Shown here in pieces: positions 1 to 64,000 of a DNA stretch of 64,000 nt. The translations under genes were made by a program, and so were the position numbers. This DNA is from a bacterium (lineage in GTDB: Bacteria; Bdellovibrionota_C; UBA2361; CALJRW01), in assembly GCA_031385045.1 (NCBI GenBank), contig JANNBC010000024.1:96001-160000 (forward strand), written 5' to 3'. Position 1 is the first letter of the stretch. The number at the start of each line of letters is the position of its first letter. The notes under the pieces were generated by a model. The model made no database searches. It saw nothing but the letters and a program-made list of their open reading frames with translations, and had not been told where the DNA came from.

Positions 1-2
1 TG

Positions 3-110
3 CTAGTTAGTGGGATGATTATCGGAACTTTTTTTACTTTATTTGTAGTGCCAATTATTTATCTGAAACTTACTGGCCAACGTCATCAGGAGATTGAGAG
101 TGATTTGTAA
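3..110 (+). CDS. C-terminal fragment of RND efflux permease (AcrB family), truncated by window edge
   Basis: Frame from nt 3 reads LVSGMIIGTFFTLFVVPIIYLK...DL*, the typical last TM helix of AcrB-type permeases; it lies directly upstream of an OMF gene. Confidence 0.8.
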   Translation, partial: LVSGMIIGTFFTLFVVPIIYLKLTGQRHQEIESDL

Positions 111-1530
111 TTTCAACGTAATAAAAAAAATTCTAGCAGCCTTATTGCTAATAGCTTTTAGTGCCTGTGCTGTTGGTCCCAATTACCATCGTCCAGAATC
201 AAAAATTCCTAAGCAGATTAAGTCTCCTAAAATTGCTAATATTAGTGATCAGAAGCTGAACATTCGTTGGTGGGAGTCATTTCAAGATCCGATCTTAAAT
301 CAACTGGTCTTAAAAGGAGTTGCTGCCAATAAGTCTGTTAAGCAGGCGCTTTCTAGAGTTAATCAGTCAAGGGCTTTAGCTAGAGTAGCATTTGCTGAAT
401 TGCTTCCTGGTTTTCAGTTTAATAGTAGTTATGAAGAGCGACAAATCTCAGGAGTTCAGTTTGGAGGCAAGGCGAATAAATATGATCTTTATCGCTCTAG
501 TCTTGATGCCGCATGGGAGATCGATATTTTTGGCCGACTGCGACGTAATTTAGAGGCTAGTAATGCCGATTATGAAGCAAAGGTAGCTGGCTTAGATGAT
601 TCGATTCAGATTTTACTTAGTGAATTGGCAAATAATTATTTTCAGTTACGTTCAGCGCAACAACAGCTAGCTATCGCAAAAAATAATCTCAAGTTGCAAC
701 AAGAAACTGTGCGCATTGTTGAGGCAAAGTTAAAGGCTGGTTCTATTGGGGAGTTAGATTTAGCCCGCGCCAATTCGCAACTTGCACAGACTAGCTCAAC
801 AGTTGCCCCTTTAAAAGCAATGGTGAAGAGTTATATATACCGAATCTCTGTTCTCTGCAGTAAGAGTCCAACAAGATTTACTAAATTATTAAGAAAGGTT
901 GATGCTGTACCAGTTTATCAAGGTTCAGTACAAATTGGCCAGGTGGAAGATATTCTTCAGAGACGACCAGATATTCGTTCGGCAGAAAGAATGTTAGCTG
1001 AGTATAATGCTATTATCGGAGTAGAGACTGGGCAGCTTTTTCCAAAAATAAAACTCACCGGTTTTTTTGGTTATGAAAATACCAAAGGGCACGGATTATT
1101 CAATTCTAATCGTGAGGTCTATGGCTATGGACCAACAATTACTTGGTCACCATTTGATTTAGGTACAATTAGATCTAAGATAAAATCTGCCGATGCTCGA
1201 GCCGAGGAAGCATTATATTTTTATGAAGAGACAGTATTAAAAGCCTTGGAAGATTTAAAAAACTCTTTTAACAATTATCAAGCTCAGTCTGCCCGGACCT
1301 ATTATCTACAAACTGCCTTTGATTCTTCCAAAAGAGCCTATCAGTTAGCCCAAGCTCAATATCAAGTTGGGTCAATTGATTTGCTCTCTGTTCTTGATGC
1401 CCAAACTCAAATGTTAAGTACTGAGAATGAACTAGCTGTGAATCAGCAGAGCCAAGCAACTGCAATTGTAAATATTTACAAAGCACTTGGTGGTGGCTGG
1501 GAAGCATGGGAGATGGTCGAAAAAAAATAA
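94..1530 (+). CDS. Efflux outer membrane factor lipoprotein (NodT/OprM family)
   Basis: Lipobox FSAC-AVGPNY, WWESFQDP, WEIDIFG, RRPDIRSAE, YKALGGGW. Confidence 0.93.
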   Translation: MRVICNFNVIKKILAALLLIAFSACAVGPNYHRPESKIPKQIKSPKIANISDQKLNIRWWESFQDPILNQLVLKGVAANKSVKQALSRVNQSRALARVAFAELLPGFQFNSSYEERQISGVQFGGKANKYDLYRSSLDAAWEIDIFGRLRRNLEASNADYEAKVAGLDDSIQILLSELANNYFQLRSAQQQLAIAKNNLKLQQETVRIVEAKLKAGSIGELDLARANSQLAQTSSTVAPLKAMVKSYIYRISVLCSKSPTRFTKLLRKVDAVPVYQGSVQIGQVEDILQRRPDIRSAERMLAEYNAIIGVETGQLFPKIKLTGFFGYENTKGHGLFNSNREVYGYGPTITWSPFDLGTIRSKIKSADARAEEALYFYEETVLKALEDLKNSFNNYQAQSARTYYLQTAFDSSKRAYQLAQAQYQVGSIDLLSVLDAQTQMLSTENELAVNQQSQATAIVNIYKALGGGWEAWEMVEKK

Positions 1531-1569
1531 GCTAGAAATTGGACTATTCTTGGGCTAAGTTATCTAGCC

Positions 1570-2637
1570 ATGAATAGATTTTCTTGCTTAGCCTCTTTTT
1601 TCTTGTTTCAAATAATAAATCCTTTTTTATTATCTGCGGAATGTCGATTTGGTTTGCTTGTGCCAATCACTGGTGAGTATGCTAGCGGTGGGGAAGAGTG
1701 CATAGCTGGATATAATGTTGCAAAGTCCAGGAACGATCCTAAAAAATTACCTATTAAATTTATTCTTGAAGATTCTAAAGCACAAGCAAAAGAGTCTGTG
1801 ACGCTGTTTAAGAAATTAGTTGAGATTGATCAAGTTCATGCCGTGGAATTAATGCGCTCGCCAGTAGGCATGGCAGTTAACCCACTTTCTAAAAGTCTAA
1901 AGATTCCCGTTATCGGTGCTGTTGGTCATCCTGGTTTTGTTGTGGGAAATCCTTTTGCCTATCAGTTTTGGCCTTCAACTTTTGATGAATCAAAGGCACT
2001 CGCAAAACAAATTATTAGTGATGATGTGAAATCAATTTATTCTTTAACTACAGAAGATGATTGGTTATTAGCTTTTCAGGACGACTTAGTTAAAAATTAC
2101 CAAGGCTTAGGCGGAAAGATTATTGCTAGTCAAAACATCGAACCAACGTTTAATGATTTTCGAAGTCTAATTTTAAAGATCAAACAATCAAAAGCTAATG
2201 CCGTCTTTATGGGCCTTGCTCCAAATCAATTAGCAATTTTTATCAAACAATTTCGTGAAGCTGGGATGAAGCAGACTTTGTATTCAACATTTAATGTTAA
2301 ATATGAAGATGTTGTAAAGGCGCTTACCAAGGAATTGCTAAATAATATTACCTTCGTAGAGGTTGACTCCTTAAAGCCAAAATTTATGGAACAGTATAAG
2401 ATTTTCTCAAAAGATCGCATACCATCTGCTGCCAGTTATAGTTGTTATTTAACCACCGAAGCCCTTTATCAAGCATGCGAACAATCCATTAATCAAAAAG
2501 AGGATTTGCTTAATGTTTTATCAAAGATGACTGCCGTAGATACTTTGGATCAAGTTATTGAGGTCAAAGATCGTCGAGCTAAGTTTGATATTTTGACTAA
2601 GAAATTTGTCGATGGGGATGTTGAGGTGGTGGAATAA
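1570..2637 (+). CDS. Periplasmic binding protein, branched-chain amino acid (LivJ-like) family
   Basis: Signal peptide, GLLVPITGEYASGG, ILEDSK, DFRSLILKIK; no cognate permease adjacent. Confidence 0.8.
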   Translation: MNRFSCLASFFLFQIINPFLLSAECRFGLLVPITGEYASGGEECIAGYNVAKSRNDPKKLPIKFILEDSKAQAKESVTLFKKLVEIDQVHAVELMRSPVGMAVNPLSKSLKIPVIGAVGHPGFVVGNPFAYQFWPSTFDESKALAKQIISDDVKSIYSLTTEDDWLLAFQDDLVKNYQGLGGKIIASQNIEPTFNDFRSLILKIKQSKANAVFMGLAPNQLAIFIKQFREAGMKQTLYSTFNVKYEDVVKALTKELLNNITFVEVDSLKPKFMEQYKIFSKDRIPSAASYSCYLTTEALYQACEQSINQKEDLLNVLSKMTAVDTLDQVIEVKDRRAKFDILTKKFVDGDVEVVE

Positions 2638-2765
2638 GATGGCGAGGACTATAATTCCACTCTTAATGAGAACTTTTTCTTTTAAATTAAGTTCATTAAC
2701 CAGTTTTTTTCAATATATTTTATAAGTTATGACATTTGAAAAATAGATTTATTAGGCACAAGTGG

Positions 2766-3374
2766 TCAATGACAGTTGGAACCGCCAACTCCATAAATAG
2801 AATCGTACAGCAGACTCTTGCCATCAAAGAAAATATTTGGTCTATATGTTGGCCGACTGGTAAAATTTTCAACGTTTTGGTAAATGGCAAAATTAGCTGA
2901 GCCAGCTCTAGTTTTACATGTAAATGCGTAATATGTTCTCCAGAGATGCACGATAGAACCAAAATCAGCACGCCAATGGCTCATTGAGAATTGAATATTA
3001 CCACTCTTTGTTAGATGGGAAAGTAATTCGGGGCCAATGTTAATATCGAGATTAAAGGTATTTACAAAATCAACTTCCTTAGAGTTGATAGAGCTACCAA
3101 CGCCGTAGAATGATGATTTTATAGGCCCCCCCTCTGGAACAGCACTCAAGGCGGCTTCTAATTCCATATAGGTTGCTTCGGAAGCAGTTGCTAAATCTTT
3201 CATCGCCAAAGTTAATTCAGTTTGGTAAGCCTTATCTTTGTATTCTGTAAAGATTGTTAAAGAGATACTAGACAATATTCCAGCAATGACGATACTAATT
3301 ATTAGTTCAATAAGAGTGAAAGCATGTTCTTTGAATAGTCTTAAATTATTATATTTTTTATTAAGAAACTTCAT
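2766..3374 (-). CDS. Type IV pilin-like protein (prepilin N-terminal cleavage/methylation motif)
   Basis: AFTLIELIISIVIAGILSSI class III signal with Glu at +5. Confidence 0.85.
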   Translation of the reverse strand: MKFLNKKYNNLRLFKEHAFTLIELIISIVIAGILSSISLTIFTEYKDKAYQTELTLAMKDLATASEATYMELEAALSAVPEGGPIKSSFYGVGSSINSKEVDFVNTFNLDINIGPELLSHLTKSGNIQFSMSHWRADFGSIVHLWRTYYAFTCKTRAGSANFAIYQNVENFTSRPTYRPNIFFDGKSLLYDSIYGVGGSNCH

Positions 3375-3827
3375 ATAATTTAAGACCTGTTAAACCCCAA
3401 CTCACAGGATATCTTTAAATAATACCTGATATTTTTTGATTTTGATAGCCTAAATTTTATTTACTTAACCGTAAAACACTTCTTCTATTCCCAAAACTTA
3501 AACTCTAGATATAACTCTCCAGTTATGCGTAAATATTAATTGGAGGAGCAAAGATATTCCTAGCCTTTAGCAAGTTAAAACAGATTGCTTTTAGCACTTC
3601 CTGAGCTTGAGCGCTCTGTTTAGAAAAATACCTAGTCTGGTGAAAATTAAATTTTCGCTTCTTGCTTTCAAAGTATTGCTCCACAATAAATCGTTTAGTT
3701 GAGATGATGAGGATATTCTATTTTTTATGGATTTTTAAATTAGCTTATATTTGTATTTGGGTTATAAGCTATTTGGTCTCCGGCTATTGGTTTTTGTTTC
3801 AGGAAAGCGAGGAAATTAATCTTCATT

Positions 3828-4514
3828 TTATTTTGCTATCCAATTAATTGGTATATATCGGTCTTCTTTCCAGGCTAGGACCAATAATGGACTTACATCA
3901 CTTTCGAGTGGTGTAGCTTTGTTGTTAGTAAGTAAAATAACTGGAGCCTCTCCAACTCCGGCTTTGGTAATTAATGGTAATTTTTTATGATCTGGAATTA
4001 GTAATAAGGGAGAAGCAAATATTGCTGCAAATCCGATCGCTAAGAATAGACATCCACCTCCATCTCCTCTTGCTGCTTTGCCACTTTTCACAGCCAAAGT
4101 AATTAATCCTATCCCAGCTAATAATGTAATACACCCAGTTGTCATTGCAACTTGATTTTGCAAGTAAACAAGCTCTATTGTTGAGATTCGCTCTAAGGCT
4201 AAGTTTTTTTCAATCACTACAGGATATCCATTCCAGTCACCTAGTGTTGCCTCGGGTGATAACTTGCTTTTTAAGATTTTCAGCTCTTGTTCAGTAGGCC
4301 TTTTTAAGTGCTTACTAGAACGACCACCAGAGCGTCCTCCTTTCGCTTCCTCAGAGTTTAATGCCATATTGGAAGCATTTATTTGCCCAGCGCCAATTCC
4401 TGCCCCAGCGCCACTGGAGTATGACGCAGCAGAAGTTCTATCAGAACAGAATGATGCTGCAGCAAGACCAGTCATTAGAAGGTTTTTTAATGTGTTTGGG
4501 TGGATATGATTCAT
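3828..4514 (-). CDS. Hypothetical membrane protein (signal-like N-terminus, two hydrophobic helices)
   Basis: 228-aa ORF with a Gly/Ser-rich linker and two hydrophobic segments. Confidence 0.55.
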   Translation of the reverse strand: MNHIHPNTLKNLLMTGLAAASFCSDRTSAASYSSGAGAGIGAGQINASNMALNSEEAKGGRSGGRSSKHLKRPTEQELKILKSKLSPEATLGDWNGYPVVIEKNLALERISTIELVYLQNQVAMTTGCITLLAGIGLITLAVKSGKAARGDGGGCLFLAIGFAAIFASPLLLIPDHKKLPLITKAGVGEAPVILLTNNKATPLESDVSPLLVLAWKEDRYIPINWIAK

Positions 4515-4949
4515 CGAATATTCTTAAAACTCAAATATTTTCTAAGTTATGGACTATCTTAGAACTTTGTTACATGAGTTTTATGTTTTGTTAAGTATCT
4601 GAACTCTTTAATTATTAATGAAACAAAAAGAAATAATCAGATAAGACTTAAGCAATAGCGAACGCTCGTTTAATTTGTTCATCAACTAGTATATCTAGAT
4701 TTGAAAACTTTTTAGCAGTTGAGCATTACTAAGGCGACTAATAATAAATCAGCATTTATATTGAATGATTATTTATGGCTATCTGTTACTAAGCATCGTA
4801 AGTATTATTAGTGATTAGGCGATTTATTACTCCTTTAATTAGCTGATTTTTCTTATGATTGGCGCTTTTATGATTATAAAATAAGTTACTTCTATATTCA
4901 TTCAATTATAACTTTTTTATAATACAATAATCTAAAAAGAAACTACATT

Positions 4950-5415
4950 TTAAATTCGATATTAATAATCCAAATTTTTTGATAGCTGATTATAAGTATG
5001 AGTATCCATACTGGCAAAAAGTTGTCAGCAGAGTACGGCGCTTCTTTCGGATAGAATGGAAAAAAATCTCATATTTAAAATTACCATTGTTGTGCTGGAG
5101 ATGGTAATAAATCTGGAGACTTACTAGTATTTAGAAGATCTTCTTAAAAATTAATACTATTTAGTAGCCAGTCAAAAAACCTATTTTATTCATAATCTAG
5201 CGGATAGAGAAAAGGTCTTACAAAAAAATTTTCTCAGAAAAGAAATAATTCCGCAGTTGCTAGTCTTCGATGTATTATTCATTTTTGGAAGTTTAAAGCC
5301 GTGGAATGCTAAGTTTAGGACACGTTGGATTAATGATTTATATTTGAGAAATTTTTCTAAAGCCGAGAAAGGCTCGTTACTAAACTTTAAAATGATTTTA
5401 TTGATTTTAAATTAG
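4950..5415 (+). pseudogene. Possible degraded glycosyltransferase family 8 remnant (start approximate)
   Basis: Frameshifted fragments read AG/MVINLETY (5094-5124) and IIHF/GSLKPWN (~5274-5307), resembling the GT8 motifs NAGVMVINL and IIHFxGxxKPW; no intact ORF. Confidence 0.35.
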
Positions 5416-5586
5416 CAGTAACAACTTTTAACTATATTGAGATAATTGCAAAAAAATATTTGCCGATATCAACTTTACCAAAGTTAATGCTAGAGAATCT
5501 TATTAGCTATAAAAACTTGATCCTTTAGCAGCTTGCTTTTTTGCAATATCTTGCATCAGTTACTTTATTGTGATGTACTTTTCTAA

Positions 5587-7356
5587 ATGGTCAATTCCTT
5601 AAAACTTATAGCTATATTTTTAACGTCTATTTTCAGAGACTTCCCCAAGGTTTTTATTTCTGCAATTGCATTATCAGTCATGGTCAGTATATCGGAAGGC
5701 TGTGGATTGCTACTTATTATCCCAATACTTACTAATAGTGGTTTGGAAATTGATCTTGCCCAACCTTCCCAAAATATGCCTTTACTACTGAATTTCTTTC
5801 ACCCTGCTGGATTTTCTTTGGGACTTGCAGGAGCTCTACTTGTTTTTCTAGGGATAGTGATTCTGAACGAATATTTGAGAGTTTGTCATGTAAGAACAAC
5901 AGGACAACTGTCTAAATTTTATGGTGATAACCAACGCAAAAGACTCTTTGAAGTATCAATTAATACTCGCTGGGATTTCTATCGTACTTTAAATCAGGAA
6001 ACTTTGCAGCGTTTGATAACGAGAGGAGTCACAGATCTTGAGCGGGCATTATCACTTTCACTTGAGGTGATCAGAGATTTAATTATTGTCAGTGTCTACA
6101 CCTTGGTCTCTGGCCTGATATCCTGGCAGCTGACAGCATATGTTTGTGTGATTTCTGTGATAATTTTGATTATTCTTAAATCTTTGTTGGGTATTACTTG
6201 GCGTCAGGGTCTAAGTGCCCATGAGAAGCTACAAAAGCTTTCAGAACTGATGCAAAACTACCTAGGAGGAGTTAGGTATATTAGAGCATCAACGCATAAA
6301 AAGTTAATTGTTAACCATTTTGTACAGGCTGTACAAAAGGAGAGTTCCGCCAGACTTAGGTATACTATTTCTGTTGCTAATTCCTATCATCTCTTTCAAG
6401 TTGGAGCTGCTGTAATTTTCTGTTTTATTCTCTTCTTCATAATTGATTTTAAGAAGCTAGGAAGTGCTGATCTTATTTTTTTTATAATCATTTTTAGTCG
6501 AGTAGCCACCAGACTTTCATACGCAATTAATAAATGTTTTAGCTGTGTGAGTCTCTTGCCTGTAGCGCAGGAAATTAAATTACTTATTGATAATGCCGAG
6601 CTTAATAAGTTTTATGACTATAAAACTACACGCCCAATTGAGCTAAAGCATCAAATTGAATTTAGAAATGTATCTTTCCAATATCCAGGACAACTTTGTA
6701 GTAGTCTGCTTAAGGATATATCATTGCAAATCGAGGTTGGAAAGCTAACGGCAATTATTGGCTCTTCTGGGTCAGGGAAGACAACCCTGCTGGAAATACT
6801 TGCAGGTCATATTCAGCCTTTAAAGGGAGAAATTCTTATTGATCAAATAGCACTTAATCAGTCTCAGATTCTTGAGTGGCAGAAGTTGATTAGTTATGTT
6901 GATCATGAGCCATTTATATTTGAAGATACAGTACGTAATAACCTTTGCATGGCAGATAGTGATTGTTCCGACAGTGAGCTCTGGCAGGCGCTTGATATGC
7001 TCGAGGCCTCAGGTTTCGTTCGTAGCTTACCGTTGGGTTTAGAGACCAAATTAGGAGGTCAACTTAAGCTTTCCAAGGGTGAATCTCAGCGTCTATCGAT
7101 TGCACGGGCCCTTCTACAAAATACTCGCGTTTTGCTACTAGATGAATCAACTAGTGCACTTGATCTAAGGACAGAGGAGATTGTCCTAAAACGAATTCAT
7201 GAATTGAAGAAAGATATGGCAATCATCCTTGTAAGTCACAGGCCAGGGGTAATATTAGAAGCAGATGTAACTTACATGCTACGGTCGGGCAGGCTACGGT
7301 CGGTCAGTGTTTCATCTATCATGGATCTACAGGATTTAATCAGGGAAGAAGATTAA
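5587..7356 (+). CDS. ABC exporter, fused permease/ATPase
   Basis: N-terminal TM domain, Walker A GSSGSGKTT, signature LSKGESQR, Walker B LLLDESTSALD. Confidence 0.92.
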   Translation: MVNSLKLIAIFLTSIFRDFPKVFISAIALSVMVSISEGCGLLLIIPILTNSGLEIDLAQPSQNMPLLLNFFHPAGFSLGLAGALLVFLGIVILNEYLRVCHVRTTGQLSKFYGDNQRKRLFEVSINTRWDFYRTLNQETLQRLITRGVTDLERALSLSLEVIRDLIIVSVYTLVSGLISWQLTAYVCVISVIILIILKSLLGITWRQGLSAHEKLQKLSELMQNYLGGVRYIRASTHKKLIVNHFVQAVQKESSARLRYTISVANSYHLFQVGAAVIFCFILFFIIDFKKLGSADLIFFIIIFSRVATRLSYAINKCFSCVSLLPVAQEIKLLIDNAELNKFYDYKTTRPIELKHQIEFRNVSFQYPGQLCSSLLKDISLQIEVGKLTAIIGSSGSGKTTLLEILAGHIQPLKGEILIDQIALNQSQILEWQKLISYVDHEPFIFEDTVRNNLCMADSDCSDSELWQALDMLEASGFVRSLPLGLETKLGGQLKLSKGESQRLSIARALLQNTRVLLLDESTSALDLRTEEIVLKRIHELKKDMAIILVSHRPGVILEADVTYMLRSGRLRSVSVSSIMDLQDLIREED

Positions 7357-7364
7357 CTTAATTG

Positions 7365-8525
7365 CTAATTAAGAAGTCCTAATAATTTTTTATGTTGGAT
7401 ACTACTACAGAAATTTTTTTCGATCGTTTTTCTGGCATTCTCTTGTAGGGCGATTCTTTCTTCTGCAGTCATCGATAAAAAAACTTCAATTTTTTCTAAA
7501 ATAGCTTGGCTGCTTTTTTCTTTAGTAAGTAAGTCACTCACTTTATCGTTAACTAACTCCGGAATACCAGAATGAAAGGTTGTAATTACAGGGACTCCAC
7601 AAGCCATCGCTTCCATCAGAGATACCGGGATTCCTTCCATGTCTCCATTTGCAGCTGTTAGACTAGGAAACAACATGAGATCTGCTCGCAAAAGATATTT
7701 GTGGATTAGCTCTTGCTCCTCCGCTCCGATCAAATTTATGAATTTTTAAGCATTTAAATCTTTGATAAGGCTTGCAAGGGAGTCGTGTAGGCCTCCTGCC
7801 CCTATGATCATGTATTCAACATCCACTTTCTGAGACAGATCTGCTACTGCTTTAATGGCATAGGATAATCCTTTTTTTTCAGTAAGACGAGCAACGGAAA
7901 TAATCAGAAGTGGACTACTAAGATTAGTTTTGGGTTGATATTGATAATAGTTTGTATTCACTCCCAGATGCTGTGTAATTGCAGATTGTTCGGCACAACC
8001 AAGTGTTAGCAATTTCCTTCGCCAGAAGTCACTAATTGGCAAAATTATTTCAGTTCTCTTAAATAATTCTCGATACGCAGACTGATAAAGATTCAAAATT
8101 AGATATCTACTCAAGTCGTAACCATGAAAAAATGTAGCTATTTTACTAGAGAGTAGACCCATATCTCTTAATCGCAAGGCGAGAACGCCTTGTTGTCCAA
8201 AGTGGGCAATAATATAATCAAAATCAGTTATGTCGTTAAGCTTTCTTTCCACCGCAAAGCATTTACAAAATAAGAGCTTTTGTAAGGAAGTAAGTTTTTT
8301 AAAAGCAGATAGATGTCTTAAATTACGTATAAAAAAATTATTAGATGAGGAAAGATAGATTACCTTTTGAACCGGTAAATCTTCAGTCAGCTTAAGATTA
8401 TCAGAGATTGGATAGCAAGCAATAATCCAGACTTCCGCTCCAGAATTTAAAAAATCCTTAATCTGATTAAGTACAAAAGTTTCCGTCAGTTGCGGAAAGC
8501 ACTTTAAGATAAAAGCTATTTTCAT
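7365..8525 (-). pseudogene. WcaL-like GT4 glycosyltransferase interrupted by an in-frame TAA
   Basis: N-part FPQLTETFVLNQI, HFG, VARLTEKKG; C-part PSLTAANGDMEGIPVSLMEAMACG; same frame, TAA at 7746-7748 (DLNA*KFINLIG). Confidence 0.8.
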
Positions 8526-8556
8526 GATTCAAATTAACTTTTTAAATAACCTAGCT

Positions 8557-9654
8557 TTAAATTTTTAGTACGGAATCATATTGATCGATGAAAGTTAGAA
8601 GATCGAATCTTTTTACTACCCACTCCCTGTTTTCTTTTCTTAGCCTATTTTTTTCCTGTTCATTTTGATTTATCAAAGATAAGCAGGCCTCAGTGATTAA
8701 TTGCGGGTCATTATTTTGTAACAGCTTACGGTGTTTCCTAATATTATCTTTGAATCACCAATATCGCTAGACACACAGGTTACTCCGCAGGACATAGCTT
8801 CAACTAAACAACAACTTTGTGCTTCTTTAAAAAAGGAAGGAAGGACTAAGATATCAAGAATGCTATATATAGAGGGCATCTCACTGCGCTGACCAAGCAA
8901 GATACTATGCTAAAGAATTTCATGTTTGCGCAATTTTTTAATTAGTTTCCTATTCTGTGAATCCATCCTAGATCCACAGAAAACAAATTTTACATTTGGT
9001 AATTCTTTGAAAATTTCTGGCATGGTTTCAATGAATATGTTTACACCCTTTTCTATGCAATATCGGTAAATCAGACCAATCACAGCAGTAGAATCGGGGA
9101 CACCAAGCAACTTTCTTGTTTCATAACTTTGAGAATTAGGATGAAATCTGTTGGAGTCCAGACCATTTGCAATATATATAAATTTTTTATGATCATAGCC
9201 CAACTTTTTATATTGATCGCAAGTTGCTTGAGAGACACAGATTATTGAATCGGGTAAATAATAAGAAATTTTTCTAGTCAGTTTTACAAGCAAACTGACC
9301 AATTTTTGATTACCAGGTCCTGAATCATGAATGCCCCAAATGATCGGAGCAGTGAGGAATAAACGAGAGAATTTTGAAATGAATGCTGCGGCGTGTCCCC
9401 ATGTTTTTATCACTAAATTATCTGAGAGTGATAGCTTTCTAAGCTTTTTAAATAGATAAAATAATTTGTAGAATCTAAAAGACAGCAATGTATAGGTTTC
9501 TAAATCTTGTGTAAGATCTGACTGGTAGCGAGTGGGTAAAATTGATAGGACAATATGTTGATTTATTTTACTGTTGTTCACAAAAGCTCAAAGACCGAAG
9601 CGATACCGTCCTTGCAGCTACTACCCTTAATAATATGTAAACAATGTTTAGTCA
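8557..9654 (-). pseudogene. GT4 glycosyltransferase with an in-frame TAG and frameshifts (ends approximate)
   Basis: In-frame TAG at 8910-8912 (HEIL*HSILLGQR); frameshift near 8730 continuing as KLLQNNDPQLITEACL...; probable frameshift near 9582; motifs IICVSQAT, YIANGLD, LVEAMSCG. Confidence 0.75.
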
Positions 9655-9861
9655 CGCAAATGGATAATACAAGAATGAGATTGATATGCCAACTAGTCAC
9701 AAGTTTCTCATTAGATTTTTAATTTCGCTATATCTTATCAATAAATCTAAATTAATCTTATATTTAAAAATACTGTGACTGGCTACTAAATGTCTCCTGA
9801 GCTAATATCTAGATTGGAATATAGAAATATTTCTTATTTCGCCTAAGGAGCAAAAAAGTCA

Positions 9862-10797
9862 ATGAGAATAAAGCTAGCACTAGTTTCTGAAACAAGTGAG
9901 CAGTATCTAAATCAAGTAAAACTTTGCTTGTATAGTTTAAGAAAGAATGGTGGATCTTTAAGTCAGGTACTGGTTACTCTTATTACAAATAGCAATTCAC
10001 TTTGCAGAAGACAGAAGGCAATATTTACTAAACATTTTTCACCAATAGAGTTTAAAACTGCTCCTAGGCTTGGTGCTATATTACATACATCTAAATTAAA
10101 TATTTTTTATTCAGTAGATCCATCAAGCTATGATATTTTGATTTACTTGGATTGTGATACGGTTATTAGAAAGCCACTTGATCATATTGTGGATCCAATC
10201 ATTAACGGAGAAGCTGAGTTTCTCTGCCGACGTGGCGGTAAGTCCGATAGAGATAGATTTGTTGACTTTGATGCGCTTGTAAAAAATATCTGTGGACCAA
10301 AGTCTAAGCAAAAGATTTCCTTTGAAGAAAAACAAGAGTGGCCAATGTTTAATACAGGAGTTTTTGTAGCAACATCTAAAGCAGTTCGCCAGATCAGGGG
10401 AGATTCGGTTGAATTTACATATGCGCTTTATGATCAGTGGTTGAGACGGGACGCTTTTGAAGGTTTGCCTGGTATAAAATATCTTTTTCACTTTGGATTA
10501 CTCCCTAGTCGAAAAGAGGTTTTACAAAATTGGCCAATTGAACAGGGAGCTATTGCTCTTGCCTGTATTAAGGCAGGTCTGCCGATAGCATATCTTGATG
10601 AAGTATATAACTCCTGGGGAAATATTGATTTTCGAATTTTACATTGTTTTAAATCTGCTTATAAATTTGATCGAGCTAAAATGTATAGTAAAGAAGCAGA
10701 GAAATGGATTACAAAATATTCCAACAGCAAGCTAGCAGGGAAAATATTTCTTTCAGATATTGTACCTGAGCTAAGAGAATTACTTGAGAAGCAATAG
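9862..10797 (+). CDS. GT-A fold glycosyltransferase (GT8-like)
   Basis: YLDCDT DxD motif, FNTGVF, EQGAIALA, ILHCF. Confidence 0.65.
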   Translation: MRIKLALVSETSEQYLNQVKLCLYSLRKNGGSLSQVLVTLITNSNSLCRRQKAIFTKHFSPIEFKTAPRLGAILHTSKLNIFYSVDPSSYDILIYLDCDTVIRKPLDHIVDPIINGEAEFLCRRGGKSDRDRFVDFDALVKNICGPKSKQKISFEEKQEWPMFNTGVFVATSKAVRQIRGDSVEFTYALYDQWLRRDAFEGLPGIKYLFHFGLLPSRKEVLQNWPIEQGAIALACIKAGLPIAYLDEVYNSWGNIDFRILHCFKSAYKFDRAKMYSKEAEKWITKYSNSKLAGKIFLSDIVPELRELLEKQ

Positions 10798-10883
10798 TAA
10801 GACCTTATTTCCGTCTTTTCCAAATCTACGGTGGATAAAAATTGTGAAAATTATGGAATGAGATTGATTAGATTTTGGAGAGT

Positions 10884-10909
10884 CCGTCGTCGCCCTTTGG
10901 GCTATGACG
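10884..10909 (-). repeat. REP-like palindrome, copy 1
   Basis: Minus strand CGTCATAGC-CCAAAGG-GCGACGACGG; same pattern as the copies at 14247 and 63178. Confidence 0.5.
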
Positions 10910-10957
10910 CGACATTTTCTTAGTGTTTTTTCGCTGCGCGAAATCTATTGAAGAAAA

Positions 10958-11034
<77 letters not shown>

Positions 11035-11109
11035 AAAATAAAGTTATTAAGTTTAGTTATAAAATAATACTTATAACTAGTTCAAAATCACTTTGATTTC
11101 AGAGGTCGT

Positions 11110-11138
11110 AAGATAGTAATTTAGTTAATTAATGTCAA
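11110..11138 (-). promoter_or_regulatory. Sigma70-type promoter for tRNA-Ile
   Basis: Minus strand TTGACA-17nt-TATCTT, ~75 nt upstream of the tRNA. Confidence 0.6.
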
Positions 11139-11160
11139 GTTTCACTGCCACTTCGATAAA

Positions 11161-13842
11161 TTAATTTACTATTATGTTGGCAAGCTTGACTGTCCCATCT
11201 TTAGGATTTTTAACTAAGATAAAGCGGTCTGCTAGGCTTACTGGGTGCAGGCTATCTTTTAGATTTTCCACAATCATTTGCTTTAGAAGCTCGTCATCAA
11301 TCTTTACATCAACCTCAATATTAGCTCTTTTTTTACCATTAACCTGAATCACAATATTAATTTTCTCTTGTTGCAGTAGTTGAGGATCAAAGCTTGGCCA
11401 TTTTGCTGTAACAATTGAATCTTTATTCCCTAGTAAGCACCATAGCTCTTCTGCTAAATGAGGAGCGTAAGGGGACAGTAAGATGGCAAATTCACCGGCA
11501 GATTTCTTAGAGAATTTTAAATTTGAAGTATTATTAAGAAATTCCATCATACTAGAAACTGGAGTATTAAATCTTAAATTTTCTAAATCAAGTGTAATTT
11601 TTTGAATTAAACCAGCTATTGATTTTTTAACTTGTAAATCTTCTTCTGCAGGTGGCACAAATTCTCCACGATTTGCTATGAAACTATAGGCCTTTTTTAA
11701 GAAGCGATTTACACCTGTAATTGCTTGTGAGTCCCAGGACTTTTGAGCTTCAAGGGGAGCCATAAACATTAAGAAGGTTCTTAGTGTATCTGCTCCGTAC
11801 TCATTAATAATCTCATCGGGAGTAACAACATTCCTTAAGGATTTAGACATTTTTGCCGTGATCCTTTCTACTTTTTCACCAGTAGAGATTTGAATAAATT
11901 CCCCAGAATCCGTTGTCTTTACTTCGTCAATTGCCACTAGAGCACCGCGCGAGTCCTTATAAGCAAAACTAGTTAGCATCCCTTGATTAAATAATCTTTG
12001 AAATGGTTCATTTGTTGTTACAAATCCTAAGTCAAAGAGAATTTTATGCCAGAAGCGGGCATACAGTAGGTGTAATACAGCATGTTCTGCACCTCCCACA
12101 TACAAGTCGACATTCATCCAGCTTTGCTCAAGATCTTTAGCCCAAGGTAAAGAACTATTTTTTGGATCGATAAAACGGAGGTAATACCAACAGGAGCCAG
12201 CCCACTGCGGCATAGTATTTGTTTCGCGACGGCCTTTCATGCCCGTCTTGGGACATATGACTTCTAGCCAATTTTCCGCTTTTGACAGAGGAGATTCTCC
12301 ATCAGCAGATGGTTTATAATCAGCAACTTCGGGAAGAACTAATGGTAGCTCCTGATCGCTTAAACCAGTAATAGTTCCATTCTCCCAGTGGATTATTGGA
12401 ATCGGCTCTCCCCAGTATCTTTGCCGTGAGAAAAGCCAATCACGTAATCGATAGTTAACAACTTGTCTTCCTTTTTGCTGAGTTTCTAACCATGTACAAA
12501 TCGTAGCTTTGGCGATTTCATTGGATTTATTACTTAATTCAAGTTCTTCAAATATTGGATCCTTGATTGCAATCATTTGACCTGGCTCAGTCCAGCAAAG
12601 ATTTTTAGCTAGGACCTGCTGTGCTTGTTCAGAATTTGCTGGGATAATTACAGGAATAATTTCCACAGCAAATTTTTTAGCAAATTCAAAATCGCGCTCA
12701 TCATGTGCTGGAACTCCCATCACCGCTCCAGTGCCATAATTCATTAAAACATAATCACCGATATAAAGTGGCACGGCTTGCTGATTAATTGGATTGATTA
12801 AGTGTGTCCCAGTGAAAACACCTGTTTTTTCACGATTTTCAATAGTTCTTGCTAGATCACTTAATTTACTTGCTTGCTGGCAGTATTCATTGACTGCCAA
12901 GGATTGCTCTTTAGTAGTTAATTCTGAAACAAGTGGATGTTCTGGAGAGATTACAAAAAATGTAACTCCAAAAAGTGTATCTGGTCTTGTCGTAAAAGCA
13001 GTTAGAATTAAATCTTGATCTTTAACTTGAAAATCAATCTCCGCACCATAGCGACGGCCAATCCAATTTCTTTGCTGATCTTTAATACTTTCTGGCCAAT
13101 TGATTTCTACTAAATCATTAATTAATCTTTCCGAGTATTTTGTAATTCTTAGTAGCCATTGACGCATTGGTTTTCGAATCACATCAAAACTACCTACTTC
13201 AGATTTACCATCAATTACTTCTTCATTAGAGAGGACCGTTCCAAGATCTGGACACCAATTAACCATGGCATAATCCATGTATGCTAATCTTTTACTATCA
13301 AGATATTTGGCAATTGCTAATTCTCCTGCTTGCGAAATATCAGCTGGAATTGGTAATTCAGAGATAGGCCTAGCTTTTTGAATTTCTTCATCAAACCAAG
13401 AATTATATATTTTTAGGAAAATCCATTGAGTCCATTGATAATATTCTGGATCGCAGGTGGCAATTTCTCTTTCCCAATCATATGAGAAGCCTAATCTTTT
13501 TAGCTGTTTTTTAAAAACTTCACAGTTTTGTTTAGTAAATTCTGCGGGATGATTTCCTGTTCGGATGGCATGTTGCTCGGCTGGTAAGCCAAAGGCATCA
13601 AAGCCCATTGGATGAAGTACGCTAAAGCCTTGTAAGCGCTTAAAGCGGGAATAGATATCTGTTCCAGTGTATCCTAATGGGTGTCCCATATGTAAACCAC
13701 TACCACTTGGATAAGGGAACATATCGAGCACGTAGGCTTTATTTTTACCAGCATTTTCCACTGGTACTTTGTATGGTTGAGATTCTTCCCAGCGGGACTG
13801 CCATTTTTCTTCTATTTCTTGGAAATTATATTCTTTTTGCAT
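11161..13842 (-). CDS. leuS: Leucine--tRNA ligase
   Basis: MFPYPSGSGLHMGH (HIGH), FTTRPDTLFG, DWLFSRQRYWGEPIP, KMSKS. Confidence 0.98.
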   Translation of the reverse strand: MQKEYNFQEIEEKWQSRWEESQPYKVPVENAGKNKAYVLDMFPYPSGSGLHMGHPLGYTGTDIYSRFKRLQGFSVLHPMGFDAFGLPAEQHAIRTGNHPAEFTKQNCEVFKKQLKRLGFSYDWEREIATCDPEYYQWTQWIFLKIYNSWFDEEIQKARPISELPIPADISQAGELAIAKYLDSKRLAYMDYAMVNWCPDLGTVLSNEEVIDGKSEVGSFDVIRKPMRQWLLRITKYSERLINDLVEINWPESIKDQQRNWIGRRYGAEIDFQVKDQDLILTAFTTRPDTLFGVTFFVISPEHPLVSELTTKEQSLAVNEYCQQASKLSDLARTIENREKTGVFTGTHLINPINQQAVPLYIGDYVLMNYGTGAVMGVPAHDERDFEFAKKFAVEIIPVIIPANSEQAQQVLAKNLCWTEPGQMIAIKDPIFEELELSNKSNEIAKATICTWLETQQKGRQVVNYRLRDWLFSRQRYWGEPIPIIHWENGTITGLSDQELPLVLPEVADYKPSADGESPLSKAENWLEVICPKTGMKGRRETNTMPQWAGSCWYYLRFIDPKNSSLPWAKDLEQSWMNVDLYVGGAEHAVLHLLYARFWHKILFDLGFVTTNEPFQRLFNQGMLTSFAYKDSRGALVAIDEVKTTDSGEFIQISTGEKVERITAKMSKSLRNVVTPDEIINEYGADTLRTFLMFMAPLEAQKSWDSQAITGVNRFLKKAYSFIANRGEFVPPAEEDLQVKKSIAGLIQKITLDLENLRFNTPVSSMMEFLNNTSNLKFSKKSAGEFAILLSPYAPHLAEELWCLLGNKDSIVTAKWPSFDPQLLQQEKINIVIQVNGKKRANIEVDVKIDDELLKQMIVENLKDSLHPVSLADRFILVKNPKDGTVKLANIIVN

Positions 13843-13994
13843 GATTAATCTGTATTTTTGATGATCTTCGAATGTCTAGTAATAGCAAAAATTTAATTAC
13901 TTTGCATCACTTGATAAAAGCTGAGAATTAAGTTAAAAATGCGTGGCTGAAATTAGGAACTTCTAAAGGAGGGATGAATTTTCTGCGAAATATT

Positions 13995-14029
13995 GGGGCA
14001 ATAGTTCAGCGGTTAGAACGCTCGCCTGT
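13995..14029 (+). repeat. Exact 35-nt copy of the 5' half of tRNA-Asp, followed by a hairpin
   Basis: Identical to 14120-14154; ends inside the anticodon (CT-GT); followed by a GAGTAAG...CTTACTC stem-loop. Confidence 0.9.
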
Positions 14030-14119
14030 TTGAGTAAGGCCTTACTAAAGTAAGTCTTACTCGGGAAAGTCGAGCATTTTGGCAAATGAATTACAACTTC
14101 ATAAAATATACTTAAACTT

Positions 14120-14195
14120 GGGGCAATAGTTCAGCGGTTAGAACGCTCGCCTGTCACGCGAGAGGTCGCGGGTTCGAATCCCGTTTGCCCCGCCA
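14120..14195 (+). tRNA. tRNA-Asp (GTC)
   Basis: GGGGCAATAGTTCAGCGGTTAGAACGCTCGCCT-GTC-ACGCGAGAGGTCGCGGGTTCGAATCCCGTTTGCCCCGCCA, 76 nt. Confidence 0.96.
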
Positions 14196-14241
14196 ATTTA
14201 TTTGGCATAATGCTAGGTAGGGATTCGAACCCTGCCCCAGT

Positions 14242-14274
14242 CTATCAGCCGAAGCTTTAGCGAAGGTGGATAGG
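14242..14274 (+). repeat. REP-like palindrome, copy 2
   Basis: CTATC-AGCCGAAGC-TTTA-GCGAAGGTG-GATAG. Confidence 0.55.
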
Positions 14275-14315
14275 GAAGAAACTGCGAATCCTAAATTTGC
14301 GAAGCAAATTTAACT

Positions 14316-14333
14316 CGTTTGCCCCGCCAATTT
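14316..14333 (+). repeat. 18-nt direct repeat of the tRNA-Asp 3' end (att-like fragment)
   Basis: CGTTTGCCCCGCCAATTT, identical to 14182-14199. Confidence 0.85.
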
Positions 14334-14496
14334 TGTAATAGGGTAGGTCAGAAGCTGACATTATCAAACAAATTTGGCAGATAGATTTAGGTAAATTTTC
14401 GTTTTTCTATATCTCTTGATATAGTATATAAAAAATTGTCGAACTTATTTTCTCAAATAATTTATTGAAATTATTTGAGAAGAGAAGTGGACTTGT

Positions 14497-14569
14497 GGGC
14501 CCATAGCTCAGCTGGGAGAGCGCCTGCCTTGCACGCAGGAGGTCATCAGTTCGATCCTGATTGGGTCCA
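14497..14569 (+). tRNA. tRNA-Ala (TGC), CCA not encoded
   Basis: GGGCCCATAGCTCAGCTGGGAGAGCGCCTGCCT-TGC-ACGCAGGAGGTCATCAGTTCGATCCTGATTGGGTCCA; G3:U70 pair; followed by CTC. Confidence 0.95.
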
Positions 14570-14626
14570 CTCTCTTTTTTTCTTTGCTAAATCCTTTTCT
14601 GAACTTTTCCCCACAGTTATAGCTAT

Positions 14627-15994
14627 TTGAACTCTTTAGTTTATTTCCCGCAGTTATTAAATCAGTGTGAGCGATTAATAAGTAATCCTAATGTTACATT
14701 TTTAGCTAGTGCTTTAGGTGCTACTTCTAAATTACATCTTGTTGGTGGTGCTATTAGAAATCTCGCTTTAGATCTTCCCACACGAGACTTAGATTTTGCA
14801 ACAATCCTTACGCCTCAAGAAGTTTTTAAAGCATGTCAGAAAGCTAAGATTTCTGTTTATTCTACTGGCTTAGCGCATGGCACAGTGACTGCTAATATTG
14901 GCGGAGAAAACTATGAAATCACAACATTCCGTCAGCCTGGTAATCGCGAATCGGAAATTTTTTCAAAAGAAATTGCGATTGACTTAGCAGGGCGTGATTT
15001 TACTTTAAACGCCGTAGCTTACGATCTTGCTAATAAGCAAATCATTGATCCTTTTGAAGGATTAAAAGATTTAGCTAATAAGATGCTTAAAGCAGTGACA
15101 GATCCTAAGATTCGTTTTGCTGAAGATCCACTGCGTGTTCTGCGAATGATTCGAATTGCTGCGGAAGTGGAAGTAGATATTGATCCGGAAACTTTTAATG
15201 TTGCCAAAAATTACTTATTAGAGCTGCGCAGAGTTAGCCCGGAGCGGATTCGTGTTGAGTTAGAGAAAATCTTGCTAACAAACCGCACCAGAATTGCTTT
15301 TAACCAGATGTTAGAGTTAGGAGTTCTGGCTGAGATTCTTCCTGAAATGTTACCTGCTGTTGGTTTTGAGCAGAATGATTTTCATCATGAAGATGTTTAT
15401 AATCATCTGCTAAGTGTTGTTGAACAGTCAGCACCTGAATTAAAAGTTCGCTTGGCTGCTTTATTCCATGACTTTGGTAAGCCTCATACACTTACGATTG
15501 GCGAAGACGGTAGGAGACATTTTTTTAATCATGAAAAAATTAGTACAGAGCTTTGTATCAAGATCATGGAGCGACTAAGATTTTCCAAGAATATGGTTAG
15601 ATCTGTCAGTCGAATTGTAGCTTTTCATATGAGACCTTTAAGCTGTGGGGCTGCTGGTGCTCGGCGCTTAATCCGAGATCTAGAAGATGATTTTGAAGAT
15701 TGGTTTAAACATAAGCAAGCAGATTATTCTGCTAAATTTGATATTGAAGAGTTTCAAGATGGGCAAAAGAAATTTCTAGAAATAATTGAGGTTGAAAAAC
15801 AACGACAAGCTTCCCCAGTCTATGGTAATCTGGCAATCAATGGAGATGATCTAATTAGCCTCGGAGTTTTACCTGGTAAAGAAATTGGTCGCATCCTTTC
15901 GATTATAAAAGAGGAGTTAATGGATAATCCTGATTTGAATCAAAGAGATATTTTATTAAATAAAGCTAAAGAGCTGATTTCCAGTAATCAATGA
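14627..15994 (+). CDS. cca: CCA tRNA nucleotidyltransferase with HD domain
   Basis: LVGGAIRN, DLDFAT, EITTFR, RDFTLNA, EDPLRVLR, VSPERI, LFHDFGKP. Confidence 0.9.
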   Translation: MNSLVYFPQLLNQCERLISNPNVTFLASALGATSKLHLVGGAIRNLALDLPTRDLDFATILTPQEVFKACQKAKISVYSTGLAHGTVTANIGGENYEITTFRQPGNRESEIFSKEIAIDLAGRDFTLNAVAYDLANKQIIDPFEGLKDLANKMLKAVTDPKIRFAEDPLRVLRMIRIAAEVEVDIDPETFNVAKNYLLELRRVSPERIRVELEKILLTNRTRIAFNQMLELGVLAEILPEMLPAVGFEQNDFHHEDVYNHLLSVVEQSAPELKVRLAALFHDFGKPHTLTIGEDGRRHFFNHEKISTELCIKIMERLRFSKNMVRSVSRIVAFHMRPLSCGAAGARRLIRDLEDDFEDWFKHKQADYSAKFDIEEFQDGQKKFLEIIEVEKQRQASPVYGNLAINGDDLISLGVLPGKEIGRILSIIKEELMDNPDLNQRDILLNKAKELISSNQ

Positions 15995-16398
15995 AACAGA
16001 CTATTTATTGCCTTCTCTTATCCTGCGTTATTTTAGCCTTATATCCTTTCCATGCTGATTTAATTTGGGTGCCAGCTAGAAATTTTGAAACTAGTTTTCA
16101 GGAACTAGCTAATAAAAAGCTAGCCCCCAAGTTTAGACTTCAATTTGATTTAGGTGATTTTGCCGTAAATGATATTGACTCTGCTAAAATTAATAACCCC
16201 TTAAGGATTTTAGAATTACTTCGAGAATCAGGGGTATTTCAGAGAAAGTCGTCTGTTAAAAATCCCTACTTTAAGGTGAAACTAGCACTTAATCAGCAAG
16301 ATTTTACTTCGGAGCTAACTTACAATCAGTTTCAAGCTAATATGCCCGCTCAATTGGCTGTAAATTTATTAGTTACTCAGGGTCTCTTGATTCCTTAG
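15991..16398 (+). CDS. Hypothetical exported protein
   Basis: ATGA overlap with the cca stop; hydrophobic N-terminus. Confidence 0.6.
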   Translation: MKQTIYCLLLSCVILALYPFHADLIWVPARNFETSFQELANKKLAPKFRLQFDLGDFAVNDIDSAKINNPLRILELLRESGVFQRKSSVKNPYFKVKLALNQQDFTSELTYNQFQANMPAQLAVNLLVTQGLLIP

Positions 16399-16467
16399 AC
16401 TGGCTAACTTATTAAAAAGTTATCTCCTCATTGTGAGGAAGGCATTTGCCAGCTAGTCTAATCCATT

Positions 16468-17097
16468 ATGAATACAAAAATTAATCTACTCTTATTATTA
16501 GTTTTATTAGTGATTGCACCTTTTACTTCTATTAATGCAGAAGAGACGGAACAGCCAAACCCTGAGGGAGAAAAGCCAGCCTTTGCAACTTTCGCAGGAG
16601 GTTGCTTTTGGTGTTTGCAGTCTACATTTAATGTGACTCCAGGAGTTATTCAAACGGTAGTTGGATATTCTGGTGGTGATGAAAAAAATCCTACATATAA
16701 GCAAGTTTCATATGGTCAAACAGCACACCGCGAAAGTATCCAAGTAAAATATTTTCCTAGTAAAGTAAGTTATCACCAGTTACTACACAACTTTTTTTTA
16801 GAGCATGATCCTTATGACGGAGGCGGTCAATTTTGTGATCGTGGAGATCATTACCGTCCGGCTGCTTTTTATCATAATCCAGAACAGCAAAAAGAAATTA
16901 TGGAATATATCGCTAAGTTAGAAAATAGTGACAAAGTTAAAACTCAAGTTCTAGCATACAAAAGTTTTTATCCAGCAGAAGAATATCATCAGGATTTTTA
17001 TAAGAAAAACCCGGAACATTATTCTAGATATCGTGAGGGTTGTGGACGCGATCAAAGACTACAAGAGATTTGGAAGGACAAAGCAAAGTCACACTAA
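16468..17097 (+). CDS. msrA: Peptide-methionine (S)-S-oxide reductase with signal peptide
   Basis: AGGCFWC, GYSGG, GQFCDRG, FYPAEEYHQDFY. Confidence 0.95.
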   Translation: MNTKINLLLLLVLLVIAPFTSINAEETEQPNPEGEKPAFATFAGGCFWCLQSTFNVTPGVIQTVVGYSGGDEKNPTYKQVSYGQTAHRESIQVKYFPSKVSYHQLLHNFFLEHDPYDGGGQFCDRGDHYRPAAFYHNPEQQKEIMEYIAKLENSDKVKTQVLAYKSFYPAEEYHQDFYKKNPEHYSRYREGCGRDQRLQEIWKDKAKSH

Positions 17098-17131
17098 GAT
17101 TTTCCTAAATTAGCTAAGAATCTTTTACATG

Positions 17132-18139
17132 TTAAATCTTTTTAATTTTTTCGATTATTCTTAATTGCTCAATAATTTCTGCCGGTTTGATATAACTGTC
17201 GGCTTCTCCTTTAATCGCTAAAGCTAAATTATTAAAAAGTTCCATCCAGTTTCCAGTTTCAGATGTGACTTGGCTAACTGACTCAAAACCATTTAATTTG
17301 CTTCTTATTACTCCCCGAAACTCTTCTGACTCTTTTCCGAACTGAGGGTTTTTTGGCCAGATTCCTAATTTTAACTGGTCCTCCTGAGGATCAATTCCAT
17401 ATTTAATGAATGATCCATTTGTACCTTGTATTTTGTAACGCGGTCCTAGTTCTTTGGCCATTAGACTAGATTTTAAAGTAACTTTTAAATTGGAATAATC
17501 TAATTGCAAGTTAAAAGCATCATCTATGATGGAGTTTGCTCGCTCAGTAAAGACATTTCCACTATAATTTAACGGAATACCAAATAGGCAAATTACTTGA
17601 TCAATTAAGTGTGCACCTAAGTCATAGAGTATCCCACTTCCAGGGCTGGCTTCTTCTTTCCACTGCTTGGGATTTAGAGCTGGTTTAAAACGTTCGTAAC
17701 TCGCTTCAAAGGAAAGTATCTCACCTAAGATTTTTGATTGTAGAATTTTACAAATTGTTAGAAAGTCACTATCGAAGCGGCGATTTTGAAAAGTATAAAG
17801 TATTTTTCCATTGGCCTTAGAAAGTGCAAGTAGCTCTTCGGCCTCAGTCACTGTCGTGGTCATTGGTTTTTCAATCAGTACATGCTTCCTGGACAGCAAG
17901 GCTTTCTTAGCATACTGATAGTGTGTTGCATTTGGTGAGCAGATAGAGATTAGATCAATTCTTGGATCGTTTAATAAATTATCGATACTCTCAAGCTTAG
18001 CAACATTTGGAAAAAGCTCATTGGATATTTCTTGACTGGTGATAATTGCCTTTAAATTAAAAGCATTGTGCACCATAAAAAAGGGAGCTTGTAGGTAGCG
18101 GCCAGAAAGTCCAAAGCCTACTAGGCCAACATTAATCAT
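17132..18139 (-). CDS. Gfo/Idh/MocA family oxidoreductase (YdgJ-like)
   Basis: GLVGFGLSG, HVLIEKP, FQNRRFDSDF, LYDLGAHLID. Confidence 0.92.
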   Translation of the reverse strand: MINVGLVGFGLSGRYLQAPFFMVHNAFNLKAIITSQEISNELFPNVAKLESIDNLLNDPRIDLISICSPNATHYQYAKKALLSRKHVLIEKPMTTTVTEAEELLALSKANGKILYTFQNRRFDSDFLTICKILQSKILGEILSFEASYERFKPALNPKQWKEEASPGSGILYDLGAHLIDQVICLFGIPLNYSGNVFTERANSIIDDAFNLQLDYSNLKVTLKSSLMAKELGPRYKIQGTNGSFIKYGIDPQEDQLKLGIWPKNPQFGKESEEFRGVIRSKLNGFESVSQVTSETGNWMELFNNLALAIKGEADSYIKPAEIIEQLRIIEKIKKI

Positions 18140-19025
18140 TTTTTAAAGCTGCAATTCTCTCAGCTAAAGCTGGATGTGTTGAAAAGAAACTAATAAATTT
18201 ACTTTTATTGGAATTATCTGAGATTTGTAGGCTTGCGATTGCTTCAGTTCTTTTATCTGGAATAATCTGTCCTTTAATTTTTTGTAGTGCTTCAAGAGCC
18301 GCAATCATTTTATCTTTACCGACAAGGTGGCCGCTTCCACTATCCGCTCGAAATTCCCGTTTTCGTGAAAACCAAGCGACAACAGTTGATCCCAAAATTC
18401 CAAATAAAATTTGAAGTACAATGACACTGATAAAATGCACAATTCCTTTTAAGTCATCTTTAACAGCTTGGGATACGCCGTAGGCAATAATTCTGGAAAG
18501 AAACATAACAAAAGCGTTAATCACACCTTGAATCAGAGTCATTGTCACCATGTCACCATTTTTGATGTGCGAGATTTCATGAGCCATAACACCTTCAATT
18601 TCATTTTTACTCATGAAGCTTAGTAGGCCAGTTGAGACAGCAACTAATGATTTTGATTTAGATGGCCCAGTGGCAAAGGCATTAACATCGGCACTAGGGA
18701 AAATACCCACTTCGGGCATCGCAGGTAATTTTGCTTGACGGGCAATGTTGTGAATCATATCAACTAACCATTGATACTCTTGGGCATTTCGAGGATCCAA
18801 GACTTGAACCCCCATCATTTTTTTTGCCATCCAACGACTTAATGCCAAGGAGATAAAAGATCCCACCATACCCCAGACTAAGCAAAGAATAATTAGGGAG
18901 CGATAATCAATTCCTTTCGCTGTTAAGTATCCTGAAACACCAAATAGGTTCATTACAATTGTTACAACTGTAAGAACTAGAATGTTAGTTAAAATAAAAA
19001 GACCAATTCTTTTAAACATTTTCAA
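18132..19025 (-). CDS. htpX: Membrane zinc protease HtpX
   Basis: NAFATG, AHEISHIKNGDMVT (HEXXH), FSRKREFRAD, STHP. Confidence 0.95.
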   Translation of the reverse strand: MKMFKRIGLFILTNILVLTVVTIVMNLFGVSGYLTAKGIDYRSLIILCLVWGMVGSFISLALSRWMAKKMMGVQVLDPRNAQEYQWLVDMIHNIARQAKLPAMPEVGIFPSADVNAFATGPSKSKSLVAVSTGLLSFMSKNEIEGVMAHEISHIKNGDMVTMTLIQGVINAFVMFLSRIIAYGVSQAVKDDLKGIVHFISVIVLQILFGILGSTVVAWFSRKREFRADSGSGHLVGKDKMIAALEALQKIKGQIIPDKRTEAIASLQISDNSNKSKFISFFSTHPALAERIAALKND

Positions 19026-19143
19026 TTATCTTAGGTAAAATTTATCTTTAATAGGGAGCCTCTCAGCTGTGGTTCTGAATAACATTATATTAATTACTCA
19101 TATTAAGAGTTTCAAGGGGAAAGGACAATGTTACTCTCTAGCA

Positions 19144-20136
19144 TTAAGATTTTTTAGTTTTTTTCACTTTATTTTCTAGAGCCTGAGCAATTTCTAGTTC
19201 GGATCGCTCTGTGTATCTCATCGTTATTTTAACATCTCCATGGCCTAGTGCTTGAGAAACAAGACGAATATCTTTGGAGCTATCTAGTAATTCCATCGCA
19301 AAAGTATGTCGAAGTAGGTGTGGGTGCAGAGAGATTTCTGAACTAAATTCATTAATTGCTCGCCAGAGAGTTTTTGATCCCATTAAAAAACTTTGCGGAT
19401 CAAGTAAATCTACTTTGTATGTACTAATGAATAGCGGGAGTTTTTGATCGATTTGATTAGGGAGTTTTTTGAAGTATTTTCCTAATTCTTGATGACGACG
19501 ATTTAAATAGGGAATTAGGATTTCTTGGATCTTAGAGTTTAAATAAACATTCCGATAACGCTTCCCTTTAGTCCGAACATTTTTAATCCAAGAAACATCG
19601 TCATCAATTTGAGACATTCGAAGCAGTCGAACCTCATCAGCCCTTAGACCAGTTTCAAGTAAAAAGCATAAGATTATTTGATTCCGATAGCGAATGAAGG
19701 AGTTCTTATGATTGATTCGACTGAGTGCCTTTTCAAAAATATTTCCAAGCTCCTCTGTTGAAAGTGACTTGGGTGTAGGAGTTTGAACTTTTGGAGTTTT
19801 TAGTTCTTTAGTGGGATTTTTAAAGTTGGGTAGTTGATCCGCTAGGGTTCTCCCACAGTGTTTTAGGGTTGCCAAGCGACGAGAGACGGTTGCTGGACTT
19901 TCCACTAACAAACATTCTTCGGCAAATTGTAGGCTGCTTGAGTGATCCCAGTCAGCCAGCTTTAATTTATCAGACTTGGAGTAACCTTTAATATTTGTTA
20001 GAAATGCGATAAACTTTTTTAAATCTAAGCGTTTAGCTTTAGCAGTGTGGGAAGAGCCTGAGGCATAGTAATTTAGATAATAATCAATTACGTTTTTTAG
20101 GGAATTCTGATTTATTTCTGTTAAGTTAAGCGACAT
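19144..20136 (-). CDS. Tyrosine recombinase, XerC/XerD-like
   Basis: SPATVSRRLATL, TGLRADE, HPHLLRHTFA, LGH, TMRY catalytic motifs. Confidence 0.88.
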   Translation of the reverse strand: MSLNLTEINQNSLKNVIDYYLNYYASGSSHTAKAKRLDLKKFIAFLTNIKGYSKSDKLKLADWDHSSSLQFAEECLLVESPATVSRRLATLKHCGRTLADQLPNFKNPTKELKTPKVQTPTPKSLSTEELGNIFEKALSRINHKNSFIRYRNQIILCFLLETGLRADEVRLLRMSQIDDDVSWIKNVRTKGKRYRNVYLNSKIQEILIPYLNRRHQELGKYFKKLPNQIDQKLPLFISTYKVDLLDPQSFLMGSKTLWRAINEFSSEISLHPHLLRHTFAMELLDSSKDIRLVSQALGHGDVKITMRYTERSELEIAQALENKVKKTKKS

Positions 20137-20139
20137 ACA

Positions 20140-20151
20140 TTATAATTATAA
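20140..20151. promoter_or_regulatory. Palindrome TTATAATTATAA with TATAAT on both strands, between divergent genes
   Basis: 20-bp intergenic region; TATAAT lies 8-10 nt before each start codon; no Shine-Dalgarno sequence in the spacer. Confidence 0.5.
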
Positions 20152-20156
20152 GTCCG

Positions 20157-20969
20157 ATGAGCTTTACACAAAAGTCCCTTTTAATCTGTCCACCTGATCA
20201 TTTTGATGTGATTTATGAAATCAACGCCTGGATGAATGTTGAGCAGAAGCCTAATCACTCCATAGCTCGAGAGCAATGGCACCAATATGAAAATATTTTA
20301 GCGATGCTTGATTTTGATTTATATTACCTAGAGCCACAACTAGGTGTGCCAGATTTAGTATTTACAGCTAATCATGGCTTAGTTCGTGGGAATAAAGTTG
20401 TTTTAGCCAAGATGAAACATCAAGAAAGGCAACTAGAGGAGCCTTATTATAGCAAATGGTTCCAAGATGCTGGATTAGAAATTTATACCCCCCAGAAAGG
20501 ATTTTACGAAGGAGAAGGAGATTCCTTTATTATTGGTGATACACTGTATTATGGACATGGATTTAGAAGTGAGACTCCCGTTGCTGAGGAAATTAAAGAT
20601 TTCCTAGGCCTTTCCAAAATTATTTATGTCAAATTAACTGATCCGTATTTTTATCATTTCGATACTTGCTTTACTCCCTTAGGGAAAGATTTGGTGATGC
20701 TCTATGAGGGGGCAATCGCTAGTGAAAGCCTAGCTGCAATTAAGCAGGAAATGGAAGTGATTAGTGTGTCTAAGGAAGAAGCCCATCGCTTCTGTTGTAA
20801 TGCGGTTGTTTCTGGAAAAGATATTGTGATGCCAGAAGGTTGTTTTCAGGTTTATTTAGAGTTAGCTAATAGGGGTTATAGTCCATACCAAGTTCAATTA
20901 AACCAGTATTTAAAAGCTGGAGGAGCAGCAAAGTGTCTTTGTTTAAAGCTTTACAATGATTTAAGTTAA
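20157..20969 (+). CDS. Dimethylarginine dimethylaminohydrolase / amidinotransferase family protein
   Basis: YEINAWM, PDLVFTANHG, EGEGD, FYHFDTCF, KAGGAAKC. Confidence 0.88.
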   Translation: MSFTQKSLLICPPDHFDVIYEINAWMNVEQKPNHSIAREQWHQYENILAMLDFDLYYLEPQLGVPDLVFTANHGLVRGNKVVLAKMKHQERQLEEPYYSKWFQDAGLEIYTPQKGFYEGEGDSFIIGDTLYYGHGFRSETPVAEEIKDFLGLSKIIYVKLTDPYFYHFDTCFTPLGKDLVMLYEGAIASESLAAIKQEMEVISVSKEEAHRFCCNAVVSGKDIVMPEGCFQVYLELANRGYSPYQVQLNQYLKAGGAAKCLCLKLYNDLS

Positions 20970-21209
20970 ATTTTTTATCGATTAAGCAATTTAAGTTTTA
21001 TTGTAAAAAATTGTTTAAGTGAATGACTTAAATGATCAAATTTAATTTGTTGATTCTTGCTTAAGTCAAAATTATTTGAAGTTACTTGTGTACATTAAAA
21101 CCGATTAACCTTCTCTTAACTGCTTGAAAAAAAGCCTCGTCTTTCTAAGTTTCTTAGAGCTTTTGTATATAATTCCTGCGGGGCTCAAGGCTTCCAATGT
21201 AAATTATAT

Positions 21210-21602
21210 TTATGTAAGATTAGAACTTTCAATTATTGCTAAGACATCAGCTGTTTCAATGATCCTTAAACGATCGTCCCAAGGAACTTTAATGCCAATT
21301 GCTTTTTCAATTAAAACAAGAGCATCTTGTGGGATTCCACTAATGTTTGTTGGTTCCTCATCATCTTCTTCATTCGCCATAGCAACGGCAACTACTTGAG
21401 CAATCACTGACTCGGACAAATTTTCTTTGGCATTATCAGGGATATATAATCCACCGCGAGATTTATCTTGATGATCTAGAATTTTAACTAAAACTCTCAT
21501 TCCCAGAGGGTTGATGCTATGGACTGTTTTTGCATCAATTACGAAAGAGGCATTGTCATTTATGGAGTTATTCATTTCTTCGTTTTTTTTGTTTTGATTC
21601 AT
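21210..21602 (-). CDS. GroES/chaperonin-10 family protein (orphan)
   Basis: INPLGMRVLVK, SRGGLYIPDNAKE mobile loop, DVLAII. Confidence 0.8.
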   Translation of the reverse strand: MNQNKKNEEMNNSINDNASFVIDAKTVHSINPLGMRVLVKILDHQDKSRGGLYIPDNAKENLSESVIAQVVAVAMANEEDDEEPTNISGIPQDALVLIEKAIGIKVPWDDRLRIIETADVLAIIESSNLT

Positions 21603-21642
21603 TGGTTAATGTATCTAACAGTATAGTAAATAATTAGACTAC

Positions 21643-22398
21643 TCAATTATGACGAGCATAGCGACTAGAATTGACGTAAAAATCTTTTAAACTTAGGGCA
21701 AAGGCCCTTTGAAAGGCTTCGGGTTCCTTAGATTTCAGTAGTTTTAGATAAATTCGTAACCTTCCTGTATTGGTAACTTTTAGTAAATAGGCAAACATCA
21801 GCTTGGATTGTTTATAGGCAATGATTGCCCGGTCTTTAGAAAGTAAGCTAAAGCTATTTTCTAGTTCGCTAATTTTTAGTTCTGGGACTCGCTGTACCAG
21901 TCTTTGGTCTCTAGATTTTTCTGCTTCAGAGTAATGTCCTTCCATGAATTGGGCGAGCCCTTCATCAAACCAAACTGGTGTTTTGCCGGAGGCTAGACAA
22001 TCAAGATAGGCATGAGTTAGTTCGTGTTTTAATGTTCTAGAAATTTGATTTGGTGAATTAGTAATGGAGTAGTTTAGGAAAATACTTTCTTTGGCATAAA
22101 ATCCATTGGGTTTTAGGTTAGAATTTAAAATAGAATTAAATTGCTGATTAGAGACTAGAAATAAACGGGGACCTGGGCAGGTAGGTAATGGAAAAATTTG
22201 TAGTAATTCTTGATTCGCCTCATTCCAAGAGCGCTTAATTCTACCTAAGTGTGGATCCCAGATTTGATCTTCAACTTGATAGTTAAGTACCCAAGGTTTT
22301 TTAGGTAGAAGATTATTACTTGCTGAGCATCCAGTTAGTAAACAGACGATACTAACTAGAACTATTAGATAATAATTGTAAGTCCGATTTTTATCCAA
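21643..22398 (-). CDS. Lipoprotein, peptidase MA (gluzincin) family
   Basis: Lipobox LTGC, HELTH, PVWFDEGLA. Confidence 0.8.
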   Translation of the reverse strand: MDKNRTYNYYLIVLVSIVCLLTGCSASNNLLPKKPWVLNYQVEDQIWDPHLGRIKRSWNEANQELLQIFPLPTCPGPRLFLVSNQQFNSILNSNLKPNGFYAKESIFLNYSITNSPNQISRTLKHELTHAYLDCLASGKTPVWFDEGLAQFMEGHYSEAEKSRDQRLVQRVPELKISELENSFSLLSKDRAIIAYKQSKLMFAYLLKVTNTGRLRIYLKLLKSKEPEAFQRAFALSLKDFYVNSSRYARHN

Positions 22399-23365
22399 GA
22401 ATTTGTTTAATTTCTTTTAAGCACATTTCTACATTAGGTCGAATATAATTCTCTAATACTTTGGAATATGGCATTGGTACGTCCATTGTAGAGACAAGTC
22501 CAACTGGAGCATCTAACTGATCAAAGATCTCTCTTTGGATCATGTGTGAAAGATATGCTCCATAACTAGCAGTTTCAAATTGATCTTGAATAATAATACA
22601 GCGGTGAGTTTTAGAAACCGATTTTAAGACTGCTTCCTTATCTAATGGTCGAAGAGTTCGAAGATCTAGGACCTCAGCATTAATACCCTGTTCTGCAAGT
22701 TTCTCAGCAACTTCCAAAGTAATAAATACTGAGCGCGACCAAGAGATTAGGGTTACATCAGTTCCTTCTCTTTTAATGTCAGCTTTGCCAATTGGAATTA
22801 TATATTCTTCTTCTGGGACATTACCTCGAAGTCCATAAGTTAGTTCTGCTTCTAAGAAAATAACTGGATCATTATTGCGGATAGCGCTTTTTAGAAGACC
22901 TTTAGTATCATAAGGCGTGGAAGGTGCAATTACTACTAAGCCTGGAGTATTAGCATAAATTCCTTCTAGGTAATTTACGTGTTGGGCACCAAGTTGAAAG
23001 GCGCCACCATTTGCTCCGCGAAAAACCATAGGGCAAGTTAACTGTCCGGCAGACATTAGGTGCGCTTTGGCAGCACTGTTGATAATTTGATCAATTGCTA
23101 CAAGTGAGAAGTTAAACGTCATAAACTCGACAATTGGCCTTAGACCACAAAGAGCAGCGCCAACTCCAATTCCTGAGAATCCTGTTTCAGCAATTGGAGC
23201 ATCGATTACTCTTTTAGCACCGAATTCTTCTAACATTCCCTTGGAGCATTTATAAGCACCATTGTAGGCACCAACTTCTTCACCAACTAAAAAGACATTT
23301 GGATCATGACGCATTTCTTCACTCATTGCTTCACGGATTGCATCTCTCATCATAATTTCACGCAT
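22391..23365 (-). CDS. pdhB: Pyruvate dehydrogenase E1 beta subunit
   Basis: GEEVGAYNGAYK, PIAETGF, EFMTFNFS, DLRTLRPLD. Confidence 0.95.
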   Translation of the reverse strand: MREIMMRDAIREAMSEEMRHDPNVFLVGEEVGAYNGAYKCSKGMLEEFGAKRVIDAPIAETGFSGIGVGAALCGLRPIVEFMTFNFSLVAIDQIINSAAKAHLMSAGQLTCPMVFRGANGGAFQLGAQHVNYLEGIYANTPGLVVIAPSTPYDTKGLLKSAIRNNDPVIFLEAELTYGLRGNVPEEEYIIPIGKADIKREGTDVTLISWSRSVFITLEVAEKLAEQGINAEVLDLRTLRPLDKEAVLKSVSKTHRCIIIQDQFETASYGAYLSHMIQREIFDQLDAPVGLVSTMDVPMPYSKVLENYIRPNVEMCLKEIKQILG

Positions 23366-23392
23366 TGGGGGAACTCCTAAGTAAATGATGTA

Positions 23393-24352
23393 TTATTGTT
23401 TTAGATCAAAGTAAGTATATTTGGCGGCATCAGCAGTGTCCGGAAATGGAGAGCTTTCAGCAAACTCCAAGCCTTCAGCAATTTCTGCTTCAATTTGTTT
23501 AATAACTCTTTCTCTGGTTTCTGAAAGTCCAAGCTCATTTAGCTTGTCCGCCAAAACTAAAATTGGATCACGACTTCTCCACGCCTCAATATCATCTTTA
23601 GTGCGATAATTGCCTGGGTCGGCCATGGAGTGTCCACGGTAGCGATAAGTTTTTGCTTCAATTAGCGTTGGTTGATTTTGTTCACGAGCTCGTTTAGCTG
23701 CCTTGTGAACAGCAGCTCGAACGGCAAAGATGTCGTGTCCATCAACAGATTCTCGGGCCATTGGGTAGCCTAAAGCACGAATCGAAAGATCTTCACTTGT
23801 TGCAGTTTTCTCTAATGGAGTGCCCATTGCAAAGTGATTATTCTCAATAATAAAAATCGCAGGTAATTCCCAAAGAGCAGCTAGGGCTAATCCTTCATGA
23901 AAAGCACCAATATTAATTGAGCCATCACCAAGAAAACTTAGGCTGATATTTTTATTCCCTTTATACTTATTTGCAAAAGCCATACCAGCCGCCATTGGGA
24001 TTTGTCCACCAATAATTGCCCAGCCACCATAAAAAGCATGTTCAACATCAAAAAAGTGCATCGAGCCACCACGTCCTTTGGAACATCCCGTAACTTTACC
24101 AAGTAACTCGGAGAAACCAGCTTTGACGGAACCGCCACGAGCTAAATAGTGTCCATGGCAACGATAGGAAGTTAAAATTTGATCCTGTGGATCAAGAACG
24201 GATAATGCTCCAACAGCAACTGCTTCTTGTCCAATATAAAGGTGTAGAAATCCACCGATCTTTCTTTCGGTATAGAGACGCGCAGCTTCTTCTTCAAATC
24301 TTCTGATTCGTAACATGTTTGTGTAGAGCTGGGTAATTAAGTCTTGATCCAT
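23393..24352 (-). CDS. pdhA: Pyruvate dehydrogenase E1 alpha subunit
   Basis: GGFLHLYIGQEA, GRGGSMH, GDG TPP motif, TYRYRGHSMADP. Confidence 0.96.
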   Translation of the reverse strand: MDQDLITQLYTNMLRIRRFEEEAARLYTERKIGGFLHLYIGQEAVAVGALSVLDPQDQILTSYRCHGHYLARGGSVKAGFSELLGKVTGCSKGRGGSMHFFDVEHAFYGGWAIIGGQIPMAAGMAFANKYKGNKNISLSFLGDGSINIGAFHEGLALAALWELPAIFIIENNHFAMGTPLEKTATSEDLSIRALGYPMARESVDGHDIFAVRAAVHKAAKRAREQNQPTLIEAKTYRYRGHSMADPGNYRTKDDIEAWRSRDPILVLADKLNELGLSETRERVIKQIEAEIAEGLEFAESSPFPDTADAAKYTYFDLKQ

Positions 24353-24702
24353 AATAATTTACTTGATGCTTAAACAATTCAAATACCGAAGGCAGAAGTT
24401 AGCAAAATTCATTATTAGTGGCAATTAGCTTGTCGAATGAGTTAATCAAACAAAAAGTATAAAACTAACAATCTCTTACAAAACTTGGGGAGGCACCTGT
24501 GGCGTTTTTTGGACTTGAGATACTAAGCGCCTTTGAATTTTCGGTAATTTCGATTTTGCTAGTTATAATAGTCGATAATTATCATGATTATTGATTAATT
24601 ATTTGGATAAATCTTTTTATTAAGGGGGCAAACTTTTTGTTGAAAACTATTTTAATATGCTGATATGATGACATAAATTACCCATCTTTAAAGAATTCAA
24701 TT

Positions 24703-25272
24703 GTGAATAGTTTTGACCTCTACTTTACAAGTAGTCCAGATCTGCAACTAGTCAAGACGTGCTTTTATTTTAATTTCAATGCTCCAATCATCACTGTTCG
24801 TGGCAAGAATTTTACACATTCTGGACAGTCAGGCAGTTTTCTTTGGTCAAGTGGTGTAAAGTCTTTAGCTTATTTCTTGATTCAGTCAGTTTGCTTATCC
24901 CAGATGGGTTCAAAGAATGTTTTTATTTTATCTGGTGCTAAAAAAAGTTTAGCTCATAGTTTATCTCTAACTATAATAAAGGAGCCTAATTGGTTGGCAG
25001 AGATGTTTGGGGTTGATGTTCAAGGCAATACTCGTGCCAGAAAACTGCTACAAATCAGAAATCAATATTATAATCTGGGAAACTTAGTTGAAATAAGTCT
25101 AAATACACAATTTTTAGCATTAACAGAGATTAATTTTTATTTAAATGATCAAAAACAAACTAGTATTAAAAGTTTGATCCAATTACGTGAGTCCTTAGAC
25201 ATTGCCTTACAGGATAGTAAACGACAGAATGAACAGGCACAGGTCACTCAGCTAGGCTTTGATTTTCTTTAG
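24703..25272 (+). CDS. Hypothetical protein
   Basis: 189-aa ORF in an intergenic position; no recognised motif. Confidence 0.6.
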   Translation: MNSFDLYFTSSPDLQLVKTCFYFNFNAPIITVRGKNFTHSGQSGSFLWSSGVKSLAYFLIQSVCLSQMGSKNVFILSGAKKSLAHSLSLTIIKEPNWLAEMFGVDVQGNTRARKLLQIRNQYYNLGNLVEISLNTQFLALTEINFYLNDQKQTSIKSLIQLRESLDIALQDSKRQNEQAQVTQLGFDFL

Positions 25273-25349
25273 AAAAACTCTTCTTTCTTCAAGTCATTGA
25301 TAAAAGTTTCAAATGCTAATGGCGAAATTATTGGAATTGATTTAAGGTT

Positions 25350-25417
25350 TATAGTTATGACAAAAAGTATTTTCCGAGTATTTAAAAGTCAGTTTTGTGT
25401 TTTTTGTCATAACTATA
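25350..25417. promoter_or_regulatory. 17-bp perfect inverted repeat upstream of mlaA
   Basis: TATAGTTATGACAAAAA (25350-25366) / TTTTTGTCATAACTATA (25401-25417). Confidence 0.6.
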
Positions 25418-25486
25418 TGATTTTATTATCCCTCTGGAGATAGTAAGCCCTGTTGGCGTTTAAAGATTTTATTTTAAACTACGTAA

Positions 25487-26245
25487 ATGTTTAAGAAATT
25501 GTTAGTAATATTAGCTCTGGTACTTGGAATTAGCACTTGGGTGCAGGCCGAAGATATTTATGATCCTTGGGAGAAAACTAACCGAACTGTTTTTAATATT
25601 AATGATAAGTTAGATGTTCATCTTCTAGAACCTGTTGCTAGCACTTATGGTAAGATAACTCCCTCTCGTCTTCAGAAAGGGGTTACAAGTTTTTTTGAAA
25701 ACCTTCGATATCCAAGATATCTAGTTAGTGACTTGCTCCAATTAAAATTTGGGCAAGTTCTTACTCATACTGGACGATTTTTAATTAACTCCACAATTGG
25801 ATTGGCAGGAACGATTGATGTTGCTGAAGATTGGGGACTTCCTGAACATTACGAAGATTTTGCAACGGCATTAGCTTACTACGAAGTCCCTGCTGGGCCG
25901 TACATGGTGATCCCTTTTGTTGGTCCAAGCAATGTACGTGATTTTACTGGTAGTATAGTTGACCGACTGTTAAACCCAATTTATTGGCTTGGCCAGTTTG
26001 ACGAAATTGATAGCACCGATGCACTTCGAATTTCAATTGGCACAACTATCTTGGAAGTAATTGACATGCGTTATAATTTAACTGAGGCAATCAATGGCGC
26101 GAAAGAGAGCTCCTTGGATTACTACTCCTTCATGCAGTCTTCTTATTATCAGTACCGAGAAGGATTGGTATATGATGGGGAGAAGCCAAGGACTGGTGCT
26201 GAAAGTGAGAATTGGGATGATGAGCCAGACTGGGACAATCAATAG
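25487..26245 (+). CDS. mlaA: MlaA/VacJ family protein
   Basis: DPWEKTNR, RFLINSTIGLAG, EDF, GPYMVIPFVGPSNVRD. Confidence 0.92.
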   Translation: MFKKLLVILALVLGISTWVQAEDIYDPWEKTNRTVFNINDKLDVHLLEPVASTYGKITPSRLQKGVTSFFENLRYPRYLVSDLLQLKFGQVLTHTGRFLINSTIGLAGTIDVAEDWGLPEHYEDFATALAYYEVPAGPYMVIPFVGPSNVRDFTGSIVDRLLNPIYWLGQFDEIDSTDALRISIGTTILEVIDMRYNLTEAINGAKESSLDYYSFMQSSYYQYREGLVYDGEKPRTGAESENWDDEPDWDNQ

Positions 26246-26262
26246 TTAATTGAATAGTCAAA

Positions 26263-26853
26263 ATGAATATACATATGATTAAAAATGCTAAGCCTTTATT
26301 GATGGGTGCTCTTGAGCAGAGCGTTACTGTTAAAAAAGAATTAACAGTGGATTTGAATTTTCAAAACTCTTTTCAATTAGCCGCGGAATTACTACTGGCA
26401 ACTCGGATTGCTGGTGGCACAATTTATATCTGTGGAAATGGGGGCTCAGCTTGTGATGCTATGCATTTCAATGAAGAATTGGTTGCTCGCTATGCTAAAG
26501 AGCGTAAGGGGATTAAGTCCCAGCATTTCATGGATATGTCGACAATTACATGCTGGGGAAACGATTATAGCTTTGAAACAATTTTTAGCCGTCAGGTGGA
26601 AACATTTTGTACAAATCAAGATGTTTTAGTTGTTATTAGTACTTCGGGTAATTCTAAGAATATCTTAGCAGCACTTAAGGCTGCTAAAGAGAAGAAAGTG
26701 CCTACGATTCTTTTAACTGGTAAAGATGGCGGGATAGCAAAAACTGTTGCCGATATTTCTTTAATCGTTCCATGTGAAAGGACAGATCGGATTCAAGAGG
26801 TGCATATTTTAGCGATTCATGCTTTTTGTGAATTTTTAGAGCAAGATATGTAG
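26263..26853 (+). CDS. gmhA: D-sedoheptulose 7-phosphate isomerase
   Basis: CGNGGSACDAMH, GNDYSF, ISTSGNS, RIQEVH. Confidence 0.93.
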   Translation: MNIHMIKNAKPLLMGALEQSVTVKKELTVDLNFQNSFQLAAELLLATRIAGGTIYICGNGGSACDAMHFNEELVARYAKERKGIKSQHFMDMSTITCWGNDYSFETIFSRQVETFCTNQDVLVVISTSGNSKNILAALKAAKEKKVPTILLTGKDGGIAKTVADISLIVPCERTDRIQEVHILAIHAFCEFLEQDM

Positions 26854-26880
26854 CTGTGATGCTTGATTAACAGTAAAAGA

Positions 26881-27243
26881 TTATTCTGGTAGATTGCTAT
26901 ACTTTGATTTGTTATTGAAACTTTTTTCAACTGGATATTTTAGCTTATTTTTCTTCATCTTGTCTTTAAAAGCCTGAGCTAAATCAATATTTAAATCTTT
27001 AGAAATAATTAAGAGCCAATAGAAAATATCTGCTAGTTCATCAGCTACAGATGTTTGATCTTTCTCAACTTCTTCTAAGAACTCTTCGGAAGTCTTCCAC
27101 TGAATAAGTTCAAGTAGCTCTGCTGATTCCAAATTAAGAGAAATTAACATATCTTTAAGATTGTGAAACTGTTTCCAGTTTCTAGCAGTACGAAACTCTT
27201 CAATCTCTTTGATGAAATCAGCCAGTTGATTATTTTTGTCCAT
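26881..27243 (-). CDS. MazG-like nucleotide pyrophosphohydrolase (dCTP pyrophosphatase-like)
   Basis: RNWKQFH, ESAELLELIQW, DELADIF, KMKKNKLKYP; ATG at 27243 preferred. Confidence 0.88.
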   Translation of the reverse strand: MDKNNQLADFIKEIEEFRTARNWKQFHNLKDMLISLNLESAELLELIQWKTSEEFLEEVEKDQTSVADELADIFYWLLIISKDLNIDLAQAFKDKMKKNKLKYPVEKSFNNKSKYSNLPE

Positions 27244-27880
27244 ATTTTTGCTTAATAATCCTAAGCAATTCTTTCGCACTTAGGCAGTTTTCTAATTCCT
27301 TACTAAGAATAGTTAAATCAGCCAAGTTTTGGTAGAGCATTTCGCGTTCTTCAATTAATATTCGAAGCTGGTTTTCAATTTCGGTAGGCTGTGGTGAGCT
27401 TAGTTCTTTTGGAAAGCGATTGTTCCAAAGAATTGGCCGAGGTTCAGTTGAGTAACTTCTAATGATCTTTTCCTGCTGTTCAGATGTTAGCTTTAGATAA
27501 ATTACTAGAAAGTTATCCTTAACTAACTTAAGTGTTTCAGGGGAGCAGTAAATTAAGCTCCCAGTCGAATCTAAGATTGTTGGTTGAGGATCCATTCTGC
27601 CACTTAGTTCGAACATGTATTCGTTTTCTAAATCACGGTAGATTTTTTCTCTTTGCTGGAAGCCGTCCTGCCAAGGGAATCCAAGCCAGGTACCTAAGGA
27701 AGAAATAATTTCATCCGCAGAGCCTATTTTGTGTAGTATATGTTCACAGATTCTTTGGTCGCAGGATACAAGTTGATAGCCTTCTAGCTCAAATTTTTGA
27801 GCCCAGTAGGATTTTCCAACCCCCGACATACCAATTAAACATAGTTTACTAAAGTTTTCAGTTTTTCTGTCGATAAACAT
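27230..27880 (-). CDS. Shikimate kinase-like P-loop kinase
   Basis: LIGMSGVGKS, LDSTGS, RP, EREMLY. Confidence 0.7.
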   Translation of the reverse strand: MFIDRKTENFSKLCLIGMSGVGKSYWAQKFELEGYQLVSCDQRICEHILHKIGSADEIISSLGTWLGFPWQDGFQQREKIYRDLENEYMFELSGRMDPQPTILDSTGSLIYCSPETLKLVKDNFLVIYLKLTSEQQEKIIRSYSTEPRPILWNNRFPKELSSPQPTEIENQLRILIEEREMLYQNLADLTILSKELENCLSAKELLRIIKQKYGQK

Positions 27881-27942
27881 TATAGAAATAAAGTTACAAA
27901 AAATTTGTTGCTAAACTCAAGTCCTGATGGATATTCCTGTAG

Positions 27943-28098
27943 GGTGTTGAGCGCAAGTTTACAGCGGATGGTTAATGGTTTTCCATTTACCTTTTCTATC
28001 TTAGCCGGGAGGCATTGAATAAAAGACAATGTCTCTCGTCAGCCTAGAAGATGGAAAACTTTGCTAGTAAACCAAGCAGGTTTTATGTTCAAGAAACC
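27943..28098. ncRNA. Candidate structured ncRNA (long bulged hairpin, class unknown)
   Basis: Nested complementarity: GTTTAC/GTAAAC, GTTTTCCAT/ATGGAAAAC, TTCTA/TAGAA, CGGGAGGCATTG/CAATGTCTCTCG. Confidence 0.35.
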
Positions 28099-28197
28099 GT
28101 TATTCGCGATTAGTGTACATGTTTGTTGTACATTATTGTACGATATGACAAATTTTGTACTATTTAGCTTACCCCTGTGTTTCACTAAATCCTATTA

Positions 28198-28210
28198 AAT
28201 CAACATCTTA
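28198..28210 (+). promoter_or_regulatory. IHF binding site
   Basis: AATCAACATCTTA matches WATCAANNNNTTR, just upstream of the -24/-12 element. Confidence 0.6.
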
Positions 28211-28236
28211 GCAATACAAGACGAGTCCCTACAGTT

Positions 28237-28252
28237 TGGCATAATCCTTGCA
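28237..28252 (+). promoter_or_regulatory. Sigma54 (-24/-12) promoter of fliA
   Basis: TGGCATAATCCTTGCA (GG-N10-GC), ~50 nt before the ATG. Confidence 0.75.
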
Positions 28253-28303
28253 CTAATAAAAGTATAATTCGCATTATGGTTTTAGGTTTTAAAGGGTTTT
28301 GTC

Positions 28304-29062
28304 ATGTCAGCATTAACGCAGTTTAAAGTTGAAGATTATTTAAGTTTTAGTCCGCTAGAACAAGAAGAAATCATCAAGTCTTATATTCCATTAGTAAAGC
28401 GCGTAGTTCATCGCTTAGCTGGAAGATTACCAAAAGATGTCGATTTAAAAGAAATGCTCAATTCAGGTCTGATTGGCTTGGTTGATGCTTTAGAGAAATT
28501 TGATTCTGCCAAGGAAACAAGTTTTGCAACTTATGCTCAGTTTCGTATCCGTGGAGCAATATTAGATAGTTTTAGATCTCAAGATTGGATGCCTCGTTCT
28601 ATCAGGGCTAGAGCTAATCAGATTGAGAAAGCTTATAAATTAGTAGAACAGAAATTAGGTCGCGCTGCTAGTGACAAGGAAGTTGCTGGGGAATTAGGTC
28701 TTAACTTAGAAGATTTTAGAACGCAATTAGGTCAAGTAAGTAATGCAGTAATGTATAGTTTTGAAGAGATTGGCTTTGGTCATGGGGATGATCGGTTTCA
28801 ATCAGAATATTCATCTAAAATCAATCAAGATCCAGCGGATCGAATGATTTCAAAACAAAGAGTTGAGTTATTAGCGAGAGCATTGGAGCGATTAACGTAT
28901 AAAGAAAGATTAGTTGTTACCTTACATTTTTATGAAGAGTTAAGTTTAAAAGAAATCGGAGATATCTTAGAACTTACCGAGTCTCGTATTTCTCAAATTC
29001 GAACTAGAGCGTTAATCCGTTTAAAGAACTGCTTACATACAGTTGTTCGCGGGGAAGCCTAG
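28304..29062 (+). CDS. fliA: FliA/WhiG family RNA polymerase sigma factor (sigma28)
   Basis: GLIGLVDALEKFD, FATYAQFRIRGAILDSFRSQDW, LTESRISQI. Confidence 0.93.
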   Translation: MSALTQFKVEDYLSFSPLEQEEIIKSYIPLVKRVVHRLAGRLPKDVDLKEMLNSGLIGLVDALEKFDSAKETSFATYAQFRIRGAILDSFRSQDWMPRSIRARANQIEKAYKLVEQKLGRAASDKEVAGELGLNLEDFRTQLGQVSNAVMYSFEEIGFGHGDDRFQSEYSSKINQDPADRMISKQRVELLARALERLTYKERLVVTLHFYEELSLKEIGDILELTESRISQIRTRALIRLKNCLHTVVRGEA

Positions 29063-29118
29063 TACAGATAATTCCTACGCAACTTTAAAAAGTAGCAATC
29101 TTATGCCAAGATTGGCCA

Positions 29119-29808
29119 ATGTTAAATCGTTGGCTAATCTTGATTTTTTGTTTTTTTGCAACTTCAGTCACTGTTAGTGCCGAGACATCATCTCAGACAT
29201 GGGCAGCTATGAGTGTTGACTTACCAATCATCCAAGACTCTAGTCAGTATCGTTTGTATTTAGAGGGGCAACCTCGTTACAATTTCTCTGAACATCGAAT
29301 TGAGAAAGTTTATTTAAATTCTGCTTTGGGATATCGCCTTAGTCCTCAACTTACACTTTGGGTTGGGTATCTTTGGGCTACAACTGGCTACCGTTTGGCT
29401 GATGGAGATCGATTAGTAGAGACTAGGTTTTGGCAACAAATTAATTATAGTCAAAAATATCATGATTTAACAATCGCACATCGTTTGCGACTTGAGGAGC
29501 GAGACGTTGAAGACGATCCTCATTCTGCAGAGCGATTAAGGTATCAATTGCGGGCTAGTCATCCACTCTTTGACTATCAAAATAAGGTAATTGGCATTAC
29601 TTGTTTTGATGAAGTGGCTTATAATCTTCCGACTAGTTCTGCTCAAACTCAGTCCGGGTGGTATCGTAATCGAGCTTTTTTAGGACCTTATTTAACTTAT
29701 CAAAAACTTCGTTGGGAGCTTGGCTATTTAAATGAAAGAATTCAGATTGACGATAAATGGAATCGGAATAATCATATACTACTAACTAGCTTAAGTTTTG
29801 TTTATTAA
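29119..29808 (+). CDS. Outer-membrane beta-barrel protein (DUF2490-like)
   Basis: Signal peptide, ETRFWQQ, HRLRLEER, RLRYQLR, RNRAFLG, terminal aromatic residue. Confidence 0.75.
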   Translation: MLNRWLILIFCFFATSVTVSAETSSQTWAAMSVDLPIIQDSSQYRLYLEGQPRYNFSEHRIEKVYLNSALGYRLSPQLTLWVGYLWATTGYRLADGDRLVETRFWQQINYSQKYHDLTIAHRLRLEERDVEDDPHSAERLRYQLRASHPLFDYQNKVIGITCFDEVAYNLPTSSAQTQSGWYRNRAFLGPYLTYQKLRWELGYLNERIQIDDKWNRNNHILLTSLSFVY

Positions 29809-29814
29809 GTCAAT

Positions 29815-30882
29815 ATGTCAGATTTCCAAAAAATCCTCCAAGCTTTTAATCATCCTTTCCCCATGAATACCAATGTGCGAGCTATTAAGATTGGTATTAT
29901 TAATGATACTTTTATTGTAAGTGAGCCTTCACAGAAGTTTATTCTCCAAAAAATCAATCACCATGTTTTTCTAAATATTCCCGAATTAATGTCGAATATT
30001 CGGCTAGTTTTAGATCATCTACAAAGATTCCTAGTACCGACAGATCAAGATCGTTACCCATCATTAATTGCTACAAAAAATGGTGAAGATTTTTTTCTTG
30101 ATCAAGATGAGAATTATTGGAGATTGATGACTTTAGTTGAGGAGACTAGTAGCAGTTATATCTGCGAGTCATTAAGTGATGCCGAAGAAGCGGCTAGATC
30201 TTTAGCTCGTTTTCAAAAATACCTAGCACCACTAAAGCAAAGCGATTTTTTTATTACGATTGAAAATTTTCATGATATTAAATCGCGCTTAGTAACATTT
30301 AAGCAGGCAGTTGAGACGGATGCTTATGGCTTACTTCAGAAAATAAAGAAGGATGTGGATTATTTGTTAGGACTTGAGCCTTGGATTAATAATATTGTGG
30401 AGATCTTGGAGCAGACGCCAGATCGTATTGTTCATAATGATTTGAAGTTTAATAATATTCTTTTTAATGATCGGCGGCAGGCAGTTTGCTTAGTTGATTA
30501 TGATACGATGATGCCAGGGAAAATTGCCTATGACTTTGGCGAATTAGCTAGAACAGTAGCCTGTAATTTAGTTGAGGACGATCCCCACTACTTAGATGTT
30601 GCTGTACGTAAAGAATATTTTGTAAGCTTATTTAAAGCATATCATCAACAGACAAAAGAGCTACTTGAGCCGAATGAGGTTCAGTCAATTGCCTATGCTC
30701 CTAGTTATATGACTTTAATTTTAGCAATTCGATTTTTGGCAGATTACTTAAACGGTAGTCAGTATTTTAAAGTTGACTATGCCGAGCATAATCGTGATCG
30801 GGGGCTTAATCAGTTGTATCTTTTCAAACAATTTCATGCGCTGGAGTCGGAGTTTCTAAGAGAGATTATTAATAATAAATAA
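29815..30882 (+). CDS. Aminoglycoside phosphotransferase-like kinase (N-acetylhexosamine kinase-like)
   Basis: GIINDTF, ILQKINH, HNDLKFNN, VDYDT, RFLADYLNG. Confidence 0.85.
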   Translation: MSDFQKILQAFNHPFPMNTNVRAIKIGIINDTFIVSEPSQKFILQKINHHVFLNIPELMSNIRLVLDHLQRFLVPTDQDRYPSLIATKNGEDFFLDQDENYWRLMTLVEETSSSYICESLSDAEEAARSLARFQKYLAPLKQSDFFITIENFHDIKSRLVTFKQAVETDAYGLLQKIKKDVDYLLGLEPWINNIVEILEQTPDRIVHNDLKFNNILFNDRRQAVCLVDYDTMMPGKIAYDFGELARTVACNLVEDDPHYLDVAVRKEYFVSLFKAYHQQTKELLEPNEVQSIAYAPSYMTLILAIRFLADYLNGSQYFKVDYAEHNRDRGLNQLYLFKQFHALESEFLREIINNK

Positions 30883-30883
30883 T

Positions 30884-32227
30884 TTATTTATCATGATGAC
30901 TGAAGATATATGTGACGCAGTAGTCTTCTTGGTGCCCAATACGCTCTACTTGCAGTCCTGTAATTGGCGCTAAATCTGCACCTGAACCCCAAAGGATTAT
31001 TTTACCACCAGGTGCTAAGTAATTAGCTAAACATTTTAAATCTTGGTGAAATTTTAATGATTCTCTAGAGTTGTCGTGTAGATCCGTAAGTGTTTTTGCA
31101 GGACTACCTTTCGGATTTAAAAATGGACTATTAATAGTTATCAAATCAAATTTCCAATTAGATCTTTGCATTTTCTCTAGGGCTGTTTGAGGATTATCCG
31201 CCTGACAAAGTTGGGCATTTGCTTGGTGTACTTGATTTAAGAGAAAATCTGCTCCCGCGACTGCTATCGGATTGATATCATAGGCACAGATACTAGTATT
31301 TGTTCCAGATTGTTTGGCTATATTATTAATTATAGTTGGAATAATCCCAGAGCCAGTTGCAATATCAAGTACTTTGAGATCCGCAGAGCACAGGCAGAGT
31401 TCTTTGGTAGTTTGAATAATAATATTATAAAATTTTTGGTCAAATCCTAACTGTGGAGTATATACAGTTGGTGGGTAGGGAGTTAATAAATTAGAACTAC
31501 TGCTTAGTATAAATGATGGTTTTTGAAAAAGCTTAGGACTATTGATTGTTCCATAGGGAATGTTAATTTCTTGAAAAGTTTCTCCCAGTGTATCGATGAA
31601 GCAAACTGTACAAGATTTGTTTGCTAAACGAATATTTGATAATTCATACCCATTAATTAATTGGACTAGTGCTGGTGATTGCGGATTCTTGATATAATTT
31701 GAGATATATTCAGTCAGTAGTTTATCTCTAGTTTCTAATCGCTCAGTCCAAAGTTGCGATTGTATACTTAAGGGCAAATCTGAATTAAATCTAAATGCAT
31801 CAACTGGCAAACTTTGAATTGATAAATCCCACATTGGAAAGGCAGTTATTTTTTCACGTTGAAATAGTGGTAAATTGACCGGAAGAATTGCAATTGGAAT
31901 ATTGAATTGGTCAATTAGCAAATCGAGTTGGCGATCTTTTAAGTCATGAGTTAGAAGGTGAGCACTAGGATCAGTAGATAATTTGTAAGGGAAAAATTTA
32001 GCTAGAGTCATTGGTAGGTTTATTCGAACAATTAGACCTGAGGGTACTTGTATTACGTTCTGGGCTTTAGCTCGATCTAGTTCGAGGATTGGCCAGATTT
32101 TCCCTAAGGCTGTTCCCTGAAGCATATCAGCATTAACCAAATCACCTATCTGTAGACTAGGTAAAGCGCGTGATAGTGGGTTAGTTAGGGAGATTGATTT
32201 CTGTTGCATTACGCTTAAGTTATGCAA
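30884..32227 (-). CDS. Class I SAM-dependent methyltransferase with a long unknown N-terminal region
   Basis: VLDIATGSG, YDINPIAV, FDLITINSPF (NPPF-like), LAPGGK. Confidence 0.7.
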   Translation of the reverse strand: MHNLSVMQQKSISLTNPLSRALPSLQIGDLVNADMLQGTALGKIWPILELDRAKAQNVIQVPSGLIVRINLPMTLAKFFPYKLSTDPSAHLLTHDLKDRQLDLLIDQFNIPIAILPVNLPLFQREKITAFPMWDLSIQSLPVDAFRFNSDLPLSIQSQLWTERLETRDKLLTEYISNYIKNPQSPALVQLINGYELSNIRLANKSCTVCFIDTLGETFQEINIPYGTINSPKLFQKPSFILSSSSNLLTPYPPTVYTPQLGFDQKFYNIIIQTTKELCLCSADLKVLDIATGSGIIPTIINNIAKQSGTNTSICAYDINPIAVAGADFLLNQVHQANAQLCQADNPQTALEKMQRSNWKFDLITINSPFLNPKGSPAKTLTDLHDNSRESLKFHQDLKCLANYLAPGGKIILWGSGADLAPITGLQVERIGHQEDYCVTYIFSHHDK

Positions 32228-32345
32228 GTATTTTAGACTAATGTGAGACTAAATTGAGCGATTTCTAATACTTTCGATAACTTGTAATAGAGCTTGTCAT
32301 AGGTTATAAAGTACTGGAATCATGCTTTAATTTGAAGATACCCGA

Positions 32346-33413
32346 ATGTTGTCACTTAAATACAATAATGTTCGCATTGAGTCCTATGCCTTTAATCGTC
32401 CCTTGATCAAAGTTACTAGTGCGGAAATCGAAGATCGTTTAGCACCTATTTATCAGCGCTACTCCGTTCCTTTTGGAACCCTGGAAAGACTTAGCGGGAT
32501 TACGGAAAGAGGGTTTTTTGAAAAAGGAACTCGTCCTAGTCAAATTGCCACAGCTGCCGCAAAAGAAGCTATTGAAAAATCGGGTATCGCCATGGAAGAC
32601 ATTGGTGCGGTCATTAATTGTTCTGTCACTCGAGATTTTTTTGAACCAGCAACCGCTATTCTTGTGCATCGTAATCTTGGAATGAAAGAAGAGGTTCTTG
32701 CTTTTGATATTACCAATGCTTGTATTGGATTCTCTAATGGCATGATGTTAATTGCTAATATGATTGAGTCTGGTGTGATCAAGGCAGGTCTTGTGACATC
32801 TGGGGAGAATATGGCTCCAATTACAGACACCACATTTAATAAATTATTAAATGAAGATAGCTCTCATATCACTCGCTCTGAATTTGTAAAAATGTTACCA
32901 ACTTTTACTTTAGGCAGTGGAGGCGTAGCAATGGTTCTTTGCCATCAAGATTTAGCTACACAAAATCATCGCTTAGTTGCCAGTCATCCAAGAAGTGCCA
33001 GTGAGCATGCTGATTTATGTATTGGTAATGGTGACTTTTGCTTTACTCAGGCTGATGGCTTAGATCCATTGATGGAGACAGAGTCTCAGAAGTTAATTGC
33101 TGCTGCCGCTAAACTTGGAGCTCGGGCATGGCCAGAATTTTCTGAGTTAACTGGTTGGAGTGCGGAAGAATTAGATCATATAGTTTGTCATCAAATTGGG
33201 AAGCAGGTGAATGCTAGTTTTTACGGATCGCAAGGATTGCCTCATGATCGGGAGCATTTGTCATATCCTGAATATGGTAATTTGGTTTCCGCAGCATTGC
33301 CTTCGGCCTTAATTATGGCAGCTGAAAATAATAAGTTCATGACAGGAGATAAGATCTTGTTAACTGCTTATGGTAGTGGTTTAAATACAATTTTTTCCGG
33401 CATTATTTGGTGA
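32346..33413 (+). CDS. oleA: OleA acyl-CoA:acyl-CoA alkyltransferase (thiolase/KAS III fold)
   Basis: SVTRDFFEPATA (Glu), FDITNACIG (Cys), CHQIG (His); oleBCD context. Confidence 0.88.
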   Translation: MLSLKYNNVRIESYAFNRPLIKVTSAEIEDRLAPIYQRYSVPFGTLERLSGITERGFFEKGTRPSQIATAAAKEAIEKSGIAMEDIGAVINCSVTRDFFEPATAILVHRNLGMKEEVLAFDITNACIGFSNGMMLIANMIESGVIKAGLVTSGENMAPITDTTFNKLLNEDSSHITRSEFVKMLPTFTLGSGGVAMVLCHQDLATQNHRLVASHPRSASEHADLCIGNGDFCFTQADGLDPLMETESQKLIAAAAKLGARAWPEFSELTGWSAEELDHIVCHQIGKQVNASFYGSQGLPHDREHLSYPEYGNLVSAALPSALIMAAENNKFMTGDKILLTAYGSGLNTIFSGIIW

Positions 33414-35989
33414 ACCAACAAGAGATCGATCTGCTAAAGCAGTATTATCCATTTCCATCTAAATTTCTTACAATTGCCGGGCATCAAATGCATTACATTG
33501 ATGTTGGTTCGGGGCCAGTTGTAATTTTATTACATGGTAATCCTACTTGGGGTTTTTACTATCGAGAGTTAGTAAAAACTTTACAAGAAAACTATCGAGT
33601 GATTGTGCCTGATTTTTTGGGTATGGGACTTTCTGATCATCCGATTGATGCTAGCTTTCGGTCTTCTGATCGAATTCAGCACATGCAGGAATTTATTGAT
33701 TCTTTAGAGATTAAAAAGTTTTCTTTAGTAACCCATGATTGGGGTGGATCGATTGGTTCGGGATTAGCAATTCGTAACTTAGAAAAATTAGAGCGACTTG
33801 TATACTTAAATACAACGCTTACAGTTACAGAAAGTTTGCCGCTAATTATTAAAAGAGCAACAAAGCCTTTAATTGGAAACTTCCTAACTCAAAGAACTAA
33901 ACATTTCTTAAAATTAACAACTGAAGTTGGCGTTGCTAAAAAGTTACCGAAAGAGATTAAGAAGTGTTATTTATTACCTTACAAAACCAGAGCTAGACGC
34001 AAGGCAATTTGGGATTTTGTTGCGGACATTCCTTTTGATAGTAACCATCCAAGTTATCCAGCCATGTTAGATTTGGCAGAAAATATTGGTACCTTAAGTA
34101 AAATTCCTGTCCAAATTATTTGGGGATTAAAAGATCCTTGCTTCCATCGTGAGATGCTAAATAACGTAGCTGGATTATTCCCACAATCTCGTGTCTTAGA
34201 AATTCCGGATGCTTCACACTTAGTTCTAGAAGATGCTGAGGAACTTACCTGCAAAACAATCAAAAATTTTCTAGCTATGCCTTACGAGGAAGCGATTCAA
34301 CCGATTTATTCTGATGATGCTTCTACAGAAACTCCGGAAGACATTAACGCTTTTTTTCGAGCCTTCACTGCAAATGTGAAAAAACAGCCTTACACCTACG
34401 CGGCAATTGAACCAAGCTTTTTGATTGATGATTTAAAATATCGGCAGATTAATTTTAAAGATCTGGCCAAGACAATTAATAAATACCAGCGTGGATTAAG
34501 TGAATTAGGACTGAAGGCCGGGGATAAAGTTCTGATGCTAGTTCCACCGGGAATTAATTTTTTAACCTTAAGTTATGCGGTAATGGGGCGTGGAGCCGTG
34601 CCCGTATTTCTTGATCCTGGAATGGGCAAAGAGAAATTAATTAATTGCATTGAAGAATTAAAACCAGATGTTTTAATTGCTTCGTTGAAAGCGGAACTAT
34701 TTAGGTTTTTAAAGCCTAAAATATTTAGCTCGGTTCGATTTAGAATTGTTGCCAGTGAATGGTTTCTGGGTCGTGCTTATTCCTTATCATATTTAAAGAA
34801 GTTTGCTGAGCAAAGTATTCCAGCAATTGCCAATCCGGATCAGAATGTTTTAGTTGCTTATACCTCAGGTGCGACAGGTAGGCCGAAGGGCGTGGTTTAT
34901 GACAATCAAATGATTAATGCGCAGCTAAAGATTTTTAAAGAGCAGTTTGGATTAGAAGCTGGTAAAAAAGATTTGCCATTACTGCCTATCTTTTCTTTGT
35001 TTAATTTGGCCTTGGGTATTACTAGCGTAATCGCACCACTTAATCCTTCCAAGCCATTGGAATTAGATCCTCGAAAAGTTACCCAGATTATTAACGATCT
35101 AGGAATTAATTACTCATTTGGTTCTCCCACACTTTGGAGAAAGATTGCAGAATATTGTTTCCGTTCTCGGCAATCTTTATTGTCCCTCGAGAAAATATTT
35201 ATGGCTGGGGCTCCAGTTCCAGAAAGTACAGTGGGGTTGTTAAAAGATGTTGTTCCGAATGGAGAATCTTTCACACCTTATGGTGCAACAGAGGCTTTGC
35301 CTGTGACCTTAATTAGTGGTCAGGAAATTTTAGATCTAAAACGACAACCTGCCAAATCTGGCGAGCAAGGAACCCTTGTTGGAAAAGAAGTGAAAGGGGT
35401 TGAGATCAAAATTATTGCGCGACGATCTGATCAGACCACTGACTTTTCAGCAATTCAGGAGTTAGAACATTTAGCCATTGGTGAGATTATCGTTGCTGGT
35501 GATAATATTAGTAAAAAATATTTTGAACTTCCGGAAGCAAATAAAAAGTCTAAGATCCTAGAAGGTTCAAAGCTTTGGCATGTAATCGGTGATCTTGGAT
35601 ATTTAGATCTAAGTGGTAATTTATATTTCTGTGGACGAACCACTCATTTAGTTGAATATCAAGGAGCTATTTATTATAGCGAGCCCTGCGAAATTCCTTT
35701 TAACTTACATCCTAAGGTTTCTAGAACAGCTTTAGTTAAACTAGATTCTGGTGAGCCAGCAATTGTGATTGAGCCATTACCTCAGTACTATCCAGATACT
35801 AGCGAGAAAAAGGCAATTTTCGTGAAAGAGTTGAAGTTAATTGCTGGACAGCAGTCCTTCACTAAACACATTAATCGTTTTTTCTTTCACCAATCATTTC
35901 CAGTCGATCCGCGACATAATGCTAAGATTTATCGAGACATCTTAGGGGTTTGGGCTAGCCAACAAGAACCTAATTTGAGTGAAATATAA
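33407..35989 (+). CDS. OleB-OleC fusion (beta-lactone decarboxylase + beta-lactone synthetase)
   Basis: N-terminal HGNPTW, HDWGG (Asp nucleophile); C-terminal YTSGATGRPKG, TPYGATEALP, FPVDPRHNAKI. Confidence 0.88.
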   Translation: MVNQQEIDLLKQYYPFPSKFLTIAGHQMHYIDVGSGPVVILLHGNPTWGFYYRELVKTLQENYRVIVPDFLGMGLSDHPIDASFRSSDRIQHMQEFIDSLEIKKFSLVTHDWGGSIGSGLAIRNLEKLERLVYLNTTLTVTESLPLIIKRATKPLIGNFLTQRTKHFLKLTTEVGVAKKLPKEIKKCYLLPYKTRARRKAIWDFVADIPFDSNHPSYPAMLDLAENIGTLSKIPVQIIWGLKDPCFHREMLNNVAGLFPQSRVLEIPDASHLVLEDAEELTCKTIKNFLAMPYEEAIQPIYSDDASTETPEDINAFFRAFTANVKKQPYTYAAIEPSFLIDDLKYRQINFKDLAKTINKYQRGLSELGLKAGDKVLMLVPPGINFLTLSYAVMGRGAVPVFLDPGMGKEKLINCIEELKPDVLIASLKAELFRFLKPKIFSSVRFRIVASEWFLGRAYSLSYLKKFAEQSIPAIANPDQNVLVAYTSGATGRPKGVVYDNQMINAQLKIFKEQFGLEAGKKDLPLLPIFSLFNLALGITSVIAPLNPSKPLELDPRKVTQIINDLGINYSFGSPTLWRKIAEYCFRSRQSLLSLEKIFMAGAPVPESTVGLLKDVVPNGESFTPYGATEALPVTLISGQEILDLKRQPAKSGEQGTLVGKEVKGVEIKIIARRSDQTTDFSAIQELEHLAIGEIIVAGDNISKKYFELPEANKKSKILEGSKLWHVIGDLGYLDLSGNLYFCGRTTHLVEYQGAIYYSEPCEIPFNLHPKVSRTALVKLDSGEPAIVIEPLPQYYPDTSEKKAIFVKELKLIAGQQSFTKHINRFFFHQSFPVDPRHNAKIYRDILGVWASQQEPNLSEI

Positions 35990-36983
35990 AATGGCGAAAA
36001 TTCTTGTCACTGGTGGAAGTGGATTTGTTGGTCAAGCACTAGCGATTGCTCTTAGTCAGGCTGGTCATCAAGTAATTGCTTTAAGTCGTAAGCCTAATCC
36101 GGAACTACAAAAGCTTGGAATCCAAATTATTTCCTGTGATTTAGCAAAAAAAGATGAGATTGATTCTATCTCACTTACTGGGGTAGAAACTATTTTTCAT
36201 ACTGCTGCTTATGTAAAAATGTGGGGGAAATATAATAATTTCTATCAAACAAATTTCTTAGGAACCAAATATCTACTAGAAAAAGCTAAGGCTCAGCACG
36301 TTAAGAAATTTATTTATACTAGCTCTCCAAGTGTAATTGCAGACGGTAAAGATTTAAAGGGTATTAACGAAGCTTACTCCTATCCCAAAAAGTACAAAGC
36401 CTATTATCCACAAACAAAATCTTTGGCTGAAAAATTTGTTCTTGCAAATAACTCCAAGGATTTTAAAACTCTAGCACTTCGTCCGCATCTTATTTGGGGA
36501 CCAGGAGATACAAATCTAATTCCCACAATTTTAGCTAAGGCCAAATCTGGAAAATTAAAGATTATTGGTGATGGCCAGAATAAAGTAGATATTTGTTACA
36601 TTGAGGATTGTATCTCGGCACATCTTTGTGCTTACTCCGCACTTGATGCTAATCCGAAAGCTGCGGGTAAGGCTTATTTTATCAGCCAAGGGGAGCCAGT
36701 AATACTTTGGGATTGGATTAACCAAGTCTTAGAATTAAATGGTCTACCAAAAATTACCAGAAAGATACCTTTTAAGTTTGCTTATAGTTTGGCGACAGTT
36801 TTAGAGTTGCTTGCTAGGCTAATTCCTAGTGCTCCAGAACCAATTTTAACTCGATTTTTAGTTTCTGAAATGGCCACAGATCATTACTTTGACCTAGCCA
36901 GAGCCAAGGAATTTTTAGGTTTTCAGCCAAAGTATTCTGTTCAAGCAGGGATGGAAAAGACTTTTGGTAAATCTAATTGCTAA
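35979..36983 (+). CDS. oleD: OleD 2-alkyl-3-oxoalkanoate reductase (3-beta-HSD-like SDR)
   Basis: VTGGSGFVG, YTSSPSV, YPQTKSLAE, LRPHLIWGPGD. Confidence 0.88.
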   Translation: MKYKMAKILVTGGSGFVGQALAIALSQAGHQVIALSRKPNPELQKLGIQIISCDLAKKDEIDSISLTGVETIFHTAAYVKMWGKYNNFYQTNFLGTKYLLEKAKAQHVKKFIYTSSPSVIADGKDLKGINEAYSYPKKYKAYYPQTKSLAEKFVLANNSKDFKTLALRPHLIWGPGDTNLIPTILAKAKSGKLKIIGDGQNKVDICYIEDCISAHLCAYSALDANPKAAGKAYFISQGEPVILWDWINQVLELNGLPKITRKIPFKFAYSLATVLELLARLIPSAPEPILTRFLVSEMATDHYFDLARAKEFLGFQPKYSVQAGMEKTFGKSNC

Positions 36984-37886
36984 TTATTTAAAGCTACTTT
37001 GGATTTTAGTAATAAATTCTTCGGCTGGTAATTTAACAACTTGGTGTAAAAAATTAGCTAGGGGTAATTTTTTTTCAGTATCAGTTCGGGATCTAATTAA
37101 AGCTTGATAGAGAGATTTTCCGAGCTTTGTTTCTTCAATCTCATAATCAAGTCGATCGGCATGAGCTTTGACAATTTGTCTAGTGTCACTATCTGCAGGT
37201 AGTCCATGTCGAGCAATTGCTTGCATCATTCCTTTGCCAAGCTCTAAAAGTAATACAGGTAAAACAACTCCTGCAGCATTGACACTAGTCCCTCCGCTGG
37301 AATCATTTTCTAGATTTACAATGCCCGCTGGGGGAGTATGCTTTTGCATTTCTTTTAACATTTGCGGATTGATTGCCCAATAAAGAGATTCAGCGAAGGG
37401 CATGACCTTTTTATAGTTTAGAGCTAAGTCAGGATTTATTTGATCTAACTGATCATCTTTTAACATGTAGATATTTTGACAAGAGTGCCCAGCACCAGCA
37501 ATTAAAAAATTAATTAGGCGGCGTTTCTTAATTTCTAACTCAATCTCTGGAGTAATTGGATTAGCCGGTAAAAATGTAGCTAGAGCTAAGGGGTTCGCCT
37601 GAATTAATTGTTCTGGGTGATGTGGGATTTCCTGTGGAGAGACTAAACTTGCACTAAGTTTGATATCAGATTCATTAGCTTGAAATGCTTCATAAATCCA
37701 AGTTTTTGCTAGTTGTTGAAGTTTTTCTTGGTGAGGCTCTTCAATTGTTTGAATTCTAATAGAAGCTTGTTGCAAACTAAAGTTTTGGTTAAGGCCTGCT
37801 GCAATAAGTCTAGTCTGAAGATCCTCTTTGGCGATTGATGTTAAATGTTGGCTTATAGTAGACCCAAGAATTTCTGCGATATTCAT
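36984..37886 (-). CDS. Hypothetical protein
   Basis: 300-aa ORF; no recognised motif. Confidence 0.7.
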   Translation of the reverse strand: MNIAEILGSTISQHLTSIAKEDLQTRLIAAGLNQNFSLQQASIRIQTIEEPHQEKLQQLAKTWIYEAFQANESDIKLSASLVSPQEIPHHPEQLIQANPLALATFLPANPITPEIELEIKKRRLINFLIAGAGHSCQNIYMLKDDQLDQINPDLALNYKKVMPFAESLYWAINPQMLKEMQKHTPPAGIVNLENDSSGGTSVNAAGVVLPVLLLELGKGMMQAIARHGLPADSDTRQIVKAHADRLDYEIEETKLGKSLYQALIRSRTDTEKKLPLANFLHQVVKLPAEEFITKIQSSFK

Positions 37887-37988
37887 AGTAAGGTATTTCT
37901 AAACTAAGTTGTTTCTTAGTCAAATTTTGTTTGATTTTAGCTTATTAATTGAGTTATTATTTACAAGCTTAAAGTTATCGGAGATTTT

Positions 37989-38177
37989 ATGGTAATTATA
38001 GAAAGTAGCAGAACAGCTGCTGTAGCTCCTACCCCTGTTAGAGAACCTGCAGTTAGGCCAATTATTGAACCGCAACCAGTTACCCCAAAAGTACCAACGC
38101 CTGCACCGAATCCTGATAGTCCTTTTCGACTTCCTCCACATATAGATCCAAATGAAACAGAACGCCCGAAAGCTTAG
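37989..38177 (+). CDS. Small proline-rich peptide
   Basis: 62 aa, GGAG SD-like sequence upstream; ends 11 nt before the next gene, which has its own AGGAG. Confidence 0.6.
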   Translation: MVIIESSRTAAVAPTPVREPAVRPIIEPQPVTPKVPTPAPNPDSPFRLPPHIDPNETERPKA

Positions 38178-38188
38178 TTAAGGAGAAA

Positions 38189-39874
38189 TTGATGGAGCAA
38201 GTAGGGGTTAATAGTGATCTAGCTGCAATTAGGCTAGATCAAGAGTTTCTTGCAACGAATGATCTGAACAGAGTGGAGCAACTAATTTTAGCTGGTGCTA
38301 GAATTAACACCGTTAATGAAACTGGTCATACAAAGCTACACTTAGCTATTCAAAATAAACAATATGCAATTTTAGGTTTACTAATTGCGGCAGGTGCTGA
38401 TGCTAGCATTCGTTCTGTGAATAATTATGCGCCCTTAGCAATTGCTTTAAAGAATAAGGATGAGCGTGCTGTCTGGATGCTAGCAACTTTGGGATTTGAT
38501 TTAGATCAAAGTCATAATGGCATTGGAGCGCAATTTACTTTTCTAGCAAATCAATTACTCAAATTAAATAATAAAGGTTTTGATCCCTTAACTATCTTGC
38601 AAGAAGCATCAAGAATGTTCTTTCTTGAAGCGCCTGATTTAATGAAAGTATTCCCAGTTTTTCCAAAGCCCCCTGATGCCTTGATCACAGTACGAGACTT
38701 AGAAGTATTACATATCTTTGTAATGGCAGGAGCATTGCTTAGCTCGGTGGATCCAGATCACTATACTTCAGATTCCTTTACCTTTCGGCCTAAAGAAGCT
38801 TATCCTCATATATCTAGGCTTTTAAAAAATATTTTTAGTGTTGCAGTTGAAGATATCAGCAAAGTTAGTCAAGGATTGTTAAATTTTGAGCAGGCTGATT
38901 TGAAACATTTTAAGGACTTTTATCAGTTTGCTTTGAAATATCTAGTTGTTCCTGAAATCCTCAATCAAATTCCCGCAGGTTATTTATCAGAATTTAATAA
39001 ACATATTTTTCACAAAGTAGAGCAGGATATAGGAAAGTCCTTTCTGGAATATTTAACAATGCACCGACCAATTGATTTATTACAAAATTTAAATCAAATC
39101 TGGCACTTGCGAGTAAATGATTTTATTGCGCTAGCTCGGGATTTTTCTCCAGTTGGTGATTCCTGGAGGCCGGTACTTCCTAATTGTGAGATACCAACTG
39201 GCCTTCCTGAGCTTGCCGGATGGAAGATAATTAATTTAGTTAATGGTGAGCAACTGAGTCATGAGGGACAGGCCCTTCGTCATTGCGTTGCTGGATATTC
39301 GCGGTCTTGTATGGAACATAATAGCCATATTTGCTCAATTCGTGATCCAAGTAATGTCTCTCGATCAACATTTGAATTTAAAGTATTACTAGCCGATGAT
39401 GCCAATTATAAAGACCGAGTAGCATCATTTCGAAATGTAGGGTTTGCCATTCCGGAAACAGGAAGTGAGCCAGCACGAATATTTAGACTTGTTCAACATT
39501 CTGGAGAAAGAAATGCTAGTCCCTCGGAGGAATGTAAGAAGATTATTGAATATTTTATGGATCAAGTTAAGTTTGGTATTTATGATTTAAAACCACAAAC
39601 TATAGTTAACGAACAAGGTGTTGTAGATTTCACTCAAATTAGTTTTTTAGAAAATTATGTTGGGATTCGCAAGGATAGGTTTAATGCCGAGCGCTGTGAG
39701 CAAGTAATTGACTTATTCGCTGGTCGTAGTCATGGCTTTGTTAAATTGCGACATGGGCGAAAAAAATCATTAATTCCTAGAGCACTCTCAAGACAAGGCT
39801 ACGATGCTTTTTTTGAAGCTAGCGGACTACGAACTGCAATTAAGGGAAGTTTAGCAATTCATTTTATGAAGTAA
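38189..39874 (+). CDS. Ankyrin-repeat + PcfJ-like domain protein, paralog 1
   Basis: GHTKLHLAI, YAPLAIAL ankyrins; L-SHEGQALRHCVAGY...SHICSIR...STFE...G-RN. Confidence 0.8.
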   Translation: MMEQVGVNSDLAAIRLDQEFLATNDLNRVEQLILAGARINTVNETGHTKLHLAIQNKQYAILGLLIAAGADASIRSVNNYAPLAIALKNKDERAVWMLATLGFDLDQSHNGIGAQFTFLANQLLKLNNKGFDPLTILQEASRMFFLEAPDLMKVFPVFPKPPDALITVRDLEVLHIFVMAGALLSSVDPDHYTSDSFTFRPKEAYPHISRLLKNIFSVAVEDISKVSQGLLNFEQADLKHFKDFYQFALKYLVVPEILNQIPAGYLSEFNKHIFHKVEQDIGKSFLEYLTMHRPIDLLQNLNQIWHLRVNDFIALARDFSPVGDSWRPVLPNCEIPTGLPELAGWKIINLVNGEQLSHEGQALRHCVAGYSRSCMEHNSHICSIRDPSNVSRSTFEFKVLLADDANYKDRVASFRNVGFAIPETGSEPARIFRLVQHSGERNASPSEECKKIIEYFMDQVKFGIYDLKPQTIVNEQGVVDFTQISFLENYVGIRKDRFNAERCEQVIDLFAGRSHGFVKLRHGRKKSLIPRALSRQGYDAFFEASGLRTAIKGSLAIHFMK

Positions 39875-39887
39875 ATAGTCTTAAAAG

Positions 39888-40595
39888 CTAGGACTTACTT
39901 TTGTAGATTCTTCCTTTTAGAACCTCATCAAATAACTCAGGTAGTCTAGCACCATCGGAACACCAAGTTGCATTAAAAATTACAATCTCCTTCTGAAGTG
40001 ATAGCTGATGAAGTTGATCAATAACTTTTTTCATTGTTTCGCCCTGAAATGGATTAAAGAAATAAAAGACTGTGCCATCTTGATAATTTACTTCAGAGGC
40101 ATCAGCTAATTTAAAACTGACACTTTTGGAAAGATTTAAGTCCCGAGCCTTTTGCTCTGCCGCTGAGCAAAGTGCTTCCTGGATTTCTACGCCAACTGTT
40201 CGACAGCCTGAAGCCAAATGCATTAATAGGCAGGGGAAGCCTCCTCCTGAACCTAAATCATAAAATGTATCAGCCGGAGTCAGGTTACAATGTTTTAAAA
40301 GTACTTGTGGCAAGTAAGCCATAGACTTCATATAGGGAAAAGAATCAGTGTTATTAGGATAGCTAATTTGATTTAAACTTTGAAAGACATGATCATCAAA
40401 GCCTAATAGCTCTTCAACGCAACTTGGTCGCCATTCTCCTTTAAAGGTAATTTCTTTTTGAAATTCAGTAGGTGAAAGAGTCCCATCAATTATTTGAGTT
40501 CTAATTATTGCTAGTCTTTCTAGATACAGTTCTCGATTTAAATCAGAGATTTCTGCAAGTGGTAACTGCGAAGCGAGAGAGGGAGATACATGCAC
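39888..40595 (-). CDS. Class I methyltransferase, DOT1-like
   Basis: PYM, TFYDLGSGGG, VGVEIQ, ADA, TVFYFFNPF. Confidence 0.72.
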   Translation of the reverse strand: MHVSPSLASQLPLAEISDLNRELYLERLAIIRTQIIDGTLSPTEFQKEITFKGEWRPSCVEELLGFDDHVFQSLNQISYPNNTDSFPYMKSMAYLPQVLLKHCNLTPADTFYDLGSGGGFPCLLMHLASGCRTVGVEIQEALCSAAEQKARDLNLSKSVSFKLADASEVNYQDGTVFYFFNPFQGETMKKVIDQLHQLSLQKEIVIFNATWCSDGARLPELFDEVLKGRIYKSKS

Positions 40596-40654
40596 TAAAA
40601 GAATTTAACTAGAATCTTGTTCTTAATCAAATTTGAACCCCAAAATGACTAAAT

Positions 40655-40682
40655 TTGACTAGCTAGAGAATGTAATTACAAT
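40655..40682 (+). promoter_or_regulatory. Possible sigma70 promoter for the tandem Ank-PcfJ genes
   Basis: TTGACT-16nt-TACAAT, 30 nt before ATG 40712. Confidence 0.4.
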
Positions 40683-40711
40683 CATACTTCCAATTTCTGA
40701 TTTGTCTTACC

Positions 40712-42814
40712 ATGCTAAAAATTAGTGATTTGCTTGGCAGTTTACCCTTGGCTGAATTCGTTCAGCAAGATCCTAAGCTTAATCGCGATCTCCGAGAATA
40801 CAGTTTTACAAATTATGATCGGAATAGCTTACTTGGAAAACTTTCCGCTTTAAATTCTCAAGATTCTCACGGAAATGATTTAACTCACATGGCTGGTATT
40901 AGAGGGCAGTATAATACATTAAATTTTCTAAATTACTTTGAAAAATTAGGGATGGATATTAATCGTCCAAATAATTATGGTTTTACACCACTTCATTTAG
41001 CAGTAATTTTTGGACATCTAGATATTGTTTCAGAATTATTAAAGAAAGGTTTCGATTCCAACGTACTAATATCCTTAGCAACGAAATCTTTATCTTTTTT
41101 AAGTAACAAGAATTTTCAGCTACTTCAAAAAAGAACGGATCTAAAGTTATGGGATCAGGACTATGTAAAGTCACTGAGTCTGATCCAAATTGCCGCGATC
41201 ACAAAAGATCAAAGAATGATCTGTCTTTTACTTAAGTCTGGAGCAAATCCTGATTGTCAGATAGGAGATGAAAGCTTTGTAAGTTATTTGCTTAGTAATA
41301 ATTTTACAGATTCAGTTTGTACATTATTAAATACTGCAGAAAAAGATTTTCTTAAAAAAGCACAGTCGGAAGCGGGATTATTCAATTATTTTTTAAAGAA
41401 TCGAAATGATAATCTTTTAGGAATTTTAGTTAATAAAATTGGAATTCCCGAAGAAGTTTTAGCCAAAGACTTCTTTAATTTTTTAGCAAAAGTAACGGAC
41501 TCTGATTTTGAGAATTATTCTTGGAAGCCGCAATACTTTAAAAAACCTCATCAGTTATTAGTAGGACAAATATTTCGTGACCGTTTTGGCAGTTATGAAG
41601 CGGGATTATTAAATTTAAAAGACAAAAAGCAGGTCTTAACTTTAATAAGAAACATTAAAGTATTATTGACTGATTTTAATGCTTTTAAAAAGGAATTAGT
41701 AAAACTTGTTCCCGAGTATCAATCACTTCTTGATCAGCTTAGCCCTAAAGGTAAAATTCAAAATAAGAGTTTTGGACAAGTAGTTTTTTATATTGCTAAA
41801 TTAGCGGAACAAGTAGATTGCGATACTCCTTTCCAAGAATCGAGCCACTTTTACAGAATTCTTGCTAATACAATTCGCGAGCAACAGAGTTTAAGGATTT
41901 CCTGGTCAGAATATTTACACCATAAGATTGAAGGAAATATTTACAAACTTGATGGTTTTAATGATGTTCTAAATGAATATCAGAATGCTGTAATTTACCC
42001 TTCTCTGGTTAATCGATTATTAGAACAAGGATTTAAATTTGAAGATATTAGGAAAAAAGATCTTTGGTTAAGCTATTCTAGTAAGGAAATCGCCCTGGAA
42101 CATTTATTAGATGACAAATCAATTGGAAATATTTTTAGGTTTAATACTCTGTGGCACAGAACGGATATGCGTTTACCAGAAGCAGCATGCCCTGACTTAG
42201 AAAATAATAAGTGGGCAGCGATCATTCCCAATTCTAGTTGGCCAATGGATTCTAGATATACTGTGGTGAATTTAAGAACAGGTGCTGAATTAGCGCAAGA
42301 AGGGAATGATATGAGGCATTGTGTAAAAGGTCGTACATATTCCTGTAGTAATGCTGATAGTCATATTTTAAGTATTCGCGATCATGGAAAATCATTGGCA
42401 ACAGTTGAAGTATCTCTTAGCGAACTTAAAAATGGCAAGATCGGCTTGATAGTTAAAGAAATTAAGGGGCCACGTAATTGCAAGCCATCTGTACAAGCAG
42501 AACATGTTATGAAAAATTTTTTGGAGGCAATTGATCAGGGAGCATTAGTTATTAATAAAATTGACCGATTGGAAACTCAAAGAAAAAATAGAGAAGCTGA
42601 TTCTCATAGAGATTATATTCTGAAAACCTATGTCCGACCAGGGGTTGCTCCTGATGGCGCAATTCAACATTACGCGGGGCTTCGAATATATATGAATAGA
42701 GATGGACAAGAAAAATTTATGTTAGGAGCCTTTCGACCAGCAGGTTATTTACTGCATGAAATTATATCAAAAAGAATTGCTCAATTAAAGTTTAGATTAC
42801 CTGAAGCGGCATAA
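40712..42814 (+). CDS. Ankyrin-repeat + PcfJ-like domain protein, paralog 2
   Basis: GFTPLHLAV; LWHR; ELAQEGNDMRHCV...SHILSIR...ATVE...GPRN. Confidence 0.82.
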   Translation: MLKISDLLGSLPLAEFVQQDPKLNRDLREYSFTNYDRNSLLGKLSALNSQDSHGNDLTHMAGIRGQYNTLNFLNYFEKLGMDINRPNNYGFTPLHLAVIFGHLDIVSELLKKGFDSNVLISLATKSLSFLSNKNFQLLQKRTDLKLWDQDYVKSLSLIQIAAITKDQRMICLLLKSGANPDCQIGDESFVSYLLSNNFTDSVCTLLNTAEKDFLKKAQSEAGLFNYFLKNRNDNLLGILVNKIGIPEEVLAKDFFNFLAKVTDSDFENYSWKPQYFKKPHQLLVGQIFRDRFGSYEAGLLNLKDKKQVLTLIRNIKVLLTDFNAFKKELVKLVPEYQSLLDQLSPKGKIQNKSFGQVVFYIAKLAEQVDCDTPFQESSHFYRILANTIREQQSLRISWSEYLHHKIEGNIYKLDGFNDVLNEYQNAVIYPSLVNRLLEQGFKFEDIRKKDLWLSYSSKEIALEHLLDDKSIGNIFRFNTLWHRTDMRLPEAACPDLENNKWAAIIPNSSWPMDSRYTVVNLRTGAELAQEGNDMRHCVKGRTYSCSNADSHILSIRDHGKSLATVEVSLSELKNGKIGLIVKEIKGPRNCKPSVQAEHVMKNFLEAIDQGALVINKIDRLETQRKNREADSHRDYILKTYVRPGVAPDGAIQHYAGLRIYMNRDGQEKFMLGAFRPAGYLLHEIISKRIAQLKFRLPEAA

Positions 42815-42840
42815 TTTTTTAAAAACTTAGAGATTTTCAA

Positions 42841-44931
42841 ATGTCATCCGTAACTTATTTGCTTGGAAAGATACCGGTAGCTGAAAATGTTACTCCAACT
42901 TCGGATTATGATGCATGCTTCCGTAGATTTCACTTCTCGGTAAGAGAACGCAGTAAAAATCTTGATCAAGTTAAAGCATTAAATGTTCAAGATAGTTATG
43001 CGAACGATCTATCACATGTTGCTAGTATTCGAGGACGTTTAGATGCATTACAATTACTAGCAAAACGTGGGATGGATATTGATCGTCCCAATAATTTAGG
43101 ATTTACACCACTAACGATTGCCGTGCTTTTGGGACATCACCAAGTAGTTGCTGGGTTATTAAAATTAGGGGCATCTCCAGACAATTTATTCCCCCTCTAC
43201 TCTAAAGCACCAGTCTTCTTTGGGGATAAATATGTTCATTTTTTCAAAAATCGAATTAACCAACCTAGAGTCCTTGAAACTTTACCACTAGAGTTAACTT
43301 CCTTGCAATTCGCAACATTAATAAAAGATGAAAAAATGATCTGCTTATTACTTGAAAATAAAGCAAATCCGAATAGCAAATTACTTGGGAAATCAATCGT
43401 TACCTATTTTTTCTCTGCTAATATGAAAGAAGCAATAGAAAAGTTTATTTCAATGGCTAGTTCAGAAGCAATTAAGCTAGTTCAAGCAGAATTTCCGTTA
43501 GCTCTTACCTGTTTAAAACACAAAAAATTTAATTTAGTTAAAGATATAATTGATAAAGTAGGTGTAGATCGGGATACTTTTACGGATGAATTTTTTGATG
43601 CTTGGAGCTCAGAAAACTTTTTAATCGGCTATAAAATGAAGAGCCGACTTAATTTATTAAATAAATATTTAATAAAAAAAATTAGCACAAGTGAACTTGG
43701 AGCAGGTTTAGAGATTTTAAAGGATTTTCCTTTAGAACATAAAATAAATGAAAAAATTAGACTCATGCGTATTCTAGTTAATGGCTTTGATACTATAAAA
43801 AAGGGAATTCTTGCCGAAGAACCAAAATTTGAAAAACTTTTAAATCAATTAATACCACATGGGAAATTGCAAAATAAGAACTTTGGACAAGTAGTTTGCT
43901 ATGTTTCCTTTTTACTTGCTGCGATCCATCCTGAAGATAATCACCTTAGTATTCCTCATTTATATAAGATATTAACAAATACTATCAGGGAACAGCAACA
44001 TTTAAGAATGACTTGGTCGCAATATGTCAGCCAAAAAATAGAAGCTAATGTTTATAAAATTGATGGTTTTGTTGATGTCATCAAAGAATATCAAAATGCT
44101 GTAATTTATCCTTCCTTAGTTAATAAACTTTTAAAAGAAGGGTTGGATTTTAGGTCGATTATTGCCCAAGAGACAGAATTAGATCGGCGAGCATTAAAGC
44201 TGGCACTTGAGCATATTGTTGATGACAAATCGATTGGTAGTCTTTTTCGCTTTAATACTCTTTGGCATCGACCGGATATGAGACTGCCTGATGCTAGTTG
44301 TCCTGATCTGGAAAATATCAAATGGCAACCTGTACTACCAAATGGTTTATGGCAAATGGATTCAAGGTTTAGTGTTGTAAATCTACGAAGTGGAAGAGAG
44401 TTAACAGAGGAAGGAGTTGCAATGAAGCACTGTGTTAGTTCTAGAGCTGACCGTTGTGCTAGGGGAGAGTCGCATGTTTTAAGTATTAAAGATCAAGGTC
44501 GATCGATTGCAACAGTAGAAGTTTCAATTGTAGACAACCAAGAGAAAGGTAGAACTTTGCAAGTAATTGAATTTAGAGGAGTTGCCAACCAAGCAGCGCC
44601 AAAAGAAGCGATTATTGTATTAGATAGAATGATTGCAGAAGTTGCTGAAAAGAGATTAAGAATTAATGATATTCCAATAAAAGAACTTCAAAAAGCTACT
44701 AGTGAAGCAGATGCTTTAAATTCCTATATTAGAAAATCTTATGTTCGCCCAGGAGTTGAGCCGCAAGGTGCCTTAACTCACTATGCCGGATTAAAAATAT
44801 TTATGAATCGAACTGATCAAAAGAAATTTCTGCTTGGTGCATTTAGAGAGGATGGTTATGATCTAGGAAGACTAATCGCCTGCAGTATTGATCAACTCGA
44901 AATCAAAGAGCAGGCATTAACAGATCTATAA
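42841..44931 (+). CDS. Ankyrin-repeat + PcfJ-like domain protein, paralog 3
   Basis: GFTPLTIAV; LWHR; ELTEEGVAMKHCV...SHVLSIK...ATVE...GVAN. Confidence 0.82.
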   Translation: MSSVTYLLGKIPVAENVTPTSDYDACFRRFHFSVRERSKNLDQVKALNVQDSYANDLSHVASIRGRLDALQLLAKRGMDIDRPNNLGFTPLTIAVLLGHHQVVAGLLKLGASPDNLFPLYSKAPVFFGDKYVHFFKNRINQPRVLETLPLELTSLQFATLIKDEKMICLLLENKANPNSKLLGKSIVTYFFSANMKEAIEKFISMASSEAIKLVQAEFPLALTCLKHKKFNLVKDIIDKVGVDRDTFTDEFFDAWSSENFLIGYKMKSRLNLLNKYLIKKISTSELGAGLEILKDFPLEHKINEKIRLMRILVNGFDTIKKGILAEEPKFEKLLNQLIPHGKLQNKNFGQVVCYVSFLLAAIHPEDNHLSIPHLYKILTNTIREQQHLRMTWSQYVSQKIEANVYKIDGFVDVIKEYQNAVIYPSLVNKLLKEGLDFRSIIAQETELDRRALKLALEHIVDDKSIGSLFRFNTLWHRPDMRLPDASCPDLENIKWQPVLPNGLWQMDSRFSVVNLRSGRELTEEGVAMKHCVSSRADRCARGESHVLSIKDQGRSIATVEVSIVDNQEKGRTLQVIEFRGVANQAAPKEAIIVLDRMIAEVAEKRLRINDIPIKELQKATSEADALNSYIRKSYVRPGVEPQGALTHYAGLKIFMNRTDQKKFLLGAFREDGYDLGRLIACSIDQLEIKEQALTDL

Positions 44932-44946
44932 ATTTATTAAGTATTT

Positions 44947-46971
44947 ATGAAAAAAGTCTCAAAGTTTTTCCAAGATATAAATTTAGCTGAACATGTATTA
45001 CCAGATGCGAACAATGATATAATTTTAGCTAATTGTGTATTTAAAACTAAAAATAAGCTGGAACTAAAGCTTATTAGTCATCTAAATATACAGGATTCTT
45101 ATGGTAATGATTTGACCCACTATGCTGCACTAAGAAACCAACTAAGTCTTTTGTTATATTTAGAGAGTCGGGGATTAAACTTAGATCGACCTAATATTCA
45201 TGGATTAACTCCACTACATTTAGCATTAATGACCGAGTCGCAGCAGGCAACTACTTTCTTGATTAAACGGGGAGCAAATTTAGAACAAGTATTTAATCTT
45301 CCTAAGCCAGATCAAGAACTCTTTTTTGCACCTAGCAGTTTAGTTAAGAAGATTGTTAATCGATCCTTATCGATGTGTGAACAGCCAGAACTCAGTGCAA
45401 TTCAACTAGCAGCTTATAATTTAGATAGAGTTGCTCTAAAGCAAATGTTTTTAGCTAAGTCGAATCTGAGTTCAAATATGAACGGAGAGGACTTAGGTAG
45501 TTTTCTTTTACGAGAAGATCGCGAAATTTTCCGATCGTATCTGGAACATTTAAATTTAAATAAGCTCTTTGATATTTGGAAAGAAATTGATTGCGACGAG
45601 CGAATAAAATTGTCTGGGAAAGTTAGGGAGTCTTTAAATAATTCAGAGTCAATAATCAAAACCGAGCTATCGCAAGATTTATCTGAGACTTTGAACCGTG
45701 GGGATTTTCTTCACTTAGTTTTAAAAACTAAAATAAATCAGCTTTTTTGTTCAAAAACAGAGCCGTTGATTGAACATTTTTGTAAGTCAAATTGTGATGG
45801 CGTTCAAGCTTTATATTATCTAAAAGAGCTTTATAATAATTTTAGAATTATCGAAGATCAATTAATTGACAGATTTCCGGCCTCAAAACCTATTCTTCAT
45901 GACTTAGTGCATCAGGGTAGGATAGTTAATAAGAGATTTGGGGAAGTGATCCTATATATACTAGCAACAATTGGAGAAATTTTACCAGATGAAGATCCGA
46001 TGCAAAGTGGAGCCTTTATTCCAATTCTTGAGAATACAATCAAAGAACAGCAGCGTTTGAAACTTAGTTGGGCAGAGTATGTCTCTCAAAAAATTTTAGC
46101 AAATAATTATAAAATCTCCGGTTTAGGGGATTTATTCAATGAATATCGCAACTCTATAATTTTCCCCTGTTTAGTAAATAAATTATTGGAAACGGGACAA
46201 GATATTTCTGCAATTATGGAAAATTCAAAGTCATTAGATCGAATTGCATCTAAAATTACTCTGGAGCAAATCATCCAAGATAAATCACTGGGAAGTTTAT
46301 TTCGATTTAATACTCTTTGGCATCGTGCTGATATGCGTTTGCCTGAATCGGCCTGTCCCGATCTAGAACTTATTGGATGGGCACAAATTATCCCAGGTGG
46401 AGTTTGGCAGATGGATAGCACCTTTAAGATTGTGGAATTAAATTCTGGCAAAAAACTGGAAATTGAAGGTCAGGAGATGCATCATTGCGTAAGGAGTCGG
46501 ACTGGTAGTTGTGTTGATGGCAGATCACATATTTTTAGTATTAAAGAAAATAATTCTAGTATCGCTACTATTGAAATCCGCTTAGATAAAAGTAGTTCGG
46601 GACATGTAGCACTGGAAGTCACTGAAATGAAGGGGCCTGGCAATGCTCCTTGCTCACAAGCTGCCAAGAATGTTTGGTCAAATTTCATTTCCAAATATAA
46701 TAATGGAGACATCTCCCTAAATTTTTCAGCACTTGGCGCATCTAAAGATGAACAGCAATATTTTACTCCATTGATGAACAATTATTTAGCTAAGACATAT
46801 GTGCGACCTGGCAGACATCCGATTGGAGCTATAAATCATTATGCCGAATTAAAAATATGGATGAATCGTACTAACGAAGTGAAGTTTCTTTTTGGAGCTT
46901 TTCGGTCAAAAGACTTTAGACCTCATCAAATTTTAAAAGATGCCATTGAACATAATACCGAGGCGGCCTAA
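44947..46971 (+). CDS. Ankyrin-repeat + PcfJ-like domain protein, paralog 4
   Basis: GLTPLHLAL; LWHR; LEIEGQEMHHCV...SHIFSIK...ATIE...GPGN. Confidence 0.82.
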   Translation: MKKVSKFFQDINLAEHVLPDANNDIILANCVFKTKNKLELKLISHLNIQDSYGNDLTHYAALRNQLSLLLYLESRGLNLDRPNIHGLTPLHLALMTESQQATTFLIKRGANLEQVFNLPKPDQELFFAPSSLVKKIVNRSLSMCEQPELSAIQLAAYNLDRVALKQMFLAKSNLSSNMNGEDLGSFLLREDREIFRSYLEHLNLNKLFDIWKEIDCDERIKLSGKVRESLNNSESIIKTELSQDLSETLNRGDFLHLVLKTKINQLFCSKTEPLIEHFCKSNCDGVQALYYLKELYNNFRIIEDQLIDRFPASKPILHDLVHQGRIVNKRFGEVILYILATIGEILPDEDPMQSGAFIPILENTIKEQQRLKLSWAEYVSQKILANNYKISGLGDLFNEYRNSIIFPCLVNKLLETGQDISAIMENSKSLDRIASKITLEQIIQDKSLGSLFRFNTLWHRADMRLPESACPDLELIGWAQIIPGGVWQMDSTFKIVELNSGKKLEIEGQEMHHCVRSRTGSCVDGRSHIFSIKENNSSIATIEIRLDKSSSGHVALEVTEMKGPGNAPCSQAAKNVWSNFISKYNNGDISLNFSALGASKDEQQYFTPLMNNYLAKTYVRPGRHPIGAINHYAELKIWMNRTNEVKFLFGAFRSKDFRPHQILKDAIEHNTEAA

Positions 46972-47241
46972 GTTTAATGTTTGGGGAAACCAAAACACCT
47001 AAAATGCGCTAAAGCCTATTGGGTTTGAATATACTTTCACCTGCACGTCACCTTGTGCCATGCCTCCTCTTGTAATCGCAACTTACTAAATATCCATAAA
47101 ATAAATAGTAAATTGGACATGTTAGCTTTCTATTTTGGGTTTTGAACCTGCTTACTAATTAACTTCATCATAATAGCTGTTTACAATACCTAAAATTTTA
47201 CTGGCTACATGTAAGATCAATTTTTATAAAAGAAAAATTCT

Positions 47242-47709
47242 ATGACAGCAGGATTAGCAGCATTAGGACAGAGTGTCGATATATCCAAATTAGATGGGGA
47301 CACTCGCTTGGCTCGAGTAGTTCAGCATTATATTGCTGTTGCTAATAGTTTAGTAAATGCTAGCGAAGTTTCCCGAGAGTTATCAGATCACTGGCCATTA
47401 ATTACTAGAGAACTTAGTCAGCCGGGGGCGGTTCACATGGATCCGGCAGTTGATGGTGGGCTAAAGATTGGTGGGTACACTTTTCGTGTTAACCAAGAAA
47501 CAAAGTTAATTGAAGTCCATGATTATCATTTTGGTGAGGGCGAGCCATTGTTTACACTTTCTAGTGCAGGTCAGATTGCTAGGAATTATCAAAATCCTAG
47601 CGATGTTAATTATAGTGAAGATCCGGTTCGAATGGTTTTTAGAGAGATTGGTAAATTATATACCCCAGAGACCTTACGACAAGCTTTTGAATGGGAACCT
47701 AAGGCTTAA
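47242..47709 (+). CDS. Hypothetical protein
   Basis: 155-aa ORF; no recognised motif. Confidence 0.6.
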   Translation: MTAGLAALGQSVDISKLDGDTRLARVVQHYIAVANSLVNASEVSRELSDHWPLITRELSQPGAVHMDPAVDGGLKIGGYTFRVNQETKLIEVHDYHFGEGEPLFTLSSAGQIARNYQNPSDVNYSEDPVRMVFREIGKLYTPETLRQAFEWEPKA

Positions 47710-47953
47710 GATTAGATTGGGTTAGTTTTGATTTTATTAGTTGCAGTTCTTCTAAAGTAGATAAATTACTTTGTTTTTGCTTTGCTAGTCTGTACCAATA
47801 ATTAGCATTGGAGTTATCACCTTCAATCTTATGCAAGATTGCATGAATCCAATAGGCATAAGGCTGATCTAGATCCTGAACAATCTGGTGAGCATCTTCC
47901 CATTTACCAAGTATGGCTAGATCCACTGCTTGGATAATGAGCTGCTGTGACAT
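47699..47953 (-). CDS. Small helical hypothetical protein
   Basis: WEDAHQIVQD...WIHAILHKIEGD-SNA-YWY pattern; TAATG-coupled to the upstream AsmA gene. Confidence 0.75.
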   Translation of the reverse strand: MSQQLIIQAVDLAILGKWEDAHQIVQDLDQPYAYWIHAILHKIEGDNSNANYWYRLAKQKQSNLSTLEELQLIKSKLTQSNLKP

Positions 47954-49869
47954 TAAAATCCAAATTTATTTAATAAATCTTTTCCAGTTTCTCCTAGCTT
48001 ATCCTTAACTTTTTCTTTGACTTTATCTTGGATTGCTTTAGTTGCAGCAAGTTCAATTAGACGTTTTAGGTTTGGAACAATGATTAAATGTTTTTGTGTG
48101 CCCCTAATCACTAATGGTAAGACTAGTTGGCCATTTTTATCTAGAATTTTCTCTAGTTCCTTAGTCTTGGACGCAAGGGCAGCAGAAAATGCTTTGTTAA
48201 AAGTAATTTCTGAATTTAGATTAATAGTTTTATCTAAACCAATTGTTCCGTCTGCCGTAAGATTAAAGATTGTACTAAGCAGAGTTAAAGAATTAAGTTT
48301 CAAACTAGAGTTAGCTAAAGTAAAGTTAGTTTTTAGCTCATTAATTGCAGTATCCTCACCAGTAACTTCTCCACGAAGTGATTCCGGAACAGCATCTAAT
48401 AAAGATCCAGCAATAAAAGGTAAGTCTTTAACTACTGCCAATACTTTAGCAGGAAGATTAGTGCCTTTTAATGTTCCCTTAGTTAATAGAAGCTCTCCCT
48501 GAGCTCCAAGTGAACTCATTAGTTTTGGCCCCAGACTTCCATTTGCTTTTAAGTTTAATGAATTAAGAGTCCCAGCAAAAGTTTCTAAAATTGGCATCGG
48601 CAGTGCTTGATAGGCTTGTCCTAAGTCCAGTGCTGTCAATTTCGCAGTTGTTTGAAAAGTTTGTGATTTTAAATTAGTTCCACCAGAAATATTTGCTGTT
48701 CCACCAAAAATTTTGACTAAGGCATTTTCAACTGTGGCATCAGATCCTGCTAAGTTGGCATTAAAGGTAGCAGTCATAGGAGCATTACCTACAAGTAGAT
48801 TTAAATCATTTGAGGAGACATTTTGTTTTGTTAAGTTTGCTTGTAAATTTAAGTTGCCTCTCAGCTTAGTAACGGCAATGCTACCAAGATTTGCCATGAT
48901 GTCGGCAAGTTTAATTGTGCCATTGGCATTAATTTCTTTAGCATTGTTAATTGCTATTTTGATTTCAGGAGTTACACTTCCAGCGACTCCCAGGGCTTTT
49001 AATGCCGGAGTAAAGGCGGTTAGAGCACTAGCAACTTTTGCTAAATCAAGATTTTTGCCTGTTAAGCTAGTCGTACCCTGAAAGGCCTTAAGATTAAAAT
49101 CAGAGTTTACTTGAAATTCTGTATCTAATAATTTCGCAACAAGTGTTGGTAAGCTGAGATTTTGTTCCTTTAAATCAAAAGTTATCTCCTTAGATTCTAA
49201 TGCTAACTTTGTAATTCCAGTGATTTCAGTATCAACGGTTAATTCACAAAGCTTAGCCAGACTTCCTGCTAGTTCCACAACGGCACCAACACTTAGGGGA
49301 GTTATAATAAATTTTTTGTTGCTCACTTGATCTTGAAACTCAATTGTTGCATCGCTAATTTGAAATTTTTCTAAGGCAATTTCAATCCCACCTGGGATTG
49401 ATTGGGGAGCTGTAGTCTTTGTTAGAGCAGACTCAGAGGGAGTTGAAGCGGGCAGCCCTTCGCTGTTTTTTTCAGGCACCGGAAGTCCATCGATCTGAAT
49501 GCCAGTTTTAGTTTTAATAATTTTAATGCTAGGACTTGTTACTGTTAGTTCCTTTATTAATAATTTCTTTTTAAGTAATTCTAGAATTGCAACGTCTAGT
49601 TTAATACCCTTAATGGCTATTCCCGGAGAGGTCGCGGTCTTACCAATTGTTAGGCTTTCAACATCCACAATCGCATTTGGAAAAACTTTGAGGTTTAGAG
49701 CGCCCAGTTGAACTGGTGTTTTAAGGAGGACACTAATCTTTGATTCTAGAAATGGCTTATTGTTATTAAGTATCTTTTGACCATTTTGAACTAGGTAAAA
49801 GCTAAGGCCTGAGATTAGTACGATCATGACAACGAGCAGAATTAATGCTAATTTAACAATTTTCTTCAT
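47953..49869 (-). CDS. AsmA family protein
   Basis: N-terminal membrane anchor, extended beta-rich body, C-terminal LPLVIRGT...PNL. Confidence 0.8.
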   Translation of the reverse strand: MKKIVKLALILLVVMIVLISGLSFYLVQNGQKILNNNKPFLESKISVLLKTPVQLGALNLKVFPNAIVDVESLTIGKTATSPGIAIKGIKLDVAILELLKKKLLIKELTVTSPSIKIIKTKTGIQIDGLPVPEKNSEGLPASTPSESALTKTTAPQSIPGGIEIALEKFQISDATIEFQDQVSNKKFIITPLSVGAVVELAGSLAKLCELTVDTEITGITKLALESKEITFDLKEQNLSLPTLVAKLLDTEFQVNSDFNLKAFQGTTSLTGKNLDLAKVASALTAFTPALKALGVAGSVTPEIKIAINNAKEINANGTIKLADIMANLGSIAVTKLRGNLNLQANLTKQNVSSNDLNLLVGNAPMTATFNANLAGSDATVENALVKIFGGTANISGGTNLKSQTFQTTAKLTALDLGQAYQALPMPILETFAGTLNSLNLKANGSLGPKLMSSLGAQGELLLTKGTLKGTNLPAKVLAVVKDLPFIAGSLLDAVPESLRGEVTGEDTAINELKTNFTLANSSLKLNSLTLLSTIFNLTADGTIGLDKTINLNSEITFNKAFSAALASKTKELEKILDKNGQLVLPLVIRGTQKHLIIVPNLKRLIELAATKAIQDKVKEKVKDKLGETGKDLLNKFGF

Positions 49870-49970
49870 AACAAGAACTTTATTTTAAAAAGAATTTTTG
49901 GCACCGAGCTTAAGCCTCATTGAAATGTAATTAATTTAGAGAGCAGTTAAATTGGATTAGTTGAATTATT

Positions 49971-51188
49971 ATGCTTACATTATATCAAACAACAATCCTA
50001 ATTCTAAGCATCATCTTATATCCTTGGCTAAAGATCAATAAAAAGACTGCGCCATTTTTGAGTCAGCGCTATGGGTATAAGTCGCTTCCAGCGGGAGAAT
50101 TTTATTGGTTTCACGGGGCATCTTTAGGGGAAATTCAGGGTCTCTTGCCCTTGATTAAATTACTTCGGAGCAAAGATCCACAGGCCCAAATCCTAGGTAC
50201 GGCAACATCAGTTAAGGGTTACCAGCAAATTTCTGAAATCGCTGACTTTGCTTCTTTATTGCCAATTGATCATCCAATTTATCTAAAAAAGTTTTTAGGT
50301 AAAGCCAGAATAAAAAAATTTATTTTTGGTGAAACTGAACTTTGGCCGACCATGTTAAGGCTCTTAAATAAACAGCAGGTTCCTTGTTATTTATTAAATG
50401 GCAGACTATCGGATTTTAATTTTAAACAATATTATTTTTTTAGAAGATTTTTTAAACCAATCTTGCAGGGTTTAAAAAAGATCTATTGTATCTCAGATCT
50501 TTATCAACAAAGGTTTATTGACTTAGGAGCCGACTCTTCTAAAGTTAAAGTCACGGGAAACTTAAAGTATGATCAGGCTGGCGCAATTATTACACCATCT
50601 CAGGCACTTGCTTATCAAGCTAAGACTTTTTCTAATCATTTACCAGTTTTAACTTTAGCCTCAATTCGTCCTGAAGAAGAAAGTTTTTTTACCCAAATTA
50701 TTAAGGATTATCAGCAAAAATTTAATATTGTTATTGTTCCCCGGCATGCTGAGAAATTTAGTTACTTTAAGGATTACTTAAATGATCAAAAGATAAGTTT
50801 TCAATTGAAATCAAAATTAACTGAGCCAACAGCAGATTGTATTGTTTTATATGATGTGATCGGAGAGTTAAATCAGATTTATTCCTTTTCTACAGTAAGT
50901 TTTATTGGTGGTAGCTTAGTTAAAGGAGTGGGTGGGCACAATCCTATGGAAGGAGCCCCATATCAAAATATTTTAATTATCGGCACTGAGTATCAAAATC
51001 AACTTGATTGTGTGACCGCCTTAGTCGCTAATCAAGCGATCTTTGTCGTAAGTGAAGCTAAGGAAATTTGTGATATTTTAGATCGCTACAAAGACTTGCA
51101 TGCTTATGGCAGTAGAGCTTTGCAAGTTTGGGAAGGGTTTCAAGGAAATAGCCAAGCGGTTTTTTGGGAGATTTTTGGTGATGCTTAA
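49971..51188 (+). CDS. waaA: Kdo transferase
   Basis: WFHGASLGE, ETELWP, NGRLSD, TGNLKYD, VPRH, GGHNPME. Confidence 0.92.
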   Translation: MLTLYQTTILILSIILYPWLKINKKTAPFLSQRYGYKSLPAGEFYWFHGASLGEIQGLLPLIKLLRSKDPQAQILGTATSVKGYQQISEIADFASLLPIDHPIYLKKFLGKARIKKFIFGETELWPTMLRLLNKQQVPCYLLNGRLSDFNFKQYYFFRRFFKPILQGLKKIYCISDLYQQRFIDLGADSSKVKVTGNLKYDQAGAIITPSQALAYQAKTFSNHLPVLTLASIRPEEESFFTQIIKDYQQKFNIVIVPRHAEKFSYFKDYLNDQKISFQLKSKLTEPTADCIVLYDVIGELNQIYSFSTVSFIGGSLVKGVGGHNPMEGAPYQNILIIGTEYQNQLDCVTALVANQAIFVVSEAKEICDILDRYKDLHAYGSRALQVWEGFQGNSQAVFWEIFGDA

Positions 51189-52182
51189 AATCTTATCTTT
51201 TTTATATTTAATAATAATTAAAATTAGAAATTATGCTTTTGACATAGGACTTTTTTCTTCTTATCAGTCTAAGTTTCCAATTATTTGTGTTGGAAATGCC
51301 ACGGCTGGAGGGAATGGCAAAACGCCAGTAGTCATTAAGATTGTACAAGACTTATTGCTACTTGGTTATCGGCCAGTTGTTTTATCTCGAGGATATGGAG
51401 GAAAAATTTCTGGACCTCATTTACTTACTACTACTGATACTCCAAATGACGTTGGTGATGAACCTGTTTTAATCTTTGAGGAAACGAATTGTCCGATAGT
51501 TGTTGCTCGTAAGCGTGTGGCTGGTTGTCAGCTAATTGAAAATCTGCAACTCGGCAATATTATTGTGATGGATGATGGTTATCAGCATCGTCAATTAATA
51601 CGAGATTTAAATATTCTTTGTTTTGATATTAGTCAGCAGTCACAAATTGAGATAGTCACAAATGGCTTATTATTGCCAGCTGGAAGATTACGCGAGCCGT
51701 TACCTGATGCCTTAAGGCGTTGTCAGATGGTGATCTTAAACTCACGTAAAAATAAATTCAGTAATCTCAATCTAATTACTTTTAATAAGCTTTTTGAAAG
51801 TTTGCCAGTTTATCAAACTAAGCTAAGAAGTTCTAATTTATCACCGCTTTTACCACCCAAGGATTTAATCAATCTAGAGCTCACTCCAAGGAAAGTTATT
51901 TTACTTTCTGCTATTGCCAAACCAGAGGGGTTTTTAGAAAGTATTGAATACTTAGGTTTTCAAGTAGTGGATAAAGTTTTTTATCCCGATCACTTCCAAT
52001 TTACATTGCAAGAAATTAATAAGATTCGTAAAGAACACCCAGAACTTCCGATTCTTTGTACGGCTAAGGATGCTGTTAAAATTCGCCGATTGACTGCTAA
52101 GCTAGATAATTTCTGGGTCCTTAAGACAGAGTTGTTTTTTAAGAATGAAACTCCAGATTGGAAGAAGTTTCTTAAGTTCTAA
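51181..52182 (+). CDS. lpxK: Tetraacyldisaccharide 4'-kinase
   Basis: CVGNATAGGNGKTP, SRGYGG, GDEP, DDGYQH, LLPAGRLRE, TAKDAVK; ATG 51181 overlaps the waaA stop. Confidence 0.93.
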   Translation: MLKILSFLYLIIIKIRNYAFDIGLFSSYQSKFPIICVGNATAGGNGKTPVVIKIVQDLLLLGYRPVVLSRGYGGKISGPHLLTTTDTPNDVGDEPVLIFEETNCPIVVARKRVAGCQLIENLQLGNIIVMDDGYQHRQLIRDLNILCFDISQQSQIEIVTNGLLLPAGRLREPLPDALRRCQMVILNSRKNKFSNLNLITFNKLFESLPVYQTKLRSSNLSPLLPPKDLINLELTPRKVILLSAIAKPEGFLESIEYLGFQVVDKVFYPDHFQFTLQEINKIRKEHPELPILCTAKDAVKIRRLTAKLDNFWVLKTELFFKNETPDWKKFLKF

Positions 52183-52863
52183 TTAAGCTTGCCAGCCAGC
52201 TAGATTCATTAAAGAGTTCATTTCTGATTCTAAATGTTGCAGAGCTGTGCTTATTTCTTGTTCTGTTAGATTTTTCTTTAGAATTAATGGTTTGCCAATA
52301 AAAAAAGTTCCTCTAGCAAATGGTTTAGGTAGAATCATTCGATCCCAGCTAGAAAATTGCCAGTAAGATTTTGTACCAAAGGCGATCGGAATGATTGGGG
52401 CTTGGGTGGCAATGGCTAATTGTACGACACCTTTTTTCAATTTATAAATTGGTCCACGTGGCCCATCAGGAGTAATTACTGCCGAATTACCGGAGCGGAC
52501 TAAATCAATCTGAGCAAGAAGAGCTTCCTTGCCTCCCTCGGAAGAAGAACCAGCTACTGAGTTAATTCCAAAGAATTTGACAGTACGAGCAATTAATCGG
52601 CCATCCGTATGTTTGGAAATCATCACATAAGGAATTGGTGTGTGCTTTTGTCGTAAGCCTAAAAATAACCTTGGCATGCAGAGTTGTTGGTTATGCCAAA
52701 AACTCATAATGATTGGCTTGCTATGAAAGATTTCAGCACTAGTAGTATCTAGAAATTTATATTCCCAGCGTTGGGTAGCATAGAGAAACTTAAGGAGTAG
52801 ATATCCTACAGTTGATCCCAAGATTACGGTTAAAGTTTTTTTAAATTTTTTGACCTTAGACAT
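52183..52863 (-). CDS. DUF374 lysophospholipid acyltransferase-family protein (LpxJ-like)
   Basis: FWH, SKHTDG, GSS, ITPDGPRGP, SWDRMILPKPF; lipid A gene context. Confidence 0.85.
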   Translation of the reverse strand: MSKVKKFKKTLTVILGSTVGYLLLKFLYATQRWEYKFLDTTSAEIFHSKPIIMSFWHNQQLCMPRLFLGLRQKHTPIPYVMISKHTDGRLIARTVKFFGINSVAGSSSEGGKEALLAQIDLVRSGNSAVITPDGPRGPIYKLKKGVVQLAIATQAPIIPIAFGTKSYWQFSSWDRMILPKPFARGTFFIGKPLILKKNLTEQEISTALQHLESEMNSLMNLAGWQA

Positions 52864-55783
52864 AGTTTGGAGCTTCGTCCTCTTTAAATTGTAAGCTATG
52901 TAACTTTAGATAAGTTCCATCTTTCGCTAAGAGTTCTTGATGGGTTCCAGCTTCTACTATCCGGCCTTGTTCCATTACCGCGATTAGATCCGCGTTTCGT
53001 ACAGTGGATAAGCGGTGAGCAATAATAATAGCAGTTCTTCCAGCTTGTAAGACTTCGAGTGCCTTTTGCACTTCATTCTCGGAACGGTTATCAAGTGCTG
53101 CCGTTGCTTCATCTAGAATTAAGATCGGAGCATTCTTTAGAATGGCACGAGCAATCGCAATTCTTTGCTTTTCTCCACCAGAAAGTGTTGCCCCATTTTC
53201 TCCTACTATTGTTTGATAGCCATCAGGGAATTGGCTGATAAACTGATCGGCGTAGGCTGCTTTAGCAGCTTCTCGAACTTGTTCTAGGCTTGCTTCTTGG
53301 TTGCCATAGGCAATATTATTAAAAATAGTATCATTAAATAAGAAAGTTGTTTGGTTTACCATGGCGATCTGTTTTCGAAGATCGCTAAGCGCCAGGTCTC
53401 TTAAATTTACTCCGCCAATTGAAATTGAGCCAATTTCTGGATCAATAAATCTTGGTAGTAAATCCACTAAGGTGCTTTTACCAGATCCTGAAAACCCTAC
53501 TAAGGCTAGCTTTTGTCCTGCTTTAATCGAGAGATTAATTTGATCTAAAGCTGGAACATTGGCCTTAGGGTAAGAGAAAGAAACATTTTTAAATTCAATT
53601 TGATAATTATTAGGAAATGAAAGTGGTGATTCAGCTTCTTTAACTGGAGATTCCGCATCAAGAATTTCATAAATACGTTCTGCCCCTGAAAGTCCTTGTT
53701 GTAATTGGTGATAAACCTTGGAGAGTTTTTTGATTGGATCGTAAAGTAAAAAGACTGCTACTAAGAATGAAATAAATTCACCTTGGCTTCTAACGCCAGT
53801 AATTACACTATTTCCACCGTAAAGAATTACACAACAAACTGCAATAACTGCAATAATTTCATTTACTGGATTAGAAAGTGCATTATATTTTTCTGATTTT
53901 ACAAAGACATTTGTGAGCTGTTGGTTTTTAGTTTCGAACTTATTTTGCTCAAATTTTTCTTGATGGAAAAGTTTAATCACTCGATTCCCAGCAACGCTTT
54001 CTTGAACTAGGGAGCTAGCATTGCCAATTTCAGCCTGACCAGCCTTACTTAATTTTCGAATCTTTCTTCCGAAATGATAAACTGGATAGACACAAAGTGG
54101 GAGTGCAATAAATGCAACCATTGCTAGTACTGGATCTAAATAGATGGCAGCTGCAATCAAGACAATAATACGAATACTATCGCGGACAACAGAGGCGGAA
54201 GATTTTGTTAGAAATTCTCTGACTAATAAGACATCACTAGTAAAGCGAGCTAAGATACTACCACTAGAGTTAAAGGAGAAATATTCTGGCGTTAGTCGAA
54301 GTAATTGTTGGTGCATTTTATTACGCATGTCACGAACGAGATTATGTCCGATTGCTGCCATTAAATACTCTTGTAGAAAACCACTGACGGCACGAATTAA
54401 TCCAAGGCCTATTAAAATAACTGGTAAAATCCAAAGTGCCCCAGCATTTTTATCAGCAAAGACTCCATCTAAAAAATGTTTAATAATAAAGGGGAGAGCT
54501 CCGTCTGTGGCACCAAAAATTACCATGGCAACTAGTGCTATTCCAAACTCTTTTCGATAGCTATTTAAGTTTGCAAGTAAACGACCAATTAAATTTGTTT
54601 TGTTGGGTGAAGCATTAAGATCTAATTTAGATTTAATTTCTAATGAAGCTCTTTGATAAGCAGATTGTTTTGGAGATTCCTTAGCGATCAGGGCTGATTG
54701 TATTTCGCCAAAGCTTGATATTAATTGCTGACGATAAGCCTGATTATAAATCAGTTCCTTTAATTCCTCGGCAATAGCCTCAGGTTTAAAATCAGCTTGA
54801 ATAAATTCTTTAATTGTTTTTGATTTAATAATGTTAACTAAAGAAAATTCTTTTATTTTTACAAATTTTTTAACAATTAAGTCAGCAAACCAAGATGCTT
54901 GGTAGAAGCAACAAAATGGTAGCTTTAAATAAGCTGCCTCTAGATTACATGTTCCAGATTTTAGTAATCCAGCATCAACATTTTTCATTACTACGCGGGA
55001 GTCAGTTTGAGAGACTTTAATCCAATCATACTTATTTTCAATTTTTGAAAATAATTTTGGTGATTGAGAGGGAGCAATCACAAAGAGAGCTTGGAGTTCA
55101 GGTATTTTTTCCTTGGCTTTTAGTAAACATTCCATAATACTTGGTAAGTGCTTTAGGATTTCTGATTTTCTGCTCCCGGCAAGTACGGCAACTGTTGGGT
55201 AACTTGGAACCAAGGCTAAGGAGCGTAATAAGCCATTGCGATCTTTATAATGAATCCCTTGGTCGAGTTGTAATTCAGTATTGAATGGGTGGCCAACAAA
55301 AGTTGCTGCTGGGTACTTGTTTTGCAGAAAGAACTCGGTCTCAAATGGAAAGATTGTTAAAGTTTGATCGATGTAACGATGAAAGAATTTAATTCTTTTT
55401 TGTCGCCAAGCCCAAATCTTAGGAGGAATAAAATAGACAGTTTTGATATTAAAGAGTTTCGCTACACGAGCTAGTCTTAAATTAAAATCAGGATAGTCTA
55501 CAACAACTAAGAGATCAGGTTTCCACTTTTTCAAAAAAAGACAGAAGCGAAAAAAGATTGGGAAGACGCTTAAGATTTTAAAAAGATTAAAGCCATTAAT
55601 AGCACCTTTTTTTTCTGAGTTAATTACTAATTGAACACCGGCATGTTCCAAGTTTTTGCCACCCATTCCGGCAAATTCAGCATTAGGATACTGCAATTTG
55701 AGAGACTCAACCAGTTTAGCGGCATGCTGATCGCCAGAGAGTTCTCCAGCAGAGATCGCGATTCGTATATTTTGCTGATTCAT
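52856..55783 (-). CDS. Fusion of lipid-A-disaccharide synthase LpxB and lipid A flippase MsbA
   Basis: N-terminal AGELSGD, VDYPDFNL, WAWR, FVGHP, AGSRKSE, KSGT; C-terminal ABC TMD, GFSGSGKS, LSGGEKQR, LDEATAALD; single ORF. Confidence 0.88.
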   Translation of the reverse strand: MNQQNIRIAISAGELSGDQHAAKLVESLKLQYPNAEFAGMGGKNLEHAGVQLVINSEKKGAINGFNLFKILSVFPIFFRFCLFLKKWKPDLLVVVDYPDFNLRLARVAKLFNIKTVYFIPPKIWAWRQKRIKFFHRYIDQTLTIFPFETEFFLQNKYPAATFVGHPFNTELQLDQGIHYKDRNGLLRSLALVPSYPTVAVLAGSRKSEILKHLPSIMECLLKAKEKIPELQALFVIAPSQSPKLFSKIENKYDWIKVSQTDSRVVMKNVDAGLLKSGTCNLEAAYLKLPFCCFYQASWFADLIVKKFVKIKEFSLVNIIKSKTIKEFIQADFKPEAIAEELKELIYNQAYRQQLISSFGEIQSALIAKESPKQSAYQRASLEIKSKLDLNASPNKTNLIGRLLANLNSYRKEFGIALVAMVIFGATDGALPFIIKHFLDGVFADKNAGALWILPVILIGLGLIRAVSGFLQEYLMAAIGHNLVRDMRNKMHQQLLRLTPEYFSFNSSGSILARFTSDVLLVREFLTKSSASVVRDSIRIIVLIAAAIYLDPVLAMVAFIALPLCVYPVYHFGRKIRKLSKAGQAEIGNASSLVQESVAGNRVIKLFHQEKFEQNKFETKNQQLTNVFVKSEKYNALSNPVNEIIAVIAVCCVILYGGNSVITGVRSQGEFISFLVAVFLLYDPIKKLSKVYHQLQQGLSGAERIYEILDAESPVKEAESPLSFPNNYQIEFKNVSFSYPKANVPALDQINLSIKAGQKLALVGFSGSGKSTLVDLLPRFIDPEIGSISIGGVNLRDLALSDLRKQIAMVNQTTFLFNDTIFNNIAYGNQEASLEQVREAAKAAYADQFISQFPDGYQTIVGENGATLSGGEKQRIAIARAILKNAPILILDEATAALDNRSENEVQKALEVLQAGRTAIIIAHRLSTVRNADLIAVMEQGRIVEAGTHQELLAKDGTYLKLHSLQFKEDEAPNYV

Positions 55784-56107
55784 TACTTTGTGTATAGTCA
55801 AATAGTTCCTGAGGGTGGTTAGGCAGTAGTTGCTTATTACCAATTTGTAGTCCTAGTGAACTTAGTTTACACCGATTGTCATTCATTTTTAACAAAAATT
55901 AATGACAATGGGCGAGCAAAATAATGGCGCAGCCATTTTTTGCCGTAGAAAATAACACCAAACCCTCCTAAATCATACTTTGATATTTTCAAAAATGATC
56001 AGCGGAGGGTTTATATTAACAAATAAGTGTTTTTTTGCCAAAACATGACTTCACTTTAACACTTAGGCCAGGAAAGGTTATTTTCCTTAAGTTTCTTAAG
56101 ATTCATT

Positions 56108-57979
56108 ATGCATAAAAGTTATTTAATCTGTAAGTTTTTGATTGTGCCTCTGGTATCTCTACTTGTTTCCTGTAGTGGTAGAGCTGAGTCACGAGCGGTA
56201 GTTGAACCTAAGCCAATTGAGGTAGTAAAGCCGTTAGGTCCACTTAATTCTACTAAAAAGTTTTCTACTTTAAATGTTCTTCCCTATCAGTCTAGTGAAA
56301 CAGATAAATATCAAGAGATTATCCTAAAAATTCTAAATACAAAAAGTATTGAACCTGAGTCGCAGCAGAAGATACTTGCTGGGTTAAGCAAAATAGCTAG
56401 TTCATATAAAATTAACCCCATTTTTTTACTAGCGATTGCTGACGTAACATCTCATTTCAATCCAGAATTTCAAAAAGATGACCGTCTAGGATTTATTCCT
56501 CTTAGTCCAGCTAAAGCTAGCTATATCGCTAAGCTCTATCAATTATCGTTTGCTGATCCAGCAGTGCTAAAGAATATAGAGAATAATTTGGAATTGGTGG
56601 GTGGCTATTTTGGTTTTGTGGCAGAACTTTACCCCAATAATTATGAGCATTTCTTATTAGCCTATAATTGGAATGCTGAGGCCTTAAGCCTTTTTCTTAA
56701 AAACCGTAGCTCTTTACCGAAATTACACCAAGATTTTTTAAATCAAGTTACTAAGGCATATGATTCTTACTTTATCGAAAAGCCAGCTAAGATTACTTCT
56801 CCAGTAGTAGAGGAGAAGTCAGCTTCCACCAATGTTGTGCCTGTAAAAGAAGAAGTTAAGCCTATGGAGAAAGAGGCTAAACAACAGGACGCACCTTCAA
56901 CACCTGTTGCTTCCAATGATCCTATCTTGCAAATCAATTCAGAGAAGCCATTGCCGGAATATTACTTAACTACCAAAAACAAGAAAACAAATAATGAATA
57001 TTATCAATCTTTACTCAGTATTTCTTTGGCAGAAAAACTTGATTCGGCCAATCATCAACAAGTGCTAAAAGTAATTGTGGAAGAAAGTCTGAAAGCAACA
57101 ATTGATCCTGTCTTTGTTTTTAGTTTTATTAAAAATTCTAGTAACTTTGATGCTAATCAAAAAATTAATGGCAAATATGGATTGATGCAAATTGGGGAAG
57201 ATGATGCTAAATTGGCAGCACAATTAATCGGACAAAATTGGCTTGGAAAAGATTCCCTAATAAACCCAGAAGTAAATTTGTCTCTGGGGCTAGCTTATCT
57301 AAAAATTTGCCATAATATTTTTGATAATAATGCTTTTCAATCGATTGCTGGTTATCGCTGGGGAATTAAAAATTTAATCTTTGCTTTAAAAAATAAAACT
57401 GATATTCCACCACTTGTTATTCGCTATCCCCAGAAAGTCCTAGAGGATTACCAAAGGTTTAATACTAAGCCTCAAAAATTAAATGATTCCAGCACAGCTG
57501 TAGCTGAGAAACGCCAGAATATTACTTTGGAACTTAATCCAGTTCAGAAATTAGTATGTGAGAACACTAAGGATTTAGATCTTTGTACTAAGCTTACAAA
57601 TTTGATTAAAAAAGAAGCTGAGAATTACCAAGTCTCGCCAATTGGTTTAGCTAAATATGCCTTTTTGCAAAGTAAGTTTAATGTGGATTTACAGGCCGGT
57701 GGTAAGTTTGGCTTATTCCAGTGGAGTTCCGCGGAAGCTGAAAAAATCTCAGAATATGCCAAGGTGGCCTGGGCTGGACCTAAAGAACTTTTAAAGCCAG
57801 AGTATTCAGTGCGTATTGCAGCTAAATATTACAGTTATCTAGAACAAAGATTTAAAGGTAATAAAAAGTATGTTGCATTGGGATTGTTTGGAGACGTTGA
57901 GCAAATTACTAGGGCATTAAATTCTAAAGGAACTATTCCCAATGATGTTAATTCTAAAGCAACTCAGTTTCTTCAGTAA
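56108..57979 (+). CDS. Lipoprotein with three SLT (lytic transglycosylase)-like domains
   Basis: Lipobox LVSC; three repeats of (I/V)xP...SxF(N/D)...G(F/L)(I/M/F)(P/Q) with YNW/YRWG-like motifs. Confidence 0.75.
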   Translation: MHKSYLICKFLIVPLVSLLVSCSGRAESRAVVEPKPIEVVKPLGPLNSTKKFSTLNVLPYQSSETDKYQEIILKILNTKSIEPESQQKILAGLSKIASSYKINPIFLLAIADVTSHFNPEFQKDDRLGFIPLSPAKASYIAKLYQLSFADPAVLKNIENNLELVGGYFGFVAELYPNNYEHFLLAYNWNAEALSLFLKNRSSLPKLHQDFLNQVTKAYDSYFIEKPAKITSPVVEEKSASTNVVPVKEEVKPMEKEAKQQDAPSTPVASNDPILQINSEKPLPEYYLTTKNKKTNNEYYQSLLSISLAEKLDSANHQQVLKVIVEESLKATIDPVFVFSFIKNSSNFDANQKINGKYGLMQIGEDDAKLAAQLIGQNWLGKDSLINPEVNLSLGLAYLKICHNIFDNNAFQSIAGYRWGIKNLIFALKNKTDIPPLVIRYPQKVLEDYQRFNTKPQKLNDSSTAVAEKRQNITLELNPVQKLVCENTKDLDLCTKLTNLIKKEAENYQVSPIGLAKYAFLQSKFNVDLQAGGKFGLFQWSSAEAEKISEYAKVAWAGPKELLKPEYSVRIAAKYYSYLEQRFKGNKKYVALGLFGDVEQITRALNSKGTIPNDVNSKATQFLQ

Positions 57980-57981
57980 TT

Positions 57982-58428
57982 TTAGGATTTATTTAGAAAC
58001 GGTGCTAGGAATAATTCCACAGCAGACGCGGCAAGTCCTATCTCCACATTGATGTTCGCTTGACGCAAAAGTTCAATACCACGACCGTTGTTCCTAGGAT
58101 CACTATCTAAGATCGCTACAAAAATTTTCTTTGGTCGCTGTTTGATTAATCGATCTGTGCAGGCCGGTGTCCTCCCAAAAAATGAGCAAGGTTCTAAAGT
58201 TACGAATAATTCACAGTCATTTAAGTCTTGCCCACAATTATCAATCGCTACAATTTCAGCATGTCTTTTCCCCGGTTCTTCGGTATATCCAGTAGCAATG
58301 ATCTCTCTGTTAAAAGTAACTATACAGCCAACTGGTGGATTTGGTCGACACTTGGGAAGTGCCAGTTTACTAATGGCCAGTGCCTGAAGCATAATTTCTT
58401 CGATCTCCATGCTCATTTTTGAAACCAT
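57982..58428 (-). CDS. Stand-alone RibD-type pyrimidine deaminase domain
   Basis: PNPPVGC, HAE, VTLEPCSFFGRTPAC. Confidence 0.85.
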   Translation of the reverse strand: MVSKMSMEIEEIMLQALAISKLALPKCRPNPPVGCIVTFNREIIATGYTEEPGKRHAEIVAIDNCGQDLNDCELFVTLEPCSFFGRTPACTDRLIKQRPKKIFVAILDSDPRNNGRGIELLRQANINVEIGLAASAVELFLAPFLNKS

Positions 58429-59057
58429 AAAACATTAGTATCTCCCAGCTGTTCTTGCTTGATTTCTTTAAGATGTAGTAACTTAGTGATATTAAAACGA
58501 GGCGTGCTCTTGGCTTGAGGGCCTAGGGTAATCGGTGCAATGGCAATTCTAATAAAATTAAATAAGCCAGCAGTAATTAATTGATTGATTAAGTTAGCAC
58601 CACCTTCTACTAGTAATTTACTGATACCCTTGGTTTTTAAATCAATTAGTAGATCAGTAAGCGAGTTTGGTAGTGGGTAGACTTTAACATTTGTAATAGT
58701 AAATTCTGGATGAAACTTATTACTATAAATTAGAGTGGTGGATTCTCCAGAGAAAATCCTGGTATTCGCTGATAGTTCTCCCGATTCACTAATGATAATC
58801 CGGCTGGGGTGTGGAGATTTCCCAGCCTTTTGCCTAAGCATAACTAGTGTCAAATCTTTGATGGTTAAATTCGGATTATCCTTACGAATAGTATTGGCTC
58901 CTACCAAGATACCATCGGATTCTGCTCTTAAGCGATCGACCGCAATCAAATCTTCAGCACTTGATAGTATCAGTCGATCCTCACTATCATTATCTAGATA
59001 GCCATCTAAGCTAATTGCTAGTTTTAAAGTAATCTCTGGAAGCCCTTGATTAATCAT
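58413..59057 (-). CDS. Stand-alone RibD-type reductase domain
   Basis: LKLAISLDG, ILVGANTIRKDNP, LLVEGG, IAP. Confidence 0.85.
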   Translation of the reverse strand: MINQGLPEITLKLAISLDGYLDNDSEDRLILSSAEDLIAVDRLRAESDGILVGANTIRKDNPNLTIKDLTLVMLRQKAGKSPHPSRIIISESGELSANTRIFSGESTTLIYSNKFHPEFTITNVKVYPLPNSLTDLLIDLKTKGISKLLVEGGANLINQLITAGLFNFIRIAIAPITLGPQAKSTPRFNITKLLHLKEIKQEQLGDTNVLWFQK

Positions 59058-59069
59058 TTAGTAATTAAT

Positions 59070-60284
59070 TTATTCACTAATTAGTTTTAGACTATGACCC
59101 AGTTTGTCACGTTTTGTTTTTAGATATTTAAGATTATGTTCATTTGGTTCAATTTCGATTGGAACGTTATCAACAATCTCTAGTCCGTAGCCAATAAGAC
59201 CAATCCGTTTCCGAGGGTTATTAGTTAGAAATTTAATTTTGGAGACATTAAGATCTCGTAAAATTTGAGCACCGATTCCATAGTCACGTTGATCTTTGGA
59301 GAATCCTAAAGCGAGATTAGCTTCAACTGTATCCATTCCTTCTTCTTGCAGTTGATAAGCTTTGAGCTTATTTAACAAACCAATTCCTCGACCTTCCTGA
59401 TTCATATAAAGAATGACACCCTTACCTTGTTTGTTAATCATTTCCATTGCAAAGCTGAGCTGGTCTCCACAATCACAGCGTAATGAGTGAAGGACATCAC
59501 CAGTTACACAAGAGGAGTGAACCCGCACAAGGATTGGTTCATCATGTTCCCATTCTCCTTTAGTCAGGGCTAAGTGCACATTTGTGGTGTGGTCTTCAGA
59601 ATATGCTGTTAGATTAAAGTCACCAAATTTAGTTGGTAATTTAATTTGAACTTCTTTCTTAATTAATTTTTCACGATAGAGTCGATATTCAATTAAATCT
59701 TTAATCGAAATAATTTTCAATTGATGTTGCTTAGCAATTTTTATTAGTTCCGGCAGGCGAGCCATGGTACCATCAGCATTCATAATTTCAACAAGCACTG
59801 CTGCTGGTTGTAGTCCCGCAAGTTGGGCTAGGTCTACACCAGCTTCGGTATGACCTGCTCGGCGCAAGACACCTCCTGGTTTAGCGGAAAGTGGAAAAAT
59901 ATGTCCAGGACGGGCAAAGTTATGGGCTTTAAATTTTGGGTTAGCAAGTGCTTGTACTGTTGCTGAGCGATCTGCCGCGGAAACTCCTGTCGTAATTTCT
60001 TTGCCAATCAAATCAACTGGGATTGTAAAAGGCGTCGAATAACGACTAGTGTTGTTATTAACCATCAGCTCCAAACCTAATTCCTGACAGCGAGTTTCAG
60101 GAAGTGGGGCACAAATGATTCCGCGTCCTTCTGTAGCCATAAAGTTAATAATCTCTGGTGTGGCCATTTCTGCTGCCACCACAAAGTCACCTTCATTTTC
60201 CCGTGCTTCATCATCAACAACAATTACTAATTTGCCAGCTTTGATATCAGCAATCGCCTCGGCAATGGAATTTAATTTAGACAT
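59070..60284 (-). CDS. ribBA: Bifunctional DHBP synthase / GTP cyclohydrolase II
   Basis: [50 protein letters not shown]. Confidence 0.96.
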
Positions 60285-60316
60285 TTACTTATTTCTCATA
60301 AAAATTTGGTTTATTA

Positions 60317-61585
60317 CTAGGATTTAATTTTTGATAATTTATTTTTAACTTCTTGGGGAAGGGCGATCCATTGTTTTTTAATCTCGGTTGTATTTTTTAA
60401 AATTGTTTGAAAAATAGTATCCATGTCCCTCAGGTTTTTACTCTGCCCTTGTTCGTTAATTACTTTTAGTGATTGATGACTGTCTTCTACAAAACGATCT
60501 ACGCTGGATATTTCAAGTAAATAATACTCCGGATCTAAGCCACAAGCGACAACGGCGGTTCGCGCTTGGTGCAGAATTGTTGGATAGTCTTCGGAATTAT
60601 CAATTCCAATTGTTTTGTAGAGCCTTCGATTTAAAATACGCTCTGCTAAATCCTTCACAATTACATCTTTACTCTCGCCCCAGTGAATTAGATGATAGCG
60701 CCACCAAGATTCGCGCATAGCAAAAATTGTTGAGACCGAAAGATCGTTAGCACTCTTGGCAGATAGAACTTGCTCCATAATTGGATCGGCAAAGTAATTA
60801 GAGCGATCCACTGAGCGCAAGCGCTTCACTAAAATTGACAATAATTTATCTGCCGCCAATAAGACTCGGTGCTGATAGACTTGTTTGTACATAGCATGCC
60901 GGGAGACAGCAAAGTGCATCATCGAATCTAGACGGTTCGCTTCCAGAGCTAAGAAATTATTCTGGTCAATTGTGATTGAATTTATTAAGGCGCTAATATT
61001 ATATTTGCCATAAGAGACCCCAGCTAAAACGCTATCGGCGATACACCAGTTTCCGCGATCTACATTCCATCCTCCACCCGAAATTATTTGCCAAGTCCAG
61101 GATGGTAAGCTTGGATCTTCCGAAAGGATCTGACAAACTAGTTTTGATAAATTGGAATCTACAGCATTGAGAATTTTTTGAATTTCGGGGTCTGTTTCAA
61201 TAATTGATAAAGCTATTTTTTCATGTTGATCTTTTTGATTTGGAAACCAAACTTTGAAAGCAGTATGGGAGCCTGGTGCTAGATGGCCAATATCGTGTAA
61301 AAGTGCGGCAACAGCAATGGCTGGAGCATACTCATTTACGACTGGAAATTCCTCTGCCAGTTTTTTTAATAAGCGACAAGCTAGGTGAGCAACTCCGAGG
61401 CTGTGACCAAAGCGGGAATGTTCTGAAAACATGTATACTAATCGAGTATTTCCGGTCTGGCTAATATCTCGAAGCCTTTGAACCCATGGGGTGTCAATTA
61501 GCTCTAAAACAAGCTTTTCAGCTAGGATTTTGGAATTAAATTGTAATTCCTCCGTAACAACATCAGCAAAAGTGATTTTTGACAC
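60317..61585 (-). CDS. HD-domain phosphohydrolase (dNTPase-like family)
   Basis: QRLRDISQ, HSRFGHSLGV, LLHDIGH, MYKQVYQH. Confidence 0.85.
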   Translation of the reverse strand: MSKITFADVVTEELQFNSKILAEKLVLELIDTPWVQRLRDISQTGNTRLVYMFSEHSRFGHSLGVAHLACRLLKKLAEEFPVVNEYAPAIAVAALLHDIGHLAPGSHTAFKVWFPNQKDQHEKIALSIIETDPEIQKILNAVDSNLSKLVCQILSEDPSLPSWTWQIISGGGWNVDRGNWCIADSVLAGVSYGKYNISALINSITIDQNNFLALEANRLDSMMHFAVSRHAMYKQVYQHRVLLAADKLLSILVKRLRSVDRSNYFADPIMEQVLSAKSANDLSVSTIFAMRESWWRYHLIHWGESKDVIVKDLAERILNRRLYKTIGIDNSEDYPTILHQARTAVVACGLDPEYYLLEISSVDRFVEDSHQSLKVINEQGQSKNLRDMDTIFQTILKNTTEIKKQWIALPQEVKNKLSKIKS

Positions 61586-61887
61586 AAAAAAAGCTTAAAA
61601 AAATACAAAAAAGTGACGATGAGAATCTACGATACTGTAGAAACAGGCAAAATCTGATTTTTAAAACTAGCCCAAGTTTTAAATCCGAAGTTTATTCCAA
61701 GCTTTGGATTAGAACGAGAGGTGAGGGATGTCTTCAGTTTGTCTGTCATAACTATAGAGTATTTAGTGTTAATTTTCAAAACTTCAAAACCTTAGGTTTA
61801 AAGGCTTGAGTAGGTGTATATTGCCTCGTTTTCGAGGCGTTTAGTCTACTGCTTTGGCTTTAAGGTGTGGGAGTGAGGTAATGTTGT

Positions 61888-62382
61888 ATGAATAATTCAA
61901 GATTTGATTCCCGTGGCTACGATATTAGTTATATCCGTAATGATTTGGCCTTTAAGAATTCTCCTGAACGAGATTTAGTGATTGCCAGGAGAACTGCCTT
62001 TGTTGCTCGTTTTATCGTGCTGAGAGAGACCAAGAATAGTCATGCACATCGAACTATTGAATTATTAGAATGGGATGAGCTTACAACCGCAGAAGAGTTA
62101 GCGGAAAAATTTAGACTGGCTTTTGTTAAAAACCAAGACAATATTAAACAAGTTGATCGTGATTTAAAAAGATCTTTGGCCCATGGCAATCGAACCTTGC
62201 AGTATTTTATTGCCGAATATGTTAAGCGCGCGACTCTAACATTTGCAGAAGCCTTAGCAGATTATCATAAGTCAAATCAATTGCTCTTTGGAGAGGAGGA
62301 GAAACCTAGTAGTAGTGCTTGGGCAACGGTTGATAGTATCCGTTATCGCAAAACACAAATATTGCTAGCTCCAAAAAAGTAA
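61888..62382 (+). CDS. Hypothetical protein
   Basis: 164-aa ORF with GAGG SD. Confidence 0.7.
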   Translation: MNNSRFDSRGYDISYIRNDLAFKNSPERDLVIARRTAFVARFIVLRETKNSHAHRTIELLEWDELTTAEELAEKFRLAFVKNQDNIKQVDRDLKRSLAHGNRTLQYFIAEYVKRATLTFAEALADYHKSNQLLFGEEEKPSSSAWATVDSIRYRKTQILLAPKK

Positions 62383-62401
62383 GTATCTAGATCTGAAATT
62401 T

Positions 62402-62893
62402 TTAAGCTACTAACTGCAGGTGAGAAAATTGATTACCAACAATTAGCTCAATTTCTTCAATTAAAGATCCAATGGCATAAGCCCAGAGGTATTGTCCACT
62501 GCGATTTCCAGTAATCACTTCAGCAATTGATTCTTTATCTTCAATTCTATGTTTTAGAAATAAGCTCTTCCCATCAGTAATCAACATCATGTCTACGGGA
62601 TTAGAAATTAATTTAGGCATTCTTTTTCGAAGATAATCGATACCTTCACGGAAACGGTTTACTGGAAGACCTTCAGATTTCATTCGGAATAGCCAACAAA
62701 GTAAGATTAAGTCGGAATAAGTATATTTATTTCTTCCACGGCTACTAGATTGTCCAGAGCAGGGAACTAAGCTAGTTCTCGCATAGTAGTTTAGTAGGGC
62801 GAGACCAATTTTTTCAGTGTTTCCAGTAAGTGATCTCAAGATTGATTGCACTTCTTTAGCTGTAAACTCTAAATCTCTTATTCTATACTTCAT
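62402..62893 (-). CDS. MerR-like winged-helix DNA-binding protein
   Basis: FTAKEV...LNYYARTSLV...RNKYTYSDL...GLP. Confidence 0.65.
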   Translation of the reverse strand: MKYRIRDLEFTAKEVQSILRSLTGNTEKIGLALLNYYARTSLVPCSGQSSSRGRNKYTYSDLILLCWLFRMKSEGLPVNRFREGIDYLRKRMPKLISNPVDMMLITDGKSLFLKHRIEDKESIAEVITGNRSGQYLWAYAIGSLIEEIELIVGNQFSHLQLVA

Positions 62894-63173
62894 GAAACGT
62901 CCCAGAAAAATTTTTTTGCATTAAGCCAAAATCACCCAGCTAAACTCCCAGTTCCATTTGAGATCTGATATATTAACTATGACTTTGCTTGTAGTTTAAC
63001 AACAATACTGACTTTCCAATATCTTTGTGCAGCAAAGAGGATCAGTAACATTGCTAGACAATTGGATTATATGAACAACACAGAATAAATTAGACATTTC
63101 CAGTTCTCCTGTCAATTAGTGAAATATAGTGTTCCTTTAAGTCTTTTCGCAAAGCGAAAAAAGCGGACACTAT

Positions 63174-63231
63174 ATCCCGCCGTAGCTATATCTAATTAAA
63201 AGACTTTTAATTAGATATAGCGAAGGAGGAT
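63174..63231 (+). repeat. REP-like palindrome, copy 3, with an expanded perfect hairpin
   Basis: CGCCGTAGC...GCGAAGGAGG enclosing GCTATATCTAATTAAAAG-A-CTTTTAATTAGATATAGC. Confidence 0.65.
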
Positions 63232-63277
63232 TCAGCGCATTATCAAACTTTATGGGTATGTTTTGAGATTCCTCTAT

Positions 63278-63991
63278 TTATGGCTTCCTACTTAACCGTA
63301 AAAAAACCGGCACTGTACTAAACCCAACAATAGAATCTGCTAATTTTCCATTCTGATAAAAATAATATTGAGTGGAACTACCTCCATCAAGGTTTAGGGC
63401 ATCTTGGCAAACAACTTCTTTGGATAATAAAATTCTTTGTAGGTTAGGAAAGCTAATGACTTCCGTTTTATTGGTAATATACAAAATTAATTCTCTTTCT
63501 TTATTTAGGCAGAGGCCGCTTCGTCGTTCTGCTAAATCAGCATTTTTCATTGATAGGATTTGACCTCCAGCAATGATCCTAGGACCAGCTTGGAGTGCCA
63601 AGTCATAGCTGGCTAGATGAGCAATAGGGAATTGATCACGGTGCTTAATTGCTAAAAAACCATTTCTTTTGACTAAGATGCCGGTCAGCACGCTACCACC
63701 CTGGTGCAGTTTATTCTGAATCTGACCATGCTCTAGAAGTAAACCTAGTGGTTTAAAATCTGTATCGAAAAAGCTGGCATTTACTAGGAGCTCAGTTGAT
63801 TTAGGAATTTCCTCTGTGGAATCATTAGATAACTTCTTAATACTGATATCAAATTTATTTAAGTTTGTTTTATAAAGAATTAAGCCTTCTTGCTCACGCT
63901 TCCAAAGATCCTCCTCTAGGAGAGACCAATCTGATGCCCAAGTTTGATTAGTGAATGCCATTATTAATAAGATCAACAGCAGTTTTTTCAC
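63278..63991 (-). CDS. Phosphodiester glycosidase (NAGPA/DUF2233) family protein
   Basis: Signal peptide, VNASFF, LQAGP, RSG, DALNLDGGSST. Confidence 0.82.
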   Translation of the reverse strand: MKKLLLILLIMAFTNQTWASDWSLLEEDLWKREQEGLILYKTNLNKFDISIKKLSNDSTEEIPKSTELLVNASFFDTDFKPLGLLLEHGQIQNKLHQGGSVLTGILVKRNGFLAIKHRDQFPIAHLASYDLALQAGPRIIAGGQILSMKNADLAERRSGLCLNKERELILYITNKTEVISFPNLQRILLSKEVVCQDALNLDGGSSTQYYFYQNGKLADSIVGFSTVPVFLRLSRKP

Positions 63992-64000
63992 ATTAAGGTT

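Follow-up and report, generated by a model that had tools for sequence, protein, structure and literature searches.

In this study, we analyzed a 64,000-nt window (the whole stretch of DNA under analysis, positions 96,001 to 160,000 of contig JANNBC010000024.1) from an uncultured sediment bacterium. The window contains an array of four genes, P0001 to P0004, each encoding ankyrin repeats, a helical domain, and a PcfJ-like domain (PF14284) (Table 1). All frames are stop-free and lie on the same strand, and P0002, P0003, and P0004 form a tandem triplet with gaps of 26 and 15 nt. P0001 encodes 561 amino acids from a TTG codon or 560 from an ATG one codon later, and it contains the canonical HCVxGY...Q motif. 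The motifs W-H, EGxx[LM]xHCV, Cx4SHxxSI[RK], TxE, and GxxN are all present in the alignment of the four proteins. An earlier note, made from the sequence alone, had described four paralogs with these lengths, gaps, neighbours, and motifs, and its description was confirmed on the ORFs and the alignment. The domain identity that it proposed to check with HMMs also held. All four proteins exceed the PF14284 gathering cut-off (25 bits), with matches spanning at most about positions 60–141 of the 147-position profile, and all four pass the cut-off of at least one Pfam ankyrin model. P0004 lies below the Ank_2 cut-off (26.8 versus 27.3 bits) and above those of Ank_4 and Ank (21.8 bits; cut-off 21.1). 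The host genome has no PF14284 or Ank_2 matches beyond these four. Run X1, which may be the DNA's own source, yielded a contig of 25,120 nt that spans window positions 33001–50503 with zero differing letters and flat depth, so the array shows no obvious mis-assembly. Short joints in runs X2 and X3 were dismissed as chance matches of about 20 letters with long unrelated ends.

Table 1 Features of the ankyrin-PcfJ array and its surroundings (positions in the window).
Feature	Position	Strand	Basis
Variable 10.7-kb block	36984..47709	.	Flanks syntenic in congeneric G001, which lacks the block
Pro-rich ORF (62 aa) just upstream of P0001	37989..38177	+	GGAG ribosome-binding-like site
P0001, ankyrin + helical + PcfJ	38189..39874	+	Ank_2 34.5, PcfJ 26.8 bits
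DOT1-like class I methyltransferase between P0001 and triplet	39888..40595	-	PF08123 38.2 bits
P0002, ankyrin + helical + PcfJ, 700 aa, triplet gene 1	40712..42814	+	Ank_2 44.7, PcfJ 31.4 bits
P0003, ankyrin + helical + PcfJ, 696 aa, triplet gene 2	42841..44931	+	Ank_2 40.2, PcfJ 44.9 bits
P0003 residues 40-115, Pfam-detectable ankyrin repeats	42958..43185	+	Pfam
P0003 residues about 116-316, predicted degenerate ankyrin-like helical solenoid	43186..43788	+	Model pLDDT 86
P0003 residues 328-495, helical domain and W-H linker	43822..44325	+	All-helical in model
P0003 residues 496-610, PcfJ domain, predicted truncated GNAT-like fold	44326..44670	+	Model, structure matches, conservation
P0004, ankyrin + helical + PcfJ, 674 aa, triplet gene 3	44947..46971	+	Ank_4 25.4 (cut-off 22.7), PcfJ 30.7 bits

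The array lies in a variable block bordered on one side by a conserved gene for an NAD-dependent dehydrogenase and on the other by an 84-aa gene, and the flanks share 62–97% amino-acid identity with those of G001. The block also holds orphan ORFs of 300 and 155 aa. No integrase or transposase ORF was recognised within it, and a DNA repeat search of the array revealed no mobile-element terminal repeats; similarity among the paralogs (60–80%) accounts for all DNA repeats there. Promoter-like sites show no excess over chance (42 versus 40.1), and no RNA holder is listed at the array. The earlier note had spoken of a candidate system. A multi-gene system with the neighbours is not supported: neither the methyltransferase nor the Pro-rich peptide travels with the PcfJ relatives. 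No relatives of the Pro-rich ORF were found, its only carrier among 124 genomes being its own genome. The eight other genomes that carry the methyltransferase have zero overlap with the nine other carriers of the PcfJ family, and this gene probably just happens to lie in the same variable block.

The members of the triplet share 34–42% identity (42% between P0002 and P0003), and P0001 is only about 21–24% identical to them. In trees built with FastTree and in smaller IQ-TREE runs, the closest relatives of P0001 are P0032 and P0073, not the triplet. Monophyly of the four proteins was rejected (p-AU 0.001), as was a triplet exclusive of a foreign protein (p-AU 0.018). By these trees, the array consists of a tandem triplet and a more distant protein of the family, and the single tandem expansion once proposed for all four genes falls with their monophyly. 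An old tandem duplication would have produced the triplet, and P0001 would have come separately into the same variable block. Synonymous sites are saturated among the paralogs, yet the frames and motifs are intact. Because dS is saturated, dN/dS by region is not interpretable; dN itself is 0.18–0.25 in the W-H linker, against roughly 1 or higher in the variable part. GC3 of three of the genes is 0.22–0.25, which is 1–2 SD under the genome mean of 0.28.

The PcfJ family is patchily distributed in the phylum, occurring in 10 of 124 genomes. Phages and plasmids carry PcfJ in great numbers; this one profile alone matches 6,168 representatives at E ≤ 0.001, and 776 relatives lie at E ≤ 1e-10. At the same threshold, there were 36 viral-model matches, mostly titled PcfJ-like, and 483 plasmid records were also found. 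Repeat modules were present in 48 of the 126 relatives scanned (35 ankyrin and 13 LRR) and are interspersed on the tree, by which the N-terminal module is swappable. The four genes are members of this wider, sporadic repeat-PcfJ family. Of 30 proteins looked up, one carried an organism name (Alphaproteobacteria bacterium). Next to the relatives lie housekeeping genes or a winged-helix regulator, and these neighbours are not shared among relatives. Scans for related loci retained one stretch of the 29 candidates from genome_contigs and none of the 12 from viral_contigs or the 89 from metagenome_contigs, the broader alignments being too diverse for the method. The exact degenerate clade motif was found in seven metagenome stretches (inside an ORF in six) and in zero viral stretches, a count that does not establish viral absence because exact patterns miss most relatives. 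The combination of ankyrin repeats and PcfJ was not found in the literature searched, in line with the earlier view that it is not a described system.

To locate the conserved and variable parts, we numbered all residues according to P0003, whose AlphaFold model was built in two parts. Within the triplet, the Pfam-detected ankyrin repeats are 42–53% identical versus 37–42% for the PcfJ domain, whereas the degenerate solenoid behind them is the most variable part (13–29%). The proposal of diversified targeting regions is thus not supported for the Pfam-detected repeats and would fit the solenoid. Fold matches of the solenoid are weak and mostly to ankyrin or ARM solenoids (best Z 8.3; Foldseek E at least 0.089), and in the model it is a candidate surface for target binding. 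Conservation within the triplet peaks at residues 456–500 (69–73% identity), in the helical domain and W-H linker. D412, W475, H476, and W495 are each kept in 90–99 of 99 aligned rows. The helical domain had no fold match in either model, and the match lists were filled by other domains.

The PcfJ domain was modelled with a pLDDT of 92. Its residues of note are E524, H530, C531, C539, H545, S548, T558, E577, and N583. Across 99 rows of about 20% identity, E524 and C531 are kept in 99, H530, T558, and Q/E577 in 98, S548 in 97, H476 and C539 in 95, and N583 in 94. The single conserved His-Cys module postulated earlier is therefore near-invariant. H545 is replaced by Gln, Asn, or Arg in 20 of the 99 rows while H530-C531 stays. 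Positions 535 and 577 co-vary as Y/Q (85 of 99 rows) or R/E (10 of 99; nine from one clade and one outside), which suggests that both face one pocket.

Among the matches listed, the model of residues 496–610 resembles only GNAT structures, and 42 of the best 50 VIA rows are titled acetyltransferase or GNAT or are such a named enzyme. The best VIA matches have Z 7.9–8.2 and rmsd 3.0–3.6 over about 102 residues, and the Foldseek rows agree. These scores are middling, with Foldseek E at least 0.028 and Z under 8 possibly reflecting a common arrangement according to the tool. The predicted core order is beta1-alpha1-alpha2-beta2-beta3-beta4-alpha3(-beta5). The match covers only the N-terminal two thirds of the GNAT fold, ending after the beta-5 equivalent, and PcfJ is predicted to have a truncated GNAT-like fold. 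Motif A of GNATs is the loop Q/R-x-x-G-x-G/A after beta-4, which binds the CoA pyrophosphate. At this site, placed from the secondary structure of the model, the PcfJ family reads [QE]-x-x-G-x-x-N-x-x-P, and the canonical CoA loop is absent. None of the four proteins has a GNAT Pfam match at E 0.05; PF00583 has six matches in the genome and none in the array. The GNAT-like fold suggested by the earlier note is supported by structure matches at middling scores, but not by the CoA loop or by a profile match. An hhalign comparison with 24 motif-cut GNAT-like fragments, several of which are not true GNATs, was not significant (probability 0.9%), and a PDB sequence search with two profiles gave no matches at E 10. 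Predicted as a homodimer together with CoA, the C-terminal 369 residues scored 0.02, which speaks neither for nor against such a complex. The two Cys and three His residues could equally be metal ligands. A description of PcfJ as a GNAT is not present in the main text of two polyvalent-protein/jumbo-phage papers (PMC5512222 and PMC7824862), where the word "PcfJ" does not occur.

The host genome encodes two each of SctV/FlhA-type, SctR-like, SctJ-like, and SctU-like proteins, mostly below equivalog cut-offs. Tad-like genes are also present, and the only secretins are GspD and PilQ. In the genome (95% complete), there was no match to flagellin, the SctC secretin, VirB4, or T6SS TssB. A lone TraG/VirD4-type coupling protein is encoded on another contig, and no type IV cluster was evident by eye. 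The set of Sct-type and Tad-like genes resembles the Kil/T3SS* predation machinery of Myxococcus (PMC12075869). T3SS*-like genes are also present in G001, which lacks the array; therefore, they do not single out the array genes as cargo. Crude hydropathy detected no signal-peptide-like or membrane stretch in the four proteins.

We propose, with a probability of roughly 0.4, that the four proteins would be stand-alone, repeat-targeted enzymes that act as conflict effectors by modifying a protein in another cell. The ankyrin solenoid, fused through the helical domain to PcfJ, would grip a protein target chosen by its variable part, and the conserved His-Cys pocket would covalently modify it. As the CoA-binding loop departs from the canonical form, the most likely chemistry would be acyl transfer by way of a cysteine thioester and not the standard ternary route of GNATs. 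The proteins would be delivered into a prey bacterium or a protist, possibly through the needle-less type III export gates and the Tad-like pilus of the host. They are likely to be targeted protein-modifying weapons because a protein-gripping ankyrin module is joined to a domain with a predicted acetyltransferase-like fold. Against the effector reading, the genome has only four Ank_2 proteins, whereas eukaryote-dwelling symbionts have many, and it gave no VirB4 or T6SS TssB match; the middling fold scores and the non-canonical CoA loop also count against it.

Foremost among the alternatives, though unlikely, is that the proteins are anti-phage or anti-plasmid factors inside the producer, where the repeats detect a protein of the invader and PcfJ modifies that protein or a host target. 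PcfJ is a domain of mobile elements, as its viral-model and plasmid matches indicate, and both the variable-block site and the patchy distribution fit defence genes, as does the lack of an export signal by crude hydropathy. However, PADLOC matched only the ankyrin part (PDC-M72A) and not the PcfJ part, and the neighbours of the relatives include no defence genes. Next in rank, and likewise doubtful, PcfJ may be a non-catalytic, metal-stabilised binding domain, the proteins being adaptors or self-protection factors like Bd3460, an ankyrin immunity protein of Bdellovibrio. H476, H530, C531, C539, and H545 could ligate zinc, no canonical CoA loop is present, and the solenoid has a weak fold match to Bd3460 (5cea; Z 7.7), among others. 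A structural zinc site would not, however, need invariant Glu, Ser, Thr, Gln/Glu, and Asn residues, and the replacement of H545 in rows that keep H530-C531 also argues against it. Furthermore, the array proteins lack a signal-peptide-like stretch, whereas Bd3460 is reportedly exported.

Slightly less probable again are effector enzymes with other chemistry, in which the GNAT-like scaffold serves as a cysteine hydrolase (protease, deamidase, or deacylase) or has nucleic acid or a small molecule as its substrate. A His-Cys-Glu set is typical of thiol hydrolases and is present in PcfJ, motif A is absent, and decarboxylases, which likewise use the GNAT fold, occur in the match lists (malonyl-CoA decarboxylase and AprA GNAT). 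No papain-like or other protease fold is among the matches listed, and a His and a Cys adjacent in a loop, as in PcfJ, do not have the usual spacing of a protease triad. It is very improbable that the genes are neutral remnants left by a mobile element, multiplied by chance and without a present function. The missing block at the congeneric locus and the low GC3 would suit such an origin, but all four frames are intact, every motif residue is kept despite saturated synonymous sites, dN is far lower in the W-H linker than in the variable part, and the block has no recognised integrase or transposase. A bolder extension of the effector reading, which we regard as rather improbable, is that PcfJ would be an unrecognised catalytic offshoot of the GNAT fold with a His-Cys chemistry of its own. 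Predatory and host-associated bacteria would repeatedly have acquired it from phages and plasmids and joined it to ankyrin or LRR modules for aiming, and in this lineage the proteins would be cargo of a needle-less type III/Tad predation machinery.

Effectors that combine repeats with an enzyme domain, and the local expansion of such genes, are already a familiar design. In the portions of the literature searched, PcfJ is rarely mentioned as a domain or family, and no functional study is apparent. As soluble single-chain proteins with an aiming module and few invariant residues, the array proteins make PcfJ chemistry directly testable, and, if exported, they would be candidate cargo of a needle-less type III system in predatory bacteria.

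The array proteins share their C-terminal domain and the E-G-x-x-[LM]-x-H-C-V, T-x-E, and G-x-x-N signature with the PcfJ-like family of conjugative plasmids and tailed phages, and PcfJ is the title of their best matches among viral models and plasmids. Unlike these, they are chromosomally encoded, are fused to ankyrin repeats (LRR in relatives), and add a helical domain specific to the clade, which carries D, W-H, and a second Cys. Further differences in the triplet are Y535R and Q577E. Among GNATs, the nearest are RimJ/RimL-type N-acetyltransferases (8gxk, 3pzj, 1z9u, and 1s7f), with a predicted shared core of about 100 residues (Z 7.2–8.2) at 4–20% identity. PcfJ differs from them in lacking the Q/RxxGxG/A loop, in the unmatched alpha4-beta6 end, and in its invariant His-Cys in the alpha1-alpha2 loop. 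The Legionella-type proteins AnkX, AnkH, AnkY, and VipF share the design of a repeat targeting module plus a catalytic domain, and VipF, a GNAT effector, is among the PcfJ fold matches (Z 7.3). However, the array proteins score only 20.7–27.4 bits against the NCBIfam models of the Dot/Icm effectors AnkH, AnkX, and AnkY (equivalog cut-offs 600–1400), in the ankyrin part only; their enzyme domain is a different one, and their host has no VirB4 match. Bd3460 is said to be a lone, exported, ankyrin-only protein that inhibits the predator's own peptidases. It is an ankyrin self-protection protein of Bdellovibrio bacteriovorus (PMC4686830). The likeness lies in an ankyrin protein of a Bdellovibrionota-type bacterium and a weak solenoid fold match, whereas the array proteins carry a putative catalytic domain.

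The four array genes, P0001 to P0004 (561, 700, 696 and 674 aa), lie in the window as the earlier note had described, with gaps of 26 and 15 nt and accompanied by the Pro-rich ORF and DOT1-like methyltransferase gene. Judged by sequence, all four products belong to the PcfJ and ankyrin families: they score 26.8–44.9 bits against PF14284 (Pfam cut-off, 25), each exceeds the cut-off of at least one ankyrin Pfam model, and alignment recovers the W-H motif and the C-terminal motifs EGxx[LM]xHCV, Cx4SHxxSI[RK], TxE and GxxN in every protein. They are the sole PF14284 and sole Ank_2 matches in their genome (2.83 Mb, 95% complete). A single contig from sequencing run X1, which may be the source of the window DNA, covers the whole array with no differing letter and at even depth, and short contigs from a second study's runs, mostly 99% identical, cover parts of it; the label on the records is freshwater sediment or sediment metagenome. 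The succession of repeat solenoid, helical domain and PcfJ domain is a real architecture and, as proposed, apparently an undescribed one, since no description of ankyrin- or repeat-PcfJ proteins was found in the literature searched (mostly open papers, without supplements). The word PcfJ is absent from the main text of PMC5512222 and PMC7824862, and an excerpt of PMC5758913 notes that some CPR DGR targets carry a PcfJ-like motif upstream of a variable region.

A single fourfold expansion, as originally suggested, is not supported. The closest matches of P0001 are P0032 and P0073, not the adjacent array genes, and in a FastTree phylogeny of 153 rows the triplet P0002–P0004 falls within a 9-member clade (support 99), while P0001 is placed elsewhere on a long branch. 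Monophyly of the four was rejected with p-AU 0.001 (36 rows, LG+G4), a value to be read with the long P0001 branch in mind. P0005, a foreign protein, nests alongside P0002 and P0003, and the data disfavour a triplet exclusive of it (p-AU 0.018); the triplet duplications are therefore old or were accompanied by exchange. At synonymous sites, divergence has reached saturation (pS about 0.7). Within the triplet, identity is 40–51% in the helical domain and 69–73% in the W-H linker. Diversification of the putative targeting regions is evident in the post-ankyrin part (19–29%) and residues 201–327 (13–19%; P0003 numbering throughout) but not in the Pfam ankyrins, at 42–53% versus 37–42% for the PcfJ domain. 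In the predicted model of residues 116–490 (pLDDT 86, 40 rows), residues about 121–316 weakly match ankyrin/ARM-type solenoids (best Z 8.3, under the tool's trusted level for repeats), which suggests that the repeat array runs on in degenerate form over this diversified part.

The genes flanking the 10.7-kb variable block have syntenic counterparts in the congeneric G001 (97% complete) at 62–97% amino-acid identity, but the entire block is missing there, with ~1.5 kb in its place. Either gain or loss could account for the difference. The suggestion of a system formed with neighbouring genes is not supported, as neither neighbour accompanies PcfJ-family relatives. The Pro-rich peptide, a 62-aa low-complexity and hence insensitive query, occurred in 1 of 124 genomes, its own; the DOT1-like protein matched in 8 other genomes, none shared with the 9 other PcfJ-family carriers; and neither had a tblastn match in the relatives' loci L005–L053. 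The array genes stand as individual units within a variable block and do not form an operonic system.

Features of the array, its surroundings and compared loci (window positions unless a contig or locus is named)
Feature	Location	Remark
Variable block	36984-47709	
Orphan ORF, 300 aa	36984-37886	Variable block; no Pfam, PHROG, NCBIfam or PADLOC match
Pro-rich ORF	37989-38177 (+)	
P0001	38189-39874 (+)	
DOT1-like methyltransferase	39888-40595 (-)	
P0002	40712-42814 (+)	
P0003	42841-44931 (+)	
P0004	44947-46971 (+)	
Orphan ORF, 155 aa	47242-47709	Variable block; no Pfam, PHROG, NCBIfam or PADLOC match
Two short glycosyltransferase family 4 ORFs (259, 223 aa)	7746-9581	Truncated in appearance
Methyltransferase, 447 aa	30884-32227	N-terminal half unannotated; missing from syntenic G001 locus; contig C33 has a distant paralog
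Ketosynthase-like, fused hydrolase/AMP-ligase and NAD-dependent dehydrogenase genes	32346-36983	Presumably the oleA-oleBC-oleD cluster for olefin biosynthesis; G001 and G002 have it conserved
LpxB (lipid A disaccharide synthase) fused to MsbA-like ABC transporter	52856-55843	Single 995-aa ORF; also in G001
Pilin-like gene, partial duplicates of both flanking genes	G001 C16:28509-30167 (L020)	Block site; either the scar of a rearrangement or an artefact of assembly
Large ankyrin-PcfJ-family gene directly adjoining tandem winged-helix (AsnC/MarR-like) regulator gene	L023:12379-13440, L024:8621-9610, L025:10598-11680	Three genomes, one genus
Type III export genes	G000 C7:7899-22342 (L028, L029), C38:43355-47648 (L030), C13:18834-22651 (L031), C8:3320-9375 (L032)	G000, the window's own genome
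Lone TraG/VirD4-type coupling protein gene	G000 C46:14785-17163 (L103)	Glycosyltransferase genes on one side, integrase-bearing element on the other; no type IV cluster evident around it

PF14284 matched in 1 of 41 genomes, the window's own, and the family profile in 6 of 91 genomes from the order and, across the phylum, in 10 of 124, both counts including that genome. G089, of the same order, carries the close relative P0006, and G092 has four family matches on four contigs. Among 1.84 billion representatives, a C-terminal 365-position profile gave 12, 776 and 6,168 matches at E 1e-30, 1e-10 and 1e-3. N-terminal ankyrins were found in 35 and LRRs in 13 of 126 scanned relatives (Pfam, thresholds 1e-5 and 1e-6), comprising 124 of the 146 listed non-window matches (all but 22 shorter proteins of at most 485 aa) and two further relatives from separate searches. 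One of 30 relatives looked up comes from an Alphaproteobacteria bacterium (NCBI name). LRR-type relatives are single genes amid neighbours that are unannotated or have housekeeping roles (glmS, ATP synthase, parB, ETF) at five metagenome loci, two of them near-identical; at one high-GC metagenome locus a PcfJ gene adjoins a Strawberry-notch-type helicase gene. Two relatives are giants: P0014 (2,136 aa) has two PcfJ units and ankyrins, and P0132 (3,332 aa) combines three PcfJ units with a topoisomerase IB core. Yersinia phage YerA41 has a weak PcfJ-region match (E 3e-4) in a protein annotated as structural, which in an excerpt of its genome paper means particle-associated, as for 63 proteins (PMC7354516); going by this label, the protein would be packaged into the particle.

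The predicted model of the C-terminal 369 residues of P0003 (pLDDT 92.3, pTM 0.86; 99 rows) bears on the proposed GNAT-like fold. For residues 496–610, Foldseek listed almost only acetyltransferases among structures, but at E ≥ 0.028. The VIA-align wide search reached Z 7.9 to 3pzj (rmsd 3.6, 104 residues), with 42 of the 50 listed rows titled GNAT-type enzymes, and a second look Z 8.2 to 8gxk (rmsd 3.0, 102 residues); these scores are middling and cover the targets only to about residue 110–150, through the beta-5 equivalent. PcfJ-like proteins were the best rows against viral models (E 1.8e-7). GNATs have a QxxGxG loop, whereas in the PcfJ family the loop that follows strand four reads [QE]xxGxxNxxP, and neither Pfam, the genome's PF00583 matches nor profile-profile comparison revealed a link to GNATs at the sequence level. 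The predicted fold is thus suggestive, motif A is lacking, and membership of the PcfJ domain among GNAT acyltransferases is not established.

Among 99 aligned sequences, W495, L521, E524 and C531 are conserved in all, H530, T558 and Q/E577 in 98, S548 in 97, H476 and C539 in 95, N583 in 94, D412 in 92 and H545 in 79. Positions 535/577 are Y/Q in 85 rows and R/E in 10, nine of which form one clade with P0076 outside it, so the change represents about two events. Our working model, a repeat-targeted, cysteine-dependent protein-modifying effector, is the most likely of five readings, with a probability of roughly 40%. A role in intracellular defence ranks below this model and is unlikely; next come a non-catalytic metal-binding adaptor, which we consider doubtful, and then another thiol chemistry, to which we give a low probability. 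That the genes are neutral debris is very improbable.

As to possible delivery, the window's own genome has two dispersed type III export gene sets with SctV-, SctR-, SctU- and SctJ-like genes and no flagellin match. One of the SctV genes is fused to a Tad-like/kinase/FHA/PP2C cluster, and FliA-like sigma genes are found close by. Its secretin matches are GspD and PilQ only, and VirB4 and TssB were not found in this 95% complete genome. The same export genes are present in G001, which has no array, and they therefore represent opportunity, not evidence of export. Flagellum-free, secretin-free and common to relatives, these sets resemble the Kil/T3SS* predation machinery of Myxococcus.
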